This document shows, in pieces, positions 1 through 64,000 of a stretch of 64,000 bases of DNA (the first letter of the stretch is position 1; the number at the start of each line of letters is the position of its first letter). Origin of the DNA: Escherichia coli (GTDB taxonomy: Bacteria; Pseudomonadota; Gammaproteobacteria; Enterobacterales; Enterobacteriaceae); the NCBI RefSeq assembly GCF_050920415.1, contig NZ_CP169309.1; one strand, written 5' to 3'. The position numbers were made by a program, and so were the translations under genes. The notes beneath the pieces were generated by a model, which searched no databases, had not been told where the DNA came from, and saw only the letters and a list, made by a program, of their open reading frames with translations.

Positions 1-150
1 TGGTCGCGCCATCGTGCCGATACGCGTGCCGAGAAAACAGAGAACAGGGTAAGGAAGCTGTACCCAAAGCCAGAGTACACCAAGCCCAAACCACGTGAGC
101 CAGTAGCGAGGATGTAGAAACTCGCGGGAAAATTTGCATTTTGGAAACAT
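1..150 (-). CDS. lpxP: LpxP lipid A palmitoleoyltransferase, N-terminal fragment; gene continues beyond window start
   Basis: Reverse-strand translation from ATG at 150 reads [35 protein letters not shown], matching the remembered LpxP N-terminus; synteny with yfdY/ypdI. Confidence 0.7.
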
Positions 151-502
151 AGTTACCTTCTGTAGATACAAATTGTTGTATCGCAGAAGATTCCATGTCG
201 ACAGCGGTACACTCAATTGATTGGGCCATCATGTACGACAATGGTTCCTGTAAAGAGTGTAAAGACTAGTCAGGACATAACCACGAGGAGCATGAATGCG
301 GTGCTTTTACTTTATCACTGGCTGACTGCTTTCAGCTACTGATTATTTATCGTGCAAAGTAAATATTTTTTCGCACATTACAGTCTTGCATTTAACGTGC
401 TGTTTTCATTAATACTTAGCAAAAATTGCCAGAGGTTAAGGATTGTCTTACTATTAAAGTGACTGAAGTTACAGGTTTTTTAGCGCGGCAGGAGGTTGAG
501 CT

Positions 503-745
503 ATGATTTATTTATGGATGTTTCTCGCCCTGTGTATTGTCTGCGTAAGCGGATACATCGGTCAGGTACTGAACGTGGTCTCGGCGGTCTCTTCTTTCTT
601 CGGCATGGTGATCCTCGCTGCACTCATTTACTACTTCACCATGTGGTTAACTGGCGGTAATGAACTAGTGACGGGGATATTTATGTTTCTTGCCCCGGCT
701 TGTGGCTTGATGATTCGCTTTATGGTGGGGTATGGCAGGCGGTAG
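503..745 (+). CDS. yfdY: small inner-membrane protein YfdY
   Basis: 80-aa ORF with two hydrophobic helices; sequence and position match K-12 yfdY as remembered. Confidence 0.75.
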   Translation: MIYLWMFLALCIVCVSGYIGQVLNVVSAVSSFFGMVILAALIYYFTMWLTGGNELVTGIFMFLAPACGLMIRFMVGYGRR

Positions 746-821
746 TAGTTCAGGATGGATCATTTGGGCAGGTGCTCACATCATCAACAGATATGATTGT
801 TCACCTGCCATGTGACAGACG

Positions 822-1097
822 CTATCGCACAGGATGAATAAGATAATTCGCCTTTGTCGGAAAAGGGGGCGTGATGTCTTCTGTGAGATTTAATGGTGGC
901 GCATCTTCTCTCATCTTAAACAAAATCGCCTGTGATGGTTGAAGTTTTGTAGAATGAGTTGTCGTCATCACTGACGTTTTTTCTGTCTCTTTATAGCTCG
1001 TCTCACTTCCGCCACCAGAAATGGAAAATGCAAAAACATTGCATGCCATAATAGAGACCAATAAAAATAAGCTAAAAAGCATTAAGTTTACTTTCAT
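822..1097 (-). CDS. ypdI: putative lipoprotein YpdI
   Basis: 91-aa ORF with signal peptide and lipobox-like IMAC; synteny. Confidence 0.7.
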   Translation of the reverse strand: MKVNLMLFSLFLLVSIMACNVFAFSISGGGSETSYKETEKTSVMTTTHSTKLQPSQAILFKMREDAPPLNLTEDITPPFPTKANYLIHPVR

Positions 1098-1239
1098 AGA
1101 AAGTTATCCTGAGAATGGCTCACTGAGAACCTACGATGTTATGACTGTATTTACATTTAATTAATCAGTATTTACATCGATATAATAAATGACATCTCTT
1201 TGTGGTATATAAGAATAGTTCTCTGCGACAGGAAGCATA

Positions 1240-1257
1240 TTCCTACAATTGTAAGAC
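1240..1257. promoter_or_regulatory. candidate EvgA box upstream of yfdX (TTCCTACA-at-TGTAAGAC); a second weaker copy at 1283-1300
   Basis: Match to remembered EvgA consensus TTCYTACA-N2-TGTARGAA, about 135 bp upstream of yfdX. Confidence 0.45.
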
Positions 1258-1392
1258 TAAAATACTTCTTGCGATAATAACTACAACTGTAAGATAACCC
1301 TTTCAAAATGACCGTTGCTCTCTGATTTCTCATTTCATGCTCACCCAATATGATGGCGGCGTTTTCTAAAACTGTTAAAGAATGAGGTAAGT

Positions 1393-2025
1393 ATGAAACG
1401 TTTAATTATGGCTACGATGGTCACAGCAGTTCTGGCATCTTCAACTGTATGGGCTGCTGATAATGCACCGGTAGCAGCACAACAGCAAACTCAGCAAGTT
1501 CAGCAAACCCAGAAAACGGTAGCAGCAGAGCGTATCTCTGAACAGGGTTTATATGCGATGCGTGACGTGCAGGTAGCGCGCCTGGCTCTGTTTCATGGCG
1601 ATCCGGAAAAGGCAAAAGAACTGACCAATGAAGCTTCCGCTTTGCTGTCAGATGACAGTACTGAATGGGCAAAGTTCGCTAAGCCAGGTAAAAAGACCAA
1701 TATCAATGATGACCAATATATTGTCATTAATGCATCTGTCGGAATTTCTGAGAGTTATGTAGCGACACCCGAAAAAGAAGCAGCGATAAAAATTGCGAAT
1801 GAAAAAATGGCGAAAGGGGATAAAAAGGGAGCAATGGAAGAGCTTCGCCTGGCCGGTGTTGGCGTAATGGAAAACCAATATCTGATGCCGCTTAAACAGA
1901 CTCGTAATGCACTTGCTGATGCGCAGAAACTGCTTGATAAAAAGCAATACTACGAGGCAAACCTGGCGCTTAAAGGTGCGGAAGATGGAATCATCGTCGA
2001 TAGCGAAGCACTGTTTGTGAACTAA
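1393..2025 (+). CDS. yfdX: periplasmic protein YfdX
   Basis: 210-aa ORF with signal peptide; recognised as YfdX; synteny with frc-oxc. Confidence 0.85.
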
Positions 2026-2538
2026 TGCTGACAGGCAGCATATTGAAGTAAAAGATTTTACTCCCTCCAGGCGACAATTTTTTATGACCACAATACGACC
2101 GATTGTGGTCATAAAATTATTTGGCGCTCGCGGTTCTATAAACACGCATTATCTATTCCTCAAAGTAAACATCAATAATCCCGTGTCATCACGAAATCAT
2201 TGTTTATGTTATGTTTTATGGTACGATTTAAAAATCGTAATCATTTCCCTCACTGTAAATCACAATCGCTTCTTACAGTTGTAAGAATAACATCACAAAT
2301 GTCGCGGCTCTCTCTGATTACCGCAAACCAATATTTATCATATTCTTCTTTTCGTCCTCACTACTTACCATGCAAAAAGGAATTGGTAGTGGCGATGAAA
2401 TGATTTCCAGCACTTGATACAGGAATTTAAAAATATCGAGTGCAGCTACGACGATATTTTGCGGATTATTTATAGAGGGCGTTATGCCTTAAATAAACGC
2501 TAAATTAACATATATTTAATTAACTAATAGGTATTGCT

Positions 2539-3789
2539 ATGTCAACTCCACTTCAAGGAATTAAAGTTCTCGATTTCACCGGTGTGCAATCTGGCCCATC
2601 TTGTACTCAGATGCTGGCGTGGTTTGGCGCTGACGTCATTAAAATTGAACGTCCCGGCGTTGGTGACGTAACGCGTCGCCAGCTGCGAGATATTCCTGAT
2701 ATCGATGCACTTTACTTCACCATGCTTAACAGCAACAAACGTTCTATTGAATTAAATACCAAAACAGCGGAAGGCAAAGAGGTAATGGAAAAGCTGATCC
2801 GCGAAGCTGATATCTTGGTCGAGAACTTTCATCCAGGGGCTATTGATCACATGGGCTTCACCTGGGAGCATATTCAGGAAATCAACCCACGTCTGATTTT
2901 TGGTTCGATCAAAGGGTTTGATGAGTGTTCGCCTTATGTGAATGTAAAAGCCTATGAAAACGTTGCTCAGGCAGCGGGTGGCGCGGCATCCACTACGGGT
3001 TTTTGGGACGGCCCGCCGCTGGTAAGCGCTGCAGCGTTGGGTGACAGCAACACCGGAATGCATTTGCTGATCGGTTTACTTGCTGCTTTGCTGCATCGCG
3101 AAAAAACGGGGCGTGGGCAACGAGTTACCATGTCAATGCAGGATGCCGTGTTGAACCTTTGCCGCGTGAAATTACGCGACCAGCAGCGCCTCGATAAGCT
3201 GGGTTATCTGGAAGAATACCCGCAGTATCCGAATGGCACATTTGGTGATGCAGTTCCCCGCGGTGGTAATGCGGGTGGTGGCGGTCAGCCTGGCTGGATC
3301 CTGAAATGTAAAGGCTGGGAAACCGATCCTAATGCCTATATTTATTTCACTATTCAGGAGCAAAACTGGGAAAACACCTGTAAAGCTATCGGCAAACCAG
3401 AATGGATTACCGATCCGGCATATAGTACAGCTCATGCCCGACAGCCACATATTTTCGATATTTTTGCTGAAATCGAAAAATACACTGTCACTATTGATAA
3501 ACATGAAGCGGTGGCCTATTTGACTCAGTTTGATATTCCTTGTGCACCGGTTTTAAGTATGAAAGAAATTTCACTCGATCCCTCTTTGCGCCAAAGTGGC
3601 AGTGTTGTCGAAGTAGAGCAACCGTTGCGTGGAAAATATCTGACCGTTGGTTGTCCAATGAAATTCTCTGCCTTTACGCCGGATATTAAAGCTGCGCCGC
3701 TATTAGGTGAACATACCGCTGCTGTATTGCAGGAGCTGGGTTATAGCGACGATGAAATTGCTGCAATGAAGCAAAACCACGCCATCTGA
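2539..3789 (+). CDS. frc: formyl-CoA:oxalate CoA-transferase
   Basis: 416-aa family III CoA-transferase; recognised Frc sequence. Confidence 0.9.
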
Positions 3790-3842
3790 TATTAACGGGG
3801 GCTTCTGGCTCCCAATTTATAAAAATTTCGAGGTTATTAATC

Positions 3843-5537
3843 ATGTCAGATCAACTTCAAATGACAGATGGTATGCATATCATCGTTGAAGCATTAAAAC
3901 AGAATAATATTGACACTATTTATGGTGTTGTAGGTATTCCTGTGACGGATATGGCGCGCCATGCCCAGGCGGAAGGCATTCGTTATATTGGTTTTCGTCA
4001 TGAGCAATCTGCAGGCTATGCGGCTGCGGCAAGCGGTTTTCTTACCCAAAAGCCAGGGATCTGCCTGACCGTTTCTGCGCCAGGATTCCTCAATGGTTTG
4101 ACCGCATTGGCCAACGCAACAGTAAATGGTTTTCCGATGATCATGATCAGCGGCTCCAGCGATCGCGCGATCGTTGATCTCCAGCAAGGTGATTATGAAG
4201 AGCTGGACCAAATGAATGCGGCAAAACCCTATGCCAAAGCGGCATTCCGCGTTAACCAGCCGCAGGATCTTGGCATTGCGTTGGCACGCGCTATCCGGGT
4301 CTCCGTTTCGGGTCGCCCTGGTGGTGTTTATCTTGATTTGCCAGCAAATGTCCTGGCTGCGACGATGGAAAAAGACGAAGCATTAGCCACTATTGTTAAA
4401 GTTGAAAACCCATCGCCAGCGTTATTGCCATGCCCGAAGTCAGTCACTAGTGCAATTTCGCTGTTAGCAAAAGCAGAACGGCCATTAATTATCCTTGGTA
4501 AAGGCGCGGCGTATTCACAAGCTGATGAGCAGCTTCGTGAGTTTATTGAAAGTACCCAGATTCCATTCCTGCCAATGTCTATGGCGAAAGGGATCCTGGA
4601 AGATACGCATCCACTTTCTGCGGCGGCTGCGCGTTCGTTTGCGCTGGCAAATGCTGATGTTGTCATGCTTGTTGGGGCGCGACTGAATTGGTTACTGGCG
4701 CACGGTAAAAAAGGATGGGCGGCAGATACACAGTTTATTCAACTGGATATAGAACCGCAGGAAATTGACAGCAACCGCCCCATTGCTGTGCCAGTCGTTG
4801 GTGATATTGCATCCAGTATGCAAGGTATGCTGGCAGAACTGAAACAAAACACATTTACGACTCCACTGGTGTGGCGCGATATTTTAAATATCCACAAGCA
4901 GCAAAATGCGCAAAAAATGCATGAAAAGTTAAGTACAGATACCCAACCATTAAATTACTTTAATGCATTGAGTGCGGTGCGCGATGTATTGCGCGAGAAC
5001 CAGGATATTTATGTAGTTAATGAAGGGGCAAATACCCTGGATAATGCACGAAATATTATTGATATGTATAAACCACGTCGTCGTCTGGATTGTGGCACCT
5101 GGGGTGTCATGGGCATCGGTATGGGCTATGCCATCGGTGCTAGCGTGACCTCTGGTTCTCCGGTTGTCGCCATTGAAGGTGATAGTGCTTTTGGTTTCAG
5201 TGGGATGGAGATTGAAACGATTTGTCGATATAACCTGCCGGTGACGATCGTTATTTTTAATAATGGCGGCATCTACAGAGGAGACGGTGTTGATCTCAGT
5301 GGCGCTGGTGCACCATCACCAACAGATCTATTGCACCATGCAAGGTATGACAAATTAATGGATGCATTTCGTGGCGTTGGATATAACGTCACCACGACAG
5401 ATGAGCTTCGTCATGCGTTAACCACCGGTATTCAGTCGCGCAAACCGACCATTATTAATGTGGTCATCGACCCAGCAGCAGGAACTGAAAGTGGCCATAT
5501 TACCAAACTTAACCCAAAACAAGTCGCTGGTAATTAA
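3843..5537 (+). CDS. oxc: oxalyl-CoA decarboxylase (TPP-dependent)
   Basis: 564-aa TPP enzyme with GDSAFGFS-type motif; recognised Oxc. Confidence 0.9.
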
Positions 5538-5605
5538 ATACTGACATCGTCTCCTCTTGCCAACTCATTATCGATGGTGAGGGGACCCTTATCGGAAATA
5601 CTATT

Positions 5606-6550
5606 ATGCTAACATTTTTTATTGGCGATTTATTGCCTATTATCGTAATCATGCTGTTGGGTTATTTTAGCGGCAGACGAGAAACTTTTTCAGAAGATCA
5701 AGCCCGGGCATTTAATAAACTGGTATTAAACTACGCTCTTCCTGCGGCCCTATTTGTTTCTATTACCCGGGCAAACAGGGAAATGATTTTTGCGGACACT
5801 CGCCTGACCCTTGTATCACTTGTGGTTATTGTCGGATGTTTCTTTTTCTCCTGGTTTGGTTGCTACAAATTTTTTAAACGTACCCATGCAGAAGCAGCAG
5901 TATGTGCATTAATTGCAGGTTCACCTACCATTGGATTCCTGGGGTTTGCAGTTCTCGACCCTATTTATGGTGATTCCGTATCAACAGGTTTAGTGGTAGC
6001 AATTATTTCTATTATTGTTAACGCAATTACTATTCCTATTGGTCTGTATTTGCTGAATCCCTCCTCAGGAGCGGATGGTAAGAAGAATAGCAATCTGAGC
6101 GCGTTAATCTCTGCGGCAAAGGAGCCAGTCGTATGGGCACCTGTTCTGGCAACGATCCTGGTGTTGGTTGGGGTAAAAATTCCGGCAGCATGGGATCCAA
6201 CCTTTAATCTGATTGCGAAGGCCAACTCAGGGGTAGCGGTATTCGCTGCGGGGTTGACTCTGGCTGCACATAAATTCGAGTTCAGTGCTGAAATTGCTTA
6301 TAACACCTTCCTGAAGCTGATTCTGATGCCACTGGCACTGCTTCTCGTTGGTATGGCATGTCATTTGAACAGCGAACATCTGCAGATGATGGTACTGGCA
6401 GGCGCATTACCGCCGGCATTCTCCGGAATCATTATTGCCAGCCGGTTTAATGTCTACACCCGCACTGGTACAGCGTCATTGGCTGTTAGCGTGCTGGGTT
6501 TTGTCGTCACGGCTCCCTTGTGGATTTATGTCAGTCGACTGGTTTCATAA
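5606..6550 (+). CDS. yfdV: AEC-family membrane transporter YfdV
   Basis: 314-aa polytopic membrane protein; synteny. Confidence 0.8.
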
Positions 6551-6623
6551 TTAATCATGTTATTAATTTTCATAAATGCCGAAGAGTCTTTTCACCTTCG
6601 GCTTTTTTTCAAGGCATAAGCAA

Positions 6624-7769
6624 ATGACAAATACTAAAAGCAAAGGCCCATTTGAAGGGTTATTAGTTATTGATATGACTCATGTCCTTAATGGGCCTTT
6701 CGGAACTCAACTCCTTTGTAATATGGGCGCAAGGGTCATTAAAGTTGAGCCGCCGGGTCATGGTGATGATACCCGCACATTTGGTCCCTATGTGGATGGG
6801 CAGTCACTCTATTACAGTTTTATTAATCATGGCAAAGAGAGCGTGGTTCTTGATTTAAAGAATGACCACGATAAAAGTATATTTATAAATATGCTTAAAC
6901 AAGCGGATGTATTAGCTGAGAATTTTCGCCCAGGTACAATGGAAAAACTGGGATTTTCGTGGGAAACGCTACAAGAAATCAACCCACGCCTCATATATGC
7001 TTCATCGTCAGGTTTCGGACATACCGGTCCGCTAAAAGATGCTCCGGCCTACGATACCATTATTCAGGCAATGAGTGGAATAATGATGGAAACGGGATAT
7101 CCTGATGCTCCGCCAGTGCGTGTTGGCACCTCTCTTGCAGATCTCTGTGGCGGTGTCTATTTATTCAGTGGAATCGTGAGTGCGCTTTATGGCCGCGAAA
7201 AGAGCCAGCGAGGGGCGCATGTCGATATCGCGATGTTTGATGCCACTCTGAGTTTTCTGGAGCATGGACTGATGGCATATATCGCGACAGGGAAGTCACC
7301 ACAACGCCTGGGAAATCGCCATCCCTACATGGCTCCTTTTGATGTTTTCGATACTCAGGATAAACCAATTACTATTTGTTGTGGTAATGACAAGCTTTTT
7401 TCTGCGTTATGCCAGGCACTGGATCTGACGGAACTTGTTGATGATCCCCGATTTAACAGCAATATTTTACGTGTACAAAATCAAGCTATTCTTAAACAAT
7501 ATATTGAGCGGACGTTAAAAACGCAGGCAGCTGAAGTTTGGTTAGCCAGAATAAATGAAGTTGGTGTGCCTGTAGCGCCGCTATTAAGTGTGGCTGAGGC
7601 CATTAATTTGCCACAAACTCAGGCGAGAAATATGTTGATTGAAGCTGGCGGAATAATGATGCCGGGTAATCCGATAAAAATCAGCGGCTGCGCGGACCCG
7701 CATGTTATGCCGGGAGCGGCAACGCTCGACCAGCATGGGGAACAAATTCGCCATGAGTTCTCATCATAA
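6624..7769 (+). CDS. yfdE: acetyl-CoA:oxalate CoA-transferase YfdE (start chosen at MTNTKSK; longer ORF begins 6576)
   Basis: Family III CoA-transferase paralogous to Frc; synteny. Confidence 0.8.
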   Translation: MTNTKSKGPFEGLLVIDMTHVLNGPFGTQLLCNMGARVIKVEPPGHGDDTRTFGPYVDGQSLYYSFINHGKESVVLDLKNDHDKSIFINMLKQADVLAENFRPGTMEKLGFSWETLQEINPRLIYASSSGFGHTGPLKDAPAYDTIIQAMSGIMMETGYPDAPPVRVGTSLADLCGGVYLFSGIVSALYGREKSQRGAHVDIAMFDATLSFLEHGLMAYIATGKSPQRLGNRHPYMAPFDVFDTQDKPITICCGNDKLFSALCQALDLTELVDDPRFNSNILRVQNQAILKQYIERTLKTQAAEVWLARINEVGVPVAPLLSVAEAINLPQTQARNMLIEAGGIMMPGNPIKISGCADPHVMPGAATLDQHGEQIRHEFSS

Positions 7770-7791
7770 ATGTAAGATGTGCTGGTAAATA

Positions 7792-7818
7792 GCTCCCACA
7801 TTTGAACCTTGTGGGAGC
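7792..7818. terminator. hairpin between convergent yfdE and evgS (9-bp stem GCTCCCACA/TGTGGGAGC)
   Basis: Inverted repeat read directly from sequence. Confidence 0.4.
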
Positions 7819-7824
7819 CGCTAT

Positions 7825-10800
7825 TTAGTCATTTTGTTGACAGAAAACCGCAATCTCCTGGTCTAACTCTGCAATGTGTTCTTTAACAGAGTTCAGCAAC
7901 TTAAGAATTTCAGGCTTGCTGTCATCTGAAACGGGCGTTATTTCTAACTGGTGGCTAAGATTAATCAACTTTTGCAAATTCAGGATGTTAGCCGCACCGT
8001 GGATGCGATGAATACACTGATGGAAAGTTCTGTTATCGCCAGCTTCTAACGCATGAAACGCAGCGGGTAGATCTTTATGCGTTTCATGCTGGAAAGTCAT
8101 GAGAATCTCCTGCATCAGTTGTAGATCGTTCGCCGTATTATTTTTCAGGGCCTCGATATCAAGGTGGCGATACTGAGGTGCAATATGTGCAACCTGGTGT
8201 AACTGACTTAAATGTGTTTTCAGTACATCCAGGGTTAACGGTTTGAACAAACATAAGTTCATGCCGCAATTTAACCCTTTTTCACGTTCGTTAGCCTGTG
8301 CGTTGGCTGTAAGCCCCCAGATGGGTAAGGAAGAATTTTGCTCACGGAGTTTGCGAGTCAACTCAAAACCATCCATATTCGGCATATTAACGTCAGTAAT
8401 AAGCAGATCATAATGTTGCATACTGACTTTGTGTAGCGCTTGCACACCATCAGTTGCTTCATCAACATCATATCCTAATAGGTTTAGCTGGCGTTTGAGT
8501 AATAGCCTGTTGGTCGGATGATCATCCGCGATTAATATGCTCAACTTTTCAGGGAGTGTCATAGGTTGTTCTGCTTTTGCCTCGACAGTCGCCACTTGTT
8601 GGGTAATTTCTACCGGGATTGTGATCGTAAATGTCGTTCCTATGCCTGGATGACTTTCTAATGACAAATCGCCCTGCATGTTTTTAATTAATTCTTTGCA
8701 GATCATTAAGCCTAAACCAGAACCTGTTTGCTGACGACCTGCTGTTGTTTGGCTATAGCGTTTAAACAGTTGTTGTTGTTCTTCCTGAGATAATCCGCTT
8801 CCGGTGTCCATAATGGTCATTTTGATAACAGCGTGGTTGTCATCAATATGAACCAGGGAAGTCGTAATTTTTACTGCCCCCTCGGTGGTAAATTTAAGGG
8901 CATTACTCAGTAAATTAGACAGCACCTGCTTAAATGCTTGAGGGTCGATTTTAACCAGGTAGCGTTCAGGAAGCGTACTGCTGCAATTTAATGCGATGGA
9001 TTTGCTTGCAGCAATCGCACCGAAAGAATGACAAGTGTTCTGGACTAAAGTAGGGATATCGACCCATTGTGGTTGAAGTTGATAGTTACCCGACTCAATT
9101 TTGTCGACATCAAGGATTTCACCAATTAAGCCGAGGAGCGACTGTCCGGTGGCGTAAGCAAGTGAAATCGCCTCCACACGTTGCTCCTTGCTAAGACCTG
9201 AACCCGACAGAAGTTCCAGGAAGCCCATAATGGAGCTTATTGGTGTTCTTATTTCGTGACTCATTGTTGCCAGGAACTGGCTTTTTGCGACAGTTGCATT
9301 GATCGCTTTATTTCTTTCTACTTCGAGTGCATGAATTAAATCACGCGTCTCGGTAATATCTTGCCAACCACAAATATATACTGCATTGTCACTTGCAGGT
9401 AAATTGCATAATGTATGCCAATGATTAATGCATCTTTTTTCAGTACCATTATTAATTTCAAAAACTTGGCTATATATTGTTCTGTTTTCTTTTGTTTCTG
9501 CTGTGACTTCATGCACATTAGAAAAAACATCTTTAAAGGGGGAGTCACTGTTTTCTAATGGTAACATTGCATTTTTGTAGTAATCAGCAGTGAAATAATG
9601 TTCAAATGCACTATTGTGACTAATGACATTACCTTGCCAGTTTACAACATAAGTTGGATTCGGTAAGGAATCCGAGAGTGCTTTCCGGAATGATATTTGG
9701 TTTTCTAAATCACCCTGAATTACCTTACGACGACGAACTGAGCGTAACAGGTAGAATCCCCATAAAAGGCTACTGCCAACTAATAAAACGGATAAAGTCG
9801 TAACAATGTAAAATTGCTCACTATAGAGGTCCCATGTGTCAATGGTCACATTGGGCATTTTGATCCATTTTTCCGTCAGGCGCAGAACTTCGCTTGGGGG
9901 AATTGCATTCAATGCTTTATTAATAATATCCTTAAGTTCTGGTTCTCCGCGAGGAAAAGCGAACGAAAGCGATGCATTCTCAACGCCGGGAATAAGAAAA
10001 TGATAAAGCTCATTAGGATAGTAATGGTCGATCATGTAACGCGAATTTAGCTGTGTCGCGACCAGGGCATCAAGTTCACCTTCCTTAACCTTGTGAAATG
10101 CAGCGCTAGCATTATCGACTTGTATCCACTCAACCTCCGGATACATCTCTTTCAATTGCGAATGAAGCTCATAATAATATGGAATGGCAACTTTCATTCC
10201 TTTTTTTAAAGTTTGTTCACTATCAGGCGCTTTTTGCATGACGAAAACGTAAGGCGTTGTTATGAATGCTTCAGCAAATAAAACATTATTTTCTCGATCT
10301 TCACTATAAATAGCGCCAGGTAAGATATCCCATCCATCGGGATTAAGCTGTGTTCCGGCATGGATATTGTGTGAAACGGTGATCGGAGAAAATCTTAAAC
10401 CTGTTTGCAATGTAATAATATTAAGAATATCCCCCATAACGCCCCGAACCGAGCCATTTTCATCAGTCATAGAATAGGGAGGGGAGTAAGGATTTTCCAG
10501 CACCTTTAAATCGGGATGTTGCTTAATCCACTGTTTTTCATGTTCAGTGAGTTCTAATGGTTTGTTCAGAAAGGCCAGGTTTCCTGTATCAAGCCAATTT
10601 TGTGATACTTCATAGCGAACTTCATTTGTTAAAGCATCAACAAACCGATTGAGTACTTCATTAAGAATGACGGATTCTTTTCTGGTCAAGAAAAAATTAT
10701 ATTGACGCGGCGAGTTATAATATTTCACTACATTTAAGGAGTGAGTGAAATAGCGGGAAATCATACTGCTGGTAATGATGTTACTACCAATAAAGTAATC

Positions 10801-11418
10801 ATTATGTCCGGTAGAAACGGATGCTAATGCCTGATATAAATTTGTAAAAGAGATAATTGTTGCTTTTGGAAATGATTGATGAATTACCTCGTCTGGGGGG
10901 TAATTTGCTACCCGAGCAATATTTACTGGTTTTGGTGAGGTAAGCGGTCGCATTGAGTCGTGAAGGGTGGTTACCAGCGCCGGAAAGGTAATTATCAATG
11001 GTTTGGTTGCAGCAATGTCATTATTAAGAGGCGGCGAAGTAACTAAATGTGATAACACTATATCGACTTCACCTTCTGCAAGCGCGTCCATTGCTTTTTG
11101 ATGATCTGCGTATTCCCGGAGTGTTAATTTGATATTTAACGCTCTTTTTAAAAGATTTAAATAATCAGCATTAATACCACGAACCCGTTGCTGCGAATCG
11201 GTATGCAACAACGTAGCCGTTTGGGACTTGTGTACTGCAATCACAAGATTTTTTTTGCTCGCTAACCAACGTAATTCCTTGTTGCTCAGACGTAGTGGAT
11301 CAAGCGTGACACGGTTGTTACTACTGATGCCACGATATTCGATGTAATCTTCGTCTGCGAAACTTATGGTCGACCAAAGACCACAACAGAGAAGAAAAAA
11401 ATAGGGTAAAAACTTCAT
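7825..11418 (-). CDS. evgS: hybrid sensor histidine kinase EvgS
   Basis: 1197 aa; periplasmic binding domains, HisKA/HATPase, receiver and HPt domains; recognised EvgS. Confidence 0.9.
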   Translation of the reverse strand: MKFLPYFFLLCCGLWSTISFADEDYIEYRGISSNNRVTLDPLRLSNKELRWLASKKNLVIAVHKSQTATLLHTDSQQRVRGINADYLNLLKRALNIKLTLREYADHQKAMDALAEGEVDIVLSHLVTSPPLNNDIAATKPLIITFPALVTTLHDSMRPLTSPKPVNIARVANYPPDEVIHQSFPKATIISFTNLYQALASVSTGHNDYFIGSNIITSSMISRYFTHSLNVVKYYNSPRQYNFFLTRKESVILNEVLNRFVDALTNEVRYEVSQNWLDTGNLAFLNKPLELTEHEKQWIKQHPDLKVLENPYSPPYSMTDENGSVRGVMGDILNIITLQTGLRFSPITVSHNIHAGTQLNPDGWDILPGAIYSEDRENNVLFAEAFITTPYVFVMQKAPDSEQTLKKGMKVAIPYYYELHSQLKEMYPEVEWIQVDNASAAFHKVKEGELDALVATQLNSRYMIDHYYPNELYHFLIPGVENASLSFAFPRGEPELKDIINKALNAIPPSEVLRLTEKWIKMPNVTIDTWDLYSEQFYIVTTLSVLLVGSSLLWGFYLLRSVRRRKVIQGDLENQISFRKALSDSLPNPTYVVNWQGNVISHNSAFEHYFTADYYKNAMLPLENSDSPFKDVFSNVHEVTAETKENRTIYSQVFEINNGTEKRCINHWHTLCNLPASDNAVYICGWQDITETRDLIHALEVERNKAINATVAKSQFLATMSHEIRTPISSIMGFLELLSGSGLSKEQRVEAISLAYATGQSLLGLIGEILDVDKIESGNYQLQPQWVDIPTLVQNTCHSFGAIAASKSIALNCSSTLPERYLVKIDPQAFKQVLSNLLSNALKFTTEGAVKITTSLVHIDDNHAVIKMTIMDTGSGLSQEEQQQLFKRYSQTTAGRQQTGSGLGLMICKELIKNMQGDLSLESHPGIGTTFTITIPVEITQQVATVEAKAEQPMTLPEKLSILIADDHPTNRLLLKRQLNLLGYDVDEATDGVQALHKVSMQHYDLLITDVNMPNMDGFELTRKLREQNSSLPIWGLTANAQANEREKGLNCGMNLCLFKPLTLDVLKTHLSQLHQVAHIAPQYRHLDIEALKNNTANDLQLMQEILMTFQHETHKDLPAAFHALEAGDNRTFHQCIHRIHGAANILNLQKLINLSHQLEITPVSDDSKPEILKLLNSVKEHIAELDQEIAVFCQQND

Positions 11419-11422
11419 GTGA

Positions 11423-12037
11423 TTAGCCGATTTTGTTACGTTGCGCGAATGTGTAAAGATCCATCAGTGATTTACATTCTAATTTTTCCATCAGGCGACT
11501 TTTATACGTGCTGACAGTTTTGTTGCTGATGAACATTTTTTCCGCAATGTCATTATTGTCCTTGCCATCAAGAATATACCTCATGACACTAATTTCTTGT
11601 TTCGATAAGGAGTCGAGTTTTTGCTGGTCGGACGTTAAACTTCCAACAAACCGGTTGAGAGAGAAAGGGAAATAGCAGTAGCCATTTTTTGCAGCTTCAA
11701 TAGCCGCAATGATATTGTTCATGCCTTCTTTTTTACTCACGAATCCATTAGCGCCAGCATCAGCACAATGTTTCCCGTAAAAATGGTCATTTTTAGCGGA
11801 GACGATAATAATAATTCCGCTATATTGGCGCTTCCTCAGCGTTTCTAACACCTGGATACCGTTAACTCCGGGGATATCGACATCAATGATGACGATATCA
11901 GGTTTAAGTGTTTCCACCCGCTGAACGGCACTTCCCCCTTCAGTCAACTCCGCTAAGATTTCAATATCGTTTTTGATCAATAAATTACGAATTGCTGCGA
12001 TAGCAAGAGGATGGTCATCAATAATTATTGCGTTCAT
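11423..12037 (-). CDS. evgA: response regulator EvgA (LuxR/NarL family)
   Basis: 204 aa, receiver plus LuxR HTH; recognised EvgA. Confidence 0.9.
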   Translation of the reverse strand: MNAIIIDDHPLAIAAIRNLLIKNDIEILAELTEGGSAVQRVETLKPDIVIIDVDIPGVNGIQVLETLRKRQYSGIIIIVSAKNDHFYGKHCADAGANGFVSKKEGMNNIIAAIEAAKNGYCYFPFSLNRFVGSLTSDQQKLDSLSKQEISVMRYILDGKDNNDIAEKMFISNKTVSTYKSRLMEKLECKSLMDLYTFAQRNKIG

Positions 12038-12261
12038 AGATTATTCCCTTTGCAATGAAGCATCTCCCTTCTCCCTGTAGTAATACAGACATAAGGCATC
12101 ATCTCATTTTCTCAATCAAAATAAGAAAATTTGAGCTTCCTTTAAGATAATTCAACAAGTATACCATATAAATAGTCGGCATAAATGAAATGTCAACAAT
12201 AAAATCAGGGATAATACCGCTAACTTATAGTTTCAAATGAGTACTATAAGGCTTCTTATTA

Positions 12262-12279
12262 ATCCTACAGGCGTAAGAA
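12262..12279. promoter_or_regulatory. candidate EvgA box in evgA-emrK divergent region (ATCCTACA-gg-CGTAAGAA)
   Basis: Near-consensus EvgA inverted repeat, one mismatch per half-site. Confidence 0.45.
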
Positions 12280-12452
12280 TTGTATTGCAAAAGTCACGGT
12301 TTAGTCCTCTGTTGTATCTTCTGCAACTCCTTTAAATTAGGCCTCCAACGTTCCTGGGATAATGTGTAACACATGCACTGTGTTTGATATGAAGAATGAA
12401 TACTCTTTTCATTCAATTCATAAATTTCATCTATGCGAAATGAGAGATAATA

Positions 12453-13616
12453 GTGGAACAGATTAATTCAAATAAAAAACATTCTGACAGAAGAAAATAT
12501 TTTGCTTTATTAGCAGTGGTTTTATTTATTGCGTTTTCAGGAGCCTATGCCTATTGGTCACTGGAATTAGAAGACATGATTAGTACAGATGACGCCTATG
12601 TTACGGGGAATGCTGATCCAATTTCTGCACAAGTCTCAGGCAGTGTCACTGTCGTTAATCATAAAGATACGAACTTTGTTCGACAGGGTGACATTTTAGT
12701 TTCACTGGATAAAACTGATGCTACGATTGCACTCAATAAAGCTAAAAATAATCTGGCAAATATTGTGCGACAAACGAATAAACTATACTTACAGGATAAA
12801 CAATACAGTGCCGAAGTCGCTTCAGCACGTATCCAGTATCAACAATCTTTAGAAGATTATAATCGTCGTGTGCCGCTAGCAAAGCAGGGGGTTATTTCAA
12901 AAGAAACGCTGGAGCACACCAAAGATACGTTAATAAGTAGCAAAGCGGCATTGAATGCAGCTATTCAGGCTTATAAAGCGAACAAAGCCTTAGTAATGAA
13001 CACACCATTAAATCGCCAGCCACAAGTTGTTGAAGCTGCGGATGCAACCAAAGAAGCCTGGTTAGCGCTTAAGCGTACGGATATTAAGAGTCCGGTTACT
13101 GGTTATATTGCCCAGCGAAGTGTGCAGGTTGGCGAAACAGTGAGTCCTGGACAATCGTTAATGGCTGTCGTACCGGCACGTCAAATGTGGGTTAATGCCA
13201 ACTTTAAAGAAACACAACTCACGGATGTACGGATTGGTCAATCGGTTAATATAATCAGCGATCTTTATGGTGAAAATGTTGTGTTTCATGGTCGGGTGAC
13301 AGGGATCAATATGGGAACCGGCAATGCGTTCTCCTTATTACCTGCACAAAATGCGACAGGGAACTGGATCAAAATCGTTCAGCGTGTACCGGTTGAGGTG
13401 TCTCTGGATCCAAAAGAACTCATGGAACATCCCTTGCGCATTGGTTTATCGATGACTGCAACCATTGATACCAGGAACGAAGACATTGCCGATATGCCTG
13501 ATCTGGCTTCATCCGTGACGTCAATGCCTGCTTACACCAGTAAGGCCTTAGTTATCGATACCAGTCCGATAGAAAAAGAGATTAACAACATTATTTCTCA
13601 TAATGGACAACTTTAA
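12453..13616 (+). CDS. emrK: multidrug efflux membrane-fusion protein EmrK
   Basis: 387 aa EmrA-family MFP; recognised EmrK. Confidence 0.85.
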   Translation: MEQINSNKKHSDRRKYFALLAVVLFIAFSGAYAYWSLELEDMISTDDAYVTGNADPISAQVSGSVTVVNHKDTNFVRQGDILVSLDKTDATIALNKAKNNLANIVRQTNKLYLQDKQYSAEVASARIQYQQSLEDYNRRVPLAKQGVISKETLEHTKDTLISSKAALNAAIQAYKANKALVMNTPLNRQPQVVEAADATKEAWLALKRTDIKSPVTGYIAQRSVQVGETVSPGQSLMAVVPARQMWVNANFKETQLTDVRIGQSVNIISDLYGENVVFHGRVTGINMGTGNAFSLLPAQNATGNWIKIVQRVPVEVSLDPKELMEHPLRIGLSMTATIDTRNEDIADMPDLASSVTSMPAYTSKALVIDTSPIEKEINNIISHNGQL

Positions 13617-15154
13617 TGGCAATCACTAAATCAACTCCGGCACCATTAACCGGTGGGACGTTATGGTGCGTCACTATTGCATTGTCATTAGCGACGTTTA
13701 TGCAAATGTTGGACTCCACTATTTCTAACGTCGCAATACCCACAATATCTGGCTTTCTCGGAGCATCAACGGACGAAGGCACATGGGTTATCACATCGTT
13801 TGGCGTAGCAAATGCCATTGCGATCCCTGTTACCGGCAGGCTGGCACAAAGAATAGGCGAATTAAGGTTATTTTTACTATCAGTAACCTTCTTTTCGCTG
13901 TCTTCATTAATGTGTAGTCTTTCGACTAATCTTGATGTTCTTATATTTTTTAGAGTCGTCCAGGGATTAATGGCGGGGCCGTTAATTCCATTGTCACAGA
14001 GTTTATTATTAAGGAATTATCCGCCAGAAAAAAGAACATTTGCTTTGGCGTTATGGTCAATGACCGTAATTATCGCTCCGATTTGTGGGCCGATATTGGG
14101 TGGCTATATTTGTGATAACTTTAGTTGGGGATGGATATTTTTAATCAATGTCCCTATGGGGATTATCGTCCTGACATTATGTTTAACTTTACTTAAAGGA
14201 AGAGAAACTGAAACTTCACCGGTCAAAATGAATTTACCAGGGTTGACCCTGTTAGTGCTCGGTGTTGGTGGCTTGCAAATTATGCTTGATAAAGGGCGCG
14301 ATCTGGATTGGTTTAACTCGAGTACAATCATAATATTAACAATAGTGTCAATTATTTCTCTGATCTCTTTAGTCATTTGGGAGTCGACCTCAGAGAACCC
14401 AATTCTTGACCTCAGTTTATTCAAGTCGCGTAATTTCACCATTGGTATTGTGTGTATCACATGCGCATATTTATTTTACTCTGGGGCGATTGTACTTATG
14501 CCGCAGTTGCTGCAGGAAACTATGGGGTATAATGCGATATGGGCCGGGCTTGCCTATGCGCCAATCGGCATAATGCCACTATTAATATCGCCTTTAATAG
14601 GACGTTATGGCAACAAAATTGATATGCGTGCATTGGTTACATTTAGTTTTTTGATGTATGCGGTTTGCTATTACTGGCGTTCTGTGACATTTATGCCAAC
14701 GATTGATTTCACAGGCATCATTTTGCCACAGTTTTTCCAGGGATTCGCCGTTGCCTGTTTCTTTTTACCCTTAACAACGATTTCGTTTTCAGGGTTGCCA
14801 GATAATAAATTTGCCAATGCCTCGAGTATGAGTAATTTTTTTCGTACCCTGTCAGGATCAGTTGGTACGTCGTTGACAATGACGTTGTGGGGACGACGCG
14901 AATCGTTACACCATAGTCAGTTGACAGCAACCATCGATCAATTTAACCCCGTGTTTAATTCATCATCACAAATTATGGATAAATACTATGGTTCGCTTTC
15001 AGGGGTTCTTAATGAAATTAATAATGAAATAACTCAGCAGTCACTTTCAATTTCTGCAAATGAGATTTTCCGTATGGCGGCTATTGCTTTTATCTTACTT
15101 ACGGTATTGGTTTGGTTTGCGAAACCGCCGTTTACAGCGAAAGGTGTTGGGTGA
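13616..15154 (+). CDS. emrY: MFS multidrug efflux pump EmrY
   Basis: 512 aa 14-TMS MFS; recognised EmrY. Confidence 0.85.
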   Translation: MAITKSTPAPLTGGTLWCVTIALSLATFMQMLDSTISNVAIPTISGFLGASTDEGTWVITSFGVANAIAIPVTGRLAQRIGELRLFLLSVTFFSLSSLMCSLSTNLDVLIFFRVVQGLMAGPLIPLSQSLLLRNYPPEKRTFALALWSMTVIIAPICGPILGGYICDNFSWGWIFLINVPMGIIVLTLCLTLLKGRETETSPVKMNLPGLTLLVLGVGGLQIMLDKGRDLDWFNSSTIIILTIVSIISLISLVIWESTSENPILDLSLFKSRNFTIGIVCITCAYLFYSGAIVLMPQLLQETMGYNAIWAGLAYAPIGIMPLLISPLIGRYGNKIDMRALVTFSFLMYAVCYYWRSVTFMPTIDFTGIILPQFFQGFAVACFFLPLTTISFSGLPDNKFANASSMSNFFRTLSGSVGTSLTMTLWGRRESLHHSQLTATIDQFNPVFNSSSQIMDKYYGSLSGVLNEINNEITQQSLSISANEIFRMAAIAFILLTVLVWFAKPPFTAKGVG

Positions 15155-15262
15155 TGGTAAAAAGAGAGAGCTATAGCAGGTAAGACGGTAGAATCTTAAG
15201 CCTGCGCCATCGGCAGCATCGTTCACCCAGGGAAAGGATGGTGATGCTGCGTTGAAACGTTA

Positions 15263-16591
15263 TTAACGGCCTTTAGCCAGATATTGCTTCATCTCTTCTT
15301 CCGGCACCATTCCACCTCCTGTCGCCCACACCAGATGAGTGGCATTACGCAGTTGTTCTGTGCTGAAACCTTGCATCTGTTGGTAACTTACTGATGCGCA
15401 CACGCGCTGAGGCCCAGCCATACCCGCCAGTGCTGAAGGTTCAAGACGAATGTCTTCTTCCTGCGCCAGCCAGCCAAGCATGTCATACATGGTTTGATCG
15501 CTAAGGGTATAGAAGCCATCCAGCAGACGCTCCATTGCTCGCCCGACAAAGCCTGATGCGCGACCAACAGCAAGGCCATCCGCTGCGGTAAGGTTGTCGA
15601 TACCAATATCCTGAACAGAAATCTGATTGTGTAGTCCGGTATGGACGCCTAACAGCATACAAGGAGAGTGCGTGGGTTCGGCAAAAAAGCAGTGAACATG
15701 ATCGCCAAATGCCAGTTTAAGACCGAATGCGACGCCACCAGGACCACCGCCAACGCCACACGGCAGATAGACAAACAGAGGGTTACCAGCATCGACGATA
15801 CGACCTTGCTGGGCAAATTGCGCTTTAAGACGCTGGCCTGCGACGGAATACCCAAGGAACAACGTGCGGGAATTCTCGTCATCAATAAAGAAACAGTTCG
15901 GGTCAGACTGCGCTGCTTTACGTCCTTCCTCGACGGCAACCCCATAATCTTGCTCATATTCCACGACCGTAACGCCATGGCTGCGCAGTTTCGCTTTTTT
16001 CCATGCCCGGGCATCAGCAGACATATGTACTGTCACCTTAAAGCCAATGCGGGCGCTCATAATACCGATTGATAACCCCAGATTTCCGGTTGAGCCCACA
16101 GCAATGCTGTATTGGCTAAAGAACTGCTTAAACTCCGGAGAAAGCAGTTTGCTGTAGTCATCTTCAAGCGTCAGCAACCCTGCTTCCAGAGCCAGTTTTT
16201 CTGCATGTGCCAGGGCTTCATAAATCCCGCCGCGTGCTTTTATGGAGCCGGAAATAGGCAAATGGCTATCTTTTTTCAGTAACAGTTGCCCGCTGATCGG
16301 TTGCTGATATTCCTTTTCCAGCCGTTTTTGCATAGCCGGAATGGCAACCAGTTCTGATTCAATAATCCCTCCAGAGGCAGCCGTTTCAGGAAATGCTTTT
16401 GCCAGATAGGGGGCAAAACGAGATAAGCGCGCATGGGCGTCTTGAACATCCTGTTCGGTCAGGCCAACATAAGGTAAACCTTCAGCCAATGAGGTCGTGC
16501 CAGGATTGAACCAGGTGGTTTCTTTAAGAGCAACCAGATCCTTTACCAACGGATACTGGGCGATGAGCGAGTTCATTTTAGCGTTTTCCAT
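15263..16591 (-). CDS. dsdA: D-serine dehydratase (PLP-dependent)
   Basis: 442 aa; recognised DsdA. Confidence 0.9.
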
Positions 16592-16606
16592 AGTACGTCT
16601 CTTTGC

Positions 16607-16795
16607 GCTTAGATGATAAATGACAGCAGGAATGTGCCCGCCAGAGCGACGACTGAAGCGATAAATGTCGCTGTCGTATAGTATTTATATGTTTCACTGA
16701 GCGTAGCGCCGCAAAATTGTTTCATCAGCCAGAAAAACGAGTCCGTAACGATCGTGCAGCCAATCGCAATAATTTCCGGGCTGATGTCTGGTTAC
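16607..16795 (-). pseudogene. dsdX: 3'-terminal remnant of D-serine permease dsdX (last ~57 codons; 5' part deleted)
   Basis: Reverse strand reads [56 protein letters not shown]-stop, a GntP-family C-terminus; reading frame hits a stop just upstream, so no intact gene. Confidence 0.7.
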
Positions 16796-17047
16796 AGCCA
16801 CAGCACAATGATCCATATTTATATTTTTTCTCCGGGTGGGTGATGCCAGTCGGCATGTTTTACCTACTTGTCTGCATGGTGACTCGTTGGCGAGAACAGA
16901 GGCGGAATTGGTTACAATTGTCCGGGAATTCTTGTTATTTTTTACTGTATTGTCGTGTCGGGTGATAGGACGTTAAGAATATCGCTGGATCTCGCCAGTG
17001 ACGTCTGTTTCTGCTACAGTGCCCGTTTTACGGCAAACGGCTTGGGT

Positions 17048-18043
17048 ATGGCTTCATTAAAGGATGTCGCACGCCTGGCGGGAGTGTCGATGATGACTGT
17101 CTCCCGGGTGATGCATAATGCAGAATCTGTGCGTCCTGCAACGCGTGACCGCGTATTGCAGGCAATCCAAACCCTGAATTATGTTCCTGATCTTTCCGCT
17201 CGTAAGATGCGCGCTCAGGGACGTAAGCCGTCGACTCTCGCCGTGCTGGCGCAGGATACTGCTACCACTCCTTTCTCTGTTGATATTCTGCTTGCCATTG
17301 AACAAACCGCCAGCGAGTTTGGCTGGAATAGTTTTTTAATCAATATTTTTTCTGAAGATGACGCTGCCCGCGCGGCACGTCAGCTGCTTGCCCTCCGTCC
17401 GGATGGCATTATCTATACTACAATGGGACTGAGGCATATCACGCTGCCTGAGTCTCTGCATGGTGAAAATATTGTATTGGCGAACTGTGTGGCGGATGAC
17501 CCAGCGTTACCCAGTTATATCCCTGATGATTACACTGCCCAATATGAAGCAACACAGCATTTGCTCGCGGCGGGCTATCGTCAACCGTTATGCTTCTGGC
17601 TACCGGAAGGTGCGTTGGCAACAGGGTATCGTCGGCAGGGATTTGAGCAGGCCTGGCGTGATGCTGGACGAGATCTGGCTGAGGTGAAACAATTTCACAT
17701 GGCCATAGGTGATGATCACTACACCGATCTCGCAAGTATACTCAATGCCCACTTCCAGTCTGGAAAACCAGATTTTGATGTTCTGATTTGTGGTAACGAT
17801 CGCGCAGCCTTTGTGGCTTATCAGGTTCTTCTGGCGAAGGGGGTACGTATCCCGCAGGATGTCGCCGTAATGGGCTTTGATAATCTGGTTGGCGTCGGGC
17901 ATCTGTTTTTACCGCCGCTGACCACAATTCAGCTTCCACATGACATTATCGGGCGGGAAGCTGCATTGCATATTATTGAAGGTCGTGAAGGGGGAAGGGT
18001 AACGCAGATCCCTTGCCCGCTGTTGCTCCGTTGTTCCACCTGA
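17048..18043 (+). CDS. cscR: LacI-family sucrose operon repressor CscR (start chosen at MASLKDVA)
   Basis: N-terminal LacI HTH plus periplasmic-binding-like domain. Confidence 0.8.
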   Translation: MASLKDVARLAGVSMMTVSRVMHNAESVRPATRDRVLQAIQTLNYVPDLSARKMRAQGRKPSTLAVLAQDTATTPFSVDILLAIEQTASEFGWNSFLINIFSEDDAARAARQLLALRPDGIIYTTMGLRHITLPESLHGENIVLANCVADDPALPSYIPDDYTAQYEATQHLLAAGYRQPLCFWLPEGALATGYRRQGFEQAWRDAGRDLAEVKQFHMAIGDDHYTDLASILNAHFQSGKPDFDVLICGNDRAAFVAYQVLLAKGVRIPQDVAVMGFDNLVGVGHLFLPPLTTIQLPHDIIGREAALHIIEGREGGRVTQIPCPLLLRCST

Positions 18044-18050
18044 TATTATG

Positions 18051-19493
18051 TTACCCCAGTTGCCAGAGTGCTCCATGTTGCAGCACGGCCACTCCGTGGG
18101 CGGCATAGAGCGACAGTTCCCGTTCTTCTGGCTGCGGATAGATTCGGCTACTCATCACAGCTTCCCCGTCGTTAATAAATACTTCCACGGATGATGTATC
18201 GATAAATATCCTTAGGGCGAGCGTGTCACGCTGCGGGAGGGGAATACTACGGTAACCATCTAAATTCTCGTGTGGGTAATACCGCCACAAAACAAGTCGC
18301 TCAGATTGGTTATCAATATACAGCCGCATTCCCGTGCCGAGCTGTAATCCGTAATGTTCGGCATCGCTGTTCTTCAGAGCCCAGTGCAACTGAATCTCAA
18401 CCGCTTGCGCGTTTTCCTGCAAAACATATTTGTTGCTGATTGTGTGGGGAGAGATTGATTGATGCTGCTGGCGTAACGACTCAGCTTCGTGTACCGGGCG
18501 TTGTAGGAGTTTGCCATTGCTCTCTGAAAGCTCGCGCGCCAGCGTCATGCAGCCTGCCCAGCCTTCACGTTTTGAGGGCATTGGCGATTCCCACATATCC
18601 ATCCAGCCGATAACAATACGCCGACCATCCTTCGCTAAAAAGCTTTGTGGTGCATAAAAGTCATGCCCATTATCAAGTTCAGTAAAATGCCCGGATTGTG
18701 CAAAAAGTCGTCCTGGCGACCATATTCCGGGTATTACACCACTTTGAAAGCGATTTCGATAATTGTATCCCTCGGCATTCATTCCCTGCGGGGAAAACAT
18801 CAGATAATGTTGATCGCCAAGGCTGAAAAAGTCCGGACATTCCCACATATAGCTTTCACCCGCATCAGCGTGGGCCAGTACGCGATCGAAAGTCCATTCA
18901 CGCAATGAACTGCCGCGATAAAGCAGGATCTGTCCCGTGTTGCCTGGGTCTTTCGCCCCGACTACCATCCACCAGGTGTCGGCTTCACGCCACACTTTAG
19001 GATCGCGGAAGTGCATGATTCCTTCTGGTGGAGTGAGGATCACACCTTGTTTCTCGAAATGAATACCATCCCGGCTGGTAGCCAGACATTGTACTTCACG
19101 AATTGCATCGTCATTACCTGCACCATCGAGCCAGACGTGGCCGGTGTAGATAAGTGAGAGGACACCATTGTCATCAACAGCACTACCTGAAAAACACCCG
19201 TCTTTGTCATTCTCGTCTCCTGGCGCTAGCGCAATAGGCTCGTGCTGCCAGTGGATCATATCGTCGCTGGTGGCATGTCCCCAGTGCATTGGCCCCCAGT
19301 GTTCGCTCATCGGGTGATGCTGATAAAACGCGTGATAACGATTGTTAAACCAGATCAGGCCGTTTGGATCGTTCATCCACCCGGCTGGAGGCGCGAGGTG
19401 AAAATGGGGATAAAAAGTATTCCCCCGGCGCTCGTGAAGTTTTGCTAGTGCGTTTTGCGCCGCATGCAATCGAGATTGCGTCATTTTAATCAT
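18051..19493 (-). CDS. cscA: sucrose-6-phosphate hydrolase / invertase CscA (GH32)
   Basis: GH32 motifs WMNDPNG, FRDP, WECPD. Confidence 0.85.
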   Translation of the reverse strand: MIKMTQSRLHAAQNALAKLHERRGNTFYPHFHLAPPAGWMNDPNGLIWFNNRYHAFYQHHPMSEHWGPMHWGHATSDDMIHWQHEPIALAPGDENDKDGCFSGSAVDDNGVLSLIYTGHVWLDGAGNDDAIREVQCLATSRDGIHFEKQGVILTPPEGIMHFRDPKVWREADTWWMVVGAKDPGNTGQILLYRGSSLREWTFDRVLAHADAGESYMWECPDFFSLGDQHYLMFSPQGMNAEGYNYRNRFQSGVIPGIWSPGRLFAQSGHFTELDNGHDFYAPQSFLAKDGRRIVIGWMDMWESPMPSKREGWAGCMTLARELSESNGKLLQRPVHEAESLRQQHQSISPHTISNKYVLQENAQAVEIQLHWALKNSDAEHYGLQLGTGMRLYIDNQSERLVLWRYYPHENLDGYRSIPLPQRDTLALRIFIDTSSVEVFINDGEAVMSSRIYPQPEERELSLYAAHGVAVLQHGALWQLG

Positions 19494-19518
19494 CCTGGTT
19501 AAGCAAATTTGGTGAATT

Positions 19519-19530
19519 GTTAACGTTAAC
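19519..19530. promoter_or_regulatory. perfect 12-bp palindrome GTTAACGTTAAC, candidate CscR operator 1
   Basis: Palindrome in cscA-cscK divergent intergenic region. Confidence 0.5.
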
Positions 19531-19563
19531 TTTTATAAAAATAAAGCCCCTTATCTTTATAAA

Positions 19564-19579
19564 TGTGATTAATATCACA
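19564..19579. promoter_or_regulatory. candidate CRP site TGTGA-N6-TCACA
   Basis: Perfect match to CRP consensus half-sites. Confidence 0.5.
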
Positions 19580-19582
19580 AAT

Positions 19583-19594
19583 GTTAACGTTAAC
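19583..19594. promoter_or_regulatory. second copy of GTTAACGTTAAC palindrome, candidate CscR operator 2
   Basis: Identical palindrome 64 bp from the first. Confidence 0.5.
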
Positions 19595-19699
19595 TATGAC
19601 GTTTTGTGATCGAATGTGCATGTTTTAGTAAATCCATGACGATTTTGCGAAAAAGAGGTTTATCACTATGCGTAAGTCAGATGAATTTGAGGGAAAAAA

Positions 19700-20614
19700 A
19701 TGTCAGCCAAAGTATGGGTTTTAGGGGATGCGGTTGTCGATCTCTTGCCTGAATCAGACGGGCGCCTACTGCCTTGTCCTGGCGGCGCGCCAGCTAACGT
19801 TGCGGTGGGAATCGCCAGATTAGGCGGAATAAGTGGGTTTATAGGCCGGGTGGGTGATGATCCTTTTGGCGCGTTAATGCAAAGAACGCTGCTAACGGAG
19901 GGAGTCGATATCACGTATCTGAAGCAGGATGAATGGCACCGAACATCCACGGTGCTTGTCGATCTGAACGATCAGGGGGAACGTTCATTTACGTTTATGG
20001 TCCGCCCTGGTGCCGATCTTTTTTTAGAGACGACTGACTTGCCCTTCTGGCGACATGGCGAATGGTTACATCTCTGTTCTATTGCGTTGTCTGCTGAACC
20101 TTCGCGTACCAGCGCATTTACTGCGATGACGGCGATCCGGCATGCCGGAGGTTTTGTCAGCTTCGATCCCAATATTCGTGAAGATCTGTGGCAAGACGAG
20201 CATTTGCTCCGCTTGTGTTTGCGACAGGCGCTACAACTGGCGGATGTCGTCAAGCTCTCGGAAGAAGAATGGCGACTTATCAGCGGAAAAACACAGAACG
20301 ATCGGGATATATGTGCTCTGGCAAAAGAGTATGAGATCGCCATGCTGTTGGTGACTAAAGGTGCAGAAGGGGTGGTGGTCTGTTATCGAGGACAAGTTCA
20401 CCATTTTGCTGGAATGTCTGTGAATTGTGTCGATAGCACGGGGGCGGGAGATGCGTTCGTTGCCGGGTTACTCACAGGTCTTTCCTCTACGGGATTAGAG
20501 ACCGATGAGAGAGAAATGCGACGAATTATCGATCTCGCTCAACGTTGTGGAGCGCTTGCAGTAACGGCGAAAGGGGCAATGACAGCGCTGCCATGTCGAC
20601 AAGATCTGGAATAG
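19700..20614 (+). CDS. cscK: fructokinase CscK (PfkB family)
   Basis: PfkB motifs GGAPANVA and DSTGAGDAF. Confidence 0.85.
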   Translation: MSAKVWVLGDAVVDLLPESDGRLLPCPGGAPANVAVGIARLGGISGFIGRVGDDPFGALMQRTLLTEGVDITYLKQDEWHRTSTVLVDLNDQGERSFTFMVRPGADLFLETTDLPFWRHGEWLHLCSIALSAEPSRTSAFTAMTAIRHAGGFVSFDPNIREDLWQDEHLLRLCLRQALQLADVVKLSEEEWRLISGKTQNDRDICALAKEYEIAMLLVTKGAEGVVVCYRGQVHHFAGMSVNCVDSTGAGDAFVAGLLTGLSSTGLETDEREMRRIIDLAQRCGALAVTAKGAMTALPCRQDLE

Positions 20615-20685
20615 TGAGAAATAAACGGCGAGGCCGTTCTTGTCTCTGAATAGGACGTGAATATTTTAACGACAGGCAGGTAATT

Positions 20686-21933
20686 ATGGCACTGAATATA
20701 CCATTCAGAAATGTGTACTATCGTTTTGCATCCAGTTACTCATTTCTCTTTTTTATTTCCTGGTCGCTGTGGTGGTCGTTATACGCTATTTGGCTGAAAG
20801 GACATCTAGGGTTGACTGGGACGGAATTAGGTACACTTTATTCGGTCAACCAGTTTACCAGTATTCTATTTATGATGGTCTACGGCATCGTCCAGGATAA
20901 ACTCGGTCTGAAGAAACCGCTTATCTGGTGTATGAGTTTCATCCTGGTCTTGACCGGACCGTTTATGATTTACGTTTATGAACCGTTACTGCAAAGCAAT
21001 TTTTCTGTAGGTCTAATTTTGGGGGCGCTCTTTTTTGGCTTGGGGTATCTGGCGGGCTGCGGTCTGCTTGATAGCTTCACCGAAAAAATGGCACGAAATT
21101 TTCATTTCGAATATGGAACAGCGCGCGCCTGGGGATCTTTTGGCTATGCGATTGGCGCGTTCTTTGCTGGCATATTTTTCAGTATCAGTCCCCATATCAA
21201 CTTCTGGTTGGTTTCGCTATTTGGCGCTGTATTTATGATGATCAACATGCGTTTTAAATATCAGGATCAGCAGTGCGTAGCGGCAGATGCGGGAGGGGTA
21301 AAAAAAGAGGATTTTATTGCAGTTTTCAAGGACCGAAACTTCTGGATTTTCGTCATATTTATTGTGGGGACGTGGTCTTTCTATAACATTTTTGATCAAC
21401 AGCTCTTTCCTGTTTTTTATGCAGGTTTATTCGAATCACACGATGTAGGAACGCGCCTGTATGGTTATCTCAACTCATTCCAGGTTGTACTCGAAGCGCT
21501 GTGCATGGCCATTATTCCTTTCTTTGTTAATCGGGTAGGGCCAAAAAATGCATTACTTATCGGTGTTGTGATTATGGCGTTGCGTATTCTTTCCTGCGCA
21601 CTGTTCGTTAATCCCTGGATTATTTCATTAGTGAAGCTTTTACATGCCATTGAGGTTCCACTGTGTGTCATTTCCGTCTTCAAATACAGCGTGGCAAACT
21701 TTGATAAACGCCTGTCGTCGACGATCTTTCTGATTGGTTTTCAAATTGCCAGTTCGTTGGGGATTGTGTTGCTTTCAACGCCGACTGGAATACTTTTTGA
21801 CCATGCAGGTTACCAGACGGTTTTCTTCGTAATTTCGGGTATTGTCTGCCTGATGTTGTTATTTGGCATTTTCTTCCTGAGTAAAAAACGTGAGCAAATG
21901 GTGATGGAAACGCCTGTACCTTCTGCAATATAG
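20686..21933 (+). CDS. cscB: sucrose:H+ symporter CscB (MFS, LacY-like)
   Basis: 415 aa 12-TMS MFS permease. Confidence 0.85.
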   Translation: MALNIPFRNVYYRFASSYSFLFFISWSLWWSLYAIWLKGHLGLTGTELGTLYSVNQFTSILFMMVYGIVQDKLGLKKPLIWCMSFILVLTGPFMIYVYEPLLQSNFSVGLILGALFFGLGYLAGCGLLDSFTEKMARNFHFEYGTARAWGSFGYAIGAFFAGIFFSISPHINFWLVSLFGAVFMMINMRFKYQDQQCVAADAGGVKKEDFIAVFKDRNFWIFVIFIVGTWSFYNIFDQQLFPVFYAGLFESHDVGTRLYGYLNSFQVVLEALCMAIIPFFVNRVGPKNALLIGVVIMALRILSCALFVNPWIISLVKLLHAIEVPLCVISVFKYSVANFDKRLSSTIFLIGFQIASSLGIVLLSTPTGILFDHAGYQTVFFVISGIVCLMLLFGIFFLSKKREQMVMETPVPSAI

Positions 21934-22363
21934 ACGTAAACTCTTTCCGGTTGTTGTCGATAGCTCTATATCCCTCAACCGGAAAATAATAATACCAAAA
22001 TGCTTAGCGCGGCTAATAATCGCCTAATCCAAACGCCTCATTCATGTTCTGGAACAGCCGCTCAAATGTACTCAGGATACGCGGTTCGCTGATTTCCAGG
22101 AAATTGTCGTAATTCAGCGACCTGTCCCGTGTATCACGGGCCTGCTAATCCATCAAGGAATGCATTGCGGAGTGAAGTATCGAGTCAAGCCAGATTTCGC
22201 GATCAGGATTCTGTGTGATGATTACATTGCCAGGCCCGGGGCTGTTTAGTCATCGCCGCACAGTGCTGAGATTTCAACCTGTTGCAGGGAAAATGAGTAG
22301 ATTTAGGGCAAGTGTGCTGCCAAACCCAACTTTTACGCGGGGAAGGTAGATTTCGTTGGAAGG

Positions 22364-22383
22364 ATAAATGGTGTCCCCTGCAG
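22364..22383. repeat. prophage att core, torI-proximal copy (ATAAATGGTGTCCCCTGCAG)
   Basis: Exact 20-bp direct repeat of 62521-62540, which covers the 3' end of argW. Confidence 0.8.
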
Positions 22384-22456
22384 ACATCTACTTGAAGCGA
22401 CAGGGGATTGATTGGAATGGTGTTTTTTAGATGTGAGAAATATTTTACCCGCTATT

Positions 22457-22657
22457 TTACCCATTGGCGCGGCTTAAGAGCTTATTTTTGAATTCACAAT
22501 GGTCACGATATAACCATCTTGCTCGCCCGTGGATAACTTTGGCTTTTGGCAGGTCGCCGGACTTAATCCGGTCATAGATGAAGGTTTTACCAAAGCCAGT
22601 ATCGGCCATGATGAATTTCAAATCAACCAGTGAATCAGGCTGTAGTTCGTGTTGCAT
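22457..22657 (-). CDS. torI: TorI-like excisionase / recombination directionality factor (AlpA-Xis family)
   Basis: 66 aa; recognised as KplE1 TorI; sits at prophage end opposite the integrase. Confidence 0.8.
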   Translation of the reverse strand: MQHELQPDSLVDLKFIMADTGFGKTFIYDRIKSGDLPKAKVIHGRARWLYRDHCEFKNKLLSRANG

Positions 22658-22702
22658 GAGTGCTATCTCCGAATAGGGAATCGAACCTGCAAATCAGGCA
22701 AT

Positions 22703-22722
22703 AAAAAACCGCATTGATGCGG
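22703..22722 (-). terminator. intrinsic terminator at the end of the early-left operon, just upstream of torI
   Basis: Reverse strand: CCGCA-TCAA-TGCGG hairpin followed by TTTTTTAT. Confidence 0.5.
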
Positions 22723-22782
22723 CGATGGTAGGTCTGGATATCATTGAGAAATGAACAGGCCTCATCGAGTGTGAGGCTGTGG

Positions 22783-23127
22783 TTAGTCCTTGCGTAACTC
22801 GCTAATTCTTCTGTAAGTCTCTGGTGCTTTGTTTCCGTGTATCTTCATTTCAGACTTCAACAGAGCAACGAGGGAATCCCATTCGTTGAGGATGCCTTTG
22901 AATGCCGGAACGCGCTTTGCAACCTTGTTGAATGAATCTCTGATTTCTGGAATCTGCTCAACAAGTGCAACGCATCGTCTGAAATCGGCTGCGTCATGGG
23001 GAGCGCCGAAGCTATGACCATAGATATTCTTTTTCAGTCCACATGCGATTGAGGCAAGAGTTGCGCTACTGATGCCAACATCGCCAGTCGATTGCCATTT
23101 CAAAACCTTCATAGCCAAATCTGACAT
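22783..23127 (-). CDS. hypothetical early-left (ea-region) protein, 114 aa
   Basis: ORF in leftward operon; no family recognised. Confidence 0.45.
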   Translation of the reverse strand: MSDLAMKVLKWQSTGDVGISSATLASIACGLKKNIYGHSFGAPHDAADFRRCVALVEQIPEIRDSFNKVAKRVPAFKGILNEWDSLVALLKSEMKIHGNKAPETYRRISELRKD

Positions 23128-23227
23128 TTCTTGTCTCCATAAAACAAAACTCGCCGTAGCGAGTTCAGATAAAATAAATCCCCGCGAGTGCGAGGATTGT
23201 TATTCACCTTTAACGGCAAGTTGCAGG

Positions 23228-23896
23228 TTAGCCACGGTTTACCTCCTGAGGCGGTTCTGCTGCAAAATACGCAATACCTTTATCCCAGATGGATTTAATG
23301 GTCGTCCACGTGACTGGTACTTTAATTTCAATCCGCCCGCTACCGTCACAGGTATCGCAATCATCATCGCCAAAGCATTCCGGGCAGCTGATAAACGTAG
23401 TTTCTGAAAATTCACCGGATAGCGCACCCTTAGCGCCGTTCTCGGCTGTTAGTCTCTTCGGCACCATGACCCAACCATCCGGAGTTACCGGAGAGTTGCC
23501 CGACAGCTCGTTCAACTTGTAAGTTTGGCTTACAGGTTCGGCTTCCAGTTCTGCTATGCGTTTTTTTGCTGCTTCCAGCTCAACACGCAGCCTCCCAACC
23601 GTTAGTGCAATATTCTCGTTCTCCTGGTCGCGGTGTTTGATGTATTGCTGGTTTCTTTCCCGTTCATCCAGCAGCGCCTGCACTACTTCAGGGTTGAAAG
23701 CTGCGATATAACGAGCGTTGTTCTCTGCGTTTTTCTGTCCATCAAAGCCGGTCCATTTGATAACGTCTTCACATCGTTTATCACCGGGCGTATGCACCGC
23801 ATACGTACCAGTACCCGGTGAAATAAATGCGGACCATTCGCCTTGTGTTGCCTTTTTTGCTATCTCACGCAGTGCCTGATAGTCAATCTTGCTCAC
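23228..23896 (-). CDS. Ea22-like protein; start moved to GTG at 23896 preceded by AAGGAGG
   Basis: Coiled-coil middle, Cys-rich C-terminus; strong SD before GTG; longer ORF to 23989 overlaps the upstream gene. Confidence 0.45.
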   Translation of the reverse strand: MSKIDYQALREIAKKATQGEWSAFISPGTGTYAVHTPGDKRCEDVIKWTGFDGQKNAENNARYIAAFNPEVVQALLDERERNQQYIKHRDQENENIALTVGRLRVELEAAKKRIAELEAEPVSQTYKLNELSGNSPVTPDGWVMVPKRLTAENGAKGALSGEFSETTFISCPECFGDDDCDTCDGSGRIEIKVPVTWTTIKSIWDKGIAYFAAEPPQEVNRG

Positions 23897-24200
23897 TGGC
23901 TGCCTCCTTTGCTGGGCTTTCGAACTTCTGAGTGGTTGTATCAAACTCAAGCAACTTAACCACGTCATCAAACAGGACATAATCGCCATCAGAATCTTCA
24001 GTCATGTCAGCGCCACAATCCTGACCGAACGAGTCACAACCATCCATATCAAGCTCGTATCGCTTGAGTTTTGCGATATTTGATAAATTCAGCGCCAGTA
24101 CAGCAAGGTCATAAACCTCGTCAGCGGTATACCCGGCACCATGCCCATACATTTCAATGCGGGATATGATTTCTTCTACACGTTGTTTTGTGATCGTCAT
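23883..24200 (-). CDS. hypothetical acidic protein, 105 aa
   Basis: ORF translationally coupled to neighbours. Confidence 0.45.
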   Translation of the reverse strand: MTITKQRVEEIISRIEMYGHGAGYTADEVYDLAVLALNLSNIAKLKRYELDMDGCDSFGQDCGADMTEDSDGDYVLFDDVVKLLEFDTTTQKFESPAKEAASEQD

Positions 24201-24742
24201 TTTTGCTCACCTCCCTGTTCTTCCAGAAAAATACGCATAGCCTCAAGCATCTCTTCGGTGTCATACGGTGACAACTTGTCACGCAGGATGTGCTCAATGC
24301 TGTTAATGAACTTGCGGATTGCTTTGCGTTCAATTTCAGCCAGGAAAGCATCGGTGGCTGGGGTGTCTGATTGCAGAGACTTTGCGCGATAGTCATTCCA
24401 CCCTCTTGCATACATGGGATTAACTTGCACTCCATCTTTTACGCAATATGCCTGCCCTCCACGGTTGATAACATTGATTTCGTCCATAGCGCCAGCCTTC
24501 AGCCCCGCATTCTCCGCCGCCAGCGCCGAAAACTTCTCGTGTGCCAACTTAACAGCTGCATCAGCCTGCTTAATTGACTCAATCGCTTTCTGGTGGTCTT
24601 CGTACAGAGCCGAAATCTTGGCCTCCGCTTCAGCAAATTTACGCACCAGATATTCAGCGTTTGTTTCGTTAACCTTTAAATCTCGGGGGATGCATTTACC
24701 TTTCAGAAATCCATCCATCTCAATTAGTGACATTTGTTTCAT
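24197..24742 (-). CDS. hypothetical protein, 181 aa
   Basis: ORF in leftward operon. Confidence 0.45.
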
Positions 24743-24903
24743 TTCTTCCCACTCCGCAACATCGCGTTCAGATATTTGTTTTGATTCACTGAAGGAAAAG
24801 AATTTCTCTTAAGCAATTCCTCTCTCGATGGCATTGGCTTTACGCGTTGGCGAATAATCATTTCTGCCGGAAGAATTCCGGGATTGTATGCAAGTCCTCT
24901 CAT
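24739..24903 (-). CDS. small hypothetical protein, 54 aa
   Basis: ATG preceded by AAGAGG; ATGA overlap with downstream gene; below ORF-track size cut-off. Confidence 0.3.
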
Positions 24904-24919
24904 GGTAAATTCCTCTTTG

Positions 24920-25234
24920 TTAATTTATTCGTATGCCTGTTCTCTCTTCATCAAGTTTTTTTAGCTTGTATCGCATAGCTCTTACTGAATAAATTGAGCG
25001 GCAGGTTGCAATTGCTATTTCTTCTGCGGAGAACTTACCGAAAAGTGATACTTCGGCTCTTGTCCAGCGTCTTCCACGAAGTCGGCTAACAATGTCAGCT
25101 CCAATCCTTGTTGCTTTCGCCATTACTGCTTTTTCAGTCCTTTCCAGTTTTTCAGCGATAACTTCAACTGGCATTGTCGCCGCCACTTCGCGCAAGAAAT
25201 CGACTTCCCATTTCTCCCATGGAGTCTTTTTCAT
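24920..25234 (-). CDS. hypothetical protein, 104 aa
   Basis: ORF in leftward operon. Confidence 0.45.
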
Positions 25235-25245
25235 AGGCGATACCG

Positions 25246-25734
25246 TTATTTGATAAGAAGTGAAGGTTTCCCAACTTTGAGTTGAGCGCCGGGGATATTT
25301 ATTCCTGCTTTTAGTTGGTGTTTGATTGCCAGTTTGTCGGCTTTAATTGTTGTTTCAAACTCAACGTATTCTGGAGGAAGGGCGCTTGAGTCGATGATTT
25401 CTACAGTTTCTGACGGTTTGCGGATTGTTACCTGGTGAATACCTGCTCGAATCTTTTTCTTTCCAACCATTTCAAGCGATGACGCTATATACGTCATAAT
25501 GCTATCAATCTTATTTTGAATTACTGCTGCTCTTTCATTCAGTGACTTTGCCTCTTCCTTGAGGCGTTCAGCATAACCAGACTCATTTTTAATAATGGCA
25601 AGAAGTTGCTCTATTTTATCGGTAAATTCTCCTTCCATGCCTTCTATTGTGTCAGCAATCATCTCTGGTTCTAAATCTGAATCCATCAATTTTGCGTATT
25701 CATTGGCAATTTCATACAGTTTGCTCACTGGCAA
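25246..25734 (-). CDS. Gp157-like protein (often found with RecT/Erf recombinases)
   Basis: 162 aa; position immediately downstream of recT-like gene; family call from memory. Confidence 0.4.
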   Translation of the reverse strand: MPVSKLYEIANEYAKLMDSDLEPEMIADTIEGMEGEFTDKIEQLLAIIKNESGYAERLKEEAKSLNERAAVIQNKIDSIMTYIASSLEMVGKKKIRAGIHQVTIRKPSETVEIIDSSALPPEYVEFETTIKADKLAIKHQLKAGINIPGAQLKVGKPSLLIK

Positions 25735-26623
25735 CCTCCAGTTTCGCTTTGCATTCTATGTAAATGGCTTGTACGTTCTGCTGCAATTTCATTCCAGATG
25801 TCAGGCGATATGCTTCTGCAAAATATCGCTTCAAATCATCCATGTTTTCTGCCTGAGCCATTTCATCGCAAAGAAGTTGTGCTTTATCCATTATTTCCTG
25901 CTGGCGTTTCCGTTCATCTTCGCGGATATCTTCCTCTGATTTGTGCGGCATAACTGGTTCAGTCCATACACCTTCTTCTTCGTTTAGTACGTGAATAGCA
26001 CTATCAAGACGTGATGCCTTAGGCCAATACTTGCTTGCACGCTTCACGACCGTCTTTCGCGCCATCTCATTCCAGTGATTTACCCATGGTCCTTTATCGC
26101 TGAATGCCGCCTTGCTTGTTTTCCTTACAGCCTCAATTTCAGCAATACTCATCTCTTCCGTTAGATAATCACCTGCCGGCGTCTTAACTGTGCAGTAAAC
26201 GCCAACGATATCACCACGATCACCGAAGGCGTTGTATTTATGGGTTGGTGCTTTATCAAGCCCGTTTGACTCATAGGTATCGTTAGCATGAACAAGTTTT
26301 GCCTGACCCCATGAGATAACACCAGACTCCATTGCAATATGGAGCAATCCCATATAGCTGATATCAAGGCAAACCATGCCGTCGCGCGGAACCAGATAAG
26401 CCAGTTTGCTGGCCGGGTTTAAGGTGATGCCGATCGCCGCAACATTGATGATGGCGTTCTGTGCGCTGGTTGGATTTGCCAGTGCTGTTTTAGCCAGGTA
26501 ATCATTTTTCTGGAAATACTGAATTGCAAACTGGCTTTCCTTAGCCCATGTCACCGTCTGTTCAGTCAATGCTCCGCAGAATAACTGCTCCTGCTGTTTA
26601 ACGAATTCAACGATATTGCTCAT
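25712..26623 (-). CDS. RecT-family single-strand annealing recombinase
   Basis: 303 aa; motif GPWVNHWNEMARKTVVKRASKYWP resembles RecT GPWVTHWEEMAKKTAIRRLFKYLP. Confidence 0.7.
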   Translation of the reverse strand: MSNIVEFVKQQEQLFCGALTEQTVTWAKESQFAIQYFQKNDYLAKTALANPTSAQNAIINVAAIGITLNPASKLAYLVPRDGMVCLDISYMGLLHIAMESGVISWGQAKLVHANDTYESNGLDKAPTHKYNAFGDRGDIVGVYCTVKTPAGDYLTEEMSIAEIEAVRKTSKAAFSDKGPWVNHWNEMARKTVVKRASKYWPKASRLDSAIHVLNEEEGVWTEPVMPHKSEEDIREDERKRQQEIMDKAQLLCDEMAQAENMDDLKRYFAEAYRLTSGMKLQQNVQAIYIECKAKLEVASEQTV

Positions 26624-26931
26624 GCAGCTTCTCCATAAATATGTCTGCGTTTGAATATTGCGAAGGCATATTCAGCCTTAACTCTTTCGGTTATTGCATC
26701 CCAGAACCATTCAGCGGCTTTTTCCTGATAGTTACAGTCATCATCTTCCAGCCAGTCGATAGCGTCCTTAGTATGTTCATCTGGTTTATATGAGCGAAGC
26801 ATTTCGCTTATTGGGTCGCAACGTTTGCAGAGGCGATCAACTTCACTGTTGATTCGTTCGTAATCTTCATCAGTAAAACTTGCGATTATTTGCGATATTT
26901 CACGCTTATCATTCAGAGTCAGAATCATCAT
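26620..26931 (-). CDS. hypothetical protein at the gam/arf position, 103 aa
   Basis: ORF between kil-like and recT-like genes. Confidence 0.4.
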   Translation of the reverse strand: MMILTLNDKREISQIIASFTDEDYERINSEVDRLCKRCDPISEMLRSYKPDEHTKDAIDWLEDDDCNYQEKAAEWFWDAITERVKAEYAFAIFKRRHIYGEAA

Positions 26932-27012
26932 CTTTCTCCTGTTCTTTGTGCTGATTGAGCATTTTGTTCATCTGACGAATGAATTCTTCGTCTGACCAGT
27001 TATCTGTAAAAC

Positions 27013-27165
27013 TCATTTCCTGCGATACCACGGAAGATTGATGGCTGATTTCATCGCTTTATTTGCTTCAAGCCACATTTTTGAATCACCAATAAATCTG
27101 GCTATTACTGCTTTGTTCTGTGCAGCACGAAGCATCTGGTGATTAATGGCTATTTCATTGCGCAT
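27013..27165 (-). CDS. kil: Kil-like small protein (candidate FtsZ inhibitor)
   Basis: 50-aa ORF with GGAGG SD; ARFIGDSKMWLEA resembles remembered lambda Kil motif; below ORF-track cut-off. Confidence 0.4.
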   Translation of the reverse strand: MRNEIAINHQMLRAAQNKAVIARFIGDSKMWLEANKAMKSAINLPWYRRK

Positions 27166-27284
27166 AACGCCTCCATTTGTTTCTTTGCTGCTCTGATTAA
27201 TTGTTTAACTCGGCGTGATAATTCAGATTCGTGCGGGTAGAAAGCGGACATGACGCCGCTACCCGCGAGCTGAAAGTGCATCAT
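27150..27284 (-). CDS. CIII-like small protein (candidate FtsH/HflB inhibitor)
   Basis: 44-aa ORF with AAGGAG SD; central ESELSRRVKQLIRAAKK resembles lambda CIII helix ESLLERITRKL. Confidence 0.35.
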   Translation of the reverse strand: MMHFQLAGSGVMSAFYPHESELSRRVKQLIRAAKKQMEALCAMK

Positions 27285-27374
27285 GGGTAACTCCTTATAT
27301 TTGATTGCATAACGAAAACGCCTCGAGTGAAGCGTTATTGGTATGCGGTAAAGCCGCCAACAGGCGGCTATTTG

Positions 27375-27608
27375 CTATTGATTCTTTTCAAGAACATCAA
27401 TGATGTCGTCCGGGTTGTCTCCGTTGTCTTCACAAAATGCTTCGAATTCAGCCCATTTCGCGCTGATAAAATCAATTACTCTCATTAATTCGTATTCCAT
27501 ATTTTTCTCCAGACCAAAAGAATGCCGCCCATATAGAGCGGCAAGACTATCAAGGAATGATTTCCAATAATCAGAACAAGTCGGCTCCTGTTTAGTTACG
27601 AGCGACAT
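27375..27608 (-). CDS. hypothetical acidic protein, 77 aa (ral/ea10 position)
   Basis: ORF between N-like and cIII-like genes. Confidence 0.4.
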   Translation of the reverse strand: MSLVTKQEPTCSDYWKSFLDSLAALYGRHSFGLEKNMEYELMRVIDFISAKWAEFEAFCEDNGDNPDDIIDVLEKNQ

Positions 27609-27769
27609 TGCTCCGTGTATTCACTCGTTGGAATGAATACACAGTGCAGTGTTTATTAGTATGCCTGTCTTTTAACCACATCAGGCTCGGTGGTTCTCGT
27701 GTACCCCTACAGCGAGAAATCGGATAAACTCTATTCACCCCCTACAGAGAGAATGATGGAGATTCACCG

Positions 27770-28309
27770 ATGAGTAACTGGTGGCAGGAACTGTTACGTT
27801 TCTTCCTGCGTGGTCTTACGCTACAACAGTTAATTCATATGCTTATTATTTTAATTGCCCTGATAATAATCACCCCAGCATCAATTAAAGAGTGGGTAGA
27901 TATAAGGAACCCCGAAATACTTCCAGATCACTGGATGTATTACGCAATGCTTTTGTGTATCAGTTATGTTCTGAACAGGGTGATGGAGTTTATATTTCTG
28001 GCATCTTCAGACAGATATAAAAAATATCTCAGTAAGAGAGATGAGGATAAAGTAATTGTGGAGACTGAGCGCCTGTTCAATTCTCTGAGTATTCAGGAAA
28101 AAGAGGTTTTAGCATTTGCTGTTATGGCAAATAACAAAATCGTACTTAAGCACGGCGATCCGGTCGCTTTATCTCTTATGAGAAAAGGCCTTCTCCATCG
28201 CTCAGGTGTGACTTACAGCGCGTCAGGTAAAGAGAAATTTGTTATACCTGACGTCTGGTTCCATGAGTGTTATATGCGCTTTGCTGGTAAAGCTGATGAG
28301 CTAATTTAG
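27770..28309 (+). CDS. sieB: SieB-like superinfection exclusion membrane protein
   Basis: 179 aa; two N-terminal TM helices; adjacent to N; family assignment from memory. Confidence 0.5.
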   Translation: MSNWWQELLRFFLRGLTLQQLIHMLIILIALIIITPASIKEWVDIRNPEILPDHWMYYAMLLCISYVLNRVMEFIFLASSDRYKKYLSKRDEDKVIVETERLFNSLSIQEKEVLAFAVMANNKIVLKHGDPVALSLMRKGLLHRSGVTYSASGKEKFVIPDVWFHECYMRFAGKADELI

Positions 28310-28330
28310 TTCCTCGACGGCGGGGTATCG

Positions 28331-28714
28331 TCATCTCGCCGTCAGTTGTTTTGATTTCCGGTAGCCTGCTGCGTAAAGAGCTACATTTGGAAGACATACA
28401 CCAGTTTCTGGTTGCTTATGTCCAAACTCATTCGCGTACACAATGGCCGCTCTCTCCAGATTGCGTCTGTATTCTTTCTGTTGCCAGATCACGTCCTGTG
28501 CCATGAACTTAATTGGCTTAGCGTCTTCTATGCGCTCAGGCGTTTCGTGAGTACCTTTAGCCTGAATCTGCGCTCTGCTTAGAGTAGGGCGGTGTAATAC
28601 TTCTGAACTTATTGCTTCTTCGCGGGCCAGTACGCCGTTAGCTAATGCCTTTGCCTTTAAACGCTCACGACGACGAGAACGTGAATTGCCTTTGAACTGA
28701 GTTCTGCGTGTCAT
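28331..28714 (-). CDS. N-like antitermination protein (P22 gp24 type)
   Basis: Arg-rich N-terminus RRTQFKGNSRSRRRER; C-terminus LPNVALYAAGYRKSKQLTAR; downstream of pL/nutL. Confidence 0.7.
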   Translation of the reverse strand: MTRRTQFKGNSRSRRRERLKAKALANGVLAREEAISSEVLHRPTLSRAQIQAKGTHETPERIEDAKPIKFMAQDVIWQQKEYRRNLERAAIVYANEFGHKQPETGVCLPNVALYAAGYRKSKQLTAR

Positions 28715-28879
28715 ATAGACCTCCTGATGAACTTTGGTGGTGTGGTAGGTGGGAGACCCATTTCGACCTGTTTCGGCCTACTTCAATTCGGCAATAGTCC
28801 CGCAGGCCTCGCCGCTTTACGTGCGACATATTCCCGTCCATGAACCCTTCACCACACCCCAAAGTTCACTTTGGTTATT

Positions 28880-28894
28880 GCGCTTTGTCAGCGC
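28880..28894 (-). promoter_or_regulatory. nutL boxB-like hairpin (reverse strand GCGCTGACAAAGCGC)
   Basis: 5-bp stem / 5-nt loop between pL and N; matches remembered P22-type boxB. Confidence 0.5.
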
Positions 28895-28962
28895 CGTAGA
28901 TTCATATTCGAATCGTTGTATATTCACCGCCCTGGTGAGTAGTGCGTCCTGCTGATGTGTTT

Positions 28963-29025
28963 AGTATCACCGCCAGTGGTATTTATGTCAACACCGCCAG
29001 AGATAATTTATCACCGCAGATGGTT
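28963..29025 (-). promoter_or_regulatory. pL promoter with OL1-OL2-OL3 operators
   Basis: TATCACCGCCAGTGGTA (28965-28981), CAACACCGCCAGAGATA (28989-29005), TATCACCGCAGATGGTT (29009-29025); reverse-strand -35 TTGACA and -10 GATACT. Confidence 0.75.
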
Positions 29026-29182
29026 ATCTGTATGTTTTTTATATAGATTTATTTTTTTGCAGGGGTGTGTGGCTTGGGAGGTGATCGAGAGATCTGAATT
29101 GCGATGTTTAGTGAGTTGTATCTATTAATTTTCAAATAAATACAATTGGTTATGTGTTATTGGGTGAAGGGGATCGTGAGGC

Positions 29183-29208
29183 AAAGAAAACCCGGCGCTG
29201 AGGCCGGG
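29183..29208 (-). terminator. intrinsic terminator ending the cI-orfA-orfB operon
   Basis: Reverse strand: CCCGGC-loop-GCCGGG hairpin followed by TTTTCTTT, 8 bp after orfB stop. Confidence 0.55.
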
Positions 29209-29215
29209 TTGTGTG

Positions 29216-29587
29216 TTACTTAAGAACGAGTCCGTTTAAGGCATCAAGGATTTTGGAAACATAACTTCCAAAAATGTAGGCGCAAAATGCGAACACGAAA
29301 CTGACAACGACCGCAGATGCCTTGATGGTGATTTTTGCTGAGCTAATGCTTGTCTCAATACCTGACAGACGAGAATCTACAGATTTTATATCTGACTTTA
29401 CTTCAGCGAGATCGCGCTTGATGTATTCAACATCAGACTCTAGCTTTGCAACTCTAGCCTCAAGCATGTTACCTCCGCCGTTTCCTCCACCATGCCGTGA
29501 GTATGCATCATCAGTGGAATAGTGTCCAATTGGGCGAGATATGTTTTGATTTGGACGAAGCTGAGCAACCTTGTTATCTAAACTCAT
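29216..29587 (-). CDS. rex-slot cassette gene B: small protein with Gly-rich segment, coiled coil and C-terminal TM helix
   Basis: 123 aa; GGGNGGGN, heptad-like LEARVAKLESDVEYIKRDLAEVKSDIKSVDSRL, hydrophobic AVVVSFVFAFCAYIFGSYV; overlaps gene A by 14 bp; resembles XhlA-type architecture from memory. Confidence 0.55.
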   Translation of the reverse strand: MSLDNKVAQLRPNQNISRPIGHYSTDDAYSRHGGGNGGGNMLEARVAKLESDVEYIKRDLAEVKSDIKSVDSRLSGIETSISSAKITIKASAVVVSFVFAFCAYIFGSYVSKILDALNGLVLK

Positions 29588-30011
29588 CGCGAACTGATCC
29601 TGTTATCTTCACGTCAAAAAACGAACTTTTTACATCAATTACTTCGCCTTTATCAGGATTAACCAGTGATGCTCTAACTTCGAATATCCCAGGCTTGATA
29701 ATTTTCACCCTTGGGAAGTTAATTCTCATAGAAGTTGATACGATGGTTTCTCCATCGTTGGCTTCTGCTACCGTAAAAAACTTATGGTTGGAGTACAGTT
29801 TTGTGTCAATTGGTATCGGTATTTCTTGAGCATTGAAAACCTCAATGCCTATGGAATATTTTTTTGTAGCCTTAAGGCCGATAAAAAAAGCGCCAAATGA
29901 TAGATCCACTTCATGGGAGTCTTTATCCATTTCATAGATAAGAACTGGAGTTACTGGGTTGCCTTCATCCATCGCAATCGGAATGATATAAGAAATACGT
30001 TCTTTAATCAT
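29574..30011 (-). CDS. rex-slot cassette gene A: hypothetical soluble protein, 145 aa
   Basis: ATG 7 nt after cI stop on same strand; AT-rich; no family recognised. Confidence 0.55.
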   Translation of the reverse strand: MIKERISYIIPIAMDEGNPVTPVLIYEMDKDSHEVDLSFGAFFIGLKATKKYSIGIEVFNAQEIPIPIDTKLYSNHKFFTVAEANDGETIVSTSMRINFPRVKIIKPGIFEVRASLVNPDKGEVIDVKSSFFDVKITGSVRDEFR

Positions 30012-30018
30012 TTACGTG

Positions 30019-30735
<717 letters not shown>

Positions 30736-30742
30736 TTAAATC

Positions 30743-30806
30743 TATCACCGCAAGGGATAAATATCTAACACCGTGCGTGTTGACTGTTTTACCTCTAGCG
30801 GTGATA
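30743..30806. promoter_or_regulatory. OR3-OR2-OR1 operators with pRM/pR
   Basis: TATCACCGCAAGGGATA, TAACACCGTGCGTGTTG, TACCTCTAGCGGTGATA; -35 TTGACT and -10 GATAAT for pR. Confidence 0.8.
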
Positions 30807-30832
30807 ATGGTTGCATGTACTAAGGAGGTTGT

Positions 30833-31033
30833 ATGGAACAACGCATAACCCTGAAAGATTATGCAATGCGCTTTGGGCAAACCAAGACAGCTAAAGATCT
30901 CGGTGTATATCAAAGCGCGATCAACAAGGCCATTCATTCAGGCCGAAATATTTTTTTAACTATAAACGCTGATGGAAGCGTTTATGCGGAAGAGGTAAAG
31001 CCCTTCCCAAGTAACAAAAAAACAACTGCATAA
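30833..31033 (+). CDS. cro: Cro repressor, lambda type
   Basis: 66 aa, near-identical to remembered lambda Cro. Confidence 0.9.
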
Positions 31034-31171
31034 GTAACACCGCTATTTTCACAATGGACATTCGTCCTACGTCGCTGACAAAGCGAGTCCCAAGATATCT
31101 GACCAACTAAGGCCATATGCGTTTCCACGCATACCTTTCAACTAACTATTCACTATTGGAAATCTTAAGAA

Positions 31172-31468
31172 ATGGAACGAACAAGTTACAGCAAACTATC
31201 ACAGCGTGACGTTGATCGCGCAGAAACAGATTTACTCATCAACCTATCAACGCTTACCCAGCGCGGTCTGGCAAAGATGATTGGCTGTCATGAATCGAAG
31301 ATAAGCAGAACGGACTGGCGGTTTATTGCTTCGGTCTTGTGTGCTTTCGGAATGGCATCAGACATCAGTCCGATTAGCAGGGCTTTTAAGTATGCGCTTG
31401 ATGAAATCACCAATAAAAAACGCCCGGCGGCAACCGAGCGTTCTGATCAAATACAAATGGAATTTTAA
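31172..31468 (+). CDS. cII: CII-like transcriptional activator (mosaic)
   Basis: 98 aa; C-terminal TNKKRPAATERSDQIQMEF matches lambda CII, N-terminal ~75 aa diverge. Confidence 0.65.
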   Translation: MERTSYSKLSQRDVDRAETDLLINLSTLTQRGLAKMIGCHESKISRTDWRFIASVLCAFGMASDISPISRAFKYALDEITNKKRPAATERSDQIQMEF

Positions 31469-31630
31469 CAACATCCAACGAGGTAATTATATGCGAAAAA
31501 CGCAGGAAAATAAACGCGTTAATCACCGAAAAGATGTGCTACGTGACCAGTTTTATCAGGGGGTTAATCCAGCAATAGCTGTGCCACTGAGAGAAATACT
31601 TAACAGGTACAAAACTTCGGAGAAGTCAAA

Positions 31631-32407
31631 ATGAGCATGAATCTTATGGCTAAGGCCATGAATATAAAGGTTGGCAACCCACTGAGAAAACTGGTTCTGA
31701 TTAAACTTGCCGATAACGCCAATGATAATGGCGAATGCTGGCCTTCATATCAACATGTCGCTGACCAGTGTGAGGTGAGCAGATCGACAGTAAAAAGTCA
31801 CATTAGGGCACTGGAAGAGATGGGGCTTTTGAAAAGGGAATTCAGAAGAAAAGGAGAGCTTAACCAGTCAAACGTTTTTTATCTGACGCTGGATAATGCA
31901 CAACAAATCCAACCAGAATCAGGTGGGGCAGGAGCTGCCCGGGGTGGGGCAGGAGCTGCCCTAGGGGGTGGGGCAGGAGCTGCCCCCAGAACCTATCACT
32001 CTTTTGAACCAGTCAATGAACCTAAAAACATTATGTTCGAACATGTCCGAACGGAGTGTGAAAAAACTCCTGACCGTCACGAAGAAACCGACAAGGCATT
32101 CGAGGAAATATTCTGGTGTGCAGGCATGCGGAAGGCCGGGAAGAAAAACGCAGCGTCGGCATTCAGAACACAGTTCAGGGAATGGCGTAAAACTACCAGG
32201 GGTACGGCAAGCGAGTTTGCCACGATGCTGGCAGAAGACATCGCATGCAGGAATGGTAAGCAGTTCGGATTCGACAGGTTGTTACCATCGAGCTACCTGA
32301 ACGGTCAACGCTGGAACGACGAGAAGCCAGAAACTATTCAACCACAATCCAAACCATCATCCGCAATCACCGTATCGAAAACTGGCTACGTGTTTTTCGA
32401 CAGGTGA
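31631..32407 (+). CDS. replication initiator (O-like, HTH N-terminus) containing origin iterons
   Basis: 258 aa; internal Gly/Ala-rich segment encoded by the iterons; position between cII and helicase. Confidence 0.6.
   Translation: MSMNLMAKAMNIKVGNPLRKLVLIKLADNANDNGECWPSYQHVADQCEVSRSTVKSHIRALEEMGLLKREFRRKGELNQSNVFYLTLDNAQQIQPESGGAGAARGGAGAALGGGAGAAPRTYHSFEPVNEPKNIMFEHVRTECEKTPDRHEETDKAFEEIFWCAGMRKAGKKNAASAFRTQFREWRKTTRGTASEFATMLAEDIACRNGKQFGFDRLLPSSYLNGQRWNDEKPETIQPQSKPSSAITVSKTGYVFFDR
31923..31985. repeat. three 18-bp direct repeats GTGGGGCAGGAGCTGCCC, candidate ori iterons
   Basis: Copies at 31923-31940, 31944-31961, 31968-31985; each internally near-palindromic. Confidence 0.55.
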
Positions 32408-32514
32408 ACCATGAAATCAAAAATCAAATCGCTACTGGTCGCTGGTTATAACCACGGCTGGTTAAGTATTTCGTTTGTCGATTTCTGGTTTAAAAATCTC
32501 AATCTGAGGGAATC

Positions 32515-34395
32515 ATGACGCCAAGTGAACTTAGCGACCTGCTTTGGGCGCAGGTTGACAGGGTGGCTCCGCACCTGTTGCCAAACGGCAAGAAAGAGGG
32601 GCATGAGTGGGTTGCCGGTAACGTCAACGGTGACAAGGGAAACAGCCTTAAGGTCAACCTTAGCGGCAAGAAAAAATGGGCTGATTTCGCTGAGGGAGAC
32701 GGCGGTGACATGCTTGATTTGTGGATGGCATGTCGTGGAATTAACCTGCATCAGGCTATGCAGGAAGCGAAAGCCTTTCTCGGTATCAAGGATGACGATC
32801 ACCATTTCGATGCCAAACGTGAGAAGAAATTCTCCAGACCTGATCGCAAGAAAATCGCCCGCTACGTTACCAGAACAGAATCCCATCTTGAGTACCTGCA
32901 ATCGCGTGGCATATCGCCAGAAGTCGTAAAGCGCTACGAGGTTGTCAGCGGCAAGGTGTGGAATGGAGAACGAGAACTTGATGCACTGGTGCTTCCGTAC
33001 AAACGCGATGGTGAGTTGTTGCAGGTCAAGCGAATCAGCACTGAGCGCCCGGACGGGAAGAAAGTCATTATGGCAGAAGGTGATTGTGAACCTTGTCTGT
33101 TCGGATGGCAGGCTCTGGACGCTGGCGTGAGGGCGGTTGTGCTTTGCGAAGGCGAAATTGATTGTATGAGCTATGCGCAATACGGCATCTCGGCGTTATC
33201 CGTGCCGTTTGGTGGAGGAAAAGGCGCTAAGCAGCAGTGGATTGAGTTTGAGTATCACAACCTCGACAGGTTTGAGGAAATATTCATCTCGATGGACGTT
33301 GATGATGTTGGTCGTGAAGCCGCAAGGGAAATCGCAAGCCGACTCGGTGAACATCGTTGCCGTCTTGTTACTCTGCCGTACAAAGACATCAACGAATGCC
33401 TGATGAACGGTGTTACCGAGGATGAAATCTGGCAGTACATCGGCACGGCATCCTACTTCGATCCTGAAGAACTCTACAGCGCGCGAGAGTTTTACCAGGA
33501 CACTATCAACGCTTTCTACGGCAAGCAGCAGTATCTATTTAATCCACCGTGGGAATCTCTGGCAGATAAATTCCAGTTCCGTGAGGCCGAGTTGACGCTG
33601 GTCAATGGTGTGAACGGTCACGGAAAAACGGAGGTTGTCGGGCATATGGCACTTGAGGCAATGCGTCAGGGTGTGAAGACGTGCATCGCGTCACTTGAGC
33701 TGAAGCCTGGTATTCTCCTTAAGCGCCTTACCCGTCAGGCAACGTGCTGCAAGATGCCGCCAGTGCTTGAAATTGACTCTGCATTTAAATTCTATGACGA
33801 AAGACTTTGGGTGTTTGGCCTGACCGGAACGGCGAAAGCCGACAGGTTGATCGAAATATTCGACTACGCTCGCCGCCGATACGGCATCCAGTTATTCATC
33901 ATCGACAGCCTGATGAAATGCGGCATAGGTGACGATGACTATAACGGGCAGAAAGCATTTGTTGACTCGATTTGCGACTTCAAAAACAAAACAAACTCCC
34001 ACGTCATTCTCGTTACTCACTCCAGAAAAGGAGACAGCGAAGAAAAACCAACCGGGAAAATGGACGTAAAAGGCTCTGGAGCGATAACAGACCTGACAGA
34101 CAACCTTTTCATCATCTGGCGTAACAAGGCTCGCGAGAGAGCGTTACAGAGAGTTCAGAGTGGTGAAAAGATGTCAGAGAAGGACGAACAGCTACTGGCA
34201 TCTCCGGCATCTGTTTTGATGCTTGAAAAACAACGTAACGGCGAAGGTTGGGAAGGTGGTGTCCCGTTGTTCCTTGACGAGCAATCGCACCAGTTCCTGC
34301 AACTTGAATCAGGATCGCCTTATAGCTACATCGCCAATATGCCGAAATCGGAATATGACGAGGCGTGGCGACAGGAAAACGTGACGGAGTATTAA
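32515..34395 (+). CDS. primase (toprim) / DnaB-like helicase fusion replication protein
   Basis: 626 aa; toprim-like VVLCEGEIDCMSY, Walker A GVNGHGKT, Walker B-like LFIIDSL. Confidence 0.65.
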   Translation: MTPSELSDLLWAQVDRVAPHLLPNGKKEGHEWVAGNVNGDKGNSLKVNLSGKKKWADFAEGDGGDMLDLWMACRGINLHQAMQEAKAFLGIKDDDHHFDAKREKKFSRPDRKKIARYVTRTESHLEYLQSRGISPEVVKRYEVVSGKVWNGERELDALVLPYKRDGELLQVKRISTERPDGKKVIMAEGDCEPCLFGWQALDAGVRAVVLCEGEIDCMSYAQYGISALSVPFGGGKGAKQQWIEFEYHNLDRFEEIFISMDVDDVGREAAREIASRLGEHRCRLVTLPYKDINECLMNGVTEDEIWQYIGTASYFDPEELYSAREFYQDTINAFYGKQQYLFNPPWESLADKFQFREAELTLVNGVNGHGKTEVVGHMALEAMRQGVKTCIASLELKPGILLKRLTRQATCCKMPPVLEIDSAFKFYDERLWVFGLTGTAKADRLIEIFDYARRRYGIQLFIIDSLMKCGIGDDDYNGQKAFVDSICDFKNKTNSHVILVTHSRKGDSEEKPTGKMDVKGSGAITDLTDNLFIIWRNKARERALQRVQSGEKMSEKDEQLLASPASVLMLEKQRNGEGWEGGVPLFLDEQSHQFLQLESGSPYSYIANMPKSEYDEAWRQENVTEY

Positions 34396-34421
34396 ATGAC
34401 CATCTACATCACTGAGCTAAT

Positions 34422-34452
34422 AAAAGGCCTGCTGGTAATCGCAGGCCTTTTT
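34422..34452 (+). terminator. tR2-like intrinsic terminator before ninB
   Basis: AAAAGGCCTGC-loop-GCAGGCCTTTTT perfect inverted repeat with flanking A/T runs. Confidence 0.55.
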
Positions 34453-34472
34453 ATTTGGGGGAGAGGGAAGTC

Positions 34473-34913
34473 ATGAAAAAACTAACCTTTGAAATTCGAT
34501 CTCCGGCACATCAGCAAAACGCTATTCACGCGGTACAGCAAATCCTTCCAGACCCAACCAAGCCAATCGTAGTGATCATTCAGGAGCGCAACCGCAGCTT
34601 AGACCAGAATCGGAAGCTTTGGGCTTGCCTTGGTGACGTCTCTCGTCAGGTTGAATGGCATGGGCGTTGGCTGGATGCAGAAAGCTGGAAGTGTGTGTTT
34701 ACCGCAGCATTAAAGCAGCAGGATGTTGTTCCTAACCTTGCCGGGAATGGCTTTGTGGTAATAGGCCAGTCAACCAGCAGGATGCGTGTAGGCGAATTTG
34801 CGGAGCTATTAGAGCTTATACAGGCATTCGGTACAGAGCGTGGCGTTAAGTGGTCAGACGAAGCGCGACTGGCTCTCGAATGGAAAGCGCGATGGGGAGA
34901 TCGGGCTGCATGA
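34473..34913 (+). CDS. ninB: NinB (Orf recombination mediator)
   Basis: MKKLTFEIRSPAHQQNAIHAVQQILPD near-identical to remembered lambda NinB. Confidence 0.85.
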   Translation: MKKLTFEIRSPAHQQNAIHAVQQILPDPTKPIVVIIQERNRSLDQNRKLWACLGDVSRQVEWHGRWLDAESWKCVFTAALKQQDVVPNLAGNGFVVIGQSTSRMRVGEFAELLELIQAFGTERGVKWSDEARLALEWKARWGDRAA

Positions 34914-35437
34914 CTATCAAATCAAATACGCCAGCACACGACAAGGACTGCTGGCAAACGCCGCTTTGGCTTTTTGATGCACTGGATATTGAGTTTGGAT
35001 TCTGGCTGGATTCGGCAGCGAGCGACAAAAACGCTCTGTGCGCTCACTGGCTAACTGAGGCCGACGACGCGCTCAATTCTGAGTGGGTAAGCCACGGTGC
35101 AATCTGGAATAACCCACCGTACAGCAATATCAGGCCGTGGGTGGAAAAAGCCGCTGAGCAGTGTATACAACAGCGACAGACGGTAGTGATGCTTGTGCCA
35201 GAGGATATGTCAGTCGGATGGTTCAGCAAGGCTCTGGAGAGTGTCGACGAAGTTCGTATTATCACTGATGGACGGATTAATTTTATCGAACCATCGACAG
35301 GGCTAGAGAAGAAGGGAAACAGCAAAGGTTCCATGCTGCTGATTTGGCGACCGTTCATCAGTCCTCGACGGATGTTTACTACCGTATCCAAAGCGGCATT
35401 GATGGCGATCGGGCAGGGCGTCAGGAGGGCGGCATGA
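34910..35437 (+). CDS. phage DNA N6-adenine methyltransferase (orphan, Dam-like)
   Basis: 175 aa from ATG overlapping ninB stop; NPPY catalytic motif. Confidence 0.65.
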
Positions 35438-35616
35438 GACGACAGCGACGAAGTATCACCGACATAATCTGCGAAAACTGCAAATACCTTCCAACGAAGC
35501 GCTCCAGAAATAAACGCAAGCCAATCCCAAAAGAATCTGACGTAAAAACCTTCAACTACACGGCTCACCTGTGGGATATCCGGTGGCTTAGAGAACGTGC
35601 GAGGAAAATAAGGTGA
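35434..35616 (+). CDS. ninE: NinE
   Basis: [27 protein letters not shown] matches remembered lambda NinE. Confidence 0.75.
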
Positions 35617-35783
35617 TTGACCCAAATCGAAGTTACGAACAAGAAAGCGTAGAGCGGGCTTTAACGTGCGCTAACTGCGGTCAGAAGCTGCATGTGCTTG
35701 AAGTTCACGTGTGTGAGCACTGCTGCGCAGAACTGATGAGCGATCCGAATAGCTCAATGTACGAGGAAGAAGACGATGAATGA
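35613..35783 (+). CDS. ninF: NinF (GTG start)
   Basis: [56 protein letters not shown] resembles lambda NinF; below ORF-track cut-off. Confidence 0.6.
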
Positions 35784-36498
35784 GTTAATAAATGGCAATG
35801 CTATCAAAATGACAAGCATTGAAATCGCTGAGTTGGTGGGTAAGCGTCAAGACAATGTGAAACGTACCATCGAAACGCTGGCTAAAAATGGTGTTATCCG
35901 GCTTCCTCAAATTGAGGTTTCCGAAAGAATCAATAACTTAGGGTTCAATGTTCAGTACGAGCATTACGTCTTCGAAGGCGAACAAGGTAAGCGAGACAGT
36001 ATTGTCGTTGTTGCCCAGTTGTCGCCGGAATTCACCGCTCGTCTTGTTGACCGTTGGCGAGAGCTTGAGGAAACTGCGGTTAATATCCCCAAAACGCTAC
36101 CAGAAGCGTTGCGCCTTGCTGCTGATCTTGCTGAGCAGAAAATGCAACTGGAAAACCAGCTCGCAATTGCCGCACCTAAAGTTGAGTTTGCCGATCGCGT
36201 TGGCGAGGCCAGCGGAATTTTGATTGGAAACTTTGCAAAGGTTGTCGGTATTGGTCCAAACAAACTGTTTGCGTGGATGCGTGATCACAAAATCCTTATT
36301 GCTTCAGGTTCCCGGCGCAATGTGCCAATGCAGGAATATATGGATCGCGGCTATTTCACAGTGAAAGAAACAGCGGTCAACACAAATCACGGAATACAGA
36401 TATCGTTCACCACAAAAATCACCGGGCGTGGTCAACAGTGGCTGACCAGAAAGCTGCTCGATAACGGAATGCTGAAAGTAACAGGGGAGGCTGCTTAA
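35776..36498 (+). CDS. Rha-family phage regulatory / antirepressor-like protein
   Basis: 240 aa; N-terminal Rha-like domain; position in nin region. Confidence 0.55.
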   Translation: MNELINGNAIKMTSIEIAELVGKRQDNVKRTIETLAKNGVIRLPQIEVSERINNLGFNVQYEHYVFEGEQGKRDSIVVVAQLSPEFTARLVDRWRELEETAVNIPKTLPEALRLAADLAEQKMQLENQLAIAAPKVEFADRVGEASGILIGNFAKVVGIGPNKLFAWMRDHKILIASGSRRNVPMQEYMDRGYFTVKETAVNTNHGIQISFTTKITGRGQQWLTRKLLDNGMLKVTGEAA

Positions 36499-36788
36499 TG
36501 GCTAACCTACGCAAAGAAGCGCGCAACAGAGAATGCCAGGTACGTATTTACGGCGTATGCAATGGCAATCCTGAAACTACAGTTCTGGCACATTACCGGA
36601 TGGCTGGAATTTGCGGAACGGGAATGAAACCTGACGACCTGATCGGCGCATGGGCTTGTAGTGACTGCCACGCGGAGATCGACCGACGCACAAGGATTCT
36701 CGACAACAAAGACGCCAGACTTTACCACCTCGAAGGCGTGATAAGGACGCAGGCGATACTGCTGAAGGAGGGGAAGATTAAGCCATGA
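36498..36788 (+). CDS. NinX-like protein (Cys-rich)
   Basis: 96 aa with CxxC and CxxxxH; nin-region position. Confidence 0.5.
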   Translation: MANLRKEARNRECQVRIYGVCNGNPETTVLAHYRMAGICGTGMKPDDLIGAWACSDCHAEIDRRTRILDNKDARLYHLEGVIRTQAILLKEGKIKP

Positions 36789-37146
36789 ACGAATATCAGT
36801 TTGTGCTTCCATACCCGCCGTCGCTGAACACCTACTGGCGAAGACGGGGAGTCAATACTACATCAGCGATAAAGGCCAGAAATACCGAAAAGACGTTCAG
36901 CAAATCATCCGCCAACTTAAGTTAGACATTTTCACCAAATCACGACTCCGCATCAAAGTCATCGCAGACGTTCCAGACTCCCGCCGCCGCGACCTCGATA
37001 ACATCCTGAAGGGTTTACTCGACTCCCTTATCCACGCCGGATTTGCGGAAGACGACGAGCAATTCGATGACATTCGCGTAATTCGTGGTGTGAAAGTACC
37101 AGGCGGACGGCTTGGAATAAAAATCACCGAACTGGAGAACGTATGA
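36785..37146 (+). pseudogene. rusA: RusA-family Holliday junction resolvase, interrupted by a frameshift near 36845-36850
   Basis: Frame 1 gives MNEYQFVLPYPPSLNTYWRRRG then a stop at 36923; the +2 frame continues SQYYISDKGQKYR...DSRRRDLDNILKGLLD...GGRLGIKITELENV to 37146; G-run at junction. Confidence 0.7.
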
Positions 37147-37331
37147 ACGCCACAATTCAAACGATACCAGAGCTTCTTATCCAGACACGAGGCAATCAGA
37201 CCGAAGTGGCGAGGATGCTTTCCTGCGCAAGAGGAACAGTGCTCAAGTACAACCGAGACAGCAAAGGCGAGCGTCACGTAATAGTTAACGGCGTCCTGAT
37301 GGTCAAACAGGGCAAAAGGGGAAGGCCATGA
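37143..37331 (+). CDS. ninH: NinH-like protein
   Basis: IPELLIQTRGNQTEVARMLSCARGTVLKY resembles lambda NinH. Confidence 0.7.
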   Translation: MNATIQTIPELLIQTRGNQTEVARMLSCARGTVLKYNRDSKGERHVIVNGVLMVKQGKRGRP

Positions 37332-37951
37332 GACTAGAAAGCGTAGCTAAATTTCATTCGCCAAAAAGCCCGATGATGAGTGACTCACCACGGGCCACGG
37401 CTTCTGACTCTCTTTCCGGTACTGATGTGATGGCTGCTATGGGGATGGCGCAATCACAAGCCGGATTCGGAATGGCTGCATTCTGTGGTAAGCACGAACT
37501 CAGCCAGAACGACAAACAAAAGGCTATCAACTATCTGATGCAATTTGCACACAAGGTATCGGGGAAATACCGGGGTGTGGCAAAGCTCGAAGGAAATACT
37601 AAGGCAAAGGTACTGCAAGTGCTCGCAACATTCGCTTATGCTGATTATTGCCGTAGTGCCGCGACGCCGGGCGCAAGATGCAGAGATTGCCACGGTACAG
37701 GCCGTGCGGTTGATATAGCCAAAACAGAGCAGTGGGGGAGAGTTGTTGAGAAAGAGTGCGGAAGATGCAAAGGTGTCGGCTATTCAAGAATGCCAGCAAG
37801 CGCTGCATATCGCGCTGTAACGATGCTAATCCCAAACCTTACCCAACCCACCTGGTCACGCACTGTTAAGCCGCTGTATGACGCTCTGGTGGTGCAATGC
37901 CACAAAGAAGAGTCAATCGCAGACAACATTTTGAATGCGGTCACACGTTAG
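37328..37951 (+). CDS. Q: late-gene antiterminator Q, lambda type
   Basis: 207 aa, matches remembered lambda Q including zinc-finger cysteines. Confidence 0.9.
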   Translation: MRLESVAKFHSPKSPMMSDSPRATASDSLSGTDVMAAMGMAQSQAGFGMAAFCGKHELSQNDKQKAINYLMQFAHKVSGKYRGVAKLEGNTKAKVLQVLATFAYADYCRSAATPGARCRDCHGTGRAVDIAKTEQWGRVVEKECGRCKGVGYSRMPASAAYRAVTMLIPNLTQPTWSRTVKPLYDALVVQCHKEESIADNILNAVTR

Positions 37952-37993
37952 CAGCATGATTGCCACGGATGGCAACATATTAACGGCATGATA

Positions 37994-38022
37994 TTGACTT
38001 TTTGAATAAAGTTGGGTAAATT
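37994..38022 (+). promoter_or_regulatory. late promoter pR' (-35 TTGACT, -10 TAAATT, 17-bp spacer) with qut region
   Basis: Near-identical to remembered lambda pR' sequence. Confidence 0.65.
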
Positions 38023-38058
38023 TGACTCAACGATGGATAAATGCACTCGTTAAATAAA

Positions 38059-38085
38059 GCCCTGAGTTAATAGCTGGGGCTTTTT
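38059..38085 (+). terminator. hairpin plus T5 downstream of pR' (candidate tR')
   Basis: GCCCTG...CTGGGGC stem followed by TTTTT. Confidence 0.4.
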
Positions 38086-38383
38086 GCGTTTTAAGCACGA
38101 CCTTTCTGAAAGCGCATCAAACCAAATACCAGACAGACCAAAATAATCACCTTATCCGCTGTGGCTACGGTGCGGTGTGCTTTGCATAAAAGAAAACCAG
38201 CTCAATGGCTGGCTTCGTGAAAGCGGGTGGCAAGAGGTTGCGCTAACAACCTCATGCCGTTTTGCCCGTGCATATCGGTCACGAACAAATCTGATTACTA
38301 AACACAGTAGCCTGGATTTGTTCTATCAGTAATCGACCTTATTCCTAATTAAATAGAGCAAATCCCCTTATTGGGGGTAAGAC

Positions 38384-38707
38384 ATGAAGATGCCAGAAAA
38401 ACATGACCTGTTAGCCGCCATTCTCGCGGCAAAGGAACAAGGCATCGGGGCAATCCTTGCGTTTGCAATGGCGTACCTTCGCGGCAGATATAATGGCGGT
38501 GCGTTTACAAAAACAGTAATCGACGCAACGATGTGCGCCATTATCGCCTGGTTCATTCGTGACCTTCTCGACTTCGCCGGACTAAGTAGCAATCTCGCTT
38601 ATATAACGAGCGTGTTCATCGGCTACATCGGTACTGACTCGATTGGTTCGCTTATCAAACGCTTCGCTGCTAAAAAAGCCGGAGTAGAAGATGGTGGAAA
38701 TCAATAA
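38384..38707 (+). CDS. S: holin/antiholin S (dual-start MKMPEK)
   Basis: 107 aa, matches lambda S. Confidence 0.95.
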
Positions 38708-39167
38708 TCAACGTAAGGCGTTCCTCGATATGCTGGCGTGGTCAGAGGGAACTGATAACGGACGTCAGAAAACCAGAAATCATGGTTATGACGTCATTGT
38801 AGGCGGGGGGCTATTCACTGATTACTCCGATCACCCTCGCAAACTTGTCACGCTAAACCCCAAACTCAAATCAACAGCAGCCGGACGTTACCAGCTTCTT
38901 TCCCGTTGGTGGGATGCCTACCGCAAGCAGCTTGGCCTGAAAGACTTCTCTCCGAAAAGTCAGGACGCTGTGGCATTGCAGCAGATTAAGGAGCGTGGCG
39001 CTTTGCCGATGATTGATCGCGGTGATATTCGTCAGGCAATCGACCGTTGCAGCAATATCTGGGCTTCACTGCCGGGCGCTGGTTATGGCCAGTTCGAGCA
39101 TAAGGCTGACAGCCTGATTGCAAAATTCAAAGAAGCAGGCGGAACGGTTAGAGAGATTGAGGTATGA
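38691..39167 (+). CDS. R: endolysin R (lytic transglycosylase)
   Basis: 158 aa, matches lambda R. Confidence 0.95.
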
Positions 39168-39601
39168 GCAGAGTCACCGCGATTATCTCCGCTCTGATTA
39201 TCTGCATCGTCGTCTGTCTGTCATGGGCGGTCAATCATTACCGTGATAACGCCATCGCCTACAAAGAACAGCGCGATAAGGCCGCATCCACAATCGCTGA
39301 CATGCAGAAGCGTCAACGTGATGTAGCAGAACTTGACGCCAGATACACAAAGGAGCTTGCTGATGCTAATGCGACTATCGAAAGTCTCCGTGCTGATGTT
39401 TCTGCTGGTCGTAAGCGCCTGCAAGTCGCCGCCACCTGTGCAAAGTCAACGACCGGAGCCAACAGCATGGGCGATGGAGAAAGCCCAAGACTTACAGCAG
39501 ATGCTGAACTCAATTATTACCGTCTCAGAAGTGGAATCGACAAGATAACCGCGCAGGTTAACTACCTGCAGGAATACATCAGGACGCAATGCCTGAAATG
39601 A
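39164..39601 (+). CDS. Rz: i-spanin Rz
   Basis: 145 aa; N-terminal TM then coiled coil; lambda Rz-like. Confidence 0.85.
39333..39548 (+). CDS. Rz1: o-spanin Rz1 lipoprotein embedded in Rz (+1 frame); true start probably an internal Met
   Basis: Lipobox LVVSAC followed by Pro-rich segment. Confidence 0.55.
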
Positions 39602-39635
39602 TGGGCGATGAAAACCAAAAAACAGGAGCAATACA

Positions 39636-39910
39636 TGACTAAGCTTTATCACCGCATCTCAACTTTTCTCTCTGGGTGCTGGGCGTTTATCACGTCTATT
39701 TCGTTCGCCATCTTTAGTTTCGGTAGCACAGCATGCTCGCTTAGTCGGGGTATGTGGCGTGCTATTTCAGCACTAGCGCCGAAATTTTTACCTGAAAAGG
39801 CTGTTTGGCGAATTGTAGAGCGAATGTGTAGTGAGAGCGTTCGCGAGAAGATTAACGTATTTGGGCGTCATCCTCGAAATACAGGCGCATTGTGCAGTTC
39901 GTTACTGTAG
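39636..39910 (+). CDS. small hypothetical membrane protein, 91 aa
   Basis: ATG with AGGAG SD 6 nt upstream; hydrophobic N-terminus. Confidence 0.35.
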
Positions 39911-40449
39911 TCATTACAAAGCCCATCAATGGGTGGGCTTGATAATGAAACCGGAATTTATTCTGGGCCACCAGTTAACGGCAGTACAGCGAAACAACCC
40001 AAGCCAGTAAGTGGGGAAATAACACTGGCAGCCACTGAAAGATGAACCTCCTGCCTTATGGCAAAAAAGATTCTTTGTGGTGGCGGACTGATGGAAAGAC
40101 ATCCACTGAATCGATGATAAACAAGTGGAATAGGTTGCGATGGTTTCCGTGAACAAAGATCCGAAGGAAGGCGTTGAATACATCACTGGTGCTGATGGTG
40201 TGAAAAGGCCAATGGCTTATTACAAAGCTGCTGAAGAGAGGGCAAGAATGGAAAATCCCCCTAAATGCGGATCATTTTTCGACATGCTGGACCTTCAATG
40301 GAAGTTGTGAACAACTAACAGGTCGCTCAGGCGGCCTTTTTTATTGCCATCACAAAAGCCATTCCCTACATAGTGGCTTTGATAATGGCTTATACCCTAC
40401 ACGGGATAACTTAACTGATATCCCTTTTAACGGATAAACGGAGCCAACA

Positions 40450-40692
40450 ATGGCAGAGATTATTCCCATGACTGAAGAACAGAAGTTCAAGTTAGAAATT
40501 TACCGACTGCTATCTAAGAACAATTCAGCGGCAGAGGAAGCTTTTGCATTCATTGGTGCTGACCAACTGAAACTGGAATTGTTCAAGTTGCACTACAACG
40601 ATGGCGGTGCAAATCCAGACTTCACATCTCGCACTATCGAAGCGGTGCGTAAATCGAAGGAAGCGTTAGACCTGTTCACTACCGGAGCATAA
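40450..40692 (+). CDS. hypothetical protein upstream of terminase, 80 aa
   Basis: ORF with plausible start. Confidence 0.45.
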   Translation: MAEIIPMTEEQKFKLEIYRLLSKNNSAAEEAFAFIGADQLKLELFKLHYNDGGANPDFTSRTIEAVRKSKEALDLFTTGA

Positions 40693-40771
40693 ACATGGCA
40701 ACTCAAGGTTTCGACAACCCATCCAAATTCCGCGATGAATGGGATAAGCAAGCAGAAGGGAAATAATCAAT

Positions 40772-41260
40772 ATGGCAGCACCAAAGGGCAACCGATTTTG
40801 GGAGGCCCGCAGTAGTCATGGGCGAAATCCTAAATTCGAATCGCCTGAGGCGCTGTGGGCTGCTTGTTGTGAATACTTCGAGTGGGTGGAAGCTAACCCG
40901 CTATGGGAGATGAAGGCGTTCTCGTATCAGGGTGAAGTAATACAAGAGCCTATCGCCAAGATGCGAGCGATGACCATTACCGGCCTCACTCTGTTCATTG
41001 ATGTGACGCTTGAAACATGGCGCACATATCGCCTGCGAGAAGATTTATCTGAAGTCGTTACGCGAGCAGAACAGGTCATCTACGACCAGAAATTCTCTGG
41101 CGCAGCCGCTGACCTTCTCAACGCTAACATCATCGCCCGTGATTTGGGCCTCAAAGAGCAGTCGCAAGTTGAAGACGTGACACCTGATAAGGGAGATCGC
41201 GATAAGCGGCGCTCTCGTATCAAGGAGCTATTCAACCGTGGAACTGGACGCGATTCTTGA
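40772..41260 (+). CDS. terminase small subunit (P22 gp3 type)
   Basis: 162 aa, recognised as P22 gp3. Confidence 0.85.
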
Positions 41261-42737
41261 TAACCTGAGCGACGAAGAGCAAATCGAGTTGCTCGAGCTA
41301 CTCGAAGAAGAAGAGAACTACCGGAACACACACCTGCTATATGAATTTACGCCATACAGCAAGCAGCGTGAGTTCATCGACGCCGGGCATGACTATCCAG
41401 AGCGATGTTTTATGGCTGGTAACCAGCTTGGTAAGTCATTTACTGGTGCTGCTGAAGTCGCGTTTCACCTTACCGGTCGTTATCCGGGCACAAAAGGCTA
41501 TCCTGCTGATGGTAAATATGGCGGTGAGTGGAAAGGTAAGCGTTTCTATGAGCCTGTTGTCTTCTGGATTGGTGGAGAGACAAACGAGACTGTAACCAAA
41601 ACGACTCAACGCATCCTGTGCGGTCGTATCGAAGAGAATGGTGAGCCAGGCTACGGTTCCATACCGAAAGAAGACATCATTAGCTGGAAGAAGTCTCCTT
41701 TCTTTCCGAACCTTGTTGATCATCTTCTGGTTAAGCATCACACGGCTGATGGCGTTGAAGATGGCATTTCAATCTGCTACTTCAAACCATACTCGCAAGG
41801 CCGTGCTCGCTGGCAGGGTGACACAATCCACGGCGTGTGGTTTGACGAAGAGCCACCATACAGCATTTATGGCGAAGGTCTTACCCGTACCAACAAATAC
41901 GGGCAATTCTCAATTCTGACGTTTACCCCGCTGATGGGGATGTCTGACGTTGTTACCAAGTTCCTGAAGAATCCCAGCAAGTCTCAGAAAGTGGTCAACA
42001 TGACCATCTATGACGCTGAGCACTACACCGACGAGCAGAAAGAGCAAATCATCGCATCCTATCCTGAGCATGAGAGAGAGGCGCGTGCTCGCGGTATTCC
42101 TACGATGGGTAGTGGTCGAATCTTCCAGATACCGGAAGAGACGATTAAGTGTCAGCCGTTCGAGTGTCCTGATCACTTCTACGTAATTGGCGGTATGGAT
42201 TTCGGATGGGATCACCCGCAGGCGCAGGTTCAGCTTTGGTGGGATAAGGACGCAGACATAATCTACCTTTCACGCGTTTGGAAGGCGAAAGAAAAGACAG
42301 CCGTTCAGGCGTGGGGAGCTGTTAAACCATGGGCGCATAAAGTGCCAACCGCATGGCCTCATGACGGAAACCAGCACGAGAAGGGCGGCGGTGAGCAGCT
42401 CAAAGGGCAGTATGCGGACGCTGGATTTATGATGTTGCAGGAGCATGCGACATGGCCTGATGGCGGTAACGCTGTTGAGCCTGGCATCACTGAATTGCGA
42501 GACATGATGCTCGACGGTCGCTTCAAAGTATTCAACACCTGTGAGCCATTCTTTGAGGAGTTCCGCCTCTATCACCGTGATGAAAACGGGAAAATCGTCA
42601 AGCTTAACGACGACGTGCTATCCGCCGTTCGCTATGCATACATGATGCGCCGCTTCGCAAAAATGATGCGCGACATCAAAAAGCCAAAAGAGAAAAAGAT
42701 ACCAGCCCCAATCAGGCCCATCGCACGGAGAACTTAA
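41238..42737 (+). CDS. terminase large subunit (P22 gp2 type)
   Basis: 499 aa, recognised as P22 gp2. Confidence 0.9.
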
Positions 42738-44903
42738 ATGGCCGACGAAAACAGACTCAATTCCATTCTGTGTAAGTTTGACGCAGACTGGATGGCGAGC
42801 GATGAAGCCAGAACCGAGGCGACAAATGACCTGTATTTTAGCCGAGTGTCGCAATGGGATGACTGGCTATCAAACTACACCACCCTGCAATATCGCGGAC
42901 AATTCGATGTTGTTCGCCCGGTGGTCAGGAAGCTGGTCGCAGAGATGCGCCGGAACCCTATCGATGTTCTCTTCAGACCAAAAGACGGCGCTAATCCTGA
43001 TGCTGCCGATGTGCTGATGGGGATGTATCGTACTGATATGCGCCATAATACGGCAAAAATTGCCGTTAACGTTGGCGTTCGTGAGCAGATAGAGTCAGGC
43101 GTTGGTGCATGGCGTCTGGTCACGCAGTACGAAGACAACGATCCAACAAGCAACAATCAGGTAATCCGACGCCTGCCAATCCATGAAGCCTGCTCACACG
43201 TCATATGGGACGCCAACAGCAAGCAGATGGATAAGAGCGACGCTAAGCACTGCACGGTGATTAACGCCTTGTCGCGCAATGGCTGGAAAGAGTTCGCAGA
43301 GGATTACGGTATTGATCCGGACACGCTGCCATCTTTCCAGAATCCAAACGATACATGGCTGTTTCCGTGGGTATCGAATGATGTCGTCTACGTCGCTGAG
43401 TATTACGAGGTCGAAGAGAAGAAAGAGAAAGTCTTCATCTACCGCGACCCGCTGACAGGTGAGCCGGTCAGCTATTACCAGCAGGATATCAAAGACGTCA
43501 TCGACGACCTGGCTAATCGTGGATTCATTAAGGTAGCAGAGCGCAAGGTGAAGCGTCGGCGTGTGTATAAGTCGATCGTCACCTGCACGCAGATACTGAA
43601 AGACCGCGAGAAGATAGCCGGAGAGCATATTCCAATCGTTCCAGTATATGGCGAATGGTCATTCGCTGGTGACAAGGAGTGCTACGAAGGAGTGGTAAGG
43701 CTGACGAAAGACGGTCAACGCCTTCGTAACATGATCATGTCATTCAACGCCGATATTGTTGCTCGTTCACCGAAGAAGAAACCGACCTTCTTCCCTGAGC
43801 AAATCGAAGGCTACGAATACATGTACGGTGGAAATGATGACTATCCGTACTATCTGCAGAACAGGACCGATGAAAACGGCAACGACCTGCCGATTGGTCC
43901 AATCTCCTACATGGAAAACCCTGAAGTGCCGCAAGCCAACGCTTACATGCTTGAGGCTGCCACCAACGCAGTGAAAGAGGTGGCTAGTCTTGGTGTGGAT
44001 GCGCAGGCAGCAAACTCTCAGGTCGCTTTCGATACCGTCAATCAACTGAACATGCGGGCAGACCTTGAGACATACGTGTTTCAGGATAACCTTGCTACCG
44101 CAATGCGACGTGATGGCGAGATTTATGCTTCAATGGTCAATGATATTTATGACGTTCCTCGTCATGTAACGCTGACACTTGAAGATGGTAGCGAGAAAGA
44201 CGTTCAACTCTACGCGCAAGTTGTAGATTACCAGTCCGGTAATGTGGTCACACTCAACGACATTCGCGGTCGCTATGAGTGCTATACCGACGTTGGACCA
44301 TCCTTCCAGAGTATGAAGGAACAGAACCGCGCAGAGATTCAGGAGTTACTCACCAAGGTTCCGCAAGGTACTCCAGAGTTCCAGATGCTGATGTTGCAAT
44401 ACTTCACGCTGCTTGACGGTAAAGGCGTCGAGATGATGCGAGAGTACGCGAACAAGCAACTGGTGATGATGTGGCTGAAGAAACCAGAAACACCTGAAGA
44501 GATGGAGATGGTGCAACAGGCGCAACAGCAGCCGCAGCAGCCATCAGCAGAGCAAATTCAGGCGCAGGGTATCCTTCTGCAAGGTCAGGCTGAATTGATC
44601 AAGGCAGAGAACCAACAGGCGCAGATTCAGGTTGAAGCCGCCAAGGTTGAAGCCCAAAACCAACTCAACGCCGCGAAGATTGCAGAAATCTTCAACAATA
44701 TGGACCTCGACAAGCAGGCAGAACTGCGTGAGTACCTCAAGCTCGTAGGTCAATTCCAGCAACAGCGCAGCAAAGATGCTCGTGCTAACGCTGAGCTGCT
44801 TCTTAAAGATGCAGACCAGACTCATTCACAACGCATGGATTTCGCGAATCTTATGCGTCAAGTTCAAATCCCCTCCGGCGGAGTAGCCGAGACACCTCAA
44901 TAA
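42738..44903 (+). CDS. portal protein (P22 gp1 type)
   Basis: 721 aa, recognised as P22 portal. Confidence 0.9.
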
Positions 44904-44916
44904 GAGAGAGTTAACC

Positions 44917-45828
44917 ATGGACCAAACCACCGACATTCAGGCTTCTGAAGAATTAACCCTGCCCGGCAATCATGCAGCGGCATCTGCTGATGGCTTAGTT
45001 GTCGATAATGCCAACGACAGCGCAGGTCAGGAAGAAGGCTTTGAGATTGTCCTGAAAGACGATGAGAAACCAAAACAAGACCCGGCAACTAATGCTGAAT
45101 TTGCCCGTCGCCGCATCGAACGCAAACGCCAGCGTGAGCTTGAGCAGCAGATGGAAGCGGTTAAGCGTGGAGAGTTGCCGGAGCACCTGCGGGTGAACCC
45201 TGAGTTACCAAAACAACCAGACCCTAACGATTATCTTTCCGAAGATGCACTGGCTAAGTACGACTATGACCAGAGCCGCGCACTGGCTGCCTTCCAGCAG
45301 GCAAACAGTGAATGGCAGATCAAGGCCATGGACGCACGAAGCCAGGCTGTCGCCGAGCAGGGTCGCAAAACTCAGGAGTTCACCCAGCAATCAGCGCAAT
45401 ACGTCGAGGCAGCCCGTAAGCACTACGACGCAGCGGAAAAGCTCAATATCCCTGACTATCAGGAGAAAGAGGATGCATTCATGCAACTGGTGCCGCCAGC
45501 AGTCGGTGCCGACATCATGCGCCTCTTCCCGGAGAAATCCGCTGCTCTCATGTATCACCTTGGTGCTAATCCTGAGAAAACACGCCAGTTACTGGCGATG
45601 GACGGGCAATCCGCGCTGATTGAACTCACTCGACTGTCAGAACGTTTAACTCTCAAGCCTCGAGCCAAGTCTGTTTCAGAAGCCCCGTTACCTGATGAAC
45701 CCATTCAGGGACACGCTGTTGCTGCAAATATCTCTGCGATTGAAAAGCAGATGGAAGCGGCAGCAAACAAAGGTGATGTAGAGACGTACCGCAAGCTTAA
45801 GGCGCAACTGAATAAAGGAATTCGATAA
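44917..45828 (+). CDS. scaffolding protein (P22 gp8 type)
   Basis: 303 aa, recognised as P22 scaffold. Confidence 0.85.
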
Positions 45829-47123
45829 TGGCATTAAATGAAGGTCAACTGGTCACATATGCTCTGGATGAAATCATCGAAACCGTCCAGAACCTGACGC
45901 CAATGGCGTCCAAAGTGACAAAATACACCCCTCCGGCAGAATCCATGCAACGTTCAAGCAACACCGTGTGGATGCCTGTTGAGCAGGAAGCGCCAACTCA
46001 GACAGGCTGGGATTTAACTGGCAACGCAACCGGGATTCTGGAACTCTCCGTGAAATGCAACATGGGCGATCCGGATAACGATTTCTTCGAGCTTCGTGCA
46101 GATGACCTGCGTGATGAGCGTTCTTACCGTCGCCGCATCCAGGCATCCGCCAAAAAACTGGCGAATAACATTGAGTCAGCAATTGCCAAACAGGCAACCG
46201 AAATGGGCTCACTTGTTGTTCACGATACCCGCGCAATTGGTCCATCTACTGGCCTGTCTGGCTGGGATTTTGTGTCTGATGCAGAGCGCCTGATGTTCTC
46301 CCGTGAGCTAAACCGCGATATGGGCATCAGTTACTTCCTGAACCCTGACGATTACCGCAAAGCAGGCCGCAACCTGGTAGATGGTGACATCTTTGGGCGC
46401 GTTCCTGAAGAAGCGTATCGTAACGGTACTATTCAGCGTCAGATTGCTGGCTTTGATGAAATTCTTCGCTCACCGAAACTTCCGGCAGTTACCAAGTCAA
46501 CCGCTACTGGTGTAACTGTTTCTGGTGCGCAGAAGTTTAAGCCGCAGGCATACACCCTTGATACCGATGGTAACAAAGAGAACGTCGACAACCGTGTTGC
46601 AACGGTGACCGTATCCTCCACCACCGGATTTAAGCGCGGCGACAAAATCAGCTTCACTGGTGTGAAATTCCTATCTCAGATGGCGAAGAACGTGCTGACT
46701 GATGATGCTACTTTCTCAATCACCCGAGTGATCGATAGTACTCACATCGAAATCACGCCGAAGCCGATTGCGCTGGATGACTCGTCACTGACAAAAGAAG
46801 AGAAGGCTTACGCTAACGTAAACACCTCTCTTGCTGATGCCACTCCGGTAAACGTTCTGAACGTGGCAACAACCACCGCTAACGTGTTCTGGGCTGATGA
46901 CTCAATCCGCCTGCTGTCTCAGCCGATTCCGGTAACCCATGAACTGTTTGCTGGCATGAAAACTTCTTCCTTCAGCATTCCAGGTATTGGTGTTAACGGC
47001 ATCTTCGCAACGCAGGGTGATATCAACACTCTGTCTGGCAAGTGCCGTATTGCTGTGTGGTATTCAGCATGTGCTGTACGACCAGAGGCAATTGGTGTTG
47101 GTCTGCCTAACCAGACTGCGTGA
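45828..47123 (+). CDS. major coat protein (P22 gp5 type)
   Basis: 431 aa, recognised as P22 coat. Confidence 0.9.
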
Positions 47124-47130
47124 TAACCAG

Positions 47131-47154
47131 AGGGAGCTTCGGCTCCCTTTTTTA
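47131..47154 (+). terminator. intrinsic terminator after coat gene
   Basis: AGGGAGC-TTCG-GCTCCCT hairpin followed by TTTTTT. Confidence 0.6.
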
Positions 47155-47167
47155 TCTGGAGACAAGC

Positions 47168-47405
<238 letters not shown>

Positions 47406-47428
<23 letters not shown>

Positions 47429-47906
47429 TTTAGTTCTTGCGGCATTACGTAAGCTCGGTGTGGCATCAAATGCCACGTTAACCGATGTCGAACCGCAGTC
47501 TATGGAAGACGGCGTCAACGACCTTGAAATGATGATGGCTGAATGGCTTGGCGGTGATGTGTCACCTGGTATCAACGTTGGCTACATTTTCGCTGATGCA
47601 GATGTCGCTCCAGATCCGGGCGATGAGCACGGTTTATCAAATAACGCTATCAATGCTGTCATTTTCAACCTTGCCTGCCGCATTGCACCGGATTATGCGC
47701 TGGAAGCGCCTGCAAAACTTATAACCACTGCCAGATACGGGAAAGAGCGACTCGTCAAACTGTCTGCAATGGACAGAGCAAAAGCCGCTAAATGTAAGTC
47801 CGGTTATCCAAACCGTATGCCTGTTGGTAGCGGTAACCAGTTGGCGAAGTGGAACGGTTGGAATTACTTCCACCGAAAGGAACCTTGCGATAACGGGAGC
47901 GAATAA
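47406..47906 (+). CDS. tail accessory / head completion protein (P22 gp4 type)
   Basis: From [33 protein letters not shown], matching P22 gp4; the ORF-track upstream extension is repeat-derived. Confidence 0.75.
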
Positions 47907-49324
47907 TGCCGATTCAGCAACTTCCGCTCATGAAAGGTGTCGGCAAAGATTTCCGAAACGCCGACTATATCGACTATCTGCCAGTGAATATGTTGGCTAC
48001 ACCCAAAGAAATCCTCAACAGCAGCGGATATCTTCGCTCATTCCCGGGCATTGCCAAACGCTCTGATGTGAATGGTGTATCGCGCGGTGTCGAGTACAAC
48101 ATGGCGCAGAATGCTGTTTATCGCGTTTGCGGTGGCAAGCTGTACAAAGGAGAAAGTGAAGTCGGTGACGTTGACGGAAGTGGTCGTGTATCAATGGCGC
48201 ATGGTCGGACATCACAGGCGATAGGCGTTAATGGTCAACTGGTCGAGTATCGCTATGATGGCACGGTTAAAACCGTCTCAAACTGGCCTACAGACAGCGG
48301 ATTCACACAGTACGAGTTAGGTTCAGTTCGCGACATTACGCGCTTACGTGGGCGTTATGCGTGGTCAAAAGACGGAACTGATTCATGGTTTATCACTGAC
48401 CCTGAAGACGAATCGCACCCTGACCGATACAGTGCACAATATCGCGCAGAATCGCAGCCGGACGGCATCATCGGTATCGGGACATGGCGAGACTTCATCG
48501 TCTGCTTTGGTTCTTCGACGATTGAGTATTTTTCCCTGACTGGTGCAACCACCGTTGGTTCTGCTTTGTATGTCGCCCAGCCATCGCTGATGGTGCAGAA
48601 AGGCATTGCCGGGACTTACTGCAAAACGCCATTCGCTGATTCTTATGCGTTTATCAGCAATCCGGCAACAGGTGCGCCGTCTGTGTATATCATTGGCTCC
48701 GGTCAGGTGTCACCAATCGCCAGCGCGAGCATTGAGAAAATTCTCCGCTCCTACACTGCTGATGAACTGGCTGATGGTGTGATGGAGTCTCTGCGATTTG
48801 ATGCGCATGAGCTGCTGATTATCCATCTTCCGCGCCATGTTCTGGTGTACGACGCATCTTCAAGCGCCAATGGTCCGCAATGGTGTGTGCTGAAAACAGG
48901 CCTGTATGACGATGTGTACCGCGCTATCGACTTCATTTACGAAGGCAATCAGATAACGTGCGGCGATAAGCTGGAATCCGTGACCGGGAAATTGCAGTTC
49001 GATATCAGCAGTCAGTACGACAAGCAACAGGAACACCTGCTGTTTACTCCTTTGTTCAAAGCAGATAACGCCAGAGTTTTCGACCTTGAAGTTGAATCTT
49101 CAACTGGCGTTGCGCAGTACGCCGACCGCCTGTTCCTCTCTGCAACCACTGACGGCATAAATTACGGTCGTGAGCAGATGATTGAGCAGAATGAACCGTT
49201 CGTTTACGACAAACGCGTTTTGTGGAAGCGTGTCGGGCGCATCAGGAAAAATGTCGGCTTCAAATTGCGCGTTATCACGAAGTCACCTGTAACTCTGTCT
49301 GGCGCTCAGATAAGGATTGAGTAA
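47906..49324 (+). CDS. tail accessory protein (P22 gp10 type)
   Basis: 472 aa, recognised as P22 gp10. Confidence 0.85.
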
Positions 49325-50172
49325 TGGCGGATTCGAATCTCAATGTGCCGGTAATCATCCAGGCTACGCGGCTCGATACATCAGTCCTTCCACGCAATAT
49401 CTTCTCGCAGTCGTATCTGCTGTACGTTATCGCGCAAGGTACTGATGTTGGTAACGTGGCTAACAAGGCCAACGAGGCCGGACAGGGCGCTTATGATGCA
49501 CAGGTCAGGAACGATGAGCAGGATGTGATTCTCGCTGACCATGAGCAGCGAATTTCTGCTGCGGAAGCAACGCTTGTTAATCATGAGGAGCGAATCAGCC
49601 AGGCAGAATCAACTCTTCAGGAACATGAAACGCGAATCGCTCAGAATGAAAGCGATATTGCGTCGCTTGATACCAGAGTTCAGTCGCTGGAATCGCAGGT
49701 TTCAGATCATGAATCGCGCATTGATGCTCTGGATTATGCAACCACGCGCAAGAAGTCAGAGGTTGTTTACTCTGGCGTATCAGTAACCATTCCGACAGCG
49801 CCGACCAACCTTGTTAGCCTACTGAAAACGCTCACGCCGTCATCCGGCTCGTTGACACCATTCTTCGACACCGTTAACAACAAGATGGTTGTGTTCAACG
49901 AGAACAAAACCTTGTTCTTCAAGCTGTCGATCGTCGGGACGTGGCCCAGCGGAACCGCCAACAGGTCAATGCAACTAAGCTTTTCCGGCTCTGTTCCTGA
50001 CACACTGGTAAGCAGTCGCAACTCGGCGACAACAACCGATAACATCCTGTTAGCTACGTTCTTCAGCGTGGATAAAGACGGCTTTCTTGCCACAAATGGC
50101 AGTACGTTAACCATTCAGTCAAATGGTGCGGCGTTTACTGCCACAACCATCAAAATCATTGCGGAGCAGTGA
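49324..50172 (+). CDS. tail needle (P22 gp26 type, Sf6-like long form)
   Basis: 282 aa; conserved gp26 N-terminus, heptad repeats, divergent C-terminal domain. Confidence 0.8.
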
Positions 50173-50627
50173 TGATTCAGTTCAAACCAACGCGAAACAT
50201 CGACTTGATCGAAGCAGTCGGAAATCACCCTGACATTATTGCCGGGAGCAACAACGGTGATGGATACGACTACAAACCTGATTGCCGTTACTTTGAGGTG
50301 AACGTGCACGGGCAGTTCGGCGGCATTGTTTACTATCAGGAGATTCAGCCGCTGACATTCGATTGCCACGCCATGTACCTGCCAGAGATTCGCGGCTTCA
50401 GCAAGGAAATTGGGCTGGCGTTCTGGCGATACATTCTGACTAACACCACCGTCCAGTGTGTCACATCGTTCGCCGCACGCAAATTCCGCCACGGTCAGAT
50501 GTACTGCGCAATGATTGGCCTTAAGCGTGTAGGAACCATCAAGAAATACTTCAAAGGCGTGGATGACGTGACTTTTTACAGCGCCACACGCGAAGAACTA
50601 ATCGACTTCCTGAATCACGGGAGATAG
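50169..50627 (+). CDS. virion protein at the P22 gp14 position
   Basis: 152 aa; assignment by synteny only. Confidence 0.5.
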
Positions 50628-50629
50628 CC

Positions 50630-51322
50630 ATGTTATATGCATTTAAGCTGGGCAGAAAACTGCGCGGCGAGGAACCTTATTGCCCTGAAAAAGGCGGGAA
50701 AGGTGGCAGCTCTGATAAAAGCGCAAAGTATGCAGCAGAAGCTCAGAAGTATGCTGCAGATCTGCAAAATCAGCAGTGGCAGACGATCATGAAAAACCTT
50801 GCTCCGTTCACGCCTCTTGCGGAGCAGTATGTTAACCAGCTTCAGAACCTTTCCAGTTTAGAAGGTCAGGGGCAGGCACTTAATCAGTATTACAACTCTC
50901 AGCAGTATAAAGACCTTGCAGGTCAGGCTCGTTACCAGAGTCTTGCTGCTGCGGAGGCTACGGGAGGACTTGGTTCGACAGCCACAAGCAATCAACTGGC
51001 TACGATCGCGCCTACACTCGGTCAGTCTTGGTTATCAAACCAGATGAGCAATTACAACAATCTGGCAAACGTTGGGCTTGGTGCGCTGCAAGGTCAGGCA
51101 AACGCCGGGCAGACGTACGCCAACAACATGAGCAGCATTGCACAGCAAAGCGCAGCACTTGCCGCTGCTAATGCCAATAAACCATCAAGTCTTCAGACTG
51201 CAATTAGCGGTGGCACGTCTGGTGCGATTGCCGGTGCAGGTCTTGCCAGCCTTTTGGGAACATCAACGCCTTGGGGCGCTGGCATTGGTGCTGGTATCGG
51301 ATTGCTTGGCTCGTTGTTTTAA
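50630..51322 (+). CDS. ejection protein (P22 gp7 type)
   Basis: 230 aa; N-terminus MLYAF.LGRKLRGEEP; synteny. Confidence 0.65.
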   Translation: MLYAFKLGRKLRGEEPYCPEKGGKGGSSDKSAKYAAEAQKYAADLQNQQWQTIMKNLAPFTPLAEQYVNQLQNLSSLEGQGQALNQYYNSQQYKDLAGQARYQSLAAAEATGGLGSTATSNQLATIAPTLGQSWLSNQMSNYNNLANVGLGALQGQANAGQTYANNMSSIAQQSAALAAANANKPSSLQTAISGGTSGAIAGAGLASLLGTSTPWGAGIGAGIGLLGSLF

Positions 51323-51331
51323 GGGGTAATC

Positions 51332-52738
51332 ATGGCTACTTGGCAAGGAACAAACGGCGGATTGTTGGCTGGTATCGGCGGCGTCAACTCAAACGCTCCG
51401 AGCGTAAATGACATCGGCAATACGCTTCAGCTTATCAGGCAGAACAATGATATTGAGCGTTCAGGCGCTAACAATGTTGGGCTGACTGCTTTGCAAGGCC
51501 TTTCAGGTATTGCGGGGGTGTTTCAGCAGGAAAAGCAGGCTCAGCGGCAGAAAGAATTTCAGCAGGCATACGCTAATGCTTATGCGTCTGGTGATCGCGG
51601 TGCTTTGCGTCAGTTGGCTACTCAATATCCAGACCAGATTGAATCCGTTCGTAAAGGCATGGGATTCATTGATGAAGACCAGCGTAATTCTATCGGCACC
51701 TTAGCGGCTGGCGCTCGCCTTGCGGCATCGTCTCCAGAAGCGATGCAATCATGGCTGCAAAACAACGCCAAGGAACTGACTCGCGTAGGTGTTGACCCTA
51801 ACAACGTTGCTCAGATGTATCAGCAGAATCCTTCAGGATTTGGTGAGTTTGTTGATCACCTTGGGATGGCTGCTCTTGGTCCGATTGATTACTTCAATGT
51901 TCAGGACAAGATGGCTGGTCGTGAAATTGACCGAGGCAGGCTGGCAGAGACAATCCGCAGCAATCAGGCTGGCGAGGCACTTCAGGCGAGAGGGCAAAAC
52001 CTTTCCTATCAGTCAGCAATGACTGGACACAATATCGCAGCGCAACGCTTGGCTCTGGATCAGCAAGAGTTCGGGTTTAAGATGCAGCAAGCGCAGGAAA
52101 AGGCTCAGCAGTTGATTAGCGAAGCACCTAAGCTGTCAGTAAACATGGAAAAAGGCATCGAGACGGCTGTAAACAATGCCACAGCATCATCAAACTCAGC
52201 CAATTCCATGAGTGCGCTTGCTCAACAGTTCAGAGCAGAAAAACCAACGACAGGTTTGTTCGGTAACGCACAGAACATGTTCGCAAAACTTACCGGAAGC
52301 GATACGACATTGCGTGATTTGCGCATTCGCCAAAATGCCCTTGTTAACAGTCAGGTTCTTAAATTCCTACCTCCCGGCCCAGCAACGGATAAAGACGTTG
52401 AGATCGTTCGACAGGGTGCGCCAACTGACATGGATAACCCTGAGACGGTCGCAAGATGGCTTGATGCAATGGCAAACCTTGAGCGACGAAACGCGCAGTT
52501 TAATGAGTTTAAAGCCGAGTGGATGAGCGCGAATGGCAACCCTGGACAATCGCGTAATGGCGGTCAGATATTGGGGTTGGATGTTAAAAAAGGTGAATCA
52601 TTGGGGAGTGCCGTTAAGCGGTATATGTCAATGAATACTGACGCAGCGCCAGCACAAGATTCGACACCTTCAGGAGAACCACGGAATCAGGTTGGATCAT
52701 ATACCTCAAAATCAGGCATTCAATTTACGGTGGAATGA
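51332..52738 (+). CDS. ejection protein (P22 gp20 type)
   Basis: 468 aa; synteny and size. Confidence 0.65.
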   Translation: MATWQGTNGGLLAGIGGVNSNAPSVNDIGNTLQLIRQNNDIERSGANNVGLTALQGLSGIAGVFQQEKQAQRQKEFQQAYANAYASGDRGALRQLATQYPDQIESVRKGMGFIDEDQRNSIGTLAAGARLAASSPEAMQSWLQNNAKELTRVGVDPNNVAQMYQQNPSGFGEFVDHLGMAALGPIDYFNVQDKMAGREIDRGRLAETIRSNQAGEALQARGQNLSYQSAMTGHNIAAQRLALDQQEFGFKMQQAQEKAQQLISEAPKLSVNMEKGIETAVNNATASSNSANSMSALAQQFRAEKPTTGLFGNAQNMFAKLTGSDTTLRDLRIRQNALVNSQVLKFLPPGPATDKDVEIVRQGAPTDMDNPETVARWLDAMANLERRNAQFNEFKAEWMSANGNPGQSRNGGQILGLDVKKGESLGSAVKRYMSMNTDAAPAQDSTPSGEPRNQVGSYTSKSGIQFTVE

Positions 52739-54741
52739 TGAAAGTAACTGCAAACGGTAAGACATTTACCTTCCCTGATGGTACGAGCACGGAAGATATT
52801 GGCACCGCCATTGATGAGTATTTTGCTGGTCAGTCAGCACCAACACAACAAGGTGTTCAGCAATCGCCAGCAGACAACTCACTTGCATCAGGATATGCAC
52901 AGCTTGCCACTCAGCAGAAGGAAGGACTAGATCGCTCTGCTGAGCAAGGGGCTGTTTTAGGTGCTGCAATGCGCGATGCCGTTACCGGTGAAAGCCGAAT
53001 GACACCAGAAATGGAGAGACTGCAAAATGTTGGGTCTGCTCCAGAGCTTAATAGCTTAAGCACTGATGCGCTGCGTGCTGGATTGGGGCAGCTATTTGGT
53101 TCCGACGCTTCACAGGAGAAAATACTGCAAAGTATTGGCGGGAAAATCCGGAAGGATGAGAAGGGAAATTCCATAGTCACCCTTCCTTCAGGGGAATATG
53201 CACTTAACAAGCCTGGTTTGTCACCGCAGGATATAACGTCATTCTTGGCAAATGCTCTTGCATTCACTCCAGCAGGTAGAGCTGCGTCTGTTGTAGGTGC
53301 AACACTAAAATCAGGCGCTACTGATTTAGCTTTACAGGGTGCCACTAAGATCGCTGGCGGTGAGAATGTTAATCCAGTTCAAACTGCAATTTCTGCTGGT
53401 CTTGGTGGGGTACTGAAGGGTGTAGAAAACACCGCAAGCGCAGTGTCTCGTTCTGCTATGGGTAAGATTGCTCCTGAAAAACAAGCTCAGATTGACTTTG
53501 CCAAGCAGAACAACTTGCCACTGATGACAACAGATCTTGTGGAACCGGGAACAAATATTGGTAAGCAAGCACGAGCTATGGCTGAGCGAATCCCAATAGC
53601 CGGAACAGGTGGGATAAGAAATGCACAGCAAAAGGCCAGGGAAGATTTAGTTAGAACTTTTAGCGATAATGTTGGTGGAATATCTGACGCACAACTTTAC
53701 CAATCAGCTACTCGTGGTCAGCAGCAATTTATTCAGGCTGCTGGCAAGCGGTACGACAGGATCATCAGTTTGATGGGGGATACTCCTGTTGACATCACTG
53801 GAACAGTGAAAGCAATTGATGAGCAGATTTCCAAGTTAACTCGCCCAGGAGTATCGCAAGATCGCTCAGCTGTTTCTGTCCTTCAACAGTTTAGAAATGA
53901 CATCACCAGCGGTCCAAATAACCTGCAATTAGCTAGAGAAAACCGTACAAACTTACGTAAGCGCTTTATGGCAGCACCTGACGAGGTCGATAGAGATACG
54001 CTGGAGAAAGCTGCGCAGTCTGTTTATAACGCATACACAACAGACATGAAAAAAGCGGTTGGCGCAAAACTAGGTGCGAAGGAAGCGCAAAACATGTCGC
54101 GTGTTGATCGTTCTTGGGCAAAGTTCAACGACATGATGAGCAATACACGTGTCCAAAAAGCTATTCAGAGTGGTAAAACAACGCCAGAAGATGTCACTAA
54201 ACTAGTATTCAGCCAAAGCCCAGCGGAAAGGGCGCAACTTTATCGATTGCTTGATGATAGTGGGCGTCAAAATGCTAGAGCAGCACTTGTTCAGCGTGCA
54301 ATGGATAAGGCGACAAGCGATTCAGGAAAGCTTAGCGTTGAGAAGTTTATTAATGAAATGAAAAGGAATCGGAAGCAGGCTGAGACGTTCTTCAGAGGAG
54401 AGCATGGGAAACAGCTTGATGGGATAATGAAATATCTTGATTCCACTAGACAGGCAGCTACTGCTGCCGCAAGCCCACTAACAGGGCAAATGGTAGCTGG
54501 TCCAGCAGCGCTGATAACAGCTCTTGCGTCTGTTACAAATCCAATGTTTGCAAAAGTTGCGGCAGTTGGAGCTGGTATCGGTATGGCTGGCAGGGGCTAT
54601 GAGTCACGCGCGATGAGGAACGCATTACTAAAGTTAGCAAACACGCCAAAAGGAAGTACTGCTTATGATAGAGCGATCAGACGGGTATCTGAAACTCTTA
54701 CACCTCTAATTCAGGCTTCAAGTGAGAAAGCCCAGCAGTAA
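52735..54741 (+). CDS. ejection protein (P22 gp16 type)
   Basis: 668 aa; synteny and size. Confidence 0.65.
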   Translation: MMKVTANGKTFTFPDGTSTEDIGTAIDEYFAGQSAPTQQGVQQSPADNSLASGYAQLATQQKEGLDRSAEQGAVLGAAMRDAVTGESRMTPEMERLQNVGSAPELNSLSTDALRAGLGQLFGSDASQEKILQSIGGKIRKDEKGNSIVTLPSGEYALNKPGLSPQDITSFLANALAFTPAGRAASVVGATLKSGATDLALQGATKIAGGENVNPVQTAISAGLGGVLKGVENTASAVSRSAMGKIAPEKQAQIDFAKQNNLPLMTTDLVEPGTNIGKQARAMAERIPIAGTGGIRNAQQKAREDLVRTFSDNVGGISDAQLYQSATRGQQQFIQAAGKRYDRIISLMGDTPVDITGTVKAIDEQISKLTRPGVSQDRSAVSVLQQFRNDITSGPNNLQLARENRTNLRKRFMAAPDEVDRDTLEKAAQSVYNAYTTDMKKAVGAKLGAKEAQNMSRVDRSWAKFNDMMSNTRVQKAIQSGKTTPEDVTKLVFSQSPAERAQLYRLLDDSGRQNARAALVQRAMDKATSDSGKLSVEKFINEMKRNRKQAETFFRGEHGKQLDGIMKYLDSTRQAATAAASPLTGQMVAGPAALITALASVTNPMFAKVAAVGAGIGMAGRGYESRAMRNALLKLANTPKGSTAYDRAIRRVSETLTPLIQASSEKAQQ

Positions 54742-54749
54742 AAAGTTGG

Positions 54750-55070
54750 TTAGCGGTTGATGGTTGCTTTTTTCGGGTCATACCATCTCGGCCATTCTTT
54801 CAGGAATGGGAATGAGTCGGGAGCGTGGTTCTTTTTGTACGATTTAAGCAGCCTTAACCGCTCTATCGCACACTCATAAACCTCTTGTTGCCCTGTAGTC
54901 ATCTCGGTCCATGAAAGGTGATCCATTGATAAGACAACGTTTTCAGCTTCTTTTATGAGGGCGTTTTTATTTCTCACCGCAGCAGCATGGCTGACAGAGC
55001 AATCCTGCCATATTCTTAAAAGCCAAATAGCTAAGCAGATAAAAAAAATGGTAGATAGCGATATATACAC
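54750..55070 (-). CDS. small membrane protein, N-terminal TM helix (GTG start after AAGGAGG)
   Basis: 106 aa from GTG at 55070 with strong SD 5 nt upstream; the longer ORF to 55286 overlaps the divergent gene. Confidence 0.4.
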   Translation of the reverse strand: MYISLSTIFFICLAIWLLRIWQDCSVSHAAAVRNKNALIKEAENVVLSMDHLSWTEMTTGQQEVYECAIERLRLLKSYKKNHAPDSFPFLKEWPRWYDPKKATINR

Positions 55071-55100
55071 ACCAACCTCCTTAGTTTTGAGCAGGATACC

Positions 55101-55466
55101 ATGAAAAAAGTTAACATTGGAAACGTACCAAAGATGCTCGTACCGCTCTTTGAGAGCGGTACAATTGTGTTTTGTAGAGACTTTCCAGAATGGCAACGCC
55201 TGCATCAAAAACTTGGCGTTGACGTGCATGACTCGGACGCCAACGGAGCGTCTCATACAATGAGTAGCGAGAATGGTGTTTTGCATGTGATAGGCGTGTT
55301 CAATGGCAAACTATCTACTATTGCCCATGAGTGCGCTCACATGGCATTCGATATCTGCTCAAGGGTAGGTGTTGATGTTGAACCAGGAAGAGCCAACGAG
55401 ACTTACTGCTACTTAATGAGCAGGCTTGTTGAGTTCTGCGAGCGACATATCAAAAAGCCGGAGTGA
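55101..55466 (+). CDS. small protein with HExxH motif (HECAH), candidate minimal zinc metallopeptidase
   Basis: 121 aa; motif read from translation; divergent from the membrane-protein gene. Confidence 0.45.
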   Translation: MKKVNIGNVPKMLVPLFESGTIVFCRDFPEWQRLHQKLGVDVHDSDANGASHTMSSENGVLHVIGVFNGKLSTIAHECAHMAFDICSRVGVDVEPGRANETYCYLMSRLVEFCERHIKKPE

Positions 55467-55479
55467 CCCGGCTTGATTA

Positions 55480-55660
55480 TTACTTTTTGCTGTCTGGAGT
55501 TCGCTTATCCAATACCCAGCCATGACCTGGCTTTGTTGTTGGTGGAAGCCTTTCGTTGTCCTTGACGGTGGCAAAATTGTCTTTCTTACCGCCGCGTGGG
55601 CCAACTTCTTGGTATATTCCGCCGTTTTTTCCTGTGTTTTCACCTGGTTTTTTCGCCATG
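55480..55660 (-). CDS. small hydrophilic protein, 60 aa
   Basis: ATG with GAGG-like SD; MAKKPGENTGKNGGIYQEVGPRGGKK. Confidence 0.35.
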
Positions 55661-55758
55661 ATATACCTCAACATACACCCGTTATTGGGCGATTAAATAT
55701 TGATCTCATTTTATAAGTAGTCAATATGGCCCAGGTAAATGCAAAAATTAACTCACCG

Positions 55759-56010
55759 TCAGGTGGTTTTTTTGTACAAATCCTTCAGCGTATCAAACAC
55801 CATCTTCTTAACAAGATCTGACTGCTCATCAGCGAGTCGTTCTGCATCGTCACGATATCCAGTCACAGGCGATGGTTTTGATAGAGCATCTTGGACGATT
55901 TGCAACAATTCTGAGTTCATTGATCTACCATTTGACTCTGCTCTGTATTTTAATTTTTCTCTTACTTCCAAAGGCATGCGGAAGTTAAAGTGCGGATCGT
56001 CTCTAGCCAT
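55759..56010 (-). CDS. mnt: Mnt repressor (ribbon-helix-helix)
   Basis: 83 aa, near-identical to remembered P22 Mnt. Confidence 0.85.
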   Translation of the reverse strand: MARDDPHFNFRMPLEVREKLKYRAESNGRSMNSELLQIVQDALSKPSPVTGYRDDAERLADEQSDLVKKMVFDTLKDLYKKTT

Positions 56011-56033
56011 GCCATCACTCCAAGTTAGTATCT

Positions 56034-56297
56034 TTAACTTTCGTCTTTATTGTTGCCATACATGCATTTCAACTTCTCAACATCATGTTCAAGATCTATC
56101 AATCGTGATGCTATAGTTGCAAGGTCTAGTGCTTGAATGTGTTTATTTTTTTCGGTCCATGCTTCAAGTGCCGCGACCATCTCAGCATTTAATGAACGAG
56201 AATTAGCCTCAGCCAGTTCAATAAGACGTTCCTTTATCTCTACAGGAAGCCTCAGATTCACTTGAGGGTTTTTGTACTTACGATCAGACATCGGCAC
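56034..56297 (-). CDS. ribbon-helix-helix protein (Arc/MetJ-like) upstream of mnt
   Basis: N-terminal VNLRLPVEIKERLIELAEANSRSLNAEMVAALEAW RHH pattern. Confidence 0.5.
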   Translation of the reverse strand: MPMSDRKYKNPQVNLRLPVEIKERLIELAEANSRSLNAEMVAALEAWTEKNKHIQALDLATIASRLIDLEHDVEKLKCMYGNNKDES

Positions 56298-56396
56298 ATC
56301 CTGAATAATTTTTTACCACAGGATATGTAGGTATCTATTGACTATCAATGCGTACCTAAATACTATGTATGCGTACCACATACAACGGAGGATGCA

Positions 56397-56537
56397 ATGA
56401 AGGTAAAAACACTGCGTATGCCAGAGAAGTTAGAAAAAATCCTTGAAGAGAAAGCAAAGGAAGAGTGTCGCTCATTTAGCGCAGAAGTAATTAAACGGGT
56501 GATGGACAGCCTGAAGAGAGATGGGGTGGCGATATGA
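56397..56537 (+). CDS. Arc-like ribbon-helix-helix repressor
   Basis: 46-aa ORF with GGAGG SD; divergent from mnt; upstream of the ant-position gene. Confidence 0.55.
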   Translation: MKVKTLRMPEKLEKILEEKAKEECRSFSAEVIKRVMDSLKRDGVAI

Positions 56538-57439
56538 ATAAAGAAGATGGCTTTAAGTGCTCCTTCTGCTGAAAGCCTCAGCATGAATGTGCAATGTTGA
56601 TTCGCGCTAAAGCAGAGATATTTATCTGTAATGGTTGTGTATCTCTTTGCGTTGAAGCGATGGGGAAAGAGTTAAATTCTAGAAAAACAATGTTAGATGT
56701 GAGCATAAAACAGTGAAGCCCCAACTGCGGTAACAGTCAGGGCTTCGGTATCAACAAAACTTACGAGGTATTATTGATATGTCAAGCTTAGCAAAGTCAA
56801 CTGTAAATTGCACTAATAGCATCATCATTTCTGACGTCAAGATTCATATGGATTCAGAGGGTCGTTACTCGCTTAATGACCTTCATGTAGCGTCTGGAAA
56901 GGAGGAAAAACATCAGCCAGCTTTCTTCATGCGTAGAAATGAAACTATTGAATTGATTAATGAAATTTTTAATTCTGCGGATATGCAGAATAAGAATCCC
57001 GTCATTTCTAAGAAAGGTAGATATGGTGGAACATACGTGTGCAAGGAGCTTGTTTACTCCTACGCCATGTGGATTAGCGCAGCATTTGCGCTGAAGGTTA
57101 TCCGCGCATATGACGCAATGGTTACTGCCACACAAGAGAGGAAGGCTATTGGCGGTAAAACTTCAGTAGCTGAACGCACGCCGCTACGCGATGCAGTAAA
57201 CATGCTGGTAGGAAAGAAAGGACTTCGCTATGACGATGCATACAATATGGTTCATCAGCGTTTTGGTATTGACAGCATTGATGAACTTTCAATTGAACAA
57301 ATCCCGCTGGCCGTAGAGTACATCCACAGGGTAGTGCTTGAAGGTGAGTAGACTGGCCCCCTGAATCTCCAGACAACCAGTATCACTTAAATAAGTGATA
57401 GTCTTAATACTAGTTTTTAGACTAGTCATTGGAGAACAG

Positions 57440-57805
57440 ATGATTGATGTCTTAGGGCCGGAGAAACGCAGACGGCGTACCACACAGGAAAAGATCGCAA
57501 TTGTTCAGCAGAGCTTTGAACCGGGGATGACGGTCTCCCTCGTTGCCCGGCAACATGGTGTAGCAGCCAGCCAGTTATTTCTCTGGCGTAAGCAATACCA
57601 GGAAGGAAGTCTTACTGCTGTCGCCGCCGGAGAACAGGTTGTTCCTGCCTCTGAACTTGCTGCCGCCATGAAGCAGATTAAAGAACTCCAGCGCCTGCTC
57701 GGCAAGAAAACGATGGAAAATGAACTCCTCAAAGAAGCCGTTGAATATGGACGGGCAAAAAAGTGGATAGCGCACGCGCCCTTATTGCCCGGGGATGGGG
57801 AGTAA
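57440..57805 (+). CDS. insC: IS2 transposase OrfA
   Basis: [26 protein letters not shown] recognised. Confidence 0.9.
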
Positions 57806-58668
57806 GCTTAGTCAGCCGTTGTCTCCGGGTGTCGCGTGCGCAGTTGCACGTCATTCTCAGACGAACCGATGACTGGATGGATGGCCGCCGCAGTCGTCAC
57901 ACTGATGATACGGATGTGCTTCTCCGTATACACCATGTTATCGGAGAGCTGCCCACGTATGGTTATCGTCGGGTATGGGCGCTGCTTCGCAGACAGGCAG
58001 AACTTGATGGTATGCCTGCGATCAATGCCAAACGTGTTTACCGGATCATGCGCCAGAATGCGCTGTTGCTTGAGCGAAAACCTGCTGTACCGCCATCGAA
58101 ACGGGCACATACAGGCAGAGTGGCCGTGAAAGAAAGCAATCAGCGATGGTGCTCTGACGGGTTCGAGTTCTGCTGTGATAACGGAGAGAGACTGCGTGTC
58201 ACGTTCGCGCTGGACTGCTGTGATCGTGAGGCACTGCACTGGGCGGTGACTACTGGCGGCTTCAACAGTGAAACAGTACAGGACGTCATGCTGGGAGCGG
58301 TGGAACGCCGCTTCGGCGACGATCTTCCGTCGTCTCCAGTGGAGTGGCTGACGGATAATGGTTCATGCTACCGGGCTAATGAAACACGCCAGTTCGCCCG
58401 GATGTTGGGACTTGAACCGAAGAACACGGCGGTGCGGAGTCCGGAGAGTAACGGAATAGCAGAGAGCTTCGTGAAAACGATAAAGCGTGACTACATCAGT
58501 ATCATGCCCAAACCAGACGGGTTAACGGCAGCAAAGAACCTTGCAGAGGCGTTCGAGCATTATAACGAATGGCATCCGCATAGTGCGCTGGGTTATCGCT
58601 CGCCACGGGAATATCTGCGGCAGCGGGCTTGTAATGGGTTAAGTGATAACAGATGTCTGGAAATATAG
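57763..58668 (+). CDS. insD: IS2 transposase OrfB (DDE domain)
   Basis: 301 aa recognised as IS2 InsD. Confidence 0.9.
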
Positions 58669-59105
58669 GGGCAAATCCAGTGAGTTCATTGGCAAACAAG
58701 AGAAGAAAACCAACGAGCTTTCTGCAAAAGAAGCAAACAGCCTTGTATGGTTATGGGATTATGCCAACCGCTCACAGGCATTATTCCGCGAATTGTATCC
58801 GGCATTAAAACAAATTCAATCGAACTATTCCGGCAGATGTCATGACTGCGGTTATGAGTTCTCCCGTATTATCGATATAGCGAGAGACGTTTTAATTAAT
58901 CACACACGAGATGTTGATATCAATGAGCCAGACGGACCAACGAATCTTTCCGCATGGATGAGACTTAAGAATAAAGAATTACCTCCTTCAGTACATAATT
59001 ACTGACAGATAACCAACGCAACGACCCAGCTTCGGCTGGGTTTTTTTATGCCCAAAATTCACCGTAGCCATGCTGCGGCGATTCCTTGTATCTGGAGCAA
59101 ATTAA

Positions 59106-61063
59106 ATGACAGACATTACAGCCAATGTTGTAGTGAGCATGCCTTCGCAACTCTTTACTATGGCCCGCTCTTTTAAAGCCGTAGCTAATGGTAAAATTTA
59201 TATCGGTAAAATTGACACTGACCCGGTAAATCCTGAAAACCAGATTCAGGTTTATGTAGAGAACGAAGACGGCTCTCACGTTCCTGTTTCGCAACCAATC
59301 ATCATTAACGCTGCTGGATATCCGGTATATAACGGACAGATTGCCAAATTCGTAACTGTGCAAGGCCATTCTATGGCTGTATATGATGCGTATGGTGCAC
59401 AGCAGTTCTATTTTCCTAATGTGCTGAAGTATGACCCTGATCAGTTTAAGCAGCAGTTAGAAAGCGATGCTGATGGAATGGGAGATGCATTAGTTACAGT
59501 TAAACAACCGTACACTGGTGCTACTTCTATTTCACAGCACATTAAAAATTCACAGGCTATAAGTGTTATTGATTTTGGCGCTACAATTGACGGAACGCTT
59601 CACCCTTTAAGCGAGATATTTTCAACACTATCAGCCGCTCAGATGGTATATCCATTTGTTTCATCTCTATCTCAATCTGTTGATTATGCTGCGCTTCAGT
59701 CCGCATGTAACACGGGAAAAACAGTGCTTATTCCAAAGGGAACTGGTTACTATAATTCAACTATTTTTCTGAAAAACTCCGTCAGGATTGTTGGAGAGGG
59801 AACTGATACAATAAATAGAGCGCAATCATTTATGTCTATTGTTGGTAATATTTCAGCCTTTGCTTTAGATCAAGGTGATTCACTATCGACAAAAATGATT
59901 CAGATTTTTATTGATGGTCTTTATATTTTCTATGATCCAGGAACCACACCAACGAATCCTGAAGATGATGGTGGGAAAATTGCATTTAATTTCTACTCGA
60001 CAATTCCAAATTCAACAAGCTTGGAAATGTCTGAAATTAAAAACTGTACAGTTCATGGTGCATGGTCATGCTTTAATGATCAGACTGGCACATACTTGAC
60101 AAAACTTACGAATGTGTGGGCCAGAAACTGCCATAATGGTTTTACAAAAGGAACTGGCACTACCATTCTGATGGAAAGATGTTATACATCTGGATGTATA
60201 TCACCATATCAGTTTGGTTCTGTCTTTGCAGCTACAATGATTAACTGTGCCATGGATGGATCAAATATTTCGTTAAACGCAGGTTCGCTTGGTGGGGCTG
60301 GCGTTCATGTTCTTAACACACATAGTTTTAACATTATTGGTTTTGATGCGGAGGGTAACACCATCTCTACAGATGGTTATGGAGAGGCAGCACTATTCCA
60401 TTTCGAAAATAGTAGTGGTGGCATTTCTGGCCTGACTGCACATCAGAACAGCATGCGAAGTGTTGCGCCAAGTGATGCTGGTGTAGTTTCCTACATCAGG
60501 GCGTCAGGTAGCAGCGATGTAAAATTGAGTCATCAGAAGATGATTTATCTGACACCAACACAGTTGCATATACTGGGTCTGGGTATCCCATCATGCTACA
60601 TGCAACTGACACAGCTAAAATAAGCGTCTTTAATAGCAGATTCAGGGCGACTACCACTGGTACCCCTGTCTTAAGTACGCTAAGTACTGGTGATGTATCA
60701 TGGTATGACTGCCCTAAAAAAACAGGACTTATCGTAGATGGTTATTCACAAATAACATCTAAGGAAGGATTGCAAACATCATGCTTCTATACCAGTAAAG
60801 GCTCTACTGCTGTTGCTGAAAATACTCCGACAACACTTTTCTCTCTACCAGATTCGCAAGGTACTTACATTATTAGCGTATGGGGGGCTGGAAGCGGAGA
60901 AAATTACGCATCTACACAACTGGCAATGTATGATGGAGATAAGCTAATTCTTGTTGCGTTAAAAATAGCAGCATTTCTTAGTTTTTCAGCAACAGGGAGA
61001 ATTGTAACCATTACAAGCCAGGGCACAGGCACTTTTAATTGGACCTACACAAAAATAGGTTAA
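59106..61063 (+). pseudogene. tailspike (P22 gp9-type head-binding N-terminus) split into two overlapping ORFs, 59106-60623 and 60593-61063; apparent frameshift
   Basis: N-terminus [34 protein letters not shown] matches P22 tailspike head-binding domain; second frame is open from 60512 with no SD-preceded start. Confidence 0.6.
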
Positions 61064-61206
61064 TATATTTTGAACTATCTACGTTATTTAGTTCGTTAAG
61101 TAGACATAGGGCGGTTATCTCTGTTGCTGGTGAGAAAAAAATGAGAAACACAAAGCTTTGCACTGTATTGCAAGGCTTTGCGCTCTTCGATAGTGGTTAA
61201 GGTGGA

Positions 61207-62400
61207 TCACTCCACCTTTTCATCAATCCAATCCGCCCACCACTGCATCATTTCTCTGCGCTTATCGAGATACTGAGCATGGTTGTAAATTCCGCGCACA
61301 GATCCGCCGTTGGCATGTGCCAGTTGCACTTCAATAGCATCAGCAGGCCATTCGTGCTCGTTCATAATCGTGCTGAATTCATGCCTGAATCCGTGACCGC
61401 TTTCCAGACCTTCATAGCCGATTTGTTTGATCACAAGCAGTACCGCGTTCTCGCAGATTGGCTTCTTCTTATCGTTGCGCCCGGCAAAAACAAACTCTGA
61501 TACTGGTTTGGTGATTGAGCTTAGCGTAGTGAGAAGTTCAACCACCTGGTCCGACATCGGGACAACATGAATCTTGCGTCCCTTCATCACACTGGCGTCG
61601 ATAGTGATAATCCTGTTTTCAAAATCGACGTTCTTCCATTGCATGGAACGAAGCTCTTTCGTTCTTAGGGCTGTGTAGCGTAAAACTTTGGTCGCAATGA
61701 GCGATACGATACTTCCTGAAAATGTTGCCAGTGCTTTGTTGAATGCAGGGATCTGGTCTGCAGGAAGAAACGGGAAGTTCTTCTTGCGGTATCCCTTCAT
61801 GGCGTCAGCAAGGTCAGGTGCCGGGTTATATTTAGCCCTTCCGGTGACAATAGCGTAACGGAAAACCTCGCCGCATCTTCTGCGTGCTTTGTTGGCTCGC
61901 TCCATTGCACCGCGATCTTCAAATCTGCGGATTACTTCCAGAAGTTGCATCGGCTCAATATCCTGAATTTCAAGGCTGCCGATGATAGGTAAAATGTCGT
62001 CATCAAACATTTTGGCAAGTTCAGTTGCATAGCCTACTGACCAGACTTGCTTCTTGTGCTCGTACCATTCCTTGTAAATCGCACTAAAGGAATTGTTGTT
62101 AGACGAAGCCTTTTTCGCCTTTACCGGATCGATACCAACCGAGATGTCTTTCCTCGCAGTCCATGCTTTATCCCTTGCCTCCTGCAAAGTCATAAGCGGA
62201 TATTTTCCGACGGTCAGGATTTTCTCCTTACCGTCAATCTTGTAGCGAAGCTGCCATACCTTTTTCCCTGACACAGGGACATAAAGGTACAGGCCATTAC
62301 CATCGAGAAGGCGGTATGGTTTTTCTTTCGGCTTTGCTGCTTCAATCTGCTTAACGGTGAGCATGGGTAAAAATCCGGTGGGTAAAATTATTTTATCCAC
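61207..62400 (-). CDS. intS: tyrosine integrase (IntS / KplE1-Sf6 type); likely start is the internal ATG at 62364
   Basis: C-terminal catalytic signature R..HGFRHEFST..Y; adjacent to argW. Confidence 0.9.
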   Translation of the reverse strand: MDKIILPTGFLPMLTVKQIEAAKPKEKPYRLLDGNGLYLYVPVSGKKVWQLRYKIDGKEKILTVGKYPLMTLQEARDKAWTARKDISVGIDPVKAKKASSNNNSFSAIYKEWYEHKKQVWSVGYATELAKMFDDDILPIIGSLEIQDIEPMQLLEVIRRFEDRGAMERANKARRRCGEVFRYAIVTGRAKYNPAPDLADAMKGYRKKNFPFLPADQIPAFNKALATFSGSIVSLIATKVLRYTALRTKELRSMQWKNVDFENRIITIDASVMKGRKIHVVPMSDQVVELLTTLSSITKPVSEFVFAGRNDKKKPICENAVLLVIKQIGYEGLESGHGFRHEFSTIMNEHEWPADAIEVQLAHANGGSVRGIYNHAQYLDKRREMMQWWADWIDEKVE

Positions 62401-62520
62401 TTTTTACCCGTCATGGTGTGCGGCTGTCAACGATCTGACGCGAACCATGACGAACTGTGAATCTACGGAAGGCTTGATATTCAGGGGATTTTGCGGACTG
62501 GTACGGATGGGAGCGAACTG

Positions 62521-62540
62521 ATAAATGGTGTCCCCTGCAG
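62521..62540. repeat. prophage att core, integrase/argW-proximal copy
   Basis: Exact repeat of 22364-22383. Confidence 0.8.
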
Positions 62541-62600
62541 GAATCGAACCTGCAATTAGCCCTTAGGAGGGGCTCGTTATATCCATTTAACTAAGAGGAC
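62526..62600 (-). tRNA. argW: tRNA-Arg (argW)
   Basis: Reverse strand reads GTCCTCTTAGTTAAATGGATATAACGAGCCCCTCCTAAGGGCTAATTGCAGGTTCGATTCCTGCAGGGGACACCA, 75 nt with T-arm and CCA end. Confidence 0.9.
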
Positions 62601-62675
62601 AATGCGGCATGAGTATACCCGCTAATGCTCAGCGGGGTAAGTACACTGCCGCTCGATTGCTTAAACCCTCGCCAT

Positions 62676-63608
62676 TTATGCCGGGTTTTTATCATTTTTC
62701 TTAATGTTTTCCGCACGTTCTGCTTTTTGTCGTGCTTCTGCTTTGCGCTTGTTGCTCATGTCGTTACGGATCTGTGCATGACTCATTAACGCGAATATAA
62801 AGGTGCCGCCGCAGATGTTTCCTGCCAGAGTAGGCAGCGCGAAGGGCCAGATGAAATCGCTCCAGTGCAGCGTGCCGTTAAATACCAGATAGAGGATTTC
62901 TACAGAACCGACAACGATGTGGGTGGTGTCTCCGAGGGCGATAAGCCAGGTCATTAATATAATCACTACAATCTTTGCCGCACCCGCTGCAGGAAACATC
63001 CATACCATAGTGGCGATCAGCCAGCCGGAAATGATCGCGTTGGCAAACATCTCACTGGGGGTGTTCTTCATCACATCCATGCCGATTTTTACAAATGCAT
63101 CGCGAGTTTCTTCATTAAAGATAGGCATATATTCAAATGCCCACGCCGCAATACCTGTCCCGAGAATATTCCCCAGCAGCACGACGCCCCATAACCGCAT
63201 AAGTAAGCCGACGTTGCTCATTGTCGGTTTTTGCATGACGGGTAGTACCGCAGTCACGGTGTTTTCGGTAAATAATTGCTGGCGGGCCATAATGACGATA
63301 ATAAAGCCAAAGGTATAACCGAGATTCTCCAGCAAGAAACTGCCCGGCACGCCTTCCAGTTCGACATGAAATATCCCTTTTGCCAGTAGTGAAGCGCCCA
63401 TCGACAGACCCGCCGCAATGGCTGACCACAGTAGCGCCATTGCGTCGCGTTCCAGCTCTTTTTCACCATCCTGGCGGATATGTTCATGAATTGCCATCGC
63501 CCGGGAGGGGAGTCGGTCTTCATCTATTTCTATTTTTTTGCCGCGTTCTTTTTCTTCGCTCTCAACTTCAATTTCGTCGCTGTGTTGATCAATTTTGTCG
63601 TTGTCCAT
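62676..63608 (-). CDS. yfdC: formate/nitrite transporter family inner-membrane protein YfdC
   Basis: 310 aa polytopic membrane protein; synteny next to argW. Confidence 0.8.
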   Translation of the reverse strand: MDNDKIDQHSDEIEVESEEKERGKKIEIDEDRLPSRAMAIHEHIRQDGEKELERDAMALLWSAIAAGLSMGASLLAKGIFHVELEGVPGSFLLENLGYTFGFIIVIMARQQLFTENTVTAVLPVMQKPTMSNVGLLMRLWGVVLLGNILGTGIAAWAFEYMPIFNEETRDAFVKIGMDVMKNTPSEMFANAIISGWLIATMVWMFPAAGAAKIVVIILMTWLIALGDTTHIVVGSVEILYLVFNGTLHWSDFIWPFALPTLAGNICGGTFIFALMSHAQIRNDMSNKRKAEARQKAERAENIKKNDKNPA

Positions 63609-63902
63609 GGTCTCTTCTCTTGAATTAGCACGTATAGCTAAAGCGTAGCGGCTTTTTTGCTCGCAACTGGCGGGAGTTACTCTGAAAATGTAGAAAAGGC
63701 TGTGTTTGCCTTTTTCTGTTTCTATAGAATCAAGTAGCCTACAGGGCGTCGATTACCAGGCTATGATCAAATCAGCAAATCAGGGCGTCTGGACATCAGT
63801 TGACGTGCTGTTACAATCGCCCACACCTAAACAGGCGGATACGGTATCGTTCCGTCATGGATGGCAAACTGCATAAGCCATAAAAAAAACAGGGAGACAT
63901 TT

Positions 63903-64000
63903 ATGAAGCTTCGCCTGTCGGCGCTTGCTCTTGGAACTACGCTTCTGGTGGGGTGTGCGAGTTCCGGTACAGATCAGCAAGGGCGTTCTGACCCATTAGA
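63903..64000 (+). CDS. mlaA: MlaA (VacJ) lipoprotein, 5' fragment; continues past window end
   Basis: MKLRLSALALGTTLLVGCASSGTDQQGRSDP with lipobox LVGC; AGGGAGA SD. Confidence 0.8.
   Translation, partial: MKLRLSALALGTTLLVGCASSGTDQQGRSDPL

Follow-up and report, generated by a model that had tools for sequence, protein, structure and literature searches.

An IS2 insertion in the antirepressor gene of a P22-like prophage of Escherichia coli

The antirepressor gene ant of a P22-like prophage is split by a complete IS2 element in the 64,000-nucleotide stretch of Escherichia coli DNA analysed here (called the window). The insertion is private and recent, and its best explanation, to which we give a probability of about 85%, is a neutral IS2 hit in the accessory ant gene of a decaying prophage. 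The element and its borders comprise the following features:

57349-58679, + strand: IS2, 1331 bp, left inverted repeat (IRL) on the left, transposase genes read in the same direction as ant
57344-57348, strandless: left copy of the target-site duplication, GTGAG
58680-58684, strandless: right copy of the target-site duplication, GTGAG
57349-57390, + strand: IRL, which starts with 5'-TA and is 1 nt off the published IRL (PMC3219604)
57440-57805, + strand: orfA (TnpA/InsC), 121 aa, 276 bits against a cut-off of 229
57757-57763, + strand: A6G window of programmed -1 frameshifting, after which OrfAB is open and has 409 aa
57763-58668, + strand: orfB (TnpB/InsD), 301 aa, 725 bits against a cut-off of 597
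58639-58679, + strand: right inverted repeat (IRR), with a CA-3' end

A complete IS2 at 57349-58679, flanked by an intact 5-bp GTGAG duplication, had been reported in a preliminary description of this DNA, and both observations are correct. OrfA and OrfB are full-length when compared with the NCBIfam IS2 TnpA and TnpB models and exceed the curated cut-offs. A gapped alignment of both ends reveals imperfect terminal inverted repeats, and the left-end 30-mer occurs once in the window, versus 0.00 occurrences expected from shuffles. The 30-mers at the two junctions are GCTTGAAGGTGAG followed by TAGACTGGCCCC and GGCAAATCCA followed by GTGAGTTCATTGG. The repeat is exactly 5 bp long, since the sixth bp does not match, and two fixed positions would share 5 bp by chance with a probability of ~1/1024. 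Target duplications of 5 bp are typical of IS2 (ISfinder). The element resembles the IS2 (IS3 family) of E. coli in its length, its IRL (TA) and IRR (CA-3') termini, its orfA/orfB organization, its A6G -1 window and its 5-bp duplication, and no substantial difference was found, only 1 base in the IRL with respect to the published oligonucleotide. The A6G window, the OrfA/OrfB overlap and the terminal repeats also fit published features of IS2 (PMC3219604). As judged from its sequence, this IS2 is complete and apparently transposition-competent.

The interrupted gene is represented by two fragments:

56779-57348, + strand: 5' part of ant (codons 1-190), with a complete KilA-N domain and middle module
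58685-59005, + strand: 3' part of ant (codons 191-296), with the P22AR_C domain and the block that hardly varies among the variants of Ant

Removal of IS2 together with one GTGAG copy yields an open reading frame of 891 nt (296 aa), whereas the frame is broken if both copies are kept. The rebuilt gene is 97.1% identical at the nucleotide level to ant of phage Emek and up to 98.9% identical to the intact ant of 31 E. coli genomes, in both cases with no break at the site. At this position GTGAG, or a variant of it with 1 nt changed, is found once in the intact relatives, the alignment is gap-free across the insertion point, and the rebuilt 60-nt insertion site matches both P22 ant and ETEC1730 at 100% identity. 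The earlier proposal that the two halves derive from one gene of ~296 aa is thus confirmed, since the reading frame is restored and the halves are colinear with intact ant in Emek and in the 31 E. coli genomes. The closest known proteins, the Ant of Emek (vB_SemP_Emek, AFM54341.1) and its E. coli prophage orthologues (for instance, WP_186196785.1), which belong to PHROG 2812, share with the rebuilt product the combination of KilA-N and P22AR_C, the length of 296 aa, the position and 97-99% nucleotide identity. However, those genes are uninterrupted, while the copy in the window is split after codon 190.

In the rebuilt Ant, KilA-N (PF04383) spans residues 19-114 (E = 3.4e-19) and P22AR_C (P22_AR_C, PF10548) residues 196-268 (E = 2e-28). 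Over its C-terminal 170 aa, the rebuilt protein shares 84% identity with residues 131-300 of P22 Ant, but the N-terminus shows no similarity to residues 1-130 of P22 Ant and is not a P22AR N-terminal domain. From R184 onwards, the sequence is almost invariant in nine Ants spanning three N-terminal types. On these sequence comparisons, the ant of the window is a domain-shuffled member of the P22 Ant family in which KilA-N replaces P22_AR_N. A search of PDB sequences with Ant gave no meaningful match, and the structure predicted for the intact protein from a nine-sequence alignment (mean pLDDT 49, pTM 0.30) does not have the quality needed to search for folds or to place domain boundaries.

The 5' reading frame is halted directly by the first triplet of IS2, TAG (57349-57351). 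Termination at this stop after codon 190 would leave a product that keeps KilA-N and the middle module and loses the entire P22AR_C. Such a 190-aa protein could retain a function, in antirepression or otherwise, in which case the allele would not be null; KilA-N is intact, as is the middle module (residues 127-190), which shares 84% identity with its P22 Ant counterpart, the native promoter, ribosome-binding site and control by the sar RNA (see below) are still in place, and the PHROG families of other "anti-repressors" have no more than residues 1-216 or 112-190 in common with it. However, no block of the family is better conserved than the one removed by the insertion; it hardly varies between three different N-terminal architectures, which argues that it is needed. 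In addition, an exact-product look-up of the 190-aa truncated Ant found no record of a natural form of this length. Retention of function is therefore very improbable, and the ant::IS2 allele is most likely null for antirepression, a loss of Ant function that we infer from the truncation. A 120-aa ORF (58643-59005), which begins at a GTG in the right end of IS2 and runs in frame into the 3' part of ant, has no promoter or evident ribosome-binding site and was discarded as a chance ORF.

The genes that surround ant are organized as follows:

55759-56010, - strand: mnt homologue, 83 aa, 94% identical to P22 Mnt
56034-56291, - strand: second ribbon-helix-helix (RHH) gene, 85 aa, adjoining the promoter region
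56338-56366, + strand: candidate Pant promoter, TTGACT-17-TACTAT, a consensus match only
56397-56537, + strand: Arc-like RHH repressor gene, 46 aa, 36% identical to P22 Arc
56534-56716, + strand: small ORF for a ClpX-type C4 Zn finger, between arc and ant, inactivated by a GGA to TGA change at codon 13 (56570-56572)
56712-56777, - strand: sar antisense RNA gene (Rfam RF00262, 62.8 bits against a gathering score of 43)
59023-59042, + strand: hairpin and T run resembling an intrinsic terminator, downstream of ant and upstream of the tailspike gene, at a place equivalent to that of an annotated Emek terminator
59106-61063, + strand: tailspike gene, out of frame after the loss of 1 nt at ~60519/60520 and prematurely stopped at 60623

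The preliminary description had located the gene at the position of P22 ant, downstream of arc; it is a true homologue, and sar abuts its start codon (ATG at 56779) and overlaps its ribosome-binding region. The region shares with P22 immI (mnt, arc, sar, ant) the leftward RHH repressor gene or genes, the rightward arc-sar-ant order, the terminator and the tailspike gene. It differs in the Zn-finger ORF between arc and ant, in the second RHH gene between mnt and the promoter, in a main repressor that is lambda CI and not P22 C2, and in the lack of the P22 Mnt and Arc operators, for which no match was found in the whole window with up to 3 mismatches. Because of this lack, it cannot be directly asserted that Mnt represses this ant. 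An 18-nt imperfect inverted repeat (56324-56362) overlaps the candidate Pant, including its -35, and the second RHH gene is, by its position, the likely cognate maintenance repressor gene. Since the cognate operator and repressor of Pant differ from those of P22, silence of ant in the lysogen would be expected by analogy only.

The Zn-finger ORF, as well as two further lesions of the region, had been missed in the preliminary description. An assembly error might in principle account for the tailspike frameshift, but there are no indels in the ~24 kb in common with a clonal sister strain, described below. Exact-product look-ups of the 505-aa truncated tailspike and of an 87-aa GTG form of the RHH protein found no record.

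Transposon insertions in P22 ant are classical, the Tn1 "P22 Ap" phages being the example. A split ant gene, as well as tailspike genes disrupted by IS, also occur in other E. coli prophages. A candidate for a recurrent IS hit in ant, the signal from VE-T10/VE-T2, was rejected, since the IS3-family element sits there between ant and the tailspike gene and not within ant. The ant moron is a region of high flux, and ant is degraded in HK620 and Scho1 (PMC2629481), where, as in the window, a non-essential antirepressor has been lost or disrupted and the main immunity system kept (PMC2629481). In contrast to these phages and to the Tn1 cases, the agent in the window is IS2 and the event is recent enough for both halves of the gene and the duplication to be intact.

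The consequences of the loss of Ant depend on the immunity system of the prophage, whose relevant features are:

22363-62540, strandless: whole P22-like prophage at the tRNA-Arg(CCU) gene argW, 40,157 bp core to core, IS included
30019-30732, - strand: gene of the main immunity repressor, essentially lambda CI, with HTH_3 and a full Peptidase_S24
37328-37951: gene of a Q-like antiterminator

The 21-bp att cores lie at 22363-22383 and 62520-62540. The prophage is a unique mosaic, with no near-identical IS-free copy of the whole element available for comparison; no record of E. coli or of the phage collection covers at least 80% of the prophage segments 22300-47000 or 40000-57348.

It had been suggested that the loss of an antirepressor would stabilise lysogeny, and this loss might even have been selected as a host-driven domestication. 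When Ant is overexpressed, the main repressor is inactivated and lytic growth sets in (PMC11016777), and in Gifsy-type prophages antirepressors are the obligatory route of induction (PMC3121763). Furthermore, Pant is devoid of P22-type Mnt/Arc operators, so that the tightness of its repression is not a given, and removing Ant does close one derepression route. However, the main repressor of this prophage (518 bits to lambda CI, PDB 3BDN) has an intact S24 self-cleavage domain, which would permit SOS induction with no need for Ant. The Gifsy-type antirepressors GfoA and GfhA are LexA-controlled; like Ant, they are encoded outside the main immunity region, and they inactivate the repressor by binding (PMC3121763). 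Unlike lambda CI, the repressor in those prophages is non-cleavable, and the loss of the antirepressor would lock the prophage. A search for LexA boxes (CTGT-N8-ACAG, up to 1 mismatch) found none between 33.5 kb and the IS, thus none near ant, and the total number of matches in the window is below the chance expectation; SOS control of ant was discarded for want of such a box. Neither sar nor any of the RHH repressor genes is missing or damaged. In P22, immI is dispensable for the maintenance of lysogeny, and a deletion of mnt-ant lowers lysogeny establishment but leaves lysogen fitness and phage production unchanged (PMC11016777). Finally, two other lesions adjoin ant, one of them in an essential virion gene, which points to unselected decay, and the IS2 load of the host is expanded. 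With the cleavable repressor, the absence of a LexA box near ant and the dispensability of immI against it, the claim of stabilised lysogeny is not supported, and we consider it unlikely.

A variant of selection, in which a leaky Ant (given a Pant without P22-type operators and a knocked-out Zn-finger ORF) destabilised the prophage or cross-induced others, and loss of the invariant C-terminal module by way of the enlarged IS2 pool of the host was favoured, appears still less probable. If it were true, the selected loss of Ant would be a rapid step of host-driven domestication visible on a clonal timescale.

Insertions of IS2 are classically polar. The element in the window could thus block read-through from Pant/Plate into the tailspike gene and lower the supply of tailspike, and the flank indeed supplies no -10 to pair with the outward -35 in IRR: the hexamer at the required spacing, TGAGTT, is a poor -10, which led us to reject a hybrid outward promoter at the right end of IS2, and a promoter scan of the right junction found no promoter-like site on the + strand. 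However, a Q-like antiterminator is present, and the modified polymerase should, from what is known of lambda and P22 biology, pass terminators. Moreover, the tailspike gene is already frameshifted, and in the genome as it stands polarity would change nothing. We consider polarity improbable as the main consequence of the insertion.

The age and the origin of the insertion can be traced through a clonal sister strain, MFDS1022581, whose flanks are identical over 20,000 + 3,580 + 1,481 nt. In this strain the argW site is empty (attB) and the whole prophage is missing. Although IS2 copies at least 99% identical to that of the window occur in 2,846 records, the only record with a perfect match (1331/1331) is the MFDS1022581 chromosome, where the identical copy, annotated as "IS3-like element IS2 family transposase", interrupts a T3SS chaperone gene. 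The sister strain holds IS2 at 31 places (20 + 11), against a median of 4. The ant::IS2 junction is present in none of 5,426 complete E. coli genomes. The recency claimed in the preliminary description is upheld by these data, that is, by the junction, by the identity with the sister copy alone and by the absence of the prophage from the sister strain; the argument then given for it, the intact duplication, contributes little, because 5 bp would survive for a long time.

The multi-copy state of IS2 in this lineage also bears on the assembly, since repeats can be mis-joined and the element might have been misplaced by the assembler. However, both junctions are exact at the IS termini, and the 5 bp perfectly duplicated beside them are found only once at the site in all intact relatives. 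A mis-join would not yield such a structure, and an artefact of this kind is hardly credible.

The evidence is best accommodated by a neutral hit of IS2 in ant. A resident, transposition-competent IS2 from the expanded pool of the lineage would have entered the ant gene of the argW-integrated prophage by the copy-out/paste-in route of the IS3 family, with the usual 5-bp duplication as a result. Ant is an accessory protein, which would normally be kept repressed under the control of RHH repressors and the sar RNA, and lambda CI is inactivated by its own RecA-stimulated self-cleavage; because Ant is accessory and the main repressor self-cleaving, a small phenotype is expected from the loss of Ant. 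What would be lost is Ant-dependent derepression, namely the induction that follows a failure of the maintenance repressor and perhaps some cross-talk with further repressors, while SOS inducibility and the maintenance of lysogeny would be unaffected. The effect on the dormancy of the prophage is probably small. The insertion, the upstream nonsense mutation and the downstream tailspike frameshift are best read together as decay in an IS2-rich host, a decay that we take to be neutral.

An IS2 hit in a prophage ant gene is an ordinary event, and it opens no new question. For annotation, the fragments 56779-57351 and 58685-59005 should be joined into a single ant pseudogene that IS2 interrupts. 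With its tailspike gene frameshifted, the prophage probably cannot produce infectious particles and should be flagged accordingly. As a clean, datable case of early prophage decay, the locus may be useful for studies of IS-driven prophage inactivation, the sister strain having the attachment site in its empty state as well as the exact variant of the IS2 donor.

The ant gene, which codes for a P22-type antirepressor, is split by an IS2 copy of exactly 1331 bp. Reading of the sequence and a scripted rebuilding of the site agreed with all the coordinates of the preliminary description, and the rebuilt site and the NCBIfam matches bore out its identification of an IS2 with an intact 5-bp target duplication. 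The element and its borders are as follows:

57344-57348, left copy of the GTGAG target duplication, directly abutting IS2
57349-58679, IS2
57440-57805, OrfA, 121 aa, matched end to end by NCBIfam 'IS2 repressor TnpA' (276 bits; cut-off 229)
57763-58668, OrfB, 301 aa, matched end to end by NCBIfam 'IS2 transposase TnpB' (725 bits; cut-off 597)
58680-58684, right copy of the GTGAG target duplication, directly abutting IS2

The first bases of the element are TAGACTGGCCCCCTGAATCTCC and the last ones GGGGCAAATCCA. The direct repeat stops after 5 bp, the sixth base not matching, and the window contains the left-end 30-mer a single time (0.00 occurrences expected by chance). The termini are imperfect inverted repeats, IRL beginning with TA and IRR finishing with CA-3', as described for IS2 (PMC3219604); the window IRL differs in one base from the one published in that report. 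An A6G slippery window is present at 57757, where a -1 shift leads to a 409-aa OrfAB with zero internal stops. Judging from these elements, this IS2 looks active. IS2 is present in 4,853 of 5,426 complete E. coli genomes. The right end of IS2 carries an outward -35, for which the flank provides no matching -10 element. A 120-aa ORF (58643-59005, plus strand) has its GTG start within this right end and continues, without a change of frame, through the ant 3' fragment; it lacks both a promoter-like site and an obvious ribosome-binding site, and is probably due to chance.

Removal of IS2 and one GTGAG joins 56779-57348 to 58685-59005 in an open 891-nt frame (296 aa), while the frame is broken if both GTGAG copies are retained. 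The rebuilt ORF is colinear with intact genes along its full length, such as the ant gene of Salmonella phage vB_SemP_Emek (97.1%), and has a counterpart annotated as one gene in each of 31 complete E. coli genomes, that of LR-64-1 being the closest (98.9%). When intact loci were compared pairwise with the IS-less window by BLAST, the alignment crossed the junction uninterrupted, with zero gaps in the case of LR-64-1. A 60-nt stretch with the rebuilt site at its centre is found unchanged (100% identity) in P22 ant and in E. coli ETEC1730, each carrying a single GTGAG. These full-length colinear relatives and empty sites uphold the earlier proposal that both flanks come from one ancestral ant-type gene. 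An origin of the halves from different genes is excluded, since the rebuilt ORF is colinear with intact genes across the junction.

The rebuilt Ant contains two Pfam domains, KilA-N (residues 19-114) and the P22AR C-terminal domain (196-268). BLASTP detected 84% identity to P22 Ant in residues 127-296 (P22 131-300) and no match of the N-terminus to that protein. This combination of domains and a C-terminal-only match identifies it, at the sequence level, as a P22 Ant family member with shuffled domains. The whole protein is matched by PHROG 2812 and its C-terminal part by PHROGs annotated 'anti-repressor Ant'. Nine Ants representing three N-terminal architectures were aligned, and they show a nearly unvarying block that extends from about R184 to the C-terminus. 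IS2 is inserted after residue E190 and its first triplet, TAG, ends the ORF with zero residues added; therefore, essentially the whole of this block is removed. Loss of Ant function would be the natural inference. A PDB sequence search found no solved structure of an Ant homologue, and the AlphaFold model (pLDDT 49) is too poor to use. Residues ~184-296 (window 57330-59005) are near-invariant across Ants whose three N-terminal/middle architectures are unrelated, and this block looks like a conserved recombination 'linker' beside the equally conserved tailspike head-binding domain.

The setting of ant is that of the 'ant moron' of P22 immI (the mnt/arc/sar/ant region):

55759-56010, minus strand, Mnt homologue, 94% identical to P22 Mnt
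56034-56291, minus strand, second ribbon-helix-helix (RHH) gene, 85 aa, between mnt and the promoter
56397-56537, rightward, Arc-like gene
56534-56716, rightward, small ORF with a ClpX-type C4 Zn-finger, between arc and ant
56712-56777, minus strand, sar antisense RNA gene, above the Rfam gathering threshold
59023-59042, terminator-like hairpin between ant and the tailspike gene

The gene order is that of P22 plus two additional genes; the Zn-finger ORF between arc and ant is absent from P22. The sar gene stops 2 nt short of the ant ATG, and the 85-aa RHH gene is widespread (3,332 index blocks). The N-terminal DNA-contact strand of the Mnt homologue is conserved. P22 Mnt and Arc operators are absent from the whole 64-kb window, including the candidate ant promoter (Pant). 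An 18-nt inverted repeat (56324-56362), unlike the P22 operators, overlaps the candidate -35 of Pant. Judging only by its position, the 85-aa RHH protein presumably represses Pant in the lysogen. This 94%-identical Mnt, devoid of the P22 operator, is thus an 'orphan'; speculatively, its action might be confined to P22-type phages that superinfect the lysogen, on which it would act in trans.

Two further lesions are located less than 2 kb from IS2. Codon 13 of the Zn-finger ORF, which immediately precedes ant, is changed from GGA to TGA (56570-56572) with respect to LR-64-1, in which this ORF is intact and annotated (WP_047668240.1). The other one affects the tailspike gene:

59106-61063, tailspike gene, 1-nt deletion at ~60519/60520 (GATGTTAAAA to GATGTAAAA)

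Compared to its 97.7% identical counterpart in ETEC1730, a single 1,959-nt ORF, the window gene has lost one T, causing a frameshift and a stop at 60623. An assembly error is an unlikely cause of this deletion, since there are zero indels in the ~24 kb common to this assembly and that of MFDS1022581, a clonal sister strain. P22-like virions without tailspikes are not infectious, so that the tailspike lesion must postdate lysogenisation. As it stands, the prophage is probably unable to make infectious particles. The ant moron has been described as an unusually high-flux region, with ant degraded in HK620 and Scho1 (PMC2629481). Among other E. coli P22-like prophages, IS3-family elements are present within the tailspike gene in PEC422 (locus L006) and loci L012 and L015, and between ant and tailspike in VE-T10 (L007); in L012, ant is also divided into two ORFs. 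To judge from these loci, the ant-tailspike segment is a frequent decay site in such prophages.

It had been suggested that loss of the antirepressor would stabilise lysogeny. This is not supported by the nature of the main repressor:

30019-30732, minus strand, main repressor, HTH_3 plus a complete Peptidase_S24 domain

This protein shows three substitutions over 236 aligned residues with respect to PDB 3BDN (518 bits) and keeps the Ala-Gly cleavage site, Ser149 and Lys192, so by sequence it is essentially lambda CI. The lambda-immunity module lies within a P22-type (podovirus-type) morphogenetic background. Lambda CI is the classic example of a repressor whose self-cleavage is stimulated by RecA and, with such a cleavable repressor, Ant is not needed for SOS induction. 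Gifsy-type prophages, whose repressors are non-cleavable, can be induced only by way of LexA-controlled antirepressors (PMC3121763). In contrast, no LexA box is present anywhere near the window ant. P22 has been reported to need immI neither for lysis nor for lysogeny; with mnt-ant deleted, lysogeny was established less often, lysogen growth and phage production being unhindered (PMC11016777). Thus, the evidence argues mostly against a stabilising effect. The insertion would abolish Ant-dependent derepression, for instance upon failure of the maintenance repressor, as well as any cross-talk of Ant with other repressors. IS2 polarity onto the tailspike gene would make no practical difference here, since the prophage has a Q-like antiterminator and that gene is already broken.

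The insertion had also been considered recent. An intact 5-bp duplication is by itself weak evidence of recency, and the proposal is sustained by the absence of the junction elsewhere, an identical IS2 in the sister strain and its empty site. A 401-nt left-junction query reached at least 80% coverage in none of the 5,426 complete genomes. Host chromosome makes up the initial 20 kb of the window, and there MFDS1022581 is identical at 20,000 of 20,000 positions; this strain also shows 100% identity with window 18804-22383 and 62520-64000. Its argW site is empty, the csc genes, tRNA-Arg and yfdC being adjacent with nothing in between. The att core is single in MFDS1022581 (L003, 3560-3580) and duplicated in the window:

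22363-22383 and 62520-62540, 21-bp att cores (GATAAATGGTGTCCCCTGCAG), prophage ends at tRNA-Arg(CCU) argW

Therefore, the ~40.2-kb prophage is carried by one of two clonal-level relatives. Among 20,395 records, only the MFDS1022581 chromosome contains a perfect IS2 match (1331/1331; 2,459 bits), followed by its plasmid (one mismatch) and then by records with two mismatches. This identical copy (L018 1501-2831; NZ_CP169399.1 65794-67124) disrupts a CesD/SycD-type type III secretion chaperone gene. In MFDS1022581, IS2 occupies 20 places on the chromosome and 11 on plasmid DNA, versus a median of 4 per genome. In the simplest history, the prophage would already have been integrated when IS2 entered it from the expanded pool of copies that this lineage itself carries. 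The element is a known one, inserted in a member of a known dispensable gene family and in a region known for decay; the only special merit of the case is the clonal sister strain, which provides a very clean natural control.

Follow-up and report, generated by a model that had tools for sequence, protein, structure and literature searches.

When an apparent tailspike gene of a prophage is found in two overlapping reading frames, a simple question has to be answered before any biology is built on it: are these two genes, one gene that is read in two frames, or one gene that is broken, and, in the last case, was the break made in the cell or in the assembly? This question is raised by positions 59106-61063 of a 64,000-nucleotide stretch of Escherichia coli DNA (contig NZ_CP169309.1 of the assembly GCF_050920415.1; the whole stretch is referred to below as the window). 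A first-pass annotation of this DNA had described a P22-type tailspike frame that stops after 505 codons at 60623, followed by a protein-like second frame that is open between 60512 and 61063 and lacks a ribosome-binding site. These coordinates proved to be exact. According to the ORF table, ORF1 (59106..60623, plus strand) starts with ATG, encodes 505 aa, and terminates at the TAA 60621-60623; translation from 60500 shows that the second frame is closed by a TAG at 60509-60511 and, from 60512 on, has no stop until the TAA that ends at 61063. The first ATG of this second frame, at 60593, lies 30 nt ahead of the ORF1 stop and defines a mechanically called ORF2 (60593..61063, plus strand) of 156 aa. 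The second frame is, indeed, protein-like: given the base composition of this DNA (40% G+C), a run of 184 stop-free codons would arise by chance with a probability of ~5e-6, the longest open off-frame runs within ORF1 being 66 and 35 codons, and ORF2 matches the C-terminal end, and only that end, of the protein family phrog_8649 (positions 589-743 of 743, i.e. the last 155). The missing ribosome-binding site also stood, inasmuch as no AGGAGG-like (Shine-Dalgarno) sequence is seen by eye in the 20 nt before ATG 60593, and a promoter/terminator consensus scan yielded no promoter-like sites between 59927 and 61040. The same scan, which relies on consensus only, placed a terminator-like hairpin with a T-run at 59023..59042 (plus strand), between ant and the start of the tailspike gene. 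In the public record, the locus is represented by two CDSs, WP_432780934.1/XVM74075.1 and WP_432780935.1/XVM74076.1.

Comparison with intact relatives demonstrates that the two ORFs are one P22-type tailspike gene split by one missing T at 60520. The orthologue in ETEC1730, which is annotated as a single 652-aa CDS, shows 97.6% DNA identity to the window over the full length, and the pairwise alignment contains 48 substitutions and exactly one indel (1958 nt in the window vs 1959 nt in the orthologue); this sole indel, the missing T, falls within the interval 60512-60623, where a frameshift had been predicted. At 60519..60521 (plus strand), the window reads G-T-A (GATGTAAAATTGAG) as against GATGTTAAAATTGAG in the intact form, one T of a TT pair being gone, so that GATG-T-AAAATT in the window corresponds to GATGTTAAAATT in every relative, and the codons GTT AAA ATT are turned into GTA AAA TTG. 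When the two forms of the site are distinguished as GTTAAAATT (T present) and GTAAAATT (T deleted), the former is the reading in three independent relatives, namely, ETEC1730, FT130, and the Logan contig L006. A megablast search of complete E. coli genomes identified five records that cover all 1958 nt of the query and are 97.6% identical to it; in four of these, the match extends over 1959 nt and carries a single CDS annotation, 'phage head-binding domain-containing protein'. In the fifth record, PEC422 (L003 3001-6295), the tailspike gene, located in a prophage at the argW site, is interrupted by an IS3-family element, which is a second, unrelated, and independent inactivation of this tailspike gene.

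Restoration of the T yields a product of 652 aa, the same length as in the intact relatives and close to the ~650 aa that had been estimated for the combined frames. Codons 1-473 of ORF1 (up to 60524) are native, whereas codons 474-505 specify 32 out-of-frame residues; the 3' part of the gene continues in the -1 frame at 60524..61063 (plus strand), with native codons 474-652 plus the stop and no internal stops, and ORF2 equals native residues 497-652. In this repaired 3' part, 175 of the 179 residues are identical to those of P0031, a 751-aa 'phage tail protein' considered below, and there are no stops. A 122-member cluster (at 90%), represented on dozens of contigs, contains the intact 652-aa form, and its short members are labelled partial by their sources; among the listed intact alleles, those nearest to the repaired protein of the window deviate from it at 6-7 residues. 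A homologue search retrieved 124 proteins with the receptor-binding part, attached to several N-terminal adaptors (PF09008, PF18668, the 751-aa type, and lateral-fibre types of ~842 aa). In an alignment of 31 sequences, 30 of them homologues and with four different adaptors among them, every one of the 30 homologues is continuous across the frameshift site, and residues S470, D479, Y489, and G493, on either side of the site, are invariant, which gives no support to the alternative of an independent C-terminal gene. As in a frameshift pseudogene, both pieces are collinear with one orthologue, and the indel separating them is not a multiple of 3.

The identity of the protein is clear at its N-terminus, where the proposed P22-type head-binding (particle-attachment) domain was recovered by Pfam (PF09008; residues 1-113, 59106..59444, plus strand) with an E-value of 1.7e-67 and full coverage of the profile; this domain also has sequence matches in the PDB to the N-domains of Sf6 gp14 and P22 gp9. 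A PDB sequence search found no match to a solved structure past residue 257, and the intact orthologue shows an end-to-end match to phrog_8649, a family of 'unknown function'; as to binding and cleavage of O-antigen or capsule polysaccharide, no close homologue that has been characterised was found. A pectate-lyase-like Pfam match was weak and below the cutoff. In the AF2 model, the repaired protein shows a pLDDT of ~90 over residues 150-652 and consists mostly of short beta-strands from ~205 to the C-terminus, with strand 471-475 located at the frame break; a compact beta domain is predicted, in this model of the monomer, at ~540-652. In a Foldseek search of the PDB, phage tailspikes account for all of the best matches (Sf6 gp14 with an E-value of 3e-16, followed by P22, phi297, LKA1, and HK620), with a probability of 1.00 but with low TM scores (0.2-0.36), which are low because the N-domain is poorly modelled. 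As judged from the model, the body of the protein would be a right-handed parallel beta-helix, a predicted receptor-binding/depolymerase part, followed by a C-terminal beta-sandwich. The head-binding domain, the fold, and the place of the gene in the genome all assign the protein to the P22-type tailspike family.

The genomic position is that of the last late gene of a 40.2-kb P22-like prophage, inserted at tRNA-Arg (argW) and spanning 22363..62540, including an IS2. The order of genes is terS, terL, portal, scaffold, coat, gp4, gp10, needle, gp7, gp20, and gp16, followed by arc-like genes, ant, and the tailspike gene, and then by intS and tRNA-Arg(CCT); the tailspike gene comes after the immI (mnt/arc/ant) region, as is typical of P22-type phages. 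The integrase gene intS (61207..62400, minus strand) converges on the tailspike gene, and its product shares 99.2% identity with the IntS of 0H26 (385 aa); the order tailspike-intS-tRNA-Arg is found in 0H26 and PEC422 as well. The ends of the element could be established from MFDS1022581, a near-clonal complete genome in which the argW site is empty: its flanks match the window at 18804-22383 and 62520-64000 with 100% identity and no gaps, and, since these two matches overlap, they define the 21-bp att direct repeat (left copy, 22363-22383; right copy, 62520..62540, which overlaps the 3' end of tRNA-Arg(CCT) at 62526-62600) and thereby the limits of the prophage. Positions 1-21000 of the window are likewise 100% identical to MFDS1022581, giving 23.9 kb of flank in total without a single indel, and the core genes in 1-22 kb are all intact. 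Next to argW, the window carries a sucrose (csc) cluster at 16955-21933 (cscA, a kinase, and an oligosaccharide MFS transporter), whereas the argW neighbours in 0H26 are dsdX and dsdC.

Two further lesions are present in the same prophage. A complete IS2 of 1331 bp (57349..58679, plus strand), with its InsC/InsD ORFs, sits in ant just upstream of the tailspike gene, flanked by a 5-bp target duplication (GTGAG; 57344-57348 and 58680-58684), and splits ant into an N-terminal part (~56779-57348) and a C-terminal part (58680-59005). The rusA gene (36785-37143) is frameshifted by a deletion near 36845, where the window has G4 and 0H26 and EC2257 have G5 (AGACGGGGGAGTC), so that residues 1-22 and 11-120 of RusA match two different frames; because all listed complete E. 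coli matches are one base longer than the query, this deletion, too, appears to be private. About 50 other prophage genes for which a match was found are full-length and single-frame.

What would the missing base mean for the tailspike? As the gene is written, translation would give native residues 1-473 followed by 32 unrelated ones and a stop at 60623, and the last 179 native residues would not be made in frame. The break would fall within the predicted beta-helix, at strand 471-475, with the loss of the last coils and of the whole C-terminal domain. In P22, trimer assembly begins from the C-terminal domain (PMC3357383); therefore, by analogy, the truncated chain is expected not to trimerise, and induced particles would be without a functional tailspike of their own. 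Loss of function of the truncated tailspike is, accordingly to this analogy with P22, what we would expect, and we infer that the deletion is present in the DNA and not just in the assembly. If the deletion is real, the prophage would release, at most, particles that lack their own tailspike and would be effectively a dead end unless complemented.

Whether the base was lost in the prophage or in the assembly can be judged only from the balance of several observations. We favour, with somewhat better than even confidence, a genuine inactivating mutation, of very recent origin, in a prophage already gathering lesions. The assembly shows no indels against an independent genome, MFDS1022581, over the 23.9 kb of flanking chromosome; the lost base comes from a TT pair and not from a long homopolymer; the IS2 insertion in ant is a structurally clear lesion of the same prophage; and the ~50 other prophage genes are single-frame and full-length. 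The competing possibility that the DNA of the strain contains an intact 652-aa gene, the T being missing only in the deposited sequence, has to be taken seriously even if we give it the smaller share of our belief. The deletion is private: no independent assembly carries it, the truncated products of 505 and 156 aa are on record from one E. coli contig only (5,311,592 bp), and exact-sequence look-ups found neither the truncated product nor the repaired 652-aa protein in any other assembly. The second private single-base deletion, located in rusA of this prophage and affecting a G5 homopolymer, is a classic signature of a long-read consensus error and, as such, speaks against a real mutation; an unpolished long-read assembly could contain two 1-nt deletions of this kind in 64 kb. 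Furthermore, the missing T adjoins an A4 run in A/T-rich DNA, and the empty argW site with its 100% identical flanks in the related strain indicates that the prophage may have arrived recently, and a newly arrived prophage would have depended on a functional tailspike. The wholly undecayed downstream frame has been counted in favour of an artefact but also fits a very young mutation. Against a consensus error stand, on the other hand, the indel-free flanks, the intact state of the core genes in 1-22 kb and of all other compared prophage genes, and the atypical character of TT -> T as a homopolymer error; in addition, the exact repaired 652-aa protein is on record from no read-derived assembly. 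The two gauges of assembly quality, flank identity and the rusA deletion, disagree with each other and are uninformative in statistical terms. For the record, the practical consequence depends on the outcome: if the mutation is genuine, as we favour, WP_432780934.1 and WP_432780935.1 should be annotated as one frameshifted tailspike pseudogene, and if the missing base is a consensus error, they should be one intact gene.

The remaining readings assume that the interrupted gene still works, and each of them fares poorly. Leaky or programmed -1 frameshifting, whereby the tRNA-Lys on AAA (60522-60524) would slip to A-AA (60521-60523) so that some full-length tailspike is made, has an attractive feature in that GTA AAA TTG, when re-read as GT AAA ATT G, leads straight back into the native residues (DVK-IESS...), the next codons being ATT GAG; there is also a hairpin after the site (60526-60547), and few tailspike trimers are required per virion, which carries six of them. 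Nevertheless, we deem this reading highly improbable: there are no X XXY YYZ heptamers in 60512-60623, where just two A4 runs are found; the hairpin begins 1-2 nt past the site, too close as compared to the usual spacing of 5-9 nt; and its fold energy is ordinary (z -1.9 for the downstream 100 nt, with 11 of 200 shuffles being as good). The downstream sequence is identical in relatives that stay in frame and, hence, did not evolve as a stimulator, and two-frame use is seen in none of the >120 homologues, with no split among the full-length matches listed and all 30 aligned ones being single-frame. An Rfam scan of 58600-62700 detected no frameshift elements, the tRNA being the sole match. Given the lack of a heptamer, the ordinary and too closely spaced hairpin, and the absence of a two-frame homologue and of an Rfam element, programmed -1 frameshifting was rejected; at best, there could be a very low-rate background slippage that leaves traces of the native protein.

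The possibility that ORF1 and ORF2 are both functional, the first as a truncated tailspike and the second as a C-terminal protein (e.g. a detachable chaperone or trimerisation module) that is translated separately and assembles with it in trans, appears to us to be extremely unlikely and the least credible of all. Re-initiation is conceivable given that ATG 60593 precedes the ORF1 stop by 30 nt, and C-terminal intramolecular chaperone domains are carried by the K1F and phi29 tailspikes (PMC3357383). Yet ORF2 has neither a visible Shine-Dalgarno sequence nor a promoter-like site, and has no Pfam match, the chaperone families included; native residues 474-496 would be absent from both products, with 32 unrelated residues in their place; the split is inside the predicted beta-helix strands and not at a domain border; and there are no split homologues, the short cluster members being called partial by their own sources. 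An independent ORF2 was, therefore, rejected, as it lacks expression signals and matches solely the C-terminal end of full-length phrog_8649. A different way for the element to survive, namely, that the deletion is real and the prophage is still transmissible thanks to background -1 slippage or to complementation in trans by co-resident P0121 or P0031, is also very unlikely in our estimation. Should it hold, the broken gene would be a tolerated loss among co-resident prophages that share tailspike modules. We retain the recent inactivating mutation as the preferred reading.

The mention of co-resident prophages calls for a closer look at the receptor-binding part of the gene. This part (59461-61063) has a G+C content of 40.0%, as compared to 47.5% in the prophage and 46.5% in the window, which fits a horizontally exchanged cassette. 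The DNA that encodes P0031 (in L006) is ~99.6% identical to the window over ~59,600-61,000 and is, thus, closer to it than the P22-type orthologue; in the patch 60592-60670, the window shows 15 differences to ETEC1730 and none to L006. The loci of this module are ~59,600-61,000 in the window, L006:6001-8256, and L002:3285-5540. P0031 is recorded on a 5,311,592-bp contig, as are the truncated products of the window, and the similarity of the modules suggests that co-resident prophages recently exchanged the module or underwent gene conversion. A second P22-type tailspike is P0121 (639 aa; L008:3001-4920 and similar loci), whose gene is followed by an acyltransferase gene. Its head-binding domain is 95% identical to that of the window (132/139), and its receptor-binding part is ~47% identical; the cluster of P0121 includes a 5,311,592-bp contig, and the source genome may harbor a second P22-like prophage supplying tailspikes in trans. 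More generally, the receptor-binding module (phrog_8649) is a widely swapped cassette, joined to N-terminal adaptors of at least four kinds, and its swapping here is a routine example of tailspike modularity.

Among known systems, the closest counterparts are the orthologues in ETEC1730, ETEC1703, ETEC1717, and ETEC1718 (WP_213834158.1, 652 aa), which have the same domain order and reside in the same kind of prophage but read GTT AAA ATT in a single ORF, where the window reads GTA AAA TTG and is split. The 751-aa 'phage tail protein' (FT130 WP_178969917.1; P0031) shares the receptor-binding module of the window but has a different N-terminal adaptor, devoid of the head-binding domain, and different gene neighbours, namely, an acyltransferase gene followed by holin and lysis genes; unlike the window gene, it is intact. 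With the tailspikes of the P22-like podoviruses (P22 gp9, Sf6 gp14, HK620 gp9, and the CUS-3 endosialidase), the protein, 652 aa long as such a tailspike would be, shares the predicted beta-helix body and the position of the last late gene, and the head-binding domain of Sf6 gp14 is ~90% identical to that of the window in the Foldseek alignment to the Sf6 N-domain. The window protein differs from these tailspikes in that its residues ~120-652 belong to phrog_8649, with no solved sequence relative past residue 257, and in that its gene is broken by a 1-nt deletion. Finally, the frameshift pseudogenes of degrading prophages likewise carry a single-base indel along with further lesions in the element, here the IS2 in ant and the rusA deletion; as distinct from them, the tailspike gene of the window shows no secondary decay downstream of the indel, and the genes for structural proteins, lysis, and integration in its prophage otherwise seem intact. 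Whether it stems from an ordinary frameshift lesion or from a consensus error, the broken frame is a feature of an already well-known kind.
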